Of a DNA stretch of 32,607 bases, positions 1-32,607 are shown in pieces (positions within the stretch are counted from its first letter, which is position 1; each line of letters begins with the position of its first letter). The position numbers and the translations under genes are program-made. Below the pieces are notes generated by a model. That model did no database searches, had not been told where the DNA came from, and worked only from the letters and a program-made list of their open reading frames with translations. This stretch comes from Acidimicrobiales bacterium (lineage in GTDB: Bacteria; Actinomycetota; Acidimicrobiia; Acidimicrobiales; JANYDT01), in assembly GCA_043772215.1 (NCBI GenBank), contig JAYVGK010000096.1, positions 1 through 32,607 on the forward strand, written 5' to 3'.

Positions 1-19
1 TGATTCATCTGCTCACGTT

Positions 20-316
20 GTGGGATACTTCTCACCCATGGTGACCGCCCTCAATGACGATCTTCGTGAGCTGGTGGACCAATTGGAACGCACTACCCAA
101 CTTCCTCGTGGGCTCCTGGCTCGTGTGGTGGCTGACGTACTCGGTCACTACGAGGAGGGCGTCGACGCATTCGTGCGCCGCCGCCATGGCGAATTGCAAG
201 TCGAAGGTCACTCCAATCCCGTCATCTGGGACCGTCTCCCTGGGGAAATTGCGCTTCGACGATTCAGCTCCGCAGAACTATCGGCTCGACAACTGCGCCG
301 CATCGTCTACGGCTGA
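20..316 (+). CDS. hypothetical protein, family not recognised; possibly 5'-truncated by the window edge
   Basis: Frame is open back to nt 2 with no upstream stop. GTG at 20 and in-frame ATG at 38. Ends 56 nt before glmS. No diagnostic motif recognised. Confidence 0.4.
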   Translation: MGYFSPMVTALNDDLRELVDQLERTTQLPRGLLARVVADVLGHYEEGVDAFVRRRHGELQVEGHSNPVIWDRLPGEIALRRFSSAELSARQLRRIVYG

Positions 317-372
317 TCACCTCTCTCTCTCGCTGCGCCCGACCGTGGGCCCGAACCATCAAGGAACACCTC

Positions 373-3933
<3,561 letters not shown>

Positions 3934-3949
3934 ATCATCACAGTAAGTT

Positions 3950-5038
3950 TCAGCCTTTGGTCATGATGGGTGTTGATTTGAGGGTGGGAGTGCCCAAGGG
4001 TGTCCAACCTTTACCGTTCCAATAGGCCCCACTCACTGCAGGGGTACCGTCGGTTACCCGGACCTCGTAGCCCCGCACCAAGACCCGGCGATGTCCTTTG
4101 TCGTCTTGTTGATACTGAGCCTGTACGTATCCCGTACCTTCGTTGCTGGCCGCCTTCCATCCGCTATGTGCACTGACGGCCAGATCTCCAATTCCCGCCA
4201 CTGCCGACATTTGCCCCCCCGGTATCAGTGCTTGGTCTTGTTGCTCCGGTAGTGAGGCTCCTGACGGGGCGGCCCGTTTCACCGTTATGGGCAGGATGTA
4301 CGGCTGGCCGTTTGAGGCGACGCGCAGCATCCGTCCCAGTTCTGTGGCGCTCACCGACGCTCCATTCACCGGAGCCCAGCCGGCGGTGGCGGCAATGGCG
4401 CCGGCGCTGCGATACACGGCCGAATTCTTGGGTGTTACCAACGCCTCGCTGTACAGCACCGTGTGCCACGTTCGCCCAGTGTCGTCCATGGATCCCATTG
4501 CCATGTCGCCGCCGTCGCTCGGCATCCACTGAGTGGAATCTGCAGCCGAGCCGGCGACGCCCGGAACGATCACCGGATAGGTGCGGCCATCGGGGCCGAG
4601 AACAGATACGTCAGCGGTGTGGCCGTCATTGCACCCGCGTCCGTAGCCCGCAATGTCAAACGTCCCTGATCGCGCCGCGTCGAGGGCGTTGTATCCACGA
4701 ACCACGCCGGCGGGCCAATTGGGCCGGTTGATCGTCACCGGCCCCATCACCCGGGCCACCAATGCGGGCGGCAACGACGCCAAGGAGCCGCCGTCGGCCG
4801 CTTCGAACCAGCGGGCGACGTCACCCACCCAGCGGTCCAAATCCTGCGCTTGATCAGCCACCATGGGGATTCGACCGAGGGCGCGAATCTGCACAGTCCA
4901 ACCGTTGGGATGACATCCGCTGGCGTAGCGCGGGTAGGTGGCCTTGATGTCGTTCTGAGCCACTGAGAGGCGGCAGTCGAGTGCTAATTCCGACTGCGAG
5001 AACCTGGTGAGCTGCTCGGGTAATGCACTGACCTTCAC
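3950..5038 (-). CDS. hypothetical protein (362 aa), no signal peptide or TM, family not recognised
   Basis: Long ORF with coding-like composition. The GTG start forms a GTGA overlap with the stop of the upstream WXG-like gene (5035-5038). No catalytic motif recognised. Confidence 0.65.
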   Translation of the reverse strand: MKVSALPEQLTRFSQSELALDCRLSVAQNDIKATYPRYASGCHPNGWTVQIRALGRIPMVADQAQDLDRWVGDVARWFEAADGGSLASLPPALVARVMGPVTINRPNWPAGVVRGYNALDAARSGTFDIAGYGRGCNDGHTADVSVLGPDGRTYPVIVPGVAGSAADSTQWMPSDGGDMAMGSMDDTGRTWHTVLYSEALVTPKNSAVYRSAGAIAATAGWAPVNGASVSATELGRMLRVASNGQPYILPITVKRAAPSGASLPEQQDQALIPGGQMSAVAGIGDLAVSAHSGWKAASNEGTGYVQAQYQQDDKGHRRVLVRGYEVRVTDGTPAVSGAYWNGKGWTPLGTPTLKSTPIMTKG

Positions 5039-5478
5039 CGGACGCCGCCCACTGGCACTGGTGCGGCCTTCTCGGTGGCAGCTCGTCGGGCTGCTTGTTC
5101 GATGACCTGTCGAGCGGCCTCGTCGGCCATCCTCGCTTGCTCTTGTTCAATGGCCAGTTCGCGATGCCACTGCTCTCGCAATTCGATCCGCCGTCGCTGT
5201 TCGAATGACGCCATCGCCGAGGCCACCCGGGCGTCAGCGGCATCTTCACCCAGAGCCACCGCCTGCATCCGGGCGTAATCGTGCAACGTGTTGAGGCGCT
5301 TGTCGAAGCTCAGCCGGTGAGGACCTTCCCACCCGTGCACGGCGTGGCGGGCGGCGCCTTCGCGCTCGGCCACCCAGGTATGCAAGGTGTGGGCCCCTTG
5401 TTCGCACGCATACGCATAGGCGCCTGCGGCGGCATGATCGAATTCCACATCGGACCAATTGGGTTGCCAACCTGGCAT
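5035..5478 (-). CDS. WXG100-like helical-hairpin protein with C-terminal charged coiled-coil extension
   Basis: The ATG at 5478 is preceded by GAAGGAG with a 5-nt spacer. W50-E51-G52 lies between two predicted helices of about 45 aa each, followed by an E/R/Q/A-rich segment. An alternative in-frame ATG is at 5517. The track ORF start at 5643 would overlap the upstream BI-1 gene by 88 nt. Confidence 0.55.
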   Translation of the reverse strand: MPGWQPNWSDVEFDHAAAGAYAYACEQGAHTLHTWVAEREGAARHAVHGWEGPHRLSFDKRLNTLHDYARMQAVALGEDAADARVASAMASFEQRRRIELREQWHRELAIEQEQARMADEAARQVIEQAARRAATEKAAPVPVGGVR

Positions 5479-5555
5479 GCCATCTCCTTCACTGAATGTA
5501 GTGAAAGATAATGACATGCACCGAAAGGTGCTGTCCAGGGGAAGCGGTGGGGATG

Positions 5556-6263
5556 TCAGCGACGGCGTTGTGAGGCCAGTACCCGCAACACATGCAGATA
5601 GATCATCACCAAGCTCAACAACAGCGCAAAGGCGCCGAACCACTCATAGGAAGCCCCCGCTCGGCGCAGTTCGGCCTGCTTGACATATTCGAAGTCGGTG
5701 AAGAGGTTCATCAGGCCGATGCCCACCCCGATGACACCAAAAATCATGCCCCGCTGACCCACACCGTTGACACCTGGCACTTGCAACCCGAACATGGCCG
5801 CCACGTACACGGCGAACAGGCCCATGGTGGCCATGGCCGTAATGGCCATGAACTTGGGCGTGACCCGTACCACGTTGGTGCGATACAGGATGAGCGCACC
5901 TACGAAGAATCCGGCCGTGAGCACGATGGCAGTGGGCACGATGCCGCCGCCGAAGGTGGCGTAGTACGCCGAGATGGCACCCAGGAAGAACCCCTCCACC
6001 ACGGCATATATGGGCGCCAATACGCGGGCCCATCGAGGGCGGAACATGCATGCCACAGCGCATCCCAGGGTGATGACGAGGGCCGGGATGAACGACACCG
6101 GGGAGCCGAACGTGTACCCGAGGCCACCGGTGAGCAAGGTGATGCCCACCAACCAGGTGAGCTTGTCGTATGCCCCCTTGGCCGTGAACGGTGCCTCGGT
6201 ACTTGCATGGGGACCGCCGACGGTGATCTGGTCGACGGCTCTGATCATGGTGGAAGACGCCAT
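5556..6263 (-). CDS. Bax inhibitor-1/YccA-like family membrane protein (actinobacterial BaxI_1 type)
   Basis: About 7 TM helices. C-terminal GASYEWFGAFALLLSLVMIYLHVLRVL block is typical of the actinobacterial BI-1-like family. Confidence 0.8.
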   Translation of the reverse strand: MASSTMIRAVDQITVGGPHASTEAPFTAKGAYDKLTWLVGITLLTGGLGYTFGSPVSFIPALVITLGCAVACMFRPRWARVLAPIYAVVEGFFLGAISAYYATFGGGIVPTAIVLTAGFFVGALILYRTNVVRVTPKFMAITAMATMGLFAVYVAAMFGLQVPGVNGVGQRGMIFGVIGVGIGLMNLFTDFEYVKQAELRRAGASYEWFGAFALLLSLVMIYLHVLRVLASQRRR

Positions 6264-6294
6264 GACTCGAGTATCTCACTCTGCGACGAGGTTC

Positions 6295-7662
6295 CTAGCC
6301 TTCGGCGCGGACCGTGCTGTGCTGGCTCTCAGCATCCTGTGCAGCTTTTGTTGCCGCATCGATGAGGGGATCGAAGCCAGCCGTACCCAGTGCCTTGACT
6401 CGGGGATCCTCCACATAGCGTTCGGTTTTGACCCAGCCAGAAGCGCCGCTGATCATGCGGGCCAGGGCCTTCCACCCGGCGACGTACCACACCAGTTGAT
6501 ACGCAGCCAAGGCGTGGGCAAGGAAGAATGCTTTTCGGCCGCTGACTTCATCGGTGCGATGTTTGTAGTGGAACGCCACGAATATGGAGGGCCCAAAGGT
6601 GAAGGCGTACCACATGGCCAAGGCCACGTAGAAGCGGCCATTGCCCAGCGAGGCACTGGTGTCACTGGTGAGCACTTTGACCAGCAACCACGCATGGGCG
6701 GTGATGACGGCGACCGGCCACACGATGCAGACGATGCCGGGAAACAGCAGGTAGTACAAGACGTCGAGGGTGGCCCGCATCTTCATTGGCGACGCCAGGA
6801 TCTCGGGGATTCGCTTCCAGCACTGAAACAAACCTTGCACCCATCGAGTGCGCTGACGCACCAAACGCCCCACGCTCTCGAGGCCCTGCTGGCCCACCGA
6901 AGTACTGGTACACACCCGTAGCTCCCAGCCCCGAGACAGCAGCTGCAGTCCGAGGTCCAGATCTTCCACTAGGCAATCCGACCAGGGTTGGCGGCCCAGT
7001 TCCATCAGCGCAGACAGCCGGGTGAATTGACCGTTACCTCCCAGGCCAGACGAACCAATGGTGTCGCGACCCTGCTGGACGAGTTCGGTGAACGAGGTGA
7101 ACTCGATGTCTTGGAGTCGGCCGATGAGTTTGGTCCGATTTCGGATACGTACCAGGATTTGGCAGGCCGCCACCTTTGGATCGAGAAACCACCGTTGAAC
7201 CTCGTCCATGGCACCGACTTCGATGACGCCGTCGGCGTCCATGACGCACACGATGACGTCCTCAGGCTCCAGTGACCGGTCCTCACACACGGAGACGAGC
7301 TTGTTGTAGCCGTAGTTGAGCGCCGCCCCTTTGCCGCGCCGGGCATCTGGAGTACGGCGCTGCACCAACATCACCCGGTCTGGATGTTCGGCTCGATGCT
7401 CGGCGGCGATGGCGGATGTGGCGTCGTCGCTGCCGTCGTCCACCACCATCACCAGCGAGCGGGGAACCTTGAGGAGCCGGTCCAGCGTGGCGCCGAGGAC
7501 ACGCTCCTCGTTGAGGCAAGGCACCACGAACACCGCGGTGAACCGCTCGGTGCTGCCCGAGGGCATGGAGCGCTTGCGGCGACCGGCCACGATGACCGTC
7601 AGGAGGTAACCGACTGACAGCAGCACCACCGTGTTGGCGATGGTGGTGACAACAGTGAGCAT
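6295..7662 (-). CDS. family 2 glycosyltransferase, processive membrane-embedded synthase type
   Basis: N-terminal TM helix. VVPCLNEE, VVDDGSDD, MDADG (DxD), GGNG, VEDLDLG and QRTRWVQG (QxxRW) motifs. C-terminal TM bundle. Confidence 0.85.
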   Translation of the reverse strand: MLTVVTTIANTVVLLSVGYLLTVIVAGRRKRSMPSGSTERFTAVFVVPCLNEERVLGATLDRLLKVPRSLVMVVDDGSDDATSAIAAEHRAEHPDRVMLVQRRTPDARRGKGAALNYGYNKLVSVCEDRSLEPEDVIVCVMDADGVIEVGAMDEVQRWFLDPKVAACQILVRIRNRTKLIGRLQDIEFTSFTELVQQGRDTIGSSGLGGNGQFTRLSALMELGRQPWSDCLVEDLDLGLQLLSRGWELRVCTSTSVGQQGLESVGRLVRQRTRWVQGLFQCWKRIPEILASPMKMRATLDVLYYLLFPGIVCIVWPVAVITAHAWLLVKVLTSDTSASLGNGRFYVALAMWYAFTFGPSIFVAFHYKHRTDEVSGRKAFFLAHALAAYQLVWYVAGWKALARMISGASGWVKTERYVEDPRVKALGTAGFDPLIDAATKAAQDAESQHSTVRAEG

Positions 7663-7698
7663 CGTAAAGTCAGTCGCCTTCAGTACCCGTCATGCCCG

Positions 7699-7911
7699 TC
7701 AGCGACCGACGGTGCGCCGGGCCACGAAGCGAGCCACCACCACGAGTAAGAAGAGCAGTGCCAGGATTGCAACGGTAACAACCACACTGGTGGCACCTCC
7801 GAACCCGTATCCAGAGAGGCCGGCTGCACCGGTCATCGAGGCCATTCGGAAGGCCGGAAGGCCGAGCGTGCGGGGTTCGTACATGGGTGGATGGACCTCG
7901 TGGACTGACAT
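7699..7911 (-). CDS. possible small single-pass membrane protein (70 aa)
   Basis: ATG ORF ending 36 nt upstream of the GT2 start on the same strand. One strong C-terminal TM helix (VVVTVAILALLFLLVVVARFVA) followed by RRTVGR. Third-position GC is high by hand count. No convincing Shine-Dalgarno. Confidence 0.4.
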   Translation of the reverse strand: MSVHEVHPPMYEPRTLGLPAFRMASMTGAAGLSGYGFGGATSVVVTVAILALLFLLVVVARFVARRTVGR

Positions 7912-8193
7912 GGCGTTCGGCGGGTGTGAACTTCCATCGTCAAACGGACTTCAGACGCCACGACGAGGAACAAGAGCACGTTAGTGCACTCGCAGGGGGA
8001 GTTGGCTGCGGGTGACCCAGCGCTGCGGGCCTCGGCGCACAGGCGGGAGAGAACTCATCAGCGCGCTGATCTTCCGCTAAGGTGAAAGGTCATTCATATC
8101 CACCGCTTGTGAGTCCGATCCGGGAGACCCGCTCTGTCCACTGATGATCCGTCCCGTAGTTTTGGGCGAGGGCGCCTGGCGGCGGGTCGTCGA

Positions 8194-10080
8194 TTGCTCT
8201 CCTCCCGGCGAGTGCGGCGCACTGACGCCAGCCTGTCGGCAAATGCCGCCATGGCGGCCTTGGCTGACCATTCGGCAAGTGGGAGCGCTGATGCGGCGTT
8301 GCTGCTCGACGGAGCACGGGTCGCTTTGGGAGCGTCGAGAGCAGAGCTCACCTTGATGGACGAGCAGGGAAGTCGCTGGACGAGCGGCGCAGGTAATGGC
8401 GTCCGAGCGGTGGAGTCGGTCATCGATTTGACGATCGACAACCCGCTGGTGGCGATAGGTGGGGAGTTGTGGGTTTCGGCTCTGCGCCGCCAACGCCCAA
8501 CCGTGGTGGACACCCCCGAAGGCCGTCTGGTGGTGGCCCCTCTGCTCCTGCACGGGTCCGTCACCGGCGTGCTGGCGGCGGTGTTCGACGAGGACCGCTC
8601 TGCTTCACGCAGCGACGATCTGAACGTGGCTCGTACCGTGGCCCAGTTGGTGGCCCTGTCGCTTGGATCGGCCACACTTTCGGCCCGGCTGCGCGCCGAG
8701 GTGATTTATCGCGATCACCACGCCACCCACGACACGCTCACCGGGCTGGCCAATCGTCTGGCCTTCGAGGCCGCCGTGGACGATGCTTTGGCTCATGTGG
8801 CGAGCTCGCTGGCCACCCCCCACCCCCGGGCCTGCGCGCTGCTCATCATCGACCTCAACCGGTTCAAAGAGATCAACACCTCCCTTGGTCATCAAATTGG
8901 TGATTCGGTGGTGGTGGAGGTCAGTCGCAGGATTGTGGACGCCCTACCGCCCGACTCGATGGTGGCGCGTTTCGGTGGCGATCAATTCGCAGTGTTGTTG
9001 CCTGACATTGGGGGGAGTGAGCCTGCGCTGGCTGTGGCGGAAACGATTCTCGACTCCGTCAGCGCAATTGTGGAGCTCGATACCATCGACGTACCGGTGG
9101 GAGCAGCCATTGGCGTGGCATTGGCTCCATTGCATGGCGGTACCCGGCACTTCCTCCTGCGTCGAGCCGACGTGGCCATGCACGCCGCCAAAGAGCAACG
9201 CCAGTCTGCAGTGCAGTTGTATGCCCCCGAGTATGAACAGGTGAGTACCCGACAACTGTCGTTGGTGGCCGATCTACGCAGGGCATTGGACGCCGACGAA
9301 CTCGAAGTTCACTATCAACCCAAGAGCACCATTGTCACCAACCAAGTGGTGGGCGTGGAGGCGTTGGTGCGTTGGCGGCACCGAGATCTGGGTCACATCG
9401 CTCCGGACGAGCTGATCCCCTTGGCCGAGCACACGGGTCTCATCACCGATCTCACCCGCTTCGTGTTACGCACCGCTCTCGAGCAGTGCGCCACATGGAA
9501 CCGCCAGGGCATGCCGCTGCATGTGGCGGTGAACCTGTCGGCGCAGGCGCTGTGTGATGAGGGCCTGCCGGCAGAAATTGCAGCTGCGCTGCAGCGCGCC
9601 GGGGTTGCCCCGCCATCGTTGACGTTGGAGATCACGGAAAGCCAATTCACGGTGGACTCTGCCGTGAGTCGTCGTGTCCTGTCAGGCCTGCGAAACCTCG
9701 GTGTCCGGTTGTCCATCGACGACTTCGGAACGGGCTACTCGGCCCTGGCTTATCTGGCTCGCCTCGATGTGGACGAGTTGAAGATCGACAAGTCATTCAT
9801 CCTCGCCATGGCTCACAGTGACGCCAACCTGGCCATCGTGCGGGCCGTGGTGGAAGTGGCCGACAGCCTCGGCCTAGCCACCGTGGCAGAGGGAGTGGAA
9901 GACCAGCAGTCCTGGGACCGTTTGAGTGTGTTGGGATGTACCACTGCGCAGGGGTATCACTTGAGTCGTCCCCTTCCCAGCGACTCGATGGGGATGTGGT
10001 TGTGGGAACGCAGGCGAAGCGGCACCCAAGGTGTTACTGGGACAGCGGCTGGCGTGGGACACTCGTCTCTTCGCCCATGA
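8194..10080 (+). CDS. GAF-like sensor / degenerate GGDEF (GGDQF) / EAL domain protein, probable c-di-GMP phosphodiesterase
   Basis: GLANRLAFE and RFGGDQFAVLL (8974-8988) mark the GGDEF fold. EALVRW (9358-), NLS, ITES, DDFGTGYS, ELKIDKSF, AEGVE and QGY are intact EAL motifs. TTG start at 8194; in-frame ATG at 8251 is an alternative. Confidence 0.9.
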   Translation: MLSSRRVRRTDASLSANAAMAALADHSASGSADAALLLDGARVALGASRAELTLMDEQGSRWTSGAGNGVRAVESVIDLTIDNPLVAIGGELWVSALRRQRPTVVDTPEGRLVVAPLLLHGSVTGVLAAVFDEDRSASRSDDLNVARTVAQLVALSLGSATLSARLRAEVIYRDHHATHDTLTGLANRLAFEAAVDDALAHVASSLATPHPRACALLIIDLNRFKEINTSLGHQIGDSVVVEVSRRIVDALPPDSMVARFGGDQFAVLLPDIGGSEPALAVAETILDSVSAIVELDTIDVPVGAAIGVALAPLHGGTRHFLLRRADVAMHAAKEQRQSAVQLYAPEYEQVSTRQLSLVADLRRALDADELEVHYQPKSTIVTNQVVGVEALVRWRHRDLGHIAPDELIPLAEHTGLITDLTRFVLRTALEQCATWNRQGMPLHVAVNLSAQALCDEGLPAEIAAALQRAGVAPPSLTLEITESQFTVDSAVSRRVLSGLRNLGVRLSIDDFGTGYSALAYLARLDVDELKIDKSFILAMAHSDANLAIVRAVVEVADSLGLATVAEGVEDQQSWDRLSVLGCTTAQGYHLSRPLPSDSMGMWLWERRRSGTQGVTGTAAGVGHSSLRP

Positions 10081-11498
10081 CCAGCACCGACCGCTCACCA
10101 ACCTCGCCCCAACTCGCTCCCGACCACTTCGATCCTACGACGGTCACTGAGTTTCGCTACCTGTCGCGACACCTCGACTTGGGAACGGGCGAAGCGGTGC
10201 TGCGATACGCGCTTGACGAGCTGGAGCTCACCGAGCGATTCACGTTCCCAGTGCCTCTGGGTGAGCTTCCGGCTGAGTTGATGCCCCGTCGGGTTGCGGT
10301 GGTGGAGCGGTTGTTGGATCACCTGTGGCTGGTGGCCGGGTTGAGTTACTTCAAGATGGCGGCCCCCCCCTTGATCCGCATCGAAGCTGGTCATTTCCAC
10401 CGCCTCGACATCGAGTTTCATCAACTGTTGTTGCGCCGGGGGCTGGGAGAGTTCTGCTTCGTCAACGGGCTCGATCCCGAACTCAGCCCCACCTACGAGT
10501 TCCATGAATTGGACGAGTCGCCAGCGCCCATCACCTCGTTGTCGTTGGACTTGGGCCCGCTGGTTCCGGTGGGGGGCGGCAAAGACAGTTGCGTCTCCAT
10601 CGAGGGGCTGAGGGCCGCAGGATTTGAGCCCACGTTGGTCACCGTGCGCCGATTCCCGATCATCGCTGATGTCATCGAAGCTTCGGGACTACCCGACTTG
10701 TCCGTGGAACGTGTTCTGGACCCAATGGTGGCTCAGTTGAACGCACGGGGGGCCCTCAATGGGCATGTGCCAGCCACCGCCATCGTGTCGTTTGCAGCTC
10801 TCATCGTGGCTGCGTGGCATGGCTTCGACGCAGTGGTGATGTCCAACGAGCGTTCGGCGTCGGAAGGCAACACGCTTTACCGCGGGGTGGAAATCAACCA
10901 TCAGTGGTCCAAGAGTGACGAAGCCGAGTCGGCCATCAGGGCAACTGTGGCCCGGATCAGTCCAGAGTTGGGATGGTTCTCAATCCTGCGACCCCTGTCG
11001 GAGCTGCACATCTCTCAGCTGTTCGCCCGCCACTGCAGTCGCTACTTCACCACGTTCTCCAGCTGCAACCGTTCGCAGGTCATGGACTCCCGCCAGCGGG
11101 TGGCGCGCTGGTGTCGACGGTGCCCCAAATGCCAGTTCGTATATCTGGCGTTGGCGGCATCAATGCCACGATTGCAGCTTGAGGTCATCTTTGCTGAGGA
11201 CTTGTTTTCCACGTCGGCGATAGATGGGTTTCGTTCGTTGCTGGGCCTGTCGAGCTGGAAACCGTTCGAATGCGTGGGGGAGACTGGTGAGTGTCGGGTG
11301 GCGCTGTCGATACTCAACGACTCCGTCGAGTGGGCCAAACATCCGTTATTGGGTCAGTTGATTCACGAGGTCCGCGCCGCAGGTCTGTGGCCCACCGCTA
11401 CGGAGGTGGCCGAGGTGTATTGCGCACACTCTTTCTCCAGCGTGCCGCAGAACTATGTGCCCATAGTGGATTCGTTCGGTGTCGATGCGCCTGGCTGA
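10077..11498 (+). CDS. murL: MurL-like protein (UDP-MurNAc-L-Ala-L-Glu epimerase family), PP-loop ATPase fold
   Basis: ATG at 10077 forms an ATGA overlap with the EAL gene stop. PVGGGKDS PP-loop-like motif (10566-10589). NGHVPA block. WCRRCPKCQFVYLA Cys cluster. Sits immediately upstream of and overlapping a MurD-like ligase, the arrangement described for murL-murD2. Assignment is from memory of the family, not a search. Confidence 0.65.
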   Translation: MTSTDRSPTSPQLAPDHFDPTTVTEFRYLSRHLDLGTGEAVLRYALDELELTERFTFPVPLGELPAELMPRRVAVVERLLDHLWLVAGLSYFKMAAPPLIRIEAGHFHRLDIEFHQLLLRRGLGEFCFVNGLDPELSPTYEFHELDESPAPITSLSLDLGPLVPVGGGKDSCVSIEGLRAAGFEPTLVTVRRFPIIADVIEASGLPDLSVERVLDPMVAQLNARGALNGHVPATAIVSFAALIVAAWHGFDAVVMSNERSASEGNTLYRGVEINHQWSKSDEAESAIRATVARISPELGWFSILRPLSELHISQLFARHCSRYFTTFSSCNRSQVMDSRQRVARWCRRCPKCQFVYLALAASMPRLQLEVIFAEDLFSTSAIDGFRSLLGLSSWKPFECVGETGECRVALSILNDSVEWAKHPLLGQLIHEVRAAGLWPTATEVAEVYCAHSFSSVPQNYVPIVDSFGVDAPG

Positions 11499-12897
11499 TC
11501 TGGCTGGCCGCCGAATCGTGGTGTGGGGGGCGGGCGCAGAGGGTGCGGCGGCGCTGCGGTTACTGCAGCACTGGGCGCCTCCCCGATCGCTGTATGTGGT
11601 GGTGGACGAAGGCGGTACCACCGCCCCCACTCGACTCGAAGGGGTGGAGGTGCTCACCGCTGGTGGCGCCGATGTTCAATCGGTGTTGGAGAACACCGAG
11701 GTGGTGCTGAAGTCGCCCGGCGTATCTCCCTACCACGGCGCTCTGCATCAGTTGCTGGAGCAGCACCGCCACATCGTATGTACAGGGGGTACTCAGGTGT
11801 GGTTCGCAGAGGCCGCCGCCCACGGGGCACTGGCGCGCACCGTGGCTGTCACGGGCAGTAAAGGCAAGAGCACCACCAGTTCGCTCATTGCCGCTTTGCT
11901 GCAGGGGTGTGGACGTCAGGTGGTGCTGGCCGGAAACGTGGGCCGCGCCCCCCTCGATGTGCTGGCCGCCGGGTTGGAGGCGGGCCAAGCCTTTCCGGCC
12001 GGGCAATGGCATGTATTGGAATTGTCGAGCTTTCAGGCCGCTGAGGTCCAGCACTCTCCGTTAATAGGTGTGCTTACGGCCTTGTTTCCCGAGCACTTGG
12101 ATTGGCACCTCACCGTGCAGCGCTACTACGCAGACAAGCTCAACCTGTTTCGCCATGGCGTGGGTGTGTCGGTGGCCAACCTGGCCAACGCCGATGTGGC
12201 CCGGTTGGCAACGGAGCTCTACAACCTGCAGGGCTACAACATCGAAAGCGCTGTTCATCCAAAGAATGGCTGCATCGTGGACGGTGACGGCGTAGTGGTG
12301 GTTGACGTCGGGGTATCGCCACTGCTCGGTCTACACAACTTTCAAAATTTGTGCGGTGCCCTCACCGCGGTCGCCGCAGCAGGTATCGACCTGAAACAAG
12401 CGGCCACCCGGGATGCCATCGCCACTGCGTTGGCGAAGTTCCAACCGTTGACCCACCGCCTAGAACCGGTAGGGACAGTGGGTGGTCGTTTGGTGGTCGA
12501 CGATGGCCTGTCCACGGCCCCGGAGGCGGCCATGGCGGCCTTGGCCACCTACGCCGACACGCCGGTGGGGATCATCGTGGGAGGTCACGACCGGGGACTG
12601 GATTATCACCGTCTGGCACTGGCAGTGTCCCAACGAACGGAGTCCACCTGGGTGGTGGGAGTTCCCCAGAGCGGTGAGCGAATCGTGGCCGCCATTGGCG
12701 ATGCGTGCACAAAAGTGGCCAACGCCAACGTGCATACGTCGTTCGTGTCGGACTTCGACGAGGCGGTAGGCGCTCTCGATGCTTTGGTACCCGAGGGCGG
12801 GGTCATCCTGCTCTCGCCGGCCGCGCCCTCCTTCGGTCGCTTCCGAAATTATCAAGAACGCAGCGCCCGCTTTCGCGAGTTGCTGGGCTTGCGCTGA
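11479..12897 (+). CDS. murD2: MurD-family UDP-N-acetylmuramoyl-L-alanine--glutamate ligase, probably the L-Glu-adding MurD2 type
   Basis: VAVTGSKGKSTTSS P-loop, ELSSFQ, FPEHLDWH and HRLE motifs of Mur ligases. N-terminal Rossmann-like VVWGAGAEG as in MurD. GTG at 11479 or ATG at 11485 overlaps the murL end. The MurD2 versus MurD call rests only on pairing with murL. Confidence 0.8.
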   Translation: MSMRLADLAGRRIVVWGAGAEGAAALRLLQHWAPPRSLYVVVDEGGTTAPTRLEGVEVLTAGGADVQSVLENTEVVLKSPGVSPYHGALHQLLEQHRHIVCTGGTQVWFAEAAAHGALARTVAVTGSKGKSTTSSLIAALLQGCGRQVVLAGNVGRAPLDVLAAGLEAGQAFPAGQWHVLELSSFQAAEVQHSPLIGVLTALFPEHLDWHLTVQRYYADKLNLFRHGVGVSVANLANADVARLATELYNLQGYNIESAVHPKNGCIVDGDGVVVVDVGVSPLLGLHNFQNLCGALTAVAAAGIDLKQAATRDAIATALAKFQPLTHRLEPVGTVGGRLVVDDGLSTAPEAAMAALATYADTPVGIIVGGHDRGLDYHRLALAVSQRTESTWVVGVPQSGERIVAAIGDACTKVANANVHTSFVSDFDEAVGALDALVPEGGVILLSPAAPSFGRFRNYQERSARFRELLGLR

Positions 12898-15800
12898 TGG
12901 CCAGCCAAGTTTCTGCTGGATGGCTGCGTCTCCTCGGACGAGTGATACGGCCGCACCGCCGTCACGCGTTGGTGTCGTTCACGGCGGCAGCGCTGGCAGT
13001 GGTTGCCACGCTGGCCACGCCACTGGTGATTGCCCGTGTTCTTGATCGGAGGGGCAACCTCCGCACCAACATCGCAATACTGGCTGTACTGGCAGTCATA
13101 CGCGCGCTGATGATCTATCTGCGGCGCTGGTATGCCGGGGTGATGTCGGCCAGTGTGGAGTCCGACCTGCGGCGCATGGTTCATGACCACCTGCAGACGC
13201 TTGATCCCCTCACCCATGACTCGTTGGCTCAAGGACAGGTGGTGTCGAGAGCCAACACCGATGTCAGCACCATTGGCGGCCTGCTGTCGTTTGCGCCGTT
13301 GCTGTCGTCGAACTTCGTACAGTTGGTTTTGTCGTTTGTGGTGATGGCCAGTCTGTCGATACCACTCACCGGCATTGCCGTGGTGATGCTGCCGGTGCTG
13401 TACGTGATTGGCGCACAACTGCGGAAATGGTCGTTCCCGGCCAACCTCGACGCGCAAGCTCAGGTGGGGGTGCTCACCACCATTGCCGAGGAGGCCATCA
13501 GCGGGGTCCGGGTGGTGAAGGGTTTTGGACAGGAAGGGCGCGAGGTGGCGCGTATGGAGGTGGCGGCTCGGCGGCTGCTCGGTAGTCGCGGTCGCGCCAT
13601 TCGAGTCAATGCCCGTTGGTCGCCGCTGCTACAAGGCGTTCCCGTGGTGGGACTGGTGGCGGTGTTGGCAGCGGGTGGACAACTGGTGGTGGACGGAAAC
13701 ATCACGGTGGGCACCCTCGTAGCGTTCGTCACGTATCTCGGCCAGCTTGGTGGTCCCATCCGCCTCGCTGGTGCCGTCATCACCATTTCCCAGCAGGCCC
13801 GCGCTGGCATCGAGCGCATCTTTGAATTGCTGGATGTGGCACCACGTATCACCGACGCCCCCGACGCTGACGTGTTGCCACCGGGCCCGGGCACCGTTCA
13901 ACTGAGTCACGTATCGGTGGTGTACCCGGGTGGCGGTACTGCTCTTGACGACGTGTCGCTGCGCATCGAAGCGGGAGAGCGGGTGGCGCTGGTGGGTACC
14001 AGTGGTTCCGGTAAGTCCACGCTGGCGTTGTTGCTGCCCCGGTTCGTGGAGGCGCAGGGCGGCAGTGTGCGGGTGGACGGCCGAGACGTTCGTGAGGTCA
14101 CACTCACCTCGCTGCGAGAGCGTATCGGGATGGTGTTCGAAGATGCATTTCTGTTCTCCTCGTCACTGCGTAACAACATTGCCTATGGGCAACCGGAATC
14201 CACCGATCTGCAGGTCCGTCGAGCGGCGCAGCAGGCTCAAGCCACCTCGTTCATCGAGGCCCTTCCGGAAGGTTTCGACACCGTGGTGGGGGAGCAGGGA
14301 TTGACCTTGTCGGGTGGGCAACGCCAACGGATCAGTATTGCCCGGGCGTTGCTGCGCCAACCCCAGATCCTGCTGCTCGATGACGCCACCTCGGCCCTGG
14401 ACTCCCAAACCGAGCACGAGGTGCATGAGGCACTGCGGGAGCTTATGCAGGGCCGCACGGTGTTACTCGTGGCCCATCGTCGATCCACCATCAACCTGGC
14501 CACGCGAGTGGTGGTGCTGGAGCACGGACGGATCATCGATGACGGCACCCACGATGAACTCATGGCCCGGTGTCGTACCTATCGTGTGTTGGTGGCGGGC
14601 GACGACGACGCCATGTCCGCGTCCGACGCTCCCCGAGCCTTACGCGTAACCGATACGCAACCGGTGCTCGACGTCCCGACGCTTGGCGCGCTGGTCGTGG
14701 GGGTAACGCGCCCAAGCGGTGGTTCGGGTGGTCCCGGTGCAGCGCGTGGGGCGGGTTTGGGGACGGGTGGCTTTGTGGCTGACACACCCGAAAATGTGGC
14801 CCGGATCAGTTCGCTTCCACCGCCGCGTGACCACCCGGCAGTTTCGGCCGAGGTAGCGGTGGCCAGTGCGGTCAGCGACTCTGATCAGTTCTCTTTACGA
14901 CGGTTCGTGCGACCCGAGATGGTTCCGCTGCTGCTGGGCTTGGGGCTGGTGGGAGTAGATACCGCTCTGCTGTTGGCCGGGCCACTGTTCGTACGCCATG
15001 GGCTCGATGCCGGCGTGGCCAAGCGCAACCTTGGCGCGCTGCGGGCGGCGTCGTTGGCGTACTTGGCGGTGGCCCTGGCCGATCTGGTGGTGTCGAGGGC
15101 TCAGACGATCCTGGTGGGCGTGGCCGGCGAGCGCGTGCTGTACCGGTTGCGCCTGCGGGTGTTTGGGCAGATGCAACGGCTATCGCTCGATTATTACGAG
15201 AAGGAAATGAGTGGTCGCCTCCTGACGCGTATCACCAGTGACGTAGACGCCTTGTCCAACCTGTTGCAGCAAGGAGTACTGAATTTGGTGGTGAATGCGC
15301 TCACCTTGGTGGGTGTAGCGGTGGTGTTGTTGCGCACCGATTGGCGCTTGGGGCTGGTGGCCATGTCGTGCTTTCCGTTGCTGGGCGTGGCCACGGTGTG
15401 GTTTCGGCGCAATTCTGAGCGGGCTTATGCCGTATCGCGCGAGCGCTTGGCAGGCGTGAATGCCAACCTGGCCGAGTCGTTGTCAGGAGTACGGGTGGTG
15501 CAGGCTTTTGGTCGGGAGCAACGAAACACCGAAGACTTCGCCGCCATGGTGCAACGACACCGACTGGCGCGCCTGGCCGGCCAACGGGCCACTTCGATTT
15601 ACTTCCCGCTGGTGGAATTGTGTGGCGTGGGATCCACTGCCGCCGTGCTGTGGGTGGGCACCCACCGGGTGTCGTCGGGGGTGATCACCACCGGAGCGCT
15701 GGCGGCATTCGTGCTGTATCTCAATCAGTTCTTTGCCCCGGTACAGCAACTGTCCACCGTGTTTGATGTGTGGCAACAGGCGGGAGCAGCCACTACCAAG

Positions 15801-16610
15801 TTGCGCGAGTTGTTGGCGGAGCAAACTGGCACGCCAGCAGCCGAGCACCCAATACAGCCGCCCGCCGACCAGCGTGCCGTTGGTCATATCCAAGCCACCA
15901 ATGTGCGCTTTGCCTACCGCCGTGGGGGCACCGAAGCCCTACGTGGAGTGGACCTCGAGATTGCCCCTGGGGAGACGGTGGCGTTGGTGGGGGAGACGGG
16001 CGCGGGCAAATCGACCCTCATGAAGCTCATCGCCCGCTACTACGACCCCACCTACGGCAGTGTGCGGTCCGGCGGCTTTGATTTGCGGACCCTCGATCTC
16101 GGTGGCTATCGACACCGGCTCGGCGTGGTTCCGCAAGAGCCGGTGTTGTTCACCGGCACCATCGCCCAGAACATTGCCTATGGCCAGCCCGACGCTTCGA
16201 TAGAGCGGATCCGCGCCGCCGCCGAAGCGGTAGGCGCTGACGAGATGATCAACGAGTTGCCTGATGCTTACGACACGGCCGTGGCTGCCCGAGGAAGGAC
16301 CCTGTCGTCGGGACAACGCCAGCTCATTGCGCTGGCACGCGCCCATCTCGTGGATCCGGCCGTCTTGCTTCTCGATGAGGCCACGTCCCAGTTGGATCTG
16401 GCCACCGAGGCCAAGGTGCAGGCAGCCATGGGCCTGTTGTCGCAGGGGCGTACCACGGTGCTCATTGCCCACCGCCTCGACACCGCTCGCAAGGCCGATC
16501 GTCTGGTGGTGATGGCCGACGGTCAGATCGTGGAAGTCGGGACCCACGACGCCCTGCTGGCGGAAAAGGGGCAGTACGCCAGGATGTGGGCGGCCGGAGC
16601 GCAACCGTAG
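12897..16610 (+). CDS. fused (TMD-NBD)x2 ABC exporter, 1237 aa, with one degenerate nucleotide-binding site
   Basis: ATG at 12897 overlaps the murD2 stop (TGATG). Half 1: GTSGSGKST, LSGGQRQR, LLLDDATSALD. Half 2: GETGAGKST, LSSGQRQL, LLLDEATSQLD. Two six-helix type I exporter TMDs are joined by a Gly/Ala/Ser-rich linker. Confidence 0.9.
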   Translation: MASQVSAGWLRLLGRVIRPHRRHALVSFTAAALAVVATLATPLVIARVLDRRGNLRTNIAILAVLAVIRALMIYLRRWYAGVMSASVESDLRRMVHDHLQTLDPLTHDSLAQGQVVSRANTDVSTIGGLLSFAPLLSSNFVQLVLSFVVMASLSIPLTGIAVVMLPVLYVIGAQLRKWSFPANLDAQAQVGVLTTIAEEAISGVRVVKGFGQEGREVARMEVAARRLLGSRGRAIRVNARWSPLLQGVPVVGLVAVLAAGGQLVVDGNITVGTLVAFVTYLGQLGGPIRLAGAVITISQQARAGIERIFELLDVAPRITDAPDADVLPPGPGTVQLSHVSVVYPGGGTALDDVSLRIEAGERVALVGTSGSGKSTLALLLPRFVEAQGGSVRVDGRDVREVTLTSLRERIGMVFEDAFLFSSSLRNNIAYGQPESTDLQVRRAAQQAQATSFIEALPEGFDTVVGEQGLTLSGGQRQRISIARALLRQPQILLLDDATSALDSQTEHEVHEALRELMQGRTVLLVAHRRSTINLATRVVVLEHGRIIDDGTHDELMARCRTYRVLVAGDDDAMSASDAPRALRVTDTQPVLDVPTLGALVVGVTRPSGGSGGPGAARGAGLGTGGFVADTPENVARISSLPPPRDHPAVSAEVAVASAVSDSDQFSLRRFVRPEMVPLLLGLGLVGVDTALLLAGPLFVRHGLDAGVAKRNLGALRAASLAYLAVALADLVVSRAQTILVGVAGERVLYRLRLRVFGQMQRLSLDYYEKEMSGRLLTRITSDVDALSNLLQQGVLNLVVNALTLVGVAVVLLRTDWRLGLVAMSCFPLLGVATVWFRRNSERAYAVSRERLAGVNANLAESLSGVRVVQAFGREQRNTEDFAAMVQRHRLARLAGQRATSIYFPLVELCGVGSTAAVLWVGTHRVSSGVITTGALAAFVLYLNQFFAPVQQLSTVFDVWQQAGAATTKLRELLAEQTGTPAAEHPIQPPADQRAVGHIQATNVRFAYRRGGTEALRGVDLEIAPGETVALVGETGAGKSTLMKLIARYYDPTYGSVRSGGFDLRTLDLGGYRHRLGVVPQEPVLFTGTIAQNIAYGQPDASIERIRAAAEAVGADEMINELPDAYDTAVAARGRTLSSGQRQLIALARAHLVDPAVLLLDEATSQLDLATEAKVQAAMGLLSQGRTTVLIAHRLDTARKADRLVVMADGQIVEVGTHDALLAEKGQYARMWAAGAQP

Positions 16611-16644
16611 GAGCGCGACCGAAGGAGTACAACCGTAGGCGCGC

Positions 16645-18918
16645 TTAGCGGTGCGTGACTTCTTGTACGGATGAAGTGGGACCGGGGATGCTGGACGACC
16701 ACACGATGGTGCCCGCTGCGGTGCGACAGGTTGCGGTCGCTGGCGCCAAGCCCACATTGGTGGAAATCACCACGACTTTCCCGGACCGCATTCGACGCGC
16801 CACTGTGCCTGTAGTGCAGCGATATTGGAATGCCGGGGCTGACGTGGTCCAGAGATTCCTCCACCACGTGACCATGGCTGATGTGGTGGAGGGCTCCGGG
16901 TCCGGTCCTGCCAGCGGGCCCCGCCCAGCCACAGCGGCGTCGCTATCGAGCAGGTTTGACCAACGCGTCTGGCATCCCCCATTCGAGTCGCACCACGTCC
17001 AGCGCCTACGAGCCGACTCCAGCGTGGCGTCATCGAAGTAACGGCTCAAGCTCATGGGACCGAGGGGTAGCAGGCGAATACCCAGAGCCGATTCAGGGGC
17101 CGGATCGAACCAGGTTCCGTTGTCGGTTTTTGCTGACCAGACGACACCAGACCACGGTCGCATCTTGGGATCAGACTGGGGTTGGTTTGGCAACCAATCG
17201 GTGGCCATCACGTGGGATTCGATGGTGAGCATGGCGATGAATCGTTCGGCCAATTGCGGTCGACCGGTGGCTAGATACCATCGTGCCGCAGCCCATAGCG
17301 CGAAGTTGCTTTCGCTGCTCGACTCCAAGTTGTTGCCATCTGCAAATTGGGCAATGCCGGAGGCCCACGTATGTCCGTCATAGGGATTCCAGGTGCCGTA
17401 TCGATCGAGTTGGGTGCCGGCTCGGCCGGTCCCACCGTAGTCGTTGACCAACAAGTCAATGGTGGCTGAGAGCCATGAGGAGGACGATGGGTCGTGCTCC
17501 ACGATGATCGATGCAGCGGCCACCCAATACCCGTACTGGAGTTGATGATCGTTGAGTTCGGTGAGGGAGCCGAATTCTGCTGGCTCGATGACGGCCTTAC
17601 CCCACGCTGGTTCCCATCGGAGATTCGGCGGTTCTATCGGATCAATCAGTGCACGCAGAATGTCCTCGGCGCGCTTACGGTATTCATCAGCGCTGGCCGT
17701 GTCACTGGTCAGCAGACTTCCCATGGCTGCTTGGGCCACGCTCTTTCCGCCAAAGTACGAACCACGCGAAATTGTTTCGAGGGGCTCTGGCGGCGGGAGC
17801 GCTTCAGTGAACGCAGCCGCCTTTCCTGAATTGTCGAGAGCGACGGGGCGCCACAGGATGGGTACCGGCGCGTAACGCAAGGTGAGCGCCGCCCGCTCCA
17901 GGATCGGCACCACGCCATTGACCGTGGAGAGATGCCCAACCATCGATGTGTCGACAGCGGGTGTGACCGTGTCGAGTTGATGAGGTCCGAGCGTCCAGAG
18001 ATACGTGGCGGCGCGACGCGTGCGGAGTTGGGTCAGCACCTGCTCCACCGATCCGTCTTTGGCCATGCGCAGTGTCTCCGTGGTGTCGACAATGCGATTG
18101 GTGACGAGGCTCACCGCATGTTTGCGGTAGTTCTGACCAGCGTCGATTGGAACTGGCCCGGCTACAAGGCGGCCACCGGTGGCGGGCCAACTGAACGCCA
18201 TGGATGTGCCGTCTACCGCAACCCTGGTTCCGGGCGTTGCCGCGAACACCCATCGGCCCCGAGAGGTGGCAATCACGATCCCTGTTTCGAGGGCTCGTAG
18301 AACAGAAAACGCGTTTCGATCGCCGGGCCCTTTTGGTCCCGCAGGGACGGTCAAGTAGAGGGTGGCGTTTCCCTCGAACTCCAAGAAGGGAGAACCTTGA
18401 ACCATCGACAGTGAGGTTGCACCAGTTGGTGAGTCGTATCGCCAGGTGGCGTGAAACGCGCCCGCCGAGGTGACCACAGGAGGTGTAGTGAACGCCGCAG
18501 TGACCACCGGGCTGGTATCAGCGTTCCACGTACCATCGGGGAGGTTGTTCCGCGTTGGTACTGAAAATTCGGTGGTGCCGGTGGGAGCCACCCGTGCCGC
18601 CAGCGGTAGCGGGAACACTCCTGCTGAACCCTGGCCCACCGACAGCGCCGACCACCAAGTATTGGTTCGTATGCCTGCCGTGGAACCACCCCAACCTACT
18701 GGGGCTACCGGTCGATCGACCGATGGGGGCTCGAGCGCAATCCCATCCACGATCGGCGGTACCGACCGATCGGGACTGGGCGACGGTGCTGGCGTGGTGG
18801 TGGCCCAAGCAAAACGCTGCGTTGTTCTCGGTTTCGATGACAGCATCCAAACGCCGATCCCAGCACCCCCGGCCAGAAGCATGGTGGCGAGCCCAGCCGT
18901 ACAGACCTTACCAATCAT
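16645..18918 (-). CDS. glycoside hydrolase family 81 endo-beta-1,3-glucanase, N-terminally membrane-anchored or secreted
   Basis: N-terminal hydrophobic segment GLATMLLAGGAGIGVWML. LNDHQLQYGYWVAAAS matches the GH81 NDHHFHYGY block. DGNNLESSSESNFALWAAARWY matches the GH81 catalytic E-S-S-S-E block. Confidence 0.8.
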   Translation of the reverse strand: MIGKVCTAGLATMLLAGGAGIGVWMLSSKPRTTQRFAWATTTPAPSPSPDRSVPPIVDGIALEPPSVDRPVAPVGWGGSTAGIRTNTWWSALSVGQGSAGVFPLPLAARVAPTGTTEFSVPTRNNLPDGTWNADTSPVVTAAFTTPPVVTSAGAFHATWRYDSPTGATSLSMVQGSPFLEFEGNATLYLTVPAGPKGPGDRNAFSVLRALETGIVIATSRGRWVFAATPGTRVAVDGTSMAFSWPATGGRLVAGPVPIDAGQNYRKHAVSLVTNRIVDTTETLRMAKDGSVEQVLTQLRTRRAATYLWTLGPHQLDTVTPAVDTSMVGHLSTVNGVVPILERAALTLRYAPVPILWRPVALDNSGKAAAFTEALPPPEPLETISRGSYFGGKSVAQAAMGSLLTSDTASADEYRKRAEDILRALIDPIEPPNLRWEPAWGKAVIEPAEFGSLTELNDHQLQYGYWVAAASIIVEHDPSSSSWLSATIDLLVNDYGGTGRAGTQLDRYGTWNPYDGHTWASGIAQFADGNNLESSSESNFALWAAARWYLATGRPQLAERFIAMLTIESHVMATDWLPNQPQSDPKMRPWSGVVWSAKTDNGTWFDPAPESALGIRLLPLGPMSLSRYFDDATLESARRRWTWCDSNGGCQTRWSNLLDSDAAVAGRGPLAGPDPEPSTTSAMVTWWRNLWTTSAPAFQYRCTTGTVARRMRSGKVVVISTNVGLAPATATCRTAAGTIVWSSSIPGPTSSVQEVTHR

Positions 18919-18921
18919 GAC

Positions 18922-19992
18922 TTAACGCGGTTGGCTGGTGGAAACTGGCGAACTGGGTGCCACTGATGTGACCGCTCCGGTAAATCCGGTGCCCGTCCTG
19001 AGATTTGTCTGTCCCTTGGGTGCCTCCACAGTGAAGACCAATTTAGGCGCATCTTTGGGCACTGACTTCAGGTCGATCCTGGCATCAAAGCGAACGCCAG
19101 GCACTAATTCCGACATCCGTTCTTCGTCTGGTTTGATTCGAATATTGACCAGCTTGGCCGTGGTGGGACTGTGGTCGGTCCCCAAGAGCGGGACCGCTGA
19201 AATCACTGTTCCGGCGATCGGTTTTGACAACACGTCTGAAATCAGAGTGGCCCGCATCCCTCGCCGCAGAAGAATGAGGGTTGCCGGTTGCACAGTGACG
19301 ATGACGTACATGCGGCGCGGGTCATACACGGTGGCCACAGGGTTACCTGGATAGGCCACACCGCCCTCGAGTTGATCCACCGACGCAAATCGGGCGTCGA
19401 ACGGGACGGAAAGAATGGTCGACTCGTTAGAGAGGCCGTCGCGGCTGTATCCCTCTACTCGTGCAATGGGTGTTCCAGCTGGAAGATCGGAGTCGGGAAG
19501 CACTGATGCGTCGACAAACAGTTCTTTGATCACGGCGGGACGGGTGGGGGCAACCTGGACACCTTGTGCTGATAAAACACCGTCGCGCAACAAAACGGTG
19601 TTGATCGTGGTCAGTCGAAAATGGACTTGGGGCAAAATGATCCACGCCAGGAGGGCCATGATGCAAGCACTGGCCGCCAACGACATCACACGCGACACCA
19701 GCGCGTTGCCTGGGCGTGCCACCGGAGCGAAGGGCTTTTCGCTGGGATCGATCCAGGTGCGTTGCAACCGCGATGTCGGTTGTGCTCGGCGGTGCCCGCC
19801 GTACTCTGTGTAGTCGTCGAGCTCGAAGCGGTCGTCGAGTCTTGTGTACCTAGAGTTGCCGGGTGGTTCAATACTTGAGCGCCGTCGTTCAGGCGGGGCG
19901 GTTGGCTTGGTTGGTGACGCTGAATCTCTTTCAGTGAGCCGACGACCCTCTCTGAGAAGATCGGCTAGAGCGTCGTCAAGCTGCATTGTCAT
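18922..19992 (-). CDS. single-pass membrane protein with HlyD/membrane-fusion-protein-like beta-barrel ectodomain (no long coiled-coil hairpin)
   Basis: About 110-aa charged, low-complexity cytoplasmic N-terminus, then one TM helix (VMSLAASACIMALLAWIIL). Lipoyl-like and beta-barrel-like segments follow (AGTPIARVE, YVIVTVQP, LRRGMRATLISD, VNIRIKP). Overlaps the GT2 stop by 17 nt and ends 3 nt before the GH81 start. Confidence 0.5.
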   Translation of the reverse strand: MTMQLDDALADLLREGRRLTERDSASPTKPTAPPERRRSSIEPPGNSRYTRLDDRFELDDYTEYGGHRRAQPTSRLQRTWIDPSEKPFAPVARPGNALVSRVMSLAASACIMALLAWIILPQVHFRLTTINTVLLRDGVLSAQGVQVAPTRPAVIKELFVDASVLPDSDLPAGTPIARVEGYSRDGLSNESTILSVPFDARFASVDQLEGGVAYPGNPVATVYDPRRMYVIVTVQPATLILLRRGMRATLISDVLSKPIAGTVISAVPLLGTDHSPTTAKLVNIRIKPDEERMSELVPGVRFDARIDLKSVPKDAPKLVFTVEAPKGQTNLRTGTGFTGAVTSVAPSSPVSTSQPR

Positions 19993-21781
19993 AGTAAGGC
20001 TGCCAGTTTCGGACTGTCACATAGTCCCGGAGAAACTCGATTGCTTGTTCAGTAGTCGGTTCAGCTGCTTCGTTGGCGTTGGCCAGCTTTTCTGCCCGTC
20101 GCGCCCCAACTACCATCGCCACTGAAATGAAAAGCTGAACACATACGAACACCGATGCGATGATGGTGGATGTATGATTTCGGCCTGGAACTCGCCATCC
20201 GAAGATCAGTGACACTATGCAAAGAACGGCCATGAACAGATGTGGCGTGATCACTCGAAGGCTGAATTTTCCTTGTTTCGAGTTGGTCACACTCCACGTT
20301 GCTTGACGGCGAGTGAGTGTCATGAGAAAGGCACGAAGCTGCGATGGAGCGGCAGCAATCGAAACAATGATGGCGGAACCTTTGACCTTACCTGCCTGAA
20401 TGAACGGAATGGCGATGGTCAGCATATAAAAAGGAATGTAGTGAATGGCCCAGTTCCAGAGTGGAGCAGAAATTGGGCTGCGGTCAGCCAGGAGATAGAT
20501 CGGTGACATCACTGAAAAAATGGCTGTGGCAAATGCAAGTGCGTAGTGACTGGGTACTTGCATGTAGGCAAATTTCTGCGACAGTGTAAGCCGGTGTTCA
20601 GACAGCAGTCGGCCACGCAGAAGTACTTCCCAGCCCCCAGAAGCCCAACGGAACTGCTGCTTGAGAAACGGGCCGAGGCGATCTGGGGTGAGACCCTGGG
20701 TGAGAACCTTGGGCACGAACACGGTGCGCCAGCCGCGTCGATGCAATTCCAGTGACGTCCAGATGTCTTCGCTATTGGACCCAATCCAAATGCCGCCCTC
20801 GGGAAACTCGTGACCAAGCTCCGTCTTCACGGTTGCCGTATCCCCCTCCGGTAACTTCAGCTTCCGTCGTTCGCGCGGAATCAGTTCGCGCTCTGTCAAT
20901 GACTTGAGTGCGCTGCGTCGAAACACCACGTTGGTGCCTACACAGAAGGCAGCATTCGAGAGGTTTTTGGCAGGCATGATGGCTTCGTAGAACAGTTCTT
21001 GGCTTACGGCTGCTCCTTCGGCCACCATGCCGCGGTTGGTGGTGTAGTAGGTCTGCGGCGTCTGCACCATTGCAATCGAAGGATTGGCAATGAGATGAGG
21101 CAGGGTTTGGGTGAGCAAGTCCGGTCGTGGGACGTGATCGGCATCCAAGATCACCACGAATCGGCCATGGGTGCGCTGGAACGCAGTGTTTACATTTCCC
21201 GCCTTGGCATGAGCGTTGTTTTCTCGACGCAGGTATCCAACCCCGAGCAACATTGCTGCTTCTCGTAGCGATGCCTTGCGACCGTCGTCGAGAATCCATG
21301 TGTTGTGGGGGAGAACCATCTCCTGAGCGGCAATGACGGTTTTCAAAATGACGTGTTCCGGCTCACCGGCGCAACAGATGAAGACGTCGACGGTCGGCAC
21401 TTCAATCTCGCCCGTGATCAAACTTCGGCGGATGACGGCAAGGTCTTCTGACTCAGGGATGTCGGGTCGATATGACACCAACGTCGACCAGATGCTGGCG
21501 GTGTGAAGTACGACGATCGATTCCCCGATGAGGGTTGCCACCCAGAGGAGAGGGACGTTCTCGTGGGAGCGGTCGTAGACGAACGTCAAATAGAATGCCG
21601 CAGCCAGCAGCCCTGCGATAACTGCGAACTTGGTGGCCTGTTGGAAATCGCGCCACGGTACGTCGTGTTGCTCCGTTTTCGGGGGCTCGTAAAAATGGTT
21701 CGACGGCACCGGAACCTGAGTGGTGACCACGTCGGGAGTGGCTGCACTGCGACCCACAAAGGGAATTTTGACAGCCAACAT
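19976..21781 (-). CDS. BcsA/CrdS/BgsA-like processive beta-glucan synthase (GT2), no PilZ domain
   Basis: HAKAGNVN, VILDADH, QTPQTYY, FCVGTN, SEDIWTS (TED-like) and QQFRWASGGWE (QxxRW) motifs in the order seen in cellulose/curdlan synthases. TM helices flank the GT domain. Only about 45 aa follow the last TM helix. Confidence 0.85.
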   Translation of the reverse strand: MLAVKIPFVGRSAATPDVVTTQVPVPSNHFYEPPKTEQHDVPWRDFQQATKFAVIAGLLAAAFYLTFVYDRSHENVPLLWVATLIGESIVVLHTASIWSTLVSYRPDIPESEDLAVIRRSLITGEIEVPTVDVFICCAGEPEHVILKTVIAAQEMVLPHNTWILDDGRKASLREAAMLLGVGYLRRENNAHAKAGNVNTAFQRTHGRFVVILDADHVPRPDLLTQTLPHLIANPSIAMVQTPQTYYTTNRGMVAEGAAVSQELFYEAIMPAKNLSNAAFCVGTNVVFRRSALKSLTERELIPRERRKLKLPEGDTATVKTELGHEFPEGGIWIGSNSEDIWTSLELHRRGWRTVFVPKVLTQGLTPDRLGPFLKQQFRWASGGWEVLLRGRLLSEHRLTLSQKFAYMQVPSHYALAFATAIFSVMSPIYLLADRSPISAPLWNWAIHYIPFYMLTIAIPFIQAGKVKGSAIIVSIAAAPSQLRAFLMTLTRRQATWSVTNSKQGKFSLRVITPHLFMAVLCIVSLIFGWRVPGRNHTSTIIASVFVCVQLFISVAMVVGARRAEKLANANEAAEPTTEQAIEFLRDYVTVRNWQPYYDNAA

Positions 21782-21782
21782 G

Positions 21783-22166
21783 TCATCTGACCCCGGTCAG
21801 GGCCCGCATCGTGGTCAGCAAGTCAGCCAGGGTCTCTTCGTTGCGGCGGACCCGGCGCTCGATATCGGCGAAGAACAACTTCTCCACGACACTGGCTGCG
21901 GGGCTTTGGGCCCAGGTATCGCGCTCCTGGTACTCCGGAGCCTGGTATCCCCACAGTTGGGCCGGACGTTGGTACTCCGATTCCTGCGCGTGATGTGGGC
22001 CCGCAGCGTGATTCGGGTCGCCGGTGGGGTCGCCATTGGAAATTTCATCCAGTCTGGCCAAAACACGCTCTAGATGGACACGAAGAGCTTCGTTTTCGTC
22101 AAGCAGACGATCAACGAGCGAGTTCACGTCGTCGTGTTCTTCCTGGCTTGCCGGTGTGGCGCTCAT
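21783..22166 (-). CDS. hypothetical acidic coiled-coil protein (127 aa), first gene of the glucan synthase operon
   Basis: ATG ORF whose TGA (21785-21783) is 1 nt from the GT2 ATG (21781). Heptad-like LVDRLLDENEALRVHLERVLARLDEI near the N-terminus and a second helix near the C-terminus. No TM helix. Confidence 0.55.
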   Translation of the reverse strand: MSATPASQEEHDDVNSLVDRLLDENEALRVHLERVLARLDEISNGDPTGDPNHAAGPHHAQESEYQRPAQLWGYQAPEYQERDTWAQSPAASVVEKLFFADIERRVRRNEETLADLLTTMRALTGVR

Positions 22167-22381
22167 CGTTCCTGGTCCCCCGTCGGTCGACTTGATCCTG
22201 TCTTGAGGTTTTCATCGGCCAAAGCCTTTGTCCTCTGAAGAGGGAGTTGCTCGGAATTGAGTGGGCCACCAGTTGTGAGGTGAAGGGCAGGTCCGGTGGC
22301 GGGGCGCAGCAGGCCGACTTCGGGGTCGGCTGGTAAGTCGGCAGGTATGAACGCCGATGCCCCGGTTACGCTGGCGCCCAC

Positions 22382-23002
22382 ATGCCGCTTCCACCAACGA
22401 TCACGAGGGTTGAGCGAACCTTCGGATTTCTCGACATCAGTCGCTTCACTGCCTACACGGACCAGCGCGGCGACGCCATGGCCGTGGGGGCGCTGGCTGA
22501 TTTTCGTATGGTGGTGCGGGATGTGTGCAGCCGTTACGGCGTGCGGGTGGACAAGTGGCTGGGCGACGGGGCCATGTTCGTATGTGTGGAAACCGCGCCC
22601 CTAGTGCAGGCCGTGCTGGGTATCGAGCAACGCTTGTCGGAGATCGGGTTTCCCCTGCCGTTGCGCGCCGGAATTGCGTCAGGGCTGGTGATCCTGTTCG
22701 ACGGTGATGACTACATCGGTATGCCGGTGAACCTGGCCAGTCGGTTGTGTGCGGAGGCGTCGCCGGGCGAGGTGCTGGTGACCGATGTGGTGGCCCAGTC
22801 GGCCCCCGAGTGGGCCCGGAGCCGTTGGATGGGCGACTTGGACGTACGCGGGGTGGCGGCGCCAGTGGCGGTGGTGGCTCTGTCGAGTGTGTCCGAGCCG
22901 GTGAGGCCTGATCCAGAGACGCCCGATTCAGAGACGCCGCTGGCCACCCCTTCGATGACCCCTTCGATGACCCCTTCGATGACCCGGAGACCAATTTCCT
23001 AG
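22382..23002 (+). CDS. stand-alone class III adenylate/guanylate cyclase catalytic domain protein with C-terminal Pro/Ser/Thr repeat tail
   Basis: ERTFGFLDISRFTAYT (metal Asp), KWLGDGAMFV, LRAGIASGLV, GMPVNLASRLCAEASPGEVLVT match the CHD fold. No sensor or TM domain. The TAG stop overlaps the pepN stop in a shared CTAG (22999-23002). Confidence 0.75.
   Translation: MPLPPTITRVERTFGFLDISRFTAYTDQRGDAMAVGALADFRMVVRDVCSRYGVRVDKWLGDGAMFVCVETAPLVQAVLGIEQRLSEIGFPLPLRAGIASGLVILFDGDDYIGMPVNLASRLCAEASPGEVLVTDVVAQSAPEWARSRWMGDLDVRGVAAPVAVVALSSVSEPVRPDPETPDSETPLATPSMTPSMTPSMTRRPIS
22946..22985 (+). repeat. perfect 12-nt tandem repeat ACCCCTTCGATG x3 (+4 nt) encoding (TPSM)3 in the cyclase tail
   Basis: Direct reading: three identical 12-nt units at 22946-22981 plus a partial fourth. 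Preceded by a duplicated CAGAGACGCC (PETPDSETP). Confidence 0.9.
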
Positions 23003-25554
23003 ACGGCGAACACAGCGGCCAAGCCGGCCGCTTCACGGGCCCGTAGTGCCTGATGTACTCGGAGACGCTCCATGTGCTGGGCCAACTGCTTCTCTCCCTG
23101 GGGCACACCAGTCGACGCATAGAACGCCAGGATGTCCTCAGCCACTCCCGGCTCGCTGCGCTGAACCAGGCCCTCCACTAATCGCACCACGGCGTTGGCC
23201 GGTACCTTGGCCACAATTTCAGCCCAGTGATCACGCACGAATATCCACGAGTCCGGCCCATTCACCCGGTCACTACACATACGTACGAAGGCAAACGCCG
23301 TGTCCTGGGTACGCACAGAGCCCGACAGGAACAACTCCAGGGTGCGCTGGCGCAGGTGTGGGTGTTCGAATCCACCGAGCCCATGGAGAAAGCGCTGGAC
23401 CAATTGCGGATTGGTGGTGGTGGACCGTATTTCGTTGTAGCGATCCCAGCGGGCCGAGTCCCCCTGATGTGAGCAGATGGACACAATGGCTGGCGCCACA
23501 TCGGGGTCAACCTCGCCACCATCGAGCACTTCGGGGAGTAACGCATCGGCAGCCGCAGTCACTTGAGGGTCTCGCGCCAAGTTGCCCAGTGCGCTGATGA
23601 TCTGGGCGCGTACCTGCCCAGCCAGAGCCGCCTCATCGGGGATGGCGGTCCATCCGAGGTCGGTCAGCGCAGGCGAACACAAAGCAGTGACCATGGCCTG
23701 CAGGCCGGGGCGGGCATCATCGCCGGCAATCTGGTCCAGTGAGCCCAGCCCGCCCAGTAGGGCGCTCCATACGTTGGGGTCACGCTCGGCTTGGAATCCC
23801 TTGGCCAAGGCCACGAAATCCGACGCTGGCGACACCCCGGACAGCACGGCCGCCCACGTATCGGAGACCAATCCGTATCGTTCCACCGGCGCAAGGGAGT
23901 GCACGGCATTGCGCAATGCTCCCAATGTGGTGGCGTCGTAACGCACCCGGTAAAAACCGTGTCCTCCAGCGTTCACCACTGGTGCAGTTTCACCGGGGGC
24001 CAAGGTCACCACGGCTGGCTCTGTGCCAAGGCTGAGACGGCCCAACCCGGCATTGAGAGCGGCGCGATACAGCACCGGAACCTGCCACGATTTTGGTGGT
24101 GATCCGGGCGCAGCGTCAGGTAGGAATGAGAATCGAGACTGTAACAACGTCATCGACGAGTTCTGTACAGAGGCAGTGATGAGAGGAAATCCTCCCTGGA
24201 ATATCCAGGTGTCCATCATCTGGCGAACTGGCTCGCCGGTGACCTCTTCGATGGAATCCCACAGATCCGTGGTTTCGGCATTCGCATAACTATGGGCGCG
24301 TAGGTAGTGACGAACACCATCACGGAAACGATCTACCCCGAGGTACTGCTCCAGCATGCGCAAAACGGCAGCGCCCTTTTCGTACGTGAGGACGTCGAAC
24401 ATACCGTTGGCGTCGGTGGGCGATACCACGGGGAACTCGATGGGTCGAGTGCTGTGCAGACCATCGACGGCCATGGCCATGGAGCGGTAGACGCTGAAAC
24501 TGGTCCAGCGGTCCCACTCCGGTTTCCAGGCGTCTACGCAGGCGATCTCCATGAAGGTGGCGAACGCTTCGTTCAGCCACAAACCGTTCCACCACTTCAT
24601 GGTCACCAGATCGCCGAACCACATATGGGCAATTTCGTGGGCCACCACGTCGGCGATACGTTCCAATTCCGGCTTGGCCGCCACCGTTGGATCCACCAAC
24701 AGGAGCATTTCGCGGAAGGTGATGGCACCCAGGTTCTCCATGGCGCCGGCGGCGAAATCGGGCAGAGCCAACAGGTCCAGCTTGTCGCCCGGATAGGCAA
24801 TGTCGTAGTACTCGGTGAAGTACCGCAGGGAGAAAGCGCCGATGTCGAGGGCGAACTGCGTGAGGTGGGCCATCCCGGGGCGGTGGATCACCCGCAGCGG
24901 CACGCCATCCACGTCGATGGCCTCGGTGGCTTCCAACTCGCCCACCACGAAGCACACCAGATACGTGGACATCTTCATGGTGTCGCCGAAATGGACAGAA
25001 CGTTTGCCCGAAGGCAATGTGTCTTCGTTGATGACCGGTGAGTTGGAGATGGCCATAAGTGCTTCATCCACCACCAGGGTCACCCCGAACACTGCTTTGA
25101 AGTCGGGCTCATCCCAGCACGGAAAGGCGCGTCGCGCATCGGTGGCTTCCATCTGGGTGGTGGCGATGACCTTGGTGGTGCCGTCGTCGGCCTCGTAGGT
25201 ACTGGCGTAGAACCCCACCAACTTGTCGTTCAGGACACCCTGAAACTCGTAGGTGAGCTTAGCTTCACCCACCACCAGAGTGCGGGCCAGCGTGATGGTG
25301 CAACGCTCTGTGGTGGCATCGAGCTCGATGGCGGTGGTGTCGATGCGCACACCGTTGGGGTCCACCACCCAGGCCCGGTCGATGACGAGATCGGCGGCGT
25401 TGCACACGATCTGGGCAGTGGGTTGGTGGACATCCACGGTGATCACCGCTCGGCCTACGAAGTCGCGCTGACCAAGGTCCGGCGACAGGGTGAGGTCATA
25501 GCGGCTGGGAAGAATGGTCCGGGGCAGCCGGTATGGGTTCAAAGTGTCGCTCAC
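22999..25554 (-). CDS. pepN: aminopeptidase N (M1 family zinc metallopeptidase)
   Basis: GAMENLG exopeptidase motif. HEIAHMWFGDLVTMKWWNGLWLNEAFA (HExxH-18-E). 851 aa with an ERAP1-like C-terminal domain. Confidence 0.95.
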   Translation of the reverse strand: MSDTLNPYRLPRTILPSRYDLTLSPDLGQRDFVGRAVITVDVHQPTAQIVCNAADLVIDRAWVVDPNGVRIDTTAIELDATTERCTITLARTLVVGEAKLTYEFQGVLNDKLVGFYASTYEADDGTTKVIATTQMEATDARRAFPCWDEPDFKAVFGVTLVVDEALMAISNSPVINEDTLPSGKRSVHFGDTMKMSTYLVCFVVGELEATEAIDVDGVPLRVIHRPGMAHLTQFALDIGAFSLRYFTEYYDIAYPGDKLDLLALPDFAAGAMENLGAITFREMLLLVDPTVAAKPELERIADVVAHEIAHMWFGDLVTMKWWNGLWLNEAFATFMEIACVDAWKPEWDRWTSFSVYRSMAMAVDGLHSTRPIEFPVVSPTDANGMFDVLTYEKGAAVLRMLEQYLGVDRFRDGVRHYLRAHSYANAETTDLWDSIEEVTGEPVRQMMDTWIFQGGFPLITASVQNSSMTLLQSRFSFLPDAAPGSPPKSWQVPVLYRAALNAGLGRLSLGTEPAVVTLAPGETAPVVNAGGHGFYRVRYDATTLGALRNAVHSLAPVERYGLVSDTWAAVLSGVSPASDFVALAKGFQAERDPNVWSALLGGLGSLDQIAGDDARPGLQAMVTALCSPALTDLGWTAIPDEAALAGQVRAQIISALGNLARDPQVTAAADALLPEVLDGGEVDPDVAPAIVSICSHQGDSARWDRYNEIRSTTTNPQLVQRFLHGLGGFEHPHLRQRTLELFLSGSVRTQDTAFAFVRMCSDRVNGPDSWIFVRDHWAEIVAKVPANAVVRLVEGLVQRSEPGVAEDILAFYASTGVPQGEKQLAQHMERLRVHQALRAREAAGLAAVFAV

Positions 25555-25613
25555 CTGTTCAGTGTTGCAGCTACCCCCGCTGGACGCGAACCCAACGACT
25601 AACCTGCCCGCAC

Positions 25614-26645
25614 GTGAACCATCCCGTCTCCCGTGAGGCCACCTTCGACGTGGTCACCATCGGTCATGCCATTGTTGATGTACTCGGCTACGTACCCGAT
25701 GATTTCCTCGCCACCCACGGCTTGTCCAGGGGCATCATGGAGTTGGTGGATGCAGCAAGGGCTGTGCCGCTGTATCAGGAGATGTGCCGCGTGGCGCTGG
25801 ACACGGGCGATGACCTGCTGCAAATCAGTGGGGGCTCGGCAGCCAACACTGCGGTGGTGGCGGCCCTGCTGGGGGCTCGTACCGGTTTCGTGGGCAAGGT
25901 ACGAGAGGACGAATTGGGGCACGTGTTCACCGCCAACATCCGTGCAGCGGGCGTACATTTCAGCACCCGTCAGTCCGACCACAGCGCTGATCCCACCGGT
26001 CGGTGTCTCATCAACGTCACTCCCGATGCCGAACGCACCATGAGCACCTATCTGGGTGCCGCGCGTGGCCTGCGTGTACCCGATATGGACGAGTCGTTGT
26101 TGGGTGGCGCCCAGGTCACCTATCTGGAGGGCTATCTGTGGGATGAGATCTATGCCAGGGCGGCACTGGAGCGGGCCATAGCCGTGGTCCATCGTGAGGG
26201 GCGTCGATTCTCGCTGACGCTGTCGGACCCGTTCTGTGTTGATCGCTTTCGGGCGGAGTGGATTGAACTCATCACCCGGTCGGTGGACATCTTGTTCGGA
26301 AACGAGGCGGAGTTGTTGTCGCTGTTCGAAACGGACAACTTGGAGTCTGCCTTGGAGCGGGTCGGCTCGCTGTGCGAAATCGCTTCCATCACCCGGGGCG
26401 CCAAGGGTTCCCTGGTGGTAAGTGCGAATGGTATTGAGGAGGTGGCGGCGCATCCTGTGGACCATGTGATGGACACCACAGGCGCCGGTGATGCCTATGC
26501 CGGGGGCTTTCTCTACGGCTTCACTCATGGCCATTCATTGGTGCACTCGGCCGAGTTGGGGGGGCTGGCGGCGGCCGAAGTCATCAGCCACCTTGGCGCA
26601 CGGCCTACATCGGCGCTGCTGGAGATGTTATCTGAGCTGCGTTGA
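25614..26645 (+). CDS. PfkB family kinase (adenosine kinase-like)
   Basis: GTG at 25614 gives VNHPVSREATFDVVTIGHAIVDVL. GGSAANTA motif. C-terminal DTTGAGDAYAGGFLYG anion-hole/catalytic motif. The track ORF start at 25533 would overlap pepN. Confidence 0.85.
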   Translation: MNHPVSREATFDVVTIGHAIVDVLGYVPDDFLATHGLSRGIMELVDAARAVPLYQEMCRVALDTGDDLLQISGGSAANTAVVAALLGARTGFVGKVREDELGHVFTANIRAAGVHFSTRQSDHSADPTGRCLINVTPDAERTMSTYLGAARGLRVPDMDESLLGGAQVTYLEGYLWDEIYARAALERAIAVVHREGRRFSLTLSDPFCVDRFRAEWIELITRSVDILFGNEAELLSLFETDNLESALERVGSLCEIASITRGAKGSLVVSANGIEEVAAHPVDHVMDTTGAGDAYAGGFLYGFTHGHSLVHSAELGGLAAAEVISHLGARPTSALLEMLSELR

Positions 26646-26709
26646 ACAGCGCTGATGCGTGGGGCCATTGGTCGGCAACCGATTTCCCCACCCATCGAAC
26701 TATGCGTAC

Positions 26710-27168
26710 TTACTGAAGCAAGGCCAGGTCGGCCAATACCTCGGCGGCGTGAGCGCCGGGGTCCGTGACGTCATAGGACTTGGCGATCACCCCATCAGGC
26801 TTGATCAGAAACGAGTACCGCTCCGGGAAGTTGGCATATGGATGATCCGCAGCACGGACCACTTCGTATGCGGTTCCCACTGCCCTGTCCACGTCGGACA
26901 GCAGAGGGTATTCCAGCGCTTGGGCCTCCCTGAAGGCCTTGTTGTCGGCCGGGGTGTCGAATGAAGCGCCGATCACTCGGCAATTGGCATCGGCAAAGCT
27001 CTGGGCACTGTCACGCAGCGCCTGTCCTTGAACCGTTCAGCCAGGGGTGCCGGCCTTCGGATACCACCACAGAAGGACCCACGAGCCAGCCTGGTCGGCG
27101 AGGCTCACGATGGTTCCGTCCTGATCGGGCAGCGCAAAAGCGGGGGCAGGGGTGCCTGCACTCAGCAT
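26710..27168 (-). CDS. bcp: Bcp/PrxQ-type peroxiredoxin with in-frame TGA at the peroxidatic Cys position (candidate selenocysteine, codon 44)
   Basis: Track ORFs 27037..27297 and 26710..26976 are in the same frame, separated by a single TGA (27039-27037). The read-through product MLSAGTPAPAFALPDQDG...WWYPKAGTPG-U-TVQGQALRD...LLSD...YSFLIKPDGVI aligns along its whole length with E. coli Bcp (FYPKAMTPGCTVQACGLRD). AGGAAG Shine-Dalgarno lies 4 nt before the ATG at 27168. Confidence 0.7.
27004..27022 (-). promoter_or_regulatory. candidate bacterial SECIS hairpin
   Basis: On the mRNA: UGA, then 14 nt, then GGCGCUG-CGUGA-CAGUGCC. This is a 7-bp stem with one G.U and a 5-nt loop containing GU. The loop starts 22 nt after the UGA. 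Confidence 0.4.
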
Positions 27169-27217
27169 GGGGCTTCCTCTCGAAAGACTCGACAGCACGT
27201 TGCTGCCAGTGACGTTT

Positions 27218-28015
27218 CTACCCCACCTGATTGCGGCCGCGTTCCATGATGGCGTCTCGAGTGCGTTCCAACTCACCGGGCGTGAACGTGGACGCATACT
27301 GGCGATTTACGCGCCGCTCGTGGCGAAGGCCGTCGTGCACGGTCATGGTGTGGATGGAGCGATAGCTGGCGAGCAGTGTTTGCACCGCCGGTCCATTGTT
27401 GCGGGAGATGTCCGCCGCCAATGCCCGTACGGTCGCCATGAGATCGGTATGGGCCACCACCCGGTTCACCAGTCCGAAGGCCAGCGCTTCTTCGGCGCCC
27501 ATGAAGTTGCCCGTGATACTCATCTCGATGGCCCGGCGGATGCCGATGGCCTGGGGCAGCAGCACCGACAGTCCCCAACCAGGCAGAACCCCCACTCGGG
27601 TATGGGTGTCACCGAACGCCGCCCGGTCAGAGGCCACCAAGAAATCGCACTGCAACGCCAATTCGAAACCGCCGGTGATGGCCACGCCGTTGATCGCCCC
27701 TATGACTGGTTTGGTGGTGATGACCCACGGGGTGGTGGGGACCTCGTCGTTGCCCAGGCCCACACCGACGTCTCGTCCGCCCCCTCCGAGTTCTTTGAGG
27801 TCGAGGCCCGCGCAAAACGCCGGGTCTGCACCGGTGAGGATGATCACATCGGAGTCAGAGTTCTCGGCGGCCGTCATCTGCTGGCGGAGTTGTCGGGACA
27901 GCGCCACGGAGAGCGCATTGCGAGCCCCTGGTCGGTTGAGGGTGACCGTGGCGATGCGATCGGAAACATCGAGCAGAACGAGGTCGGCTTCGGGGCTGGT
28001 CATGTGGTCCTTCAT
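27218..28015 (-). CDS. enoyl-CoA hydratase/isomerase (crotonase) family protein
   Basis: VTLNRPGARNAL, ILTGADPAFCAGLDLKE and AINGVAITGGFELALQCD are oxyanion-hole motifs. ATGA overlap with the upstream VOC gene. An alternative ATG is at 28003. Confidence 0.9.
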   Translation of the reverse strand: MKDHMTSPEADLVLLDVSDRIATVTLNRPGARNALSVALSRQLRQQMTAAENSDSDVIILTGADPAFCAGLDLKELGGGGRDVGVGLGNDEVPTTPWVITTKPVIGAINGVAITGGFELALQCDFLVASDRAAFGDTHTRVGVLPGWGLSVLLPQAIGIRRAIEMSITGNFMGAEEALAFGLVNRVVAHTDLMATVRALAADISRNNGPAVQTLLASYRSIHTMTVHDGLRHERRVNRQYASTFTPGELERTRDAIMERGRNQVG

Positions 28016-28683
28016 TGGTGGGGGGTCATGAGGGCAATGGCCACAGTGGCCCCCGCCTTCGACGAGATGGTGGTGATCTGGCGGCCGGGTTGCACGGCGT
28101 CCACCGGTGCCTTCATAAGGTCACCGAGGAACGCGCCGGTTGCTTCGAGGTTTGCCACGGTGTATGCGATACCGAAGAAACGGGCGGGCTGTTCTGCCGC
28201 TTGCGGATCCACATCGGGCGAACCCACCACCTCCAGCACCACCTTGTCGGCATCGCCTCCGTCCGGATCACCGAGCCAAAAGAAGGCCTGGCTCATCGGC
28301 TTGCCATAGGCCTCGCCCTGACGTCGCCGGCGACAGGGTAAACCGAGGCGTTCAAGCGTGGACACGGTGCGCTCTACGTCGGGTGTCATGAGCACGAGGT
28401 GGTCGATGGAGGTGACGCCGTTGGAATGCCCGAGTGGCGCATCCGTCGGTGGGGTGGTCACTCCGGTGACCACGGTGGTGGGGAGGCCCTCGATGCTGGT
28501 GACGCCCTCCAGACCATCACCCTGCAGGGTCCAGGCCACGATGCCCTTGCCTGCCTCGGTGCTGGTGCCCAGGAAATCGTGTCTGGTGTGCCCCACGGTG
28601 GTGTGATTGTCGTGTACCCCAAACCCGAGGGCCGCCCACGTCTCAGGGATGTCGGCAACGCTGATGGCCACAAGTTCGATCAT
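28012..28683 (-). CDS. VOC/glyoxalase-like domain protein
   Basis: Two-lobed glyoxalase-like layout: MIELVAISVADIPETWAALGF, and IDHLVLMTPDVERTVSTLERLGL in the second half. Start taken at the ATG at 28683; a TTG at 28719 is the longest option. Confidence 0.65.
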   Translation of the reverse strand: MIELVAISVADIPETWAALGFGVHDNHTTVGHTRHDFLGTSTEAGKGIVAWTLQGDGLEGVTSIEGLPTTVVTGVTTPPTDAPLGHSNGVTSIDHLVLMTPDVERTVSTLERLGLPCRRRRQGEAYGKPMSQAFFWLGDPDGGDADKVVLEVVGSPDVDPQAAEQPARFFGIAYTVANLEATGAFLGDLMKAPVDAVQPGRQITTISSKAGATVAIALMTPHQ

Positions 28684-28779
28684 CCGGCGACGATACGGCC
28701 CAGCTTCAGCGCTCGCCAAGCGCCGAGTGGAGCCAGCGTTGCGGTGGGCGCAATCTCCGCCGTGCTCGATGAGGGTGGG

Positions 28780-29955
28780 TTATCCCTTGGCCGCCAAGGC
28801 GCTGGCGTATTTCGCGGTGGCTGCTTCCACCGCCGCCATGTTGGATTTCGACAGGTGTTCCCGAGCCGCCGCCGCTCGCGCCGCCGCTTGCTGGGTACTC
28901 CATGATTGCCCTTGGAACTGCGGCATCACATGCCGGGCAATGAGTTCATAGCTGCGCTTCATCCGCTCCGGATTGGCCCAATCGTGGGCCAGCATCAGAT
29001 ACGCACCGAAGCCCCCGTTGGACTGCTTCATCAGTCGGTCGATCTGCTCGCACGCTTCATCAGCGGTGCCGATGGTGCCCAAACCACTCTCATTCACAAA
29101 GTCGATGTATTCGCGCACGCTGGTGCCATCACCCACGGCCATCTGCGGGAAGGCGGCAGTGTGCTGGAAGTACTGGAACCACTTCTCGATACCGTGCTCC
29201 ACGTCCTTGTACGCCTGCTCTTTGGTTTCGGCGATGTGCATCATGCCCACCAGTCGCCACTTGTCGCGGTCAACCGCCGTGCCGAAGTGCACAGCCCGCT
29301 CCTCCATCACGTCCCAGTGCAGCCCGAGGATGTCGAAGCCGGCGGCCGTGGTGGCGCCAATGGACAGCAGCCCCATGCCGTACTGACCGGCGATGCTCGG
29401 CCCCGCTGGTGATGCCACCGCAGCCACCGCCATGTCGAACAACGGTTGCGAATACGGGCGTAGGTGTAGCCGCGCGTCCACCAATTTCCAACGATCGTTC
29501 TCGAACGTGACGGGCTCATCGGTGGTAAGCAGTTGATGCACGATGCCCACGCCCTGCTCCAACAATTCTCGGGTGCGAGGCATGTCGAGGCCGATCATGG
29601 CGGCGTCGGAGGGGAGCGACCCTGGGCCCATGCCGAGCATGAAGCGGCCCCGTGTCATGTGATCCAACTGCACGGCCCGCTCGGCCACCCAAAACGGGTT
29701 GTGATAGCTGATCGAAGTGACGCCGGTACCGAGTTTGATACGGCGTGTACGTTGGGCGGCGGCGGCAATGAAGATCTCCGGCGAGGCAATGATTTCGCTG
29801 CCGGCAGAGTGATGTTCGCCAATCCAGGCCTCGTCGTAGCCAAGGCGGTCAAGATGCTCGATGAGGCTGAGGTCGCCCTCGATGAGCAGCGTGGGATTTT
29901 CCCCCGCCGGGTGGAACGGGGCCAAGAAGATACCGAAACGGAGCCGATCAGACAT
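28780..29955 (-). CDS. LLM-class (luciferase-like) flavin-dependent monooxygenase
   Basis: MSDRLRFGIFLAPFH...LGYDEAWIGEHH...KLGTGV are typical LLM TIM-barrel motifs. GGGAGGA Shine-Dalgarno before the ATG at 29955. Confidence 0.88.
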   Translation of the reverse strand: MSDRLRFGIFLAPFHPAGENPTLLIEGDLSLIEHLDRLGYDEAWIGEHHSAGSEIIASPEIFIAAAAQRTRRIKLGTGVTSISYHNPFWVAERAVQLDHMTRGRFMLGMGPGSLPSDAAMIGLDMPRTRELLEQGVGIVHQLLTTDEPVTFENDRWKLVDARLHLRPYSQPLFDMAVAAVASPAGPSIAGQYGMGLLSIGATTAAGFDILGLHWDVMEERAVHFGTAVDRDKWRLVGMMHIAETKEQAYKDVEHGIEKWFQYFQHTAAFPQMAVGDGTSVREYIDFVNESGLGTIGTADEACEQIDRLMKQSNGGFGAYLMLAHDWANPERMKRSYELIARHVMPQFQGQSWSTQQAAARAAAAREHLSKSNMAAVEAATAKYASALAAKG

Positions 29956-30059
29956 GTGAATCCTCCCGTTGACTTCGCAGGGCGCGGTCACCACTGCTCA
30001 CGGCGAGGCTATTGCCTATCGGTGGCCTCTGTCACACCCGTGCTTTGCGGCGAGGCGCG

Positions 30060-30089
30060 AAAAGGCGCCGCCCTCGCAGGCGGCGCCTT
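30060..30089 (-). terminator. probable intrinsic terminator downstream of the bL37 gene
   Basis: Perfect inverted repeat AAGGCGCCGCC / GGCGGCGCCTT (30062-30072 / 30079-30089) with a 6-nt loop. On the minus-strand RNA the GC stem is followed by UUUU. It begins 26 nt after the bL37 stop. Confidence 0.55.
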
Positions 30090-30115
30090 GAATCGGTACT
30101 GCTGCGGATGGAGGG

Positions 30116-30202
30116 TTAGCCCCGACCGCAGTTCGGCTTGGTGCCGTGGTTTGCCTTCTTCTTGCGGGCCCGTAGGCGCGCCTTTTGCTTACGCTTCGAC
30201 AT
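30116..30202 (-). CDS. 50S ribosomal protein bL37 (28 aa, actinobacteria-specific)
   Basis: MSKRKQKARLRARKKKANHGTKPNCGRG has the highly basic N-terminus and the ANHG.(K/R)PN core of mycobacterial bL37. The ATG at 30202 lies inside a longer spurious track ORF (30116..30505). Confidence 0.7.
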   Translation of the reverse strand: MSKRKQKARLRARKKKANHGTKPNCGRG

Positions 30203-30256
30203 AGTGTGAGAAGTGTAGCGGGGCATCGGGGACCCTTGGACAGCGGCTCTACCATT

Positions 30257-30343
30257 CGGAATTTTGCGACCAAATGTTCTCGTTGCAAAATTGTGTCGCC
30301 TGTGCGGAATTTTGCGACGAGATGGGGTGGTCGCAAAATTCCG
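30257..30343. repeat. two tandem AT-rich palindromic units (14-nt arms, 11-nt spacers, 48-nt period) between the bL37 gene and ychF
   Basis: Unit 2: CGGAATTTTGCGAC (30305-30318) and its perfect reverse complement GTCGCAAAATTCCG (30330-30343). Unit 1: the same left arm (30257-30270) with an imperfect right arm GTTGCAAAATTGTG (30282-30295). Confidence 0.85.
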
Positions 30344-30386
30344 ACGAGATCCCGTCGGTGCGCAACCCGGTAGCCTCAACCGCCGT

Positions 30387-31473
<1,087 letters not shown>

Positions 31474-31481
<8 letters not shown>

Positions 31482-31497
31482 CCAAGTAGCCAAGTAG
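31474..31497 (+). repeat. 8-nt tandem repeat CCAAGTAG x3 spanning the ychF stop
   Basis: Three perfect copies. Because the unit is 8 nt, the TAGs at 31479, 31487 and 31495 fall in all three plus-strand frames. Confidence 0.9.
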
Positions 31498-31511
31498 CCC
31501 AGCTCGGTGTC

Positions 31512-31850
31512 GTGTTAGTAGTTGATGGGGTGGCAGTGGCCCCTCTGGAAATGGCCATCAGTCGTAAGCAACGGCGCCGGGGTTTGCTCAAGCGTGACGG
31601 CATCGACGGGGTCATGGCGTTTCCGGGCATCAATGCCGTACATACCATTGGTATGCGCTTTGCCATCGACGTGGCGTTCTGCGGGATAGAGATCGCCGGG
31701 CATCACACGGTGTTGCGAGTGAGGACAATGCAGCCTCGCCGTATCGGTCGCCCGGTACAGGGTTGTCATCTGTTGCTGGAGGCGCAGTCCGGAGCATTCC
31801 AACGCTGGGGCCTCCACGAAGGATCCATCATCGAGCTGGCGCTACCGTGA
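31512..31850 (+). CDS. DUF192 domain protein
   Basis: GTG start. RRRGLL..., VHTIGMRFAIDVAF and a C-terminal beta-rich segment resemble the DUF192/COG1430 family. The stop overlaps the rsmI GTG (GTGA at 31847-31850). Confidence 0.6.
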   Translation: MLVVDGVAVAPLEMAISRKQRRRGLLKRDGIDGVMAFPGINAVHTIGMRFAIDVAFCGIEIAGHHTVLRVRTMQPRRIGRPVQGCHLLLEAQSGAFQRWGLHEGSIIELALP

Positions 31851-32607
31851 ACGACGAGCAACACCGCCCGCAACCAGGCGAGCTGATCTTGGTGGCCACC
31901 CCAATCGGCAACCTCGGTGATTTGTCACCACGGGCGACGGAGGCGTTGCGCAATGCCGATGCCATTGCCTGCGAAGACACCCGCCATACCCGCAAGTTGC
32001 TCAGCGCGCAGAGCATCACAGGCAAACGGTTGCTGGCCGTACACGAGCACAACGAGGCTGATGCGGCCCAAGGCATCGTGGCTCTGGTGGCCCGCGGGCA
32101 ACGGGTGGCCCTGGTCACCGACGCTGGTACCCCAGGGATCTCCGACCCCGGCACTCGTGTGGTGGCGGCGGTGGTGGCTGAGGGACTGGCCGTGTCATGT
32201 ATCCCCGGTCCGGTTGCATTCATAAGTGCGCTGATAATCAGTGGGTTGGGCACTGACCGGTTTGTGTTTGAGGGGTTTCTGCCCGTGAAGGGCCATGATC
32301 GCCGCCGACTGCTGCAAGCCGTGGCTGGCGAAGTGCGCACCACAGTGCTGTACGAGTCTCCCCATCGCATTCTGGCCACGCTCACTGATCTCCACGGGGT
32401 GTGTGGCGGCGATCGCCGTGTCAGTGTCAGTCGCGAGCTCACCAAGCGGTTCGAGCAAACCTGGCGGGGTCGCCTCGTCGATGCCGTGGTCGCCATGGGT
32501 GAGCCTCGGGGTGAGTATGTCGTGGTGATCGAAGGTTTGCCTCCACCGCCCGAAGTCGAGGTGGACCTCGAGCACGCAGTGCGTACGCACTTGGCTACGA
32601 CAAGTGG
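31847..32607 (+). CDS. rsmI: 16S rRNA (cytidine1402-2'-O)-methyltransferase RsmI, 3'-partial (runs off the window)
   Basis: Not in the ORF track because there is no stop. Hand translation gives LILVATPIGNLGDLSPRATEALRNADAIACEDTRHTRKLL...TDAGTPGISDPG...FVFEGFLP...VLYESPHR...SRELTKRFE...GEYVVVIEG with no in-frame stop to 32607. Confidence 0.9.
   Translation, partial: MNDEQHRPQPGELILVATPIGNLGDLSPRATEALRNADAIACEDTRHTRKLLSAQSITGKRLLAVHEHNEADAAQGIVALVARGQRVALVTDAGTPGISDPGTRVVAAVVAEGLAVSCIPGPVAFISALIISGLGTDRFVFEGFLPVKGHDRRRLLQAVAGEVRTTVLYESPHRILATLTDLHGVCGGDRRVSVSRELTKRFEQTWRGRLVDAVVAMGEPRGEYVVVIEGLPPPPEVEVDLEHAVRTHLATTS

Follow-up and report, generated by a model that had tools for sequence, protein, structure and literature searches.

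The stretch of DNA analysed here (32.6 kb; the window), whose best matches and synteny point to an actinobacterium of the class Acidimicrobiia and whose closest named relatives are Acidimicrobiia MAGs, carries a chain of four closely packed genes on the + strand. The first (8194-10080) encodes a GAF-GGDQF-EAL protein in which the GAF match is weak; the second (10077-11498) a 473-aa MurL-like protein; the third (11485-12897) a MurD-like ligase, designated MurD2 below; and the fourth (12897-16610) a fused ABC exporter of 1237 aa. The TGA stop codon of the EAL gene (10078-10080) and the ATG of murL at 10077 form an ATGA overlap, and the TGA of the ligase gene (12895-12897) shares its A with the ATG of the ABC gene (12897-12899). 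Two start codons are candidates for the ligase gene, GTG 11479 and ATG 11485, giving overlaps with murL of 20 or 14 nt, respectively; the latter is favoured because the overlap is 14 nt in L082, an 85%-identical relative. An earlier note on this DNA had proposed both a murL/ligase overlap of 14-20 nt and the chaining of the pair to the EAL and ABC genes through ATGA (10077) and TGATG (12897), and these codon overlaps were all recovered. Junctions and motifs of this kind are definite features of the genes, not statistical signals, and chance is not at issue. Overlapping by 14 nt, murL and murD2 are probably translationally coupled, and their co-expression with the flanking genes of the chain is plausible. 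A consensus scan for promoters and terminators across positions 7400-17200 gave counts equal to those in shuffled sequence, and neither an Rfam nor a tRNA search had any match in the window; since the Rfam scan was empty, no riboswitch lies upstream of the operon.

The 473-aa protein is homologous over its full length to NCBIfam model NF041275 (E 1.3e-109; residues 18-461 against positions 2-440 of 447), its 367 bits falling below an equivalog cut-off of 700 bits that belongs to a model built for Xanthomonadales only. Precomputed annotations assign an identical protein (P0001) to Pfam PF26299 (MurL_N) and PF26298 (MurL_epimerase_C); no family was matched when the window protein itself was scanned locally against Pfam-A. 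Identity is 41-46% to MurL of Micromonospora and Actinoplanes and 38-42% to that of Xanthomonadales. Homologous clusters at E <= 1e-10 number 7,555, and among the best 120 of these the majority of the JGI entries bear the name 'UDP-N-acetyl-alpha-D-muramoyl-L-alanyl-L-glutamate epimerase'. A PP-loop-like GGGKDS motif (aa 166-171; 10572-10589, + strand) is invariant in an alignment of 23 MurL homologues (A1). The cysteine cluster WCRRCPKCQF (aa 345-354; 11109-11138, +) supplies C346, C349 and C352, with C330 (11064-11066, +) located upstream; C330, C349 and C352 are invariant in the same alignment and C346 is at least 90% conserved. The identification of this protein as MurL, made in the earlier note from the two motifs and referred there to an HMM comparison, is borne out by the full-length NF041275 homology and the MurL Pfam domains. 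A search of the PDB with the MurL sequence gave no match at E <= 1, and only the fold search was informative. The AF2 model (pLDDT 91.8, pTM 0.92) places GGGKDS inside a predicted QueC-like PP-loop domain, and its best PDB matches are the QueC structures 2pg3 and 3bl5 (target-normalised TM 0.56-0.70), with further matches to TtuA, Cap9, MnmA and argininosuccinate synthase, all of them PP-loop adenylating enzymes. QueC binds Zn via its Cys cluster. Resemblance to the QueC fold is demonstrated for the predicted structure, which fits the adenylation chemistry of MurL; that chemistry would extend to the window protein by analogy with the published X. oryzae biochemistry.

The ligase matches Mur_ligase_M (E 1e-15) and Mur_ligase_C (E 1e-8) in Pfam and contains, all on the + strand, the P-loop GSKGKST (aa 124-130; 11854-11874), ELSSFQ (12019-12036) and PEHLDWH (12088-12108), in keeping with its previous description as a complete MurD-family enzyme. 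It passes TIGR01087, the generic murD equivalog (261 bits, cut-off 212), and could therefore be called an ordinary MurD by automated annotation; its homologues bear the JGI name 'UDP-N-acetylmuramoyl-L-alanine---L-glutamate ligase'. The enzyme is divergent, since E. coli MurD as a tblastn query had no match in the window at 1e-8 and solved MurDs are distant in phmmer comparisons (E 1e-21 to 1e-31).

Specificity for L-Glu is fixed in MurD2 of X. oryzae by E197 and R358, an E197D/R358K double mutant becoming D-Glu-specific, and the set of specificity residues is completed by Pro433 and Phe435 (PMC8788868). In the window ligase, Glu203 (12091-12093, +) aligns with E. coli MurD D182 and X. oryzae E197, Arg370 (12592-12594, +) with E. 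coli K348 and X. oryzae R358, and Pro448-Ser-Phe450 (12826-12834, +) with E. coli A414-S415-L416 and X. oryzae P433 and F435, while Leu occupies the E. coli K319 position (E. coli residues are numbered as in the literature, omitting Met1). Among 78 aligned MurL-adjacent ligases, Glu is found at the D182 position in 76, Arg at K348 in all 78, Pro at A414 in 76, Phe or Tyr at L416 in 77 and Leu or Ile at K319 in all 78; the P-loop and the equivalents of His183 and Lys198 are likewise conserved in 78/78. The MurDs of E. coli, P. aeruginosa, T. maritima and S. agalactiae have, in that order, D/D/D/T at D182, K/K/K/R at K348, A/A/A/A at A414, L/L/F/W at L416 and K throughout at K319. The Glu-Arg-Pro-Phe pattern is thus absent from all four solved canonical MurDs and present, position by position, in 76-78 of the 78 MurL-adjacent ligases. 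These comparisons support a MurD2-type ligase with predicted L-Glu specificity, in whose pocket Glu, Arg, Pro and Phe would replace Asp, Lys, Ala and Leu.

The protein encoded upstream of murL contains EAL (E 6e-75) and GGDEF (E 2.5e-33) domains in Pfam; its N-terminal GAF match (E 2e-4) falls below the Pfam cut-offs, and GAF is clear in the longer EAL orthologues of L087-L089 and L173. At GGDQF (8974-8988, +), Gln replaces the catalytic Glu of GG(D/E)EF, so that the GGDEF domain fold is present and its active-site motif is not intact. The EAL catalytic motifs EAL, N, ExxE (EITE), DDFGTG, K, EGVE and QG are all found in the translation, including EALVRW (9358-9375, +) and DDFGTGYS (9718-9741, +). 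Judged by these motifs, the cyclase half is probably dead and the EAL half looks intact, and the protein is a probable c-di-GMP phosphodiesterase. Its orthologue in L082 is 576 aa long, and translation may actually begin roughly 50 codons downstream of TTG 8194. The exporter has a TMD-NBD-TMD-NBD arrangement in one chain, with two copies each of ABC_membrane and ABC_tran, and among solved structures it best matches the full-length ABCB proteins BSEP, ABCB4 and ABCB1, followed by Sav1866, TmrAB-like exporters and BmrA. With Walker B LLLDD in NBD1 and signature LSSGQ in NBD2, it is predicted to be an asymmetric, ABCB-like exporter with one degenerate ATP site. Assignment to CydDC or MsbA was rejected, some NCBIfam cut-offs being passed only by summing both halves. 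The labels given previously to the two neighbours therefore stand, with the GAF assignment a weak one.

A stand-alone class III nucleotidyl-cyclase-like protein of 206 aa (22382-23002, +; PF00211, 24.1 bits, E 3e-5) is encoded further downstream, 5.8 kb from the ABC gene and displaced from it by three opposite-strand genes (16645-21781). Orthologues 63-78% identical to it adjoin the ABC gene in L001, L002, L006, L085-L089, L172 and L173. A metagenome scan with this protein as query (A2) yielded 80 loci, all <= 65% identical, none of which contained MurL, MurD2 or EAL; the family is widespread in other contexts, and the scan is silent on the ancestral state.

Twelve other independent loci (L001, L002, L004, L005, L006, L082, L085, L087, L088, L089, L172 and L173) have the same EAL-MurL-MurD2-ABC order, which is also partly seen in a truncated 13th (L003), so that the arrangement, whose lack of conservation the earlier note would have counted against its reading, is conserved. 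These four-gene loci form one clade in a neighbour-joining tree of MurL, with MurL identities of 48-85%, and in most of them neighbouring genes overlap by 1-26 nt or are separated by <= 13 nt. The upstream flank has changed in L087-L089 (rpsP, rimM, trmD, PMI) and the downstream flank in L089. Within the group, a Rv2466c-like gene is inserted between murD2 and the ABC gene in L082, and an opposite-strand thioesterase gene lies between the EAL gene and murL in L172. A wider block comprising glmS, GT2, PepN and PfkB is likewise syntenic, so that part of the four-gene linkage is accounted for by general synteny. In almost every one of the 80 genome loci, murL and the ligase gene lie side by side; EAL and ABC neighbours are absent from the MurL/MurD2 loci outside the clade (Micromonosporaceae, Solirubrobacterales, Xanthomonadales and Alphaproteobacteria).

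A position for the pair away from the dcw cluster had also been remarked upon earlier. It is indeed outside dcw, tblastn of 13 E. coli dcw proteins against the window giving no match, but this is not a departure from the norm, since 77/80 MurL loci, including those of Xanthomonadales and Micromonospora, have no dcw genes nearby. Only L007, L014 and L028 have them, and in L007 and L014 the MurL/MurD2 pair lies between mraY and ftsW, precisely where murD would be.

The MurL homology, the MurD2 residues and the conserved adjacency of the two genes agree with the racemase-independent D-Glu pathway proposed in the earlier note. MurL would epimerise the terminal L-Glu unidirectionally to D-Glu, consuming ATP and releasing AMP, with the Glu alpha-carboxylate adenylated in the QueC-like PP-loop domain that carries GGGKDS and the conserved four-Cys cluster. 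The EAL-murL-murD2-ABC order probably arose once in an Acidimicrobiia subclade and has been retained since. Most economically, murL and murD2 would be a housekeeping cell-wall precursor pair transcribed together with genes of the envelope and of signalling, in a chromosomal neighbourhood that rearranges slowly and extends from glmS to PepN and PfkB. Most probably, then, this is the known MurL/MurD2 route housed in a lineage-specific operon, and the linkage of the neighbours reflects co-transcription within a syntenic block.

The contiguity and shared direction of the four genes in a clade whose MurLs are 48-85% identical and in which both flanks vary, the overlapping stop and start codons at most junctions, the cyclase-like gene as a fifth conserved neighbour and the proximity of glmS (first step to UDP-GlcNAc) and glycosyltransferase genes could instead point to a functional unit, in which the EAL protein, possibly with the cyclase-like protein, tunes MurL/MurD2 at the level of expression or of activity, or the exporter moves a MurL/MurD2-derived product or another envelope precursor. 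Cell-wall precursor supply would then be tied to second-messenger state. Both proposals are considered unlikely: MurL/MurD2 systems outside the clade do without such neighbours, the exporter is a generic ABCB type with no diagnostic feature, insertions inside the module are tolerated (L082, L172), and neither a c-di-GMP-binding motif nor a riboswitch was found, Rfam matches numbering zero. Furthermore, UDP-MurNAc-dipeptide is a cytoplasmic intermediate for which we know of no export requirement. Control of MurL/MurD2 by c-di-GMP, or export of a MurNAc-peptide, is pure inference from conserved gene order. A dedicated module of five genes (GAF-GGDEF-EAL, MurL, MurD2, the asymmetric ABC exporter and a minimal class III cyclase), serving cyclic-nucleotide control or an exported D-Glu-MurNAc-peptide, is slightly less likely again; if true, it would constitute a regulatory or transport link new to any Mur pathway, no such link being known to us.

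It is similarly doubtful that MurL/MurD2 is an accessory copy beside a canonical MurI and dcw MurD, providing D-Glu material for another purpose or under other conditions. The sequence analysed covers 32.6 kb of a genome, and the pair sits in a putative operon with signalling and export genes rather than cell-division genes, which would suit such a role; however, published lineages with the pathway lack D-Glu-forming genes (PMC8788868), the murD slot filled by the pair in L007 and L014 marks a housekeeping ligase there, and the uniform G+C of the window region (0.62-0.65) gives no sign of recent acquisition. A reading in which the ligase would be a conventional MurD specific for D-Glu, with some other function for the 473-aa protein, is very improbable. 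The TIGR01087 score and the Arg that S. agalactiae MurD also has at the K348 position are compatible with it, but all five diagnostic positions are MurD2-like, in a pattern found in none of the solved canonical MurDs, from which the ligase is distant, and the neighbouring gene encodes a full-length MurL homologue. The residue comparison thus gave a MurD2 signature where the earlier note had allowed for an ordinary MurD.

The known MurL/MurD2 route in a lineage-specific operon, the preferred reading, bears on the distribution of the pathway. Its published range covers Xanthomonadales, a few Alphaproteobacteria and Micromonosporaceae (PMC8788868), and the loci described here extend it to Acidimicrobiia and Solirubrobacterales (Thermoleophilia). 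Both are abundant, mostly uncultured actinobacteria of soil and water. Because the pathway is a proposed target for narrow-spectrum antibiotics, its true distribution matters, and so does its annotation, the generic murD model still accepting MurD2-type ligases. The conserved operon with a probable c-di-GMP phosphodiesterase and an ABC exporter, presently a gene-order observation, offers a testable handle on regulation of the pathway.

The characterized X. oryzae system consists of MurL (XOO_1319) and MurD2 (XOO_1320) (Feng et al., 2017; reviewed in PMC8788868). The window pair belongs to the same families and has the same co-directional, adjacent order of murL then murD2; the ligase has equivalents of E197, R358, P433 and F435, and the two MurLs have the invariant GGGKDS and Cys cluster in common. 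The pair is also outside dcw in Xanthomonadales loci L027, L066, L070, L071 and L080, to which the window proteins show ∼38-42% (MurL) and 34-36% (MurD2) identity. Unlike Xanthomonas, the window host is a Gram-positive Acidimicrobiia bacterium, and whereas the Xanthomonadales loci are without GGDEF-EAL and ABC exporter neighbours, the window pair is flanked and overlapped by both. MurL and MurD2 of Micromonospora and Salinispora, whose function has been confirmed in vitro (PMC8788868), come from the same phylum (Actinomycetota) and share the families and signature residues, with 41-44% MurL and ∼40% MurD2 identity to the window. Here murD2 is divergent, on the opposite strand ∼120 bp upstream of murL, in contrast to the co-directional window pair, and Micromonosporaceae loci have no EAL or ABC neighbour.

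QueC, the 7-cyano-7-deazaguanine synthase, and other PP-loop ATP pyrophosphatases are the best structural match to the central and C-terminal part of the MurL model, and the predicted features in common are an SGGxDS-like loop, a Cys cluster and AMP-forming carboxylate activation. MurL differs in having no detectable sequence similarity to QueC, in its extra N-terminal domain of ∼150 aa, and in epimerising where QueC forms a nitrile. With the canonical MurI and MurD route, the common element is the three-domain Mur ligase architecture; canonical MurD differs from the window MurD2 in its Glu-pocket residues and has a dcw context that is absent in the window, and the chemistry is reversed in MurL/MurD2, ligation occurring first and epimerisation afterwards on the nucleotide-peptide.

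The murL and murD2 genes of the window lie within a chain of four consecutive plus-strand genes without any intergenic space, and the ORF map and the three junction sequences confirm the stop/start overlaps from which the chain had been recognized in an earlier note. The first member is a GGDEF-EAL gene (8194-10080), the TGA of which (10078-10080) is overlapped by the ATG (10077) of the 473-aa murL ORF (10077-11498) in the arrangement ATGA. The 3′ end of murL is in turn overlapped by the ligase ORF (11485-12897), by 14 nt from an ATG at 11485 or by 20 nt from a GTG at 11479, and the ligase TGA (12895-12897) has one base in common with the ATG (12897) of the last gene, which encodes a 1237-aa ABC protein (12897-16610). 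Pfam domains detected in the chain are GGDEF and EAL, Mur_ligase_M and Mur_ligase_C, and two copies each of ABC_membrane and ABC_tran, and every motif quoted in the earlier note was located at the expected position in the translations. Neither an Rfam family (riboswitches included) nor a tRNA was detected in scans of the window, and promoter and terminator signals were at background level.

The 473-aa protein is matched end to end by the NCBIfam MurL model NF041275 (E 1.3e-109, 367 bits); this model was built for Xanthomonadales and its narrow equivalog cut-off of 700 bits lies above the score of the window protein. An identical protein in a large protein collection is annotated with PF26299 (MurL_N) and PF26298 (MurL_epimerase_C), and at a threshold of E ≤ 1e-10 the family comprises 7,555 clusters. 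Alignment of 23 homologues shows complete conservation of the GGGKDS motif, Cys330, Cys349, and Cys352 and near-complete conservation of Cys346. A sequence search of solved structures with MurL gave no detectable match. The AlphaFold2 model is confident (pLDDT 91.8, pTM 0.92) and its central and C-terminal part most closely matches the fold of QueC (2pg3, 3bl5), followed by TtuA, Cap9, MnmA, and argininosuccinate synthase, all of which are PP-loop enzymes that adenylate their substrate and release AMP. The description of this protein as PP-loop-like thus holds at the level of the predicted fold, which agrees with the finding that MurL uses one ATP and yields AMP, adenylation of the Glu α-carboxylate having been proposed (PMC8788868). 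Adenylation chemistry in the window MurL would fit both the model and the published biochemistry.

The specificity of the ligase can be considered in the light of the X. oryzae enzyme, in which MurD2 residues E197, R358, P433, and F435 correspond to D182, K348, A414, and L416 of E. coli MurD; the E197D/R358K double mutation turns MurD2 to D-Glu, and E. coli MurD K319T accepts L-Glu (PMC8788868). The window ligase was aligned with 77 MurL-adjacent ligases from the fetched loci and with E. coli MurD (literature numbering, i.e., gene numbering minus one), and compared with the solved canonical MurDs of E. coli, P. aeruginosa, T. maritima, and S. agalactiae, in that order. At the D182 position the window enzyme has E203, Glu being found in 76 of the 78 MurL-adjacent ligases (D, D, D, and T in the solved MurDs), and at K348 it has R370, with Arg in all 78 (K, K, K, and R). 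A414 is replaced by P448 (Pro in 76/78; Ala in the four solved enzymes), L416 by F450 (Phe or Tyr in 77/78; L, L, F, and W), and K319 by L342 (Leu or Ile in 78/78; Lys in 4/4). Close homologues bear the JGI name 'UDP-N-acetylmuramoyl-L-alanine---L-glutamate ligase'. The window ligase also passes the generic murD model TIGR01087 (261 bits versus a cut-off of 212), which evidently does not distinguish L-Glu from D-Glu ligases. The ligases of two other loci, L014 (11337-12683) and L064 (11404-12750), have Asp rather than Glu at the E197 position while keeping Arg at R358, and their selectivity for the Glu stereoisomer may be intermediate or relaxed. The MurL homology and the MurD2 specificity residues uphold the earlier identification of the pair (10077-12897), and none of the observations named as speaking against it was made.

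The pair had also been set apart as lying outside the dcw cluster. This is correct, but it is no peculiarity of the window, since a tblastn search with 13 E. coli dcw proteins detected such genes within 10 kb of MurL in just three of the 80 loci, and location outside the cluster is therefore the rule. A Rugosimonospora MAG (L007, 2763-7700) and an uncultured Actinomycetota MAG (L014, 8886-14135) have the order mraY, murL, murD2, ftsW, in which the pair lies inside the dcw cluster exactly at the usual place of murD, a position that speaks for MurD2 as the housekeeping enzyme of genomes of this kind.

The GGDEF-EAL protein is probably not a cyclase, because its GGDEF motif reads GGDQF and the catalytic Glu is replaced. 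The EAL catalytic motif set is complete, and the protein is thus likely to be catalytically active as a c-di-GMP phosphodiesterase that carries a sensory GAF region; the N-terminal GAF match is weak in the window protein (E 2e-4) and unambiguous in longer orthologues. The ABC protein is a full-length ABCB-like exporter in which NBD1 has a Walker B sequence (LLLDD) without the catalytic Glu and NBD2 has the signature LSSGQ, indicating that one of its ATP sites is degenerate and the other of consensus type, an asymmetry resembling that of heterodimeric exporters such as TM287/288. Matches at the CydD, CydC, and MsbA_rel cut-offs were rejected as an artefact of summing the two halves, and no substrate-indicating feature was found in the exporter sequence.

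Conservation of the four-gene order was borne out, within one clade only. The order recurs in loci L001, L002, L004, L005, L006, L082 (with L083 and L084), L085 (with L086), L087, L088, L089, L172, and L173, and in part in the truncated L003, most junctions being overlaps of 1-26 nt or gaps no longer than 13 nt. The loci group in one clade in a neighbour-joining MurL tree, and the outgroups L008 (Acidimicrobiales, 45% identity), L171 (45%), and then L090 (42%) are without the EAL and ABC genes; nor were the module neighbours found beside MurL in Micromonosporaceae, Solirubrobacterales, Xanthomonadales, or Alphaproteobacteria loci. The module is kept in L087-L089, where rpsP, rimM, trmD, and PMI replace glmS and GT2 upstream, and in L089 the downstream flank is also altered.

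A stand-alone class III adenylate/guanylate-cyclase-like protein (206 aa; 22382-23002, plus strand; PF00211, 24 bits) shows the highest conservation of any protein in the neighbourhood (63-78% identity; 175-206 aa across loci), with its metal-binding Asp residues (FLDISRFT, GDGAMF) and VNLASRL motif intact; the window protein has a PSMTPSMTPSMT repeat in its C-terminal tail that is absent from orthologues. In related loci its gene usually follows the ABC gene directly, whereas in the window the two are separated by a minus-strand block (16645-21781) encoding a GH81 glucanase (757 aa), an HlyD-like protein (356 aa), and a cellulose-synthase-like GT2 (601 aa). With a G+C content of 0.54-0.59 versus 0.62-0.65, and being present in L082, the closest relative (85% MurL identity), and missing from L001, L002, and L085, this block looks like an inserted cassette for β-glucan synthesis and turnover, by which the cyclase-like gene was separated from the ABC gene. 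Two ABC ATPase-like genes also precede distant cyclase-like homologues (~50% identity) on unrelated metagenome contigs (L122, 4021-6029; L135, 9-1884), which hints at a recurrent link between the two families independent of MurL.

Upstream of the chain, an envelope-sugar neighbourhood (373-7662), which shares its gene order with L082 and, in part, with L001 and L002, comprises glmS (373-2205), a GalE-like NAD-dependent epimerase gene (2159-3274), a DUF1361 gene (3217-3933), and, on the minus strand, two ORFs without family (3950-5643), a Bax-inhibitor-like gene (5556-6263), and a GT2 glycosyltransferase gene (6295-7662). L173 carries further cell-envelope genes between glmS and the module (1697-4786), encoding an MMPL transporter and YkuD (L,D-transpeptidase).

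The picture of conservation is tempered by interruptions of the module, by the wider synteny in which it is embedded, and by the absence of such neighbours elsewhere. Besides the block in the window, L082 has a 213-aa Rv2466c-like gene (12850-13491; DsbA-fold, mycothiol-dependent reductase family) between murD2 and the ABC gene, which the window lacks; in L172 an opposite-strand thioesterase gene splits the EAL gene from murL, and in L173 the cyclase-like gene is inverted. Synteny in the nearer relatives also extends to the wider block from glmS to PepN and PfkB; GlmS (71% identity), PepN (56-58%), and PfkB (58-60%) have counterparts in the nearest named MurL loci, in the same order. A real functional link within the operon, beyond co-transcription, is considered improbable.

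The nearest named MurL loci are from Acidimicrobiales and Acidimicrobiia MAGs (50-60% identity), closer relatives (67-85%) being found only as metagenome contigs. Thermoleophilia MAGs frequently encode MurL followed by a MurD2-type ligase (Solirubrobacterales and Thermoleophilaceae loci among L009-L074, e.g., L012, L021, and L035); the published distribution of the pathway (PMC8788868) does not list this class. The MurL/MurD2 pathway is itself already known and public annotation pipelines recognize both proteins; what is new relative to the published distribution is its occurrence in Acidimicrobiia and Solirubrobacterales hosts, together with the clade-specific operon.

Follow-up and report, generated by a model that had tools for sequence, protein, structure and literature searches.

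A predicted beta-1,3-glucan synthase operon with a GH81 glucanase gene in metagenomic Acidimicrobiia

Genes of the locus and their products

The window (the whole analysed stretch of 32,607 nt), which originates from metagenomic Acidimicrobiia, carries four tightly packed genes on the minus strand: a 127-aa ORF (21783-22166) with an ATG start and an AGGA element at 22170-22173, the gene of a 601-aa glycosyltransferase (GT2; 19976-21781) predicted to be a beta-glucan synthase, the gene of a 356-aa single-pass HlyD-type (MFP-like) protein (18922-19992), and the gene of a 757-aa homologue of GH81 endo-beta-1,3-glucanases with an N-terminal membrane anchor (16645-18918). All four were found where the initial annotation had placed them, as were the 1-nt gap between the 127-aa ORF and the GT2 gene (GTC AGA TGA C ATG), the 17-nt overlap of the latter with the MFP-like gene, and the 3-nt gap preceding the GH81 gene. 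In identical metagenome contigs, the same four genes were predicted by independent gene callers. The 215-nt intergenic region (22167-22381), separating the operon from a divergent 206-aa cyclase-domain gene, is presumed to be the promoter region of the operon; a scan of this region for the sigma-70 consensus, outside which actinobacterial promoter types fall, revealed nothing above chance.

The 127-aa ORF has a coding-like GC distribution over codon positions (0.71/0.44/0.68) and is predicted as a gene on independent contigs. Its product had been described as a coiled-coil protein; this character corresponds only to sub-threshold Pfam matches (E ~0.1). The protein has no significant match in Pfam or NCBIfam, and tblastn returned no homologue in any related locus. 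Judging by these searches, it is a lineage-specific accessory, the sequence of which is not conserved. In two other Acidimicrobiia loci (L001 and L002) an ORF of unrelated appearance also abuts the GT2 start.

The GT2 protein matches Pfam families Glyco_trans_2_3, Glyco_tranf_2_3, Glycos_transf_2 and Cellulose_synt, the first and the last of them above their cutoffs. Its best curated matches are cellulose synthases, including BcsA in the PDB (E = 2e-38) and TIGR03030 CelA in NCBIfam (226 bits, below the equivalog cutoff of 699), while NodC/PgaC matched at ~42 bits and in the QxxRW region only. Foldseek analysis of the AF2 model (pLDDT 85.2, pTM 0.86) gave E. coli BcsA as the top match (9b8v_E, E = 8e-26, TM-score 0.70), compared with TM-scores of 0.35-0.50 for hyaluronan/chitin synthases; glucan synthases are thus the nearest relatives of the protein by both score and fold. 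The motif series listed in the initial annotation was reproduced by translation and proved invariant or nearly so in 40 homologues: HAKAGNVN (residues 191-198, 21188-21211; invariant), DAD of the DxD motif (residues 213-215, 21137-21145; initially given as DADH), QTPQ (21053-21064), the catalytic SED (residues 337-339, 20765-20773), which is TED in BcsA and BgsA, and QQFRW (residues 375-379, 20645-20659), all on the minus strand. The clade signature at the latter site is KQQ(F/L)RW versus Q(R)xRW in BcsA and BgsA. On the same strand, WSVTN (residues 496-500, 20282-20296) occupies the position of the BcsA gating loop FxVTxK, the Lys of which is not kept in the clade of the window's GT2. SED, KQQFRW, FCVGTN and WSVTN all differ from the motifs of cellulose synthases. 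As had been noted, the synthase lacks PilZ: no Pfam PilZ match was obtained, and the last transmembrane helix is followed by 42 residues. The protein is predicted to be a processive beta-glucan synthase with a BcsA-like fold and a membrane channel.

In the 356-aa protein, HlyD_3 was recognized at residues 195-299 (34.5 bits, cutoff 22.2, 3.8e-8), and its homologues elsewhere match HlyD_D23, HlyD_3 and Biotin_lipoyl; hhalign related it to BgsB-type MFPs (probability 95.2%, E = 2.7e-8), the alignment being limited to 82 columns. It consists of a cytoplasmic tail, one transmembrane helix (residues 102-120, 19633-19689, minus strand; hydropathy scan and sequence check) and an extracytoplasmic barrel-sandwich and beta-barrel. 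The AF2 model is poor overall and includes a helix at 94-137. The suggested lack of a coiled-coil hairpin was borne out, the hairpin slot comprising ~10 residues; the suggested cytoplasmic tail exists as well, but measures ~100 rather than 110 aa. This tail is of low complexity, confined to Acidimicrobiia and has no Pfam match to PilZ. The MFP-like gene always lies directly downstream of the GT2 gene in the loci of this type examined, and by analogy we infer a role of its product beside the synthase.

The 757-aa protein belongs to GH81 according to Pfam (Glyco_hydro81C, 114.6 bits, cutoff 25.6, 7.9e-33) and PDB matches (6fop, 1.8e-24; 5t49, 2.2e-22), and has a transmembrane helix at residues 5-23. 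Both expected blocks were found by translation and PDB alignment: NDH..YGY from residue 456, whose NDH (17545-17553, minus strand) holds the candidate catalytic Asp D457, and ESSSE at 532-536 (17311-17325, minus strand) with candidate catalytic E532 and E536. The catalytic residues are intact, and the Asp and both Glu are kept across 11 GH81 proteins from loci of the same type.

Distribution of the three-gene core and phylogeny of its synthase

Although the initial annotation treated the four genes as one unit, and they are packed as such in the window, the conserved unit lacks the 127-aa gene and consists of three: GT2, a short MFP-like protein and a beta-1,3-glucanase, in this order, with junctions mostly of -4/-1 nt. 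This trio was found in three Acidimicrobiia loci (the window, L001 and L002), Gaiellaceae (Gaiellales), two Actinoplanes loci, Amnibacterium and Naasia (Microbacteriaceae), Propionibacteriaceae, Cellulomonas fimi ATCC 484, two CPR phyla (Saccharibacteria and Moraniibacteriota) and an alphaproteobacterium of the Dongiaceae; the neighbourhood is thus conserved far beyond close relatives. Many lineages of Gram-positive bacteria carry it, among them the genus Cellulomonas, which produces curdlan. We found no paper describing the module, and it appears to be undescribed. A second glycosyltransferase or sugar-uptake genes are not conserved in the trio neighbourhoods compared. Naasia encodes, near its trio, another GT2, which is BcsA-like and has the canonical motifs.

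The GT2 proteins of glucanase-linked loci formed their own clade, apart from BcsA and from BgsA/CrdS-type synthases, in a simple NJ tree (100 bootstraps), with a support of 49/100 for the whole clade and 97/100 for the subclade containing the window's GT2. The latter shares 29% identity over 316 aa with BgsA and 27.6% with the CrdS-type GT2 of locus L089, which falls into a separate clade. No c-di-GMP module was detected in the GT2s of the glucanase-linked clade. A GH81 or GH16 gene adjoins every GT2 gene of this clade having enough flanking DNA, versus 0/69 other GT2 loci and, likewise, none of the Bcs, Bgs and Crd loci. GH81 had been considered uncommon in bacteria, which does not hold within Actinomycetota in the context of this module, where it is not rare. 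In one nested GT2 subclade GH81 is replaced by GH16, which is close to solved endo-1,3-beta-glucanases (3dgt, E = 1.5e-88; also 7eo3, 3atg and 2hyk). One GH16 displays a weak SKN1/KRE6 match. All hydrolases of the trio loci possess an N-terminal transmembrane anchor or a lipobox and are therefore tethered rather than freely secreted.

The putative polymer and its processing

Hydrolases encoded in synthase-dependent operons match the polymer produced, as BcsZ and CcsZ do for cellulose, PgaB for PNAG and AlgL for alginate. To our knowledge, all characterised GH81 enzymes are endo-beta-1,3-glucanases, and a GH81 substrate needs runs of beta-1,3 linkages. Since the partner hydrolase is always a beta-1,3-glucanase, either GH81 or laminarinase-type GH16, the polymer is most likely beta-1,3-linked and of curdlan type. 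We therefore favour, with a probability of about 0.62, a synthase-dependent system making and trimming such a glucan, its product being deduced from the partner hydrolase. The same proposal of a putative beta-1,3-linked glucan in the initial annotation is supported by the GH16 replacement and by the presence of the trio in C. fimi. Cellulomonas species are reported to make a curdlan-type glucan, and each sequenced Cellulomonas genome encodes two CrdS-like GT2s and two GH81s (PMC3544764). The trio is probably the genetic basis of Cellulomonas curdlan; its GT2 in C. fimi may be Celf_3456, as estimated from genome position only. Points that tell against the favoured reading are the cellulose synthases among which the GT2 finds its best curated matches, its separation from the CrdS-type synthase of the experimentally defined curdlan system, and the support of 49/100 for the whole glucanase-linked clade.

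A polymer containing beta-1,3 linkages but differing from linear curdlan, that is a mixed-linkage beta-1,3/1,4-glucan or a beta-1,3-glucan with beta-1,2 or beta-1,6 branches, is unlikely, though it deserves consideration: BcsA, BgsA and CrdS-type enzymes closely resemble one another in sequence, with a common fold and motifs, yet make different linkages, mixed linkages can come from a single GT2 (PMC10374906), and GH16 includes lichenases, to which the SKN1/KRE6 match mentioned above may be added. Against it speak the position of the window's GT2 outside the BgsA clade, the similarity of the GH16 partners to strict endo-1,3-beta-glucanases, the requirement of GH81 for beta-1,3 runs, and the lack of a conserved second glycosyltransferase in the module. 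That the operon directs the synthesis of cellulose (beta-1,4-glucan), with GH81 in a different or promiscuous role, is improbable. The CelA score far below its cutoff, the locus devoid of PilZ, BcsB and cellulase, the four departures from canonical motifs, the beta-1,3-glucanase partner from two unrelated families in every lineage and the separate canonical-motif GT2 of Naasia outweigh the top NCBIfam and PDB matches to cellulose synthases and the label 'cellulose synthase (UDP-forming)' borne by many homologues in JGI/NCBI.

Genome papers usually regard actinobacterial GH81/GH16 as nutritional or antifungal enzymes (PMC12823222, PMC3544764), in which case GH81 would attack foreign fungal or algal glucan and its adjacency to GT2 would be functionally irrelevant to any polymer of the cell's own making. 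We consider this very improbable, as stop/start overlaps are kept across phyla, the hydrolase is linked to a single GT2 clade and to no other, a membrane or lipid anchor tethers the enzyme, which has no secretion-type CBM architecture, no sugar-uptake genes are conserved alongside, and the module is found in CPR bacteria as well, the genomes of which are tiny. The least probable reading is a non-glucose product, e.g., a chitin/PNAG-like or hyaluronan-like polymer: hyaluronan and chitin synthases do belong to the same fold class and NodC/PgaC are weakly matched, but these matches are limited to the QxxRW region and far below that of CelA, the TM-scores favour BcsA, and the partner hydrolases are glucanases.

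For the favoured beta-1,3-glucan, the trio of translationally coupled genes would form the core of a system by which a monoderm makes an exopolysaccharide or a glucan of its cell envelope. GT2 would polymerise glucose, presumably donated by UDP-glucose, at the cytoplasmic face and export the chain by way of the channel in its own membrane domain. The MFP-like ectodomain probably takes up the emerging chain and leads it across the wall, or else keeps the synthase stable, a part comparable to that of BcsB, CrdA/BgsB or Alg44 elsewhere. The membrane-held GH81 probably acts in a BcsZ-like manner on the chain during its synthesis or after its deposition; such cleavage would free the chain, determine how long it becomes or remove a stalled synthase, and the enzyme may also remobilise the polymer. 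As the synthase has neither PilZ nor a BgsA-type C-terminal domain, c-di-GMP control on it is probably absent; cytoplasmic signals could instead enter, in Acidimicrobiia, by the tail of the MFP-like protein and by the small protein encoded upstream.

Comparison with known synthase systems

The Bcs system (BcsA-BcsB-BcsZ) resembles the window's operon in the synthase fold, the D,D,D,QxxRW logic and the principle that the operon itself encodes a hydrolase fitting its product, whereas the latter operon is devoid of PilZ, BcsB, BcsC and a GH8 cellulase, and its synthase motifs and gating loop are altered. CslZ, the hydrolase adjoining CslA in Streptomyces, is an endoglucanase. In the CslA-GlxA-CslZ system, too, a BcsA-like GT2 of an actinobacterium stands next to a glycoside hydrolase (PMC8892547), but the partner is the copper radical oxidase GlxA and no MFP-like protein is known there. 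Cyanobacterial Xcs (Maeda 2018, as cited in PMC8892547) comprises a synthase with HlyD-like, TolC-like and endoglucanase proteins. Compared by description, it is alike in that BcsB and BcsC are replaced by an HlyD-like protein and a glucanase as the partners of a BcsA-type GT2, and differs by diderm tripartite export with an outer-membrane factor, a cellulose product and a cellulase-like hydrolase. In Alg8/Alg44, the partner protein shares its topology with the MFP-like protein of the window (a cytoplasmic N-terminal region, one transmembrane helix and an MFP-like ectodomain; PMC8892547), but the window's tail is of low complexity, has no PilZ match and occurs only in Acidimicrobiia, and the polymer and GT2 clade differ.

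The closeness to bgsBA, the mixed-linkage beta-glucan system of Sinorhizobium meliloti, lies in a GT2 and MFP pair without BcsB and in the homologous beta-barrel region of the MFP (hhalign 95%). However, BgsB (410 aa) is encoded upstream and its lipoyl halves are separated by ~200 residues, BgsA, unlike the window's GT2, carries a c-di-GMP-binding C-terminal domain of ~135 aa, a diguanylate cyclase gene adjoins, no hydrolase is encoded, and the system requires TolC (PMC13438883). The architecture is distinct from Bcs, Crd, Bgs and CslA-GlxA-CslZ, as initially proposed, but it stands less far from Crd than was supposed: CrdA is itself an HlyD-family MFP (in L089 the crdA homologue, which agrees with the published crdA sequence, bears the annotation 'HlyD family secretion protein'), so the pairing of GT2 with an MFP is common to both. 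Agrobacterium crdASC also combines a membrane GT2 of the BcsA fold class with this protein, lacks PilZ and has beta-1,3-glucan as the presumed common product. The differences concern gene order (MFP, GT2 and CrdC versus GT2, MFP-like protein and glucanase), MFP size and hairpin (CrdA of ~485 aa is near the size of full-length BgsB-type MFPs, 410-484 aa, versus 356 aa in the window), the glucanase, which crdASC of the diderm host does not encode, and the GT2 clade, CrdS-type enzymes belonging to the BgsA/CrdS-type clade and having a C-terminal tail of ~120 aa versus 42 aa in the window's GT2.

Gene content and surroundings of the operon

The operon at 16645-22166 of the window comprises four minus-strand genes, which encode a 127-aa protein (21783-22166), a 601-aa GT2 synthase (19976-21781), a 356-aa MFP-like protein of the HlyD type (18922-19992) and a 757-aa GH81 protein (16645-18918). 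The 127-aa and GT2 genes lie 1 nt apart, the GT2 and MFP-like genes overlap by 17 nt, and 3 nt separate the MFP-like gene from the GH81 gene; the ORF check reproduced the coordinates, gaps and overlap of the initial annotation exactly. The motif series reported for the GT2, which varies little or not at all among 40 homologues, and the NDH..YGY and ESSSE blocks of the GH81 protein were likewise recovered where they had been placed. On metagenome contigs of identical sequence (ENA ERZ27314285, two Logan assemblies), independent pipelines called the same four genes. Pfam searches returned GT2 families and Cellulose_synt for the synthase, HlyD_3 (3.8e-8) for the MFP-like protein and Glyco_hydro81C (7.9e-33) for the 757-aa protein, with no significant match for the 127-aa protein. 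Among the matches listed, the closest relatives of the GT2 are metagenome proteins (60-96% identity), the few with a taxon name originating from Acidimicrobiales MAGs, which places the host among the uncultured Acidimicrobiia of the Actinomycetota.

In the window's lineage, the 127-aa ORF is very likely a genuine gene: an RBS-like AGGA precedes it, 1 nt separates it from the GT2 start, its GC pattern is coding-like, and it was called independently. No homologue was detected by tblastn across 99 loci, including the Acidimicrobiia loci L001 and L002, in which different ORFs, small or large, abut the GT2 start; any common short C-terminal motif is a by-eye impression alone. The proposed four-gene unit thus holds as to its tight packing in the window, but no homologue of the 127-aa gene was detected in related loci, and the core is taken to consist of three genes. 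The 127-aa product, a possible coiled-coil protein, is treated as a putative lineage-specific accessory outside this core.

The operon has a GC content of 0.54-0.60 and GC3 of 0.61-0.66, the flanking genes 0.62-0.65 and 0.72-0.77, respectively. Horizontal acquisition of the operon is possible and, if it occurred, would fit the patchy spread of the module into CPR bacteria and Proteobacteria. A promoter and terminator scan of the window, based on the sigma-70 consensus and not covering actinobacterial promoter types, revealed nothing exceeding shuffled expectation; neither Rfam families nor tRNAs were found in the window.

Several neighbouring genes deserve description. A gene of a 206-aa protein with a class III nucleotidyl-cyclase domain (22382-23002, plus strand; Guanylate_cyc 24 bits, LipJ C-terminal region 35 bits) diverges from the operon, the intergenic region being 215 nt long, and is replaced by a co-directional 94-aa ORF in the strain variant L099. 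A GGDEF-EAL protein is encoded 6.5 kb away from the operon (8194-10080, plus strand). Both genes were considered as regulators of the operon; neither is kept beside the trio in L001 or L002, so that no such role is proposed for them and no link of the GGDEF-EAL protein to the operon is drawn. At 9936-12897 (plus strand), a MurL-like UDP-MurNAc-L-Ala-L-Glu epimerase gene (NF041275 366 bits, below the cutoff of 700) overlaps by 20 nt with that of a MurD-type ligase (TIGR01087 261 bits, above the cutoff of 212). The pair resembles the alternative MurD2/MurL pathway for the D-Glu of peptidoglycan that has been described for Xanthomonadales, and is here encoded in an Acidimicrobiia MAG. The gene at 12705-16610 (plus strand), convergent with the GH81 gene with 34 nt between the stop codons, encodes a double ABC exporter of 1301 aa in which two MsbA-like halves are fused (best model MsbA_rel, 827 bits); the protein scores near yet below the cutoffs of the cyanophycin-associated and glucan (NdvA/ChvA) exporter models. 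Further away, a second, smaller GT2 (455 aa) adjoins a Bax-inhibitor-like membrane protein gene (5556-7662, minus strand), and GlmS, an NAD-dependent sugar epimerase/dehydratase and a DUF1361 protein are encoded at 373-3933.

The synthase, its partner protein and the glucanase

As judged from its AF2 model (pLDDT 85.2, pTM 0.86), the window GT2 is a synthase of the BcsA fold, possessing both the GT2 catalytic motifs and the BcsA-like GT-A/transmembrane channel fold. The best Foldseek matches of the model were bacterial cellulose synthases (9b8v_E, E = 8e-26, TM-score 0.70, 541 columns), followed by plant CesA; hyaluronan and chitin synthases matched much worse, which speaks against grouping the enzyme with non-glucan synthases. 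By sequence, it is no cellulose synthase equivalog, scoring 226 bits against the TIGR03030 cutoff of 699 and 150 bits against the PRK11498 cutoff of 992. The initially proposed lack of PilZ holds: Pfam gave no match to this domain, and a mere 42 residues lie past the last transmembrane (TM) helix.

The GT2s whose genes adjoin GH81 or GH16 (the glucanase-linked clade) differ from the BcsA, BgsA and CrdS types in the catalytic motif (SED(I/V)WTS vs TED), the acceptor-side motif (KQQ(F/L)RW vs Q(R)xRW), the channel-entry motif (FCVGTN vs FFCGS in BcsA and FC(C/V)G(S/T) in the BgsA and CrdS types) and the gating loop, where WxVT(N/G) without a conserved Lys, WSVTN in the window protein, stands in place of FxVTxK. 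In the neighbor-joining tree of 51 GT2s, with the GT2 of L089 (a crd-type locus of an Agrobacterium pAt plasmid) as a stand-in for CrdS of ATCC 31749, the glucanase-linked GT2s formed one bipartition (bootstrap 49/100), with the window's subclade at 97/100 and the GH16-linked GT2s nested within the GH81-linked ones. BgsA, the CrdS-type GT2 of L089 and a Bradyrhizobium GT2 made up a separate clade, outside of which the window GT2 fell (27.6-30% identity to BgsA/CrdS-type synthases). An insertion of ~36 residues (KSLTERELIPRERRKLKLPEGDTATVKTELGHEFPE) between FCVGTN and SED (window 20800-20910, GT2 residues ~293-328) occurs only in the Acidimicrobiia GT2s.

A single TM helix (residues 102-120) divides the MFP-like protein into an ectodomain of ~235 aa and a cytoplasmic tail, the latter of ~100 aa rather than the 110 aa reported initially. 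Its beta-barrel domain was recognized by PF13437 (34.5 bits, cutoff 22.2). The likeness to BgsB is visible at the profile level only: hhalign against BgsB-type MFPs gave 95.2% probability, the match being confined to the second lipoyl half and the beta-barrel (residues 191-271 vs 262-343 of BgsB). For the lipoyl (barrel-sandwich hybrid) domain, the window protein gave no Pfam match; the aligned homologues from L014, L015 and L017 (Amnibacterium, Saccharibacteria and Dongiaceae, respectively) clearly matched Biotin_lipoyl and HlyD_D23, and the alignment to these is unbroken across the lipoyl region. The slot for the hairpin between the lipoyl halves comprises ~10 residues in the window protein, ~25 in Micrococcales and ~200 in BgsB. 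The alpha-helical hairpin for docking an outer-membrane factor is thus predicted to be absent, as the initial annotation held; alignment and hhalign are the basis here, because the single-sequence AF2 model was unusable (pLDDT 40.5). The long cytoplasmic tail is limited to Acidimicrobiia, being absent in Micrococcales and CPR bacteria. A tblastn search of plasmids with the MFP-like protein gave no match, and the exhaustive search for its subtype returned 67 representative clusters, of which 21 reached E <= 1e-30, and shows the subtype to be rare and fast-evolving.

The 757-aa protein is a predicted endo-beta-1,3-glucanase with intact catalytic residues. The (alpha/alpha)6 catalytic domain of GH81 was recognized by PF17652 (114.6 bits, cutoff 25.6), and the PDB GH81 chains 6fop, 5t49 and 4k35 matched the protein at E = 1.8e-24 to 9e-14, so the initial family assignment stands. 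D457 of the NDH block and E532 and E536 of ESSSE, which we take to be catalytic on the basis of published GH81 structures, are kept in 11/11 trio-linked GH81s. The N-terminal beta-sandwich (PF03639) gave no Pfam match in the window protein, while it was found in the Actinoplanes homologue and, faintly, in that of C. fimi; the ~320 residues preceding the catalytic domain are of the right size for it. The window GH81 has an N-terminal membrane anchor (residues 5-23), and every trio-linked hydrolase carries a TM anchor or a lipobox.

Conservation of the module and its presumed product

The neighbourhood survey covered contigs encoding GT2 homologues and a scan of one genome per species. The GT2, a short HlyD-type protein and GH81 recur in this order in Actinomycetota lineages and beyond, among the matches listed at least in Acidimicrobiia (L001, L002), Gaiellaceae (L011), Actinoplanes (L009, L012), Amnibacterium (L014), Naasia (L092), Propionibacteriaceae (L093), Cellulomonas fimi ATCC 484 (L095), Saccharibacteria (L015) and the alphaproteobacterial Dongiaceae (L017); in Moraniibacteriota (L016), the GH81 gene lies upstream. 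The junctions within the trio are typically -4 or -1 nt, and the middle protein (243-356 aa) has HlyD_3, HlyD_D23 and Biotin_lipoyl matches in every other lineage tested. GH16 takes the place of GH81 in Kineosporia, in a second cluster of Actinoplanes and in several uncultured Actinomycetota; this GH16 matches the solved endo-1,3-beta-glucanase of Streptomyces sioyaensis at E = 1.5e-88, as well as other laminarinases. Neither family was encountered in any of the 69 other GT2 loci of the same scan or in true bcs, bgs and crd loci. That one operon slot is filled now by GH81, now by the unrelated beta-1,3-glucanase family GH16, is the strongest evidence at hand for beta-1,3-linked glucose in the product, as predicted from the gene content.

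Some of these loci have features of their own. In Actinoplanes sp. NPDC049548 (L009, 7947-17312), the GH81-type trio (plus strand) lies back to back with a GH16-GT2-MFP cluster (minus strand). A gene of a UDPGP-family sugar-nucleotide pyrophosphorylase directly 3' of the GH16-type trio of L005, and co-directional with it (11594-12757), fits a UDP-sugar donor. In Naasia sp. SYSU D00948 (L092, 11903-15728), the trio is immediately followed by genes of a SpoIIE-GAF phosphatase, a second BcsA-like GT2 (638 aa; motifs FFCGS, TED and FVVTPK, all canonical) and STAS and HATPase proteins, an arrangement that resembles a partner-switching module linked to a synthase separate from the trio.

What the analysis shows is the synthase fold and motifs, how the partner is arranged across the membrane, an intact and tethered glucanase, a conserved operon and the hydrolase swap; from this, a working of the system can be proposed. 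The GT2 would polymerize glucose from UDP-glucose through beta-1,3 linkages, the MFP-like protein would serve as a guide or stabiliser above the channel exit within the monoderm wall, and the glucanase would trim, release or remobilise the polymer, presumably without direct c-di-GMP control of the system. The initial proposal that the operon makes and trims a beta-1,3-linked glucan in a monoderm thus gains support from the GH81/GH16 swap and the conserved neighbourhood, linkage and trimming being its conjectural parts. We estimate the probability of a system for beta-1,3-containing glucan at about 0.8 (0.62 plus 0.17); a linear curdlan-type glucan specifically is somewhat favoured. A broader proposal is put forward tentatively, its chances as a whole falling slightly short of even: the trio would be an unrecognised, widespread curdlan-type beta-1,3-glucan machine of Gram-positive and CPR bacteria, its beta-1,3 specificity having evolved independently of the proteobacterial CrdS/BgsA lineage; it would be the long-missing basis of Cellulomonas curdlan, and its minimal MFP a wall-spanning guide without an outer-membrane partner or c-di-GMP module.

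To our knowledge, the genetics of bacterial beta-1,3-glucan synthesis is understood only in Agrobacterium (crdASC). Trio-GT2 orthologues occur, among the matches listed, in many Cellulomonas species, and the full trio in C. fimi ATCC 484, at about 3.861-3.866 Mb of CP002666 and with a middle gene of 243 aa; its GT2 there is probably Celf_3456, as estimated from genome position. The abundant curdlan-type glucan of the Gram-positive Cellulomonas flavigena has been known for decades without gene assignment, other Cellulomonas species producing a little; in each genome, two GT2s that are 35-39% identical to Agrobacterium CrdS were listed in 2013 as candidates only, and two GH81s apiece appear in Table S2 of the same paper (PMC3544764). 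For Gram-positive curdlan, the module is a direct candidate, and one that occurs in culturable bacteria (C. fimi, Actinoplanes and Naasia). It would also add a separate beta-glucan synthase clade, whose diagnostic motif changes on the acceptor side and in gating might help to explain linkage specificity, and would extend the MFP-type partners of GT2 synthases, in stripped-down form, to monoderms. The reading of many actinobacterial GH81 genes would shift from antifungal or catabolic functions to self-glucan processing, and the module further suggests that beta-1,3-glucan is common, though overlooked, in the matrix or envelope of soil Actinomycetota and CPR bacteria.

Relation to known synthase-dependent systems

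No description of the module was found in open-access text searched for GH81 with synthase, HlyD and curdlan and for Cellulomonas curdlan genes; an account in a subscription journal is possible. Two candidates for such an account were discarded: Actinoplanes GimA/GimB are GH5 enzymes with a Wzx/Wzy cluster, and a paper on multispecies biofilms concerns curdlan degradation only. Few phylogenetic studies on Gram-positive GT2s were noted in 2023 (PMC10374906), and GH81 of Frigoribacterium was listed among secreted degradative enzymes (PMC12823222). As principles, the BcsA-fold synthase, the MFP partner and the cognate hydrolase are already known; the way in which they are combined, the clade of the GT2, so small an MFP and a host range of this kind are not known from the open-access text.

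The reference loci were true bgsBA, bcsQABC (L094) and the Agrobacterium crd-type locus (L089). The latter (3063-7996; A. tumefaciens CG920, plasmid pAtCG920) represents the crdASC type: the ribosome-binding site published for crdA has its match where the 'HlyD family' gene of the cluster starts, a published crdA fragment shows 76% nucleotide identity (E = 1e-80), and a crdS primer matches the GT2 of the cluster. CrdA and CrdC have been described as of unknown function (PMC10819609), CrdA still so in a 2023 paper. Since the CrdA homologue of L089 bears the annotation 'HlyD family secretion protein', these matches identify CrdA as an HlyD-type MFP, so the GT2+MFP pairing spans Crd, Bgs and the trio.

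The claim that the architecture differs from Bcs, Crd and Bgs stands, as regards Crd and Bgs, for gene order, size and hairpin of the MFP, presence of the glucanase and synthase clade, but not for the pairing itself, which these two have as well. Bcs systems employ BcsB and a BcsZ-type cellulase, whereas the window operon has an HlyD-type partner and GH81, and its GT2 has neither the PilZ domain nor the FxVTxK loop of BcsA. In Crd and Bgs, the MFP is encoded upstream and is full-length (410-485 aa) with an alpha-hairpin, and the locus contains no glucanase; the window MFP is encoded downstream, and GH81 belongs to the module. BgsBA requires TolC (PMC13438883). BgsA/CrdS-type synthases have a C-terminal cytoplasmic extension of 120-135 aa, which binds c-di-GMP in BgsA, and BcsA has 160 aa past the last TM helix, as against 42 aa in the window GT2. 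The alginate co-polymerase Alg44 carries a cytoplasmic PilZ domain N-terminal to its TM helix, whereas the cytoplasmic tail of the window MFP-like protein gave no Pfam match to PilZ. In its working, the module is a putative synthase-dependent beta-glucan system, which stands outside both the Bcs family and the Crd/Bgs family.

Follow-up and report, generated by a model that had tools for sequence, protein, structure and literature searches.

A predicted selenocysteine peroxiredoxin of the BCP/PrxQ type, cut in two by gene callers at its in-frame UGA codon, in an Acidimicrobiales bacterium

Peroxiredoxins (Prx) carrying selenocysteine (Sec) in a T/SxxU motif are an established family of bacterial selenoproteins. 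Its membership stood at 12 in a survey of 2006 and at 91, from 78 organisms, in one of 2016, and Cys was repeatedly converted to Sec (PMC1794560; PMC5029168; PMC13188914). The prototype is PrxU, from Eubacterium acidaminophilum. In them, Sec stands for the peroxidatic Cys of the peroxiredoxin active-site motif, given as PxxxTxxC(U) (PMC13188914), within the fold family of PF00578; a stem-loop lies inside the ORF after the UGA, and Cys orthologues exist. The published model of such bacterial SECIS (bSECIS) elements sets a loop of 3-9 nt, an upper stem of 4-16 bp, an MFE of -7.5 kcal/mol or lower, a spacing of 16-37 nt between the UGA and the loop, and a G at loop position 1 or 2 with G or U after it (PMC13188914). 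A second group of reference is that of the BCP/PrxQ peroxiredoxins, such as E. coli Bcp (model PRK09437) and the BCP of Xanthomonas campestris (PDB 5iiz, 3gkk), which are monomers of ~150-160 aa with a common YPKxxTPGC-T block, a conserved Arg and, unlike the protein described below, a Cys at the peroxidatic position.

The locus under study is located in a window (the whole stretch of DNA that was analysed, 32,607 nt) of ordinary chromosomal DNA with 62% G+C, which also contains glmS-like, pepN, ychF, glycosyltransferase and ABC transporter genes, and in which neither tRNA nor sel genes were found; its closest relatives are Acidimicrobiales MAGs. On the minus strand, positions 27168 to 26710 read as one frame of 152 codons followed by TAA, whose sole internal stop is the TGA of codon 44, with MLSAGTPAPAFALPDQDGTIVSLADQAGSWVLLWWYPKAGTPG before it and TVQGQALRDS... 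as the beginning of the sequence after it. The ORF list splits this frame into 86 aa (27037..27297, minus strand) and 88 aa (26710..26976, minus strand). That these two ORFs belong to one frame broken only by the TGA, with 108 sense codons downstream of it, had been proposed in a preliminary description of the locus, and the translation agrees on both points. It is very probable, judging from the comparative data set out below, that the locus is one gene and that its product is a peroxiredoxin of the BCP/PrxQ type, 152 residues long and of about 16.5 kDa, with Sec (U44) as the peroxidatic residue. The features concerned are the following:

27218..28015, minus strand: enoyl-CoA hydratase/isomerase gene, upstream same-strand neighbour (Pfam ECH_1, E=8.3e-48)
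27173..27181, minus strand: Shine-Dalgarno-like GAGAGGAAG, AGGA core 6 nt before the ATG, read from the sequence, with a putative function
26710..27168, minus strand: predicted BCP/PrxQ-like peroxiredoxin selenoprotein gene, complete, 152 codons with Sec at codon 44 and a TAA stop, in a single frame with a Pfam AhpC-TSA match
27037..27039, minus strand: UGA codon 44, predicted to be read as Sec, at the peroxidatic position of PxxxTxxC/U, in a TGA/Cys column among homologues
27004..27022, minus strand: SECIS-like hairpin, with 5' arm GGCGCUG (27022-27016), loop CGUGA (27015-27011) and 3' arm CAGUGCC (27010-27004)
26818..26820, minus strand: codon of Arg117, the conserved peroxiredoxin active-site Arg, in an ERYSFLI motif, its column being invariant in both homologue alignments

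The enoyl-CoA hydratase/isomerase gene ends 49 nt before the start of prx, and a scan of the sequence between the two genes found no promoter-like or terminator-like site. The ATG at 27168-27166 is the likely start codon, because of the Shine-Dalgarno-like element upstream and the fit to full-length homologues, whose N-termini read MLxxGT.

For the profile and structure searches, the protein was used with Cys substituted at codon 44. Its residues 5-130 matched positions 2-123 of the 124 of the Pfam AhpC-TSA profile (PF00578) with 117.5 bits, where the cut-off is 26 (E=4.5e-34), and the active-site motif and the catalytic Arg are present as P37, T41, U44 and R117, all of them invariant in the homologue alignments. 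The top NCBIfam match was the Bcp model PRK09437, whose 106.5 bits lie under the equivalog cut-off of 140; the PrxQ model NF053650 scored 78.3 bits (cut-off 260) and the PrxU model NF040737 39.9 bits (cut-off 270), which places the protein outside the PrxU orthologues, and the Prx-SUH model NF045827 gave no match at E<=0.001. Fourteen PDB entries matched at E<=1e-10 (best E=2.9e-19). Most of them, among these the four best, bear the name bacterioferritin comigratory protein, and the others are called just peroxiredoxin or alkyl hydroperoxide reductase. The best NCBIfam and PDB matches thus fall on BCP/PrxQ proteins, to which the protein aligns over its whole length, and these matches to solved structures suffice to establish the fold; in the alignment to Xanthomonas BCP (PDB 5iiz, YPKDSTPGCTTEG) the active-site block is covered and the R117 motif is aligned with ERSTFLL. 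From these scores the protein is classed as BCP-like, yet as an equivalog of neither of the curated models PRK09437 and NF053650, and it is best placed in a BCP/PrxQ-like clade with the signature WWYPKAxTPG(U/C)T. It constitutes a new lineage or member within the established Sec-peroxiredoxin family (TxxU), found mainly in Acidimicrobiia and not in Clostridia or Deltaproteobacteria. The literature search returned no paper on the WWYPKAxTPG(U/C)T clade or on Sec-PrxQ in Acidimicrobiales, and older surveys may include members of this clade under the name "Prx".

The distribution of the TGA codon among homologues is informative. The 459-nt gene, TGA included, is identical in four independent assemblies (three from ENA and one from Logan), each of which calls it as two fragments of 43 aa and 88 aa. 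When one genome per species was scanned, 80 loci were returned, nearly all from Acidimicrobiia MAGs and with 55-92% protein identity, and codon 44 was TGA in 77 of them and TGC in three. A metagenome scan, which was seeded with Cys-type forms as query, gave TGA in 66 of 78 loci and TGC or TGT in the other 12, so that the joined column reads TGA in 143 loci and TGC or TGT in 15. Carriers of the TGA allele include OY970315.1, OY970375.1 and CAVXQD010000007.1, while OZ257157.1 has the Cys form only. This is the orthologue alignment that the preliminary description had called for, and the same description's claim that the gene is split by ORF calling is borne out by the ORF list and the assemblies and, beyond them, by the databases: full-length homologues found by protein search (~155 aa) bear Cys at codon 44 (TPGCT), and 48 of the best 120 database clusters are ORFs of 88-115 aa beginning just past the active-site codon, which is the footprint expected from gene callers halting at TGA. 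On these grounds, this predicted selenoprotein type has a wide distribution among Acidimicrobiia, and gene callers routinely split it. In identity clustering the Cys forms are nested among the Sec forms; a Sec and a Cys form share 57% identity on average and two Sec forms 60%, and for six Cys forms the nearest neighbour is a Sec form.

A second line of evidence comes from the RNA. The preliminary description had pointed to a 7-bp hairpin with a GU-containing apical loop, starting 14 nt after the UGA, and had placed that loop inside the spacing used by bacterial SECIS models; all of this was recovered. Taking the U of the UGA as position 1, positions 18-24 pair with 30-36, and 21 nt separate the UGA from the apical loop. 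Folded alone, the hairpin has -11.2 kcal/mol and z=-2.65 against shuffles. The wider 76-nt fold around the site, at z=-0.34, is no better than shuffles for its G+C content and, at 62% G+C, this makes the single-sequence fold of the 76-nt region unconvincing, so that it is the comparative data that carry the case. The element agrees with the published bSECIS model in all four of its criteria, with a stem of 7 bp, a loop of 5 nt that has G as its second nucleotide and U as its third, and the above spacing and MFE. With the bSECIS consensus of E. coli fdhF and fdnG it shares a stem-loop within the ORF just 3' of the UGA, a 7-bp upper stem and a loop of 5-6 nt, without sequence similarity to those elements; unlike them, it is encoded in the codons of a GQxLRD(S/R/Q)A helix and uses three pairing registers. 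No Rfam family matched the hairpin when the whole window was searched at the gathering threshold. Bacterial SECIS elements are thinly represented in Rfam. A search of 26900-27100 at E<=10 returned chrB-b and a trypanosome snoRNA, both rejected as chance matches.

Pairing was scored in each homologue in the best-fitting of the three registers (a 5-nt loop, a 5-nt loop plus a bulged C, or a 6-nt loop), a choice that inflates the percentage paired, and the Cys controls, only 13 distinct sequences, were scored by the identical rule. Among 135 distinct TGA sequences, all seven pairs form in 122 and six in a further 12 (at least six in 134 of 135), whereas no Cys form reaches six, their maximum being five and their usual number one to four. 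The main register comprises 83 sequences, and 98.6% of its cells are paired; sliding the partners lowers this figure to 32-47%. Double changes occupy 59 cells of this register, compared with 18.3 +/- 2.9 in shuffles, none of 500 of which reached 59, in a set of sequences that are mutually related; the pair 21-33, for instance, is seen as CG, GC, GU, UG, AU and UA. The second register (loop of 6) gave similar results for pairing and covariation, and RNAalifold found the same helix without prior specification. The checks proposed at the outset, namely a fold of the RNA and a search for compensating changes, have therefore both been made, the latter with covariation present in the TGA forms. By comparative criteria, the hairpin is conserved and covarying and fits the published bacterial SECIS model as a candidate element.

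The coding sequence bears the marks of both constraints. In the comparison with the closest relative (locus L001), the N-terminal part has a dN/dS of 0.11 and the C-terminal part one of 0.06, and the family medians are 0.26 and 0.36, respectively, with dS near saturation in most pairs. These ratios indicate purifying selection on both halves of the gene, and the relaxed selection downstream of the TGA that would have spoken against the preliminary description is not seen. In the invariant residues upstream of the TGA (WWYPKA.TPG) the third codon positions vary freely, and invariant residues have synonymous freedom on both sides of the TGA; over codons +5 to +11, the synonymous entropy falls to 0.2-0.7, as against 1.2-1.9 elsewhere. 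The codon of the loop Arg (+8) is CGU in 131 and CGG in six of 137 TGA sequences, and never CGC or CGA, a restriction that leaves exactly the G[G|U] permitted by the bSECIS model. In the Cys forms that codon is CGC, CGA or CGG, with CGU in none of the 10 forms that have Arg there. CGC is the usual Arg codon at high G+C, and it is absent from the loop position in all TGA forms. Furthermore, Ser at +10 uses AGY codons only, and residue +11 follows residue +6, being Ser where the latter is Gly and Ala where it is Ala. Some hairpin pairs thus join a synonymous to a non-synonymous site, and RNA pairing appears to steer the choice of amino acids in the conserved GQxLRD(S/R/Q)A helix.

How would the UGA be read? 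During translation, the hairpin, 18-36 nt past the UGA, would display its apical loop CGUGA, which would be bound by SelB, the Sec-specific elongation factor, carrying Sec-tRNA(Sec), and UGA44 would in this way be decoded as Sec rather than as a stop. The explanation that survives best next to this one, with a small residual probability, is that the UGA is decoded otherwise, be it by a reassigned code (Trp or Gly), by near-cognate read-through (Trp or Cys) or by a hairpin-stimulated read-through that does without SelB. It draws on the fact that the Sec machinery was not seen in the window and the flanks searched. ARAGORN found no tRNA-Sec in the window or in 165 homologous loci (1.48 Mb), a scan that covers +/-10-kb flanks only and is silent on whole genomes; tblastn with approximate E. 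coli queries found nothing at E<=1e-2 for SelA, SelB or SelD in the window or the same 1.48 Mb of flanks; and Pfam found no sel gene among 20 ORFs of the 32.6-kb window. It could also appeal to one JGI protein with a W at codon 44, but the underlying DNA is TGA there too, read under another translation table. Against it, the organism uses TGA as a regular stop codon, with which at least four of the 14 confident genes of the window end; Trp or Gly would abolish the peroxiredoxin chemistry, and the column swaps with Cys only; and the loop is confined to G[U/G] at the spacing demanded by the SelB-dependent bSECIS model. According to a 2026 preprint, each of the 84 complete Actinomarina genomes (Actinomarinales, another order of the Acidimicrobiia) has selA, selB, selC and selD, so the Sec trait exists within the class. 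The flanks were likewise searched for other selenoprotein genes, as in-frame TGA codons that have 35 or more open codons to either side and a hairpin whose stem counts 7 bp or more and whose loop contains GU; the 126 non-prx candidates include none with a redox motif. They were judged to be noise from their out-of-frame, Arg-rich, high-G+C look.

The alternative named in the preliminary description itself was that TGC had recently mutated to the nonsense codon TGA, which would leave a pseudogene or a truncated 43-aa product. A single base change does turn TGC into TGA, and gene callers do annotate two fragments, but this account would have to explain a TGA kept in 143 related loci despite divergence down to 55% identity, a downstream half under purifying selection and a covarying hairpin conserved solely in the TGA forms, and on the strength of these three observations it is excluded for practical purposes. 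Equally hard to credit is a split peroxiredoxin made of two polypeptides (43 aa and ~88-108 aa), for which the hairpin would serve re-initiation or coupling. GTG, ATG or GTT codons do occur soon after the TGA in many homologues, which accounts for why gene callers begin ORFs there; nonetheless, a break at the catalytic residue would remove the peroxidatic nucleophile, there is no conserved ribosome-binding site past the TGA, the hairpin and the reading frame being what is conserved instead, and the Cys homologues are single chains. A one-base sequencing or assembly error, a generic worry for MAG-derived sequence with nothing specific in its favour, has a negligible probability given the identity of the gene in four independent assemblies and the recurrence of the TGA in 143 other loci. 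Altogether, the comparative data and the use of TGA as a normal stop make the nonsense mutation, the assembly error and the reassigned code excluded or very unlikely.

With Sec at codon 44 as the preferred reading, the chemistry proposed for the enzyme would run as follows. The selenolate, placed by Pro37, Thr41 and Arg117, would reduce H2O2 or organic hydroperoxides, being itself converted to the selenenic acid, and the latter would be reduced directly by a thioredoxin-type partner in a 1-Sec cycle. In BCP/PrxQ proteins, a resolving Cys at +5 or in helix alpha3 marks the atypical 2-Cys members only, and 1-Cys members exist as well. E. coli Bcp has its resolving Cys at +5 (alpha2), where the present protein has Gln49, as had been described beforehand; Xanthomonas BCP has, in the alignment with 5iiz, Cys84, its alpha3 resolving Cys, at the position of Arg80. 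As neither position holds a Cys, the enzyme is probably of the 1-Sec type and recycled directly by a thioredoxin-type reductant. This assignment is, however, not secure: the only other Cys of the protein, Cys63, which 71% of the TGA forms share, could be a resolving residue. Of the earlier proposal of a 152-residue 1-Sec Bcp, then, the comparative data support the Sec at codon 44, and the 1-Sec part stands as probable.

The known mechanisms of Sec insertion and of peroxiredoxins are left unchanged by these results, the mechanism envisaged being that of the textbook, and they are of value rather for the repair of annotations, as a record of Sec use throughout a class that is abundant yet uncultured, and for the data on the co-evolution of SECIS and codons. 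What is very probably a functional antioxidant enzyme is stored here as fragments of 43 aa and 88 aa, dozens of database clusters contain it as ORFs that lack the N-terminus, and a Sec-aware family model would mend hundreds of gene calls. The result implies that Sec would be decoded, in a housekeeping peroxidase, by many Acidimicrobiia, which are largely uncultured and abundant in soils and in fresh and sea water. The sole report found on Sec use in this class is the Actinomarina preprint. The odds are about even that Sec-PrxQ is the default, near-universal form across Acidimicrobiia, with some representatives in other Actinomycetota, and that it could be the main selenoprotein of the class. 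If that were true, abundant aerobic actinobacteria of soils, fresh waters and the sea would rely on selenium for their peroxide defence through an unrecognised lineage, overlooked since it scores below the cut-offs of the NCBIfam models that it matches and since databases contain it only in the form of truncated ORFs. Moreover, some 135 natural variants of one SECIS within an ORF, together with matched Cys controls, make up a clean data set on RNA/protein co-evolution, from which it can be read how an RNA signal limits codons and even amino acids.

As for the genomic surroundings of the prx homologues, no conserved gene for a reductant partner was found beside them in the 80 loci of the species-genome set. 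The only recurrent neighbour is a VIT1-family gene, which occurs near prx in 29 of those 80 loci.

The protein sequence over the SECIS hairpin (window 27022-27004, and homologous positions elsewhere) seems to be dictated by RNA pairing. In two alignments of homologous sequences (A3 and A4), counting the U of the UGA as 1, the middle base of codon +6 from the Sec codon (position 20) covaries with the base that opens codon +11 (position 34); codon +6 is Ala GCN or Gly GGC and codon +11 is Ala GCC or Ser UCC. In the same alignments, Ser at +10 is always encoded by AGY and never by TCN, and Arg at +8 only by CGU or CGG. Two pairing registers of the hairpin, loop-6 and loop-5, broadly match two protein subclades (33 vs 104 Sec sequences), and both occur in one MAG (isolate 586cdf5a-961c-495f-9bcf-4f54bc253372), where two TGA-containing prx paralogues lie on separate contigs, at L041 (10130) and L079 (10130), one with a loop-6 SECIS (TLQGQGLRDQA) and the other with a loop-5 SECIS (TIEGQALRDRA).

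A small number of TGA-form loci belong to MAGs with labels outside Acidimicrobiia: three are labelled Mycobacteriales (L054, L056 and L059) and one Burkholderiales (L051), the latter label being probably a binning error. The sole match from a cultured genus, Pseudofrankia sp. BMG5.36 (L080), has TGC at the Sec-codon position, and its locus lacks the hairpin. The JGI gene call P0001 (L161:524-952) carries Trp at the active site, yet the DNA reads TGA, so the translation table applied to this contig evidently took the codon as Trp; gene calls of this kind conceal selenoproteins as seeming W-mutants.

Directly 3' of the Sec peroxiredoxin gene, 29 of the 80 genome loci (L001-L080) encode a membrane protein of the VIT1/CCC1 family, about 300 aa long (match to Pfam PF01988, E=3e-53), mostly on the same strand and some +335 nt from the Sec codon; in L009, for example, it starts about 346 nt after the Sec codon at 3977. 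This association may reflect iron or manganese handling tied to oxidative stress. In the window, the downstream neighbour of prx is instead a convergent kinase gene, and two long ORFs lie antisense to prx and to the upstream enoyl-CoA hydratase/isomerase (ECH) gene:

25533-26645, plus strand, PfkB kinase, convergent with prx on its downstream side
26659-26964, plus strand, 101-aa ORF antisense to prx
27152-28309, plus strand, 385-aa ORF antisense to the ECH gene

Both antisense ORFs were rejected as genes, being high-G+C artefacts; the recurrence of the one antisense to prx in 64 of the 80 loci is simply a consequence of the conserved sense frame.

The contig of the window carries a further gene past ychF, some 6 kb upstream of prx:

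L162:4710-5273, CMD/AhpD-like gene (PF02627)

AhpD-like proteins are a further redox family with known Sec members.
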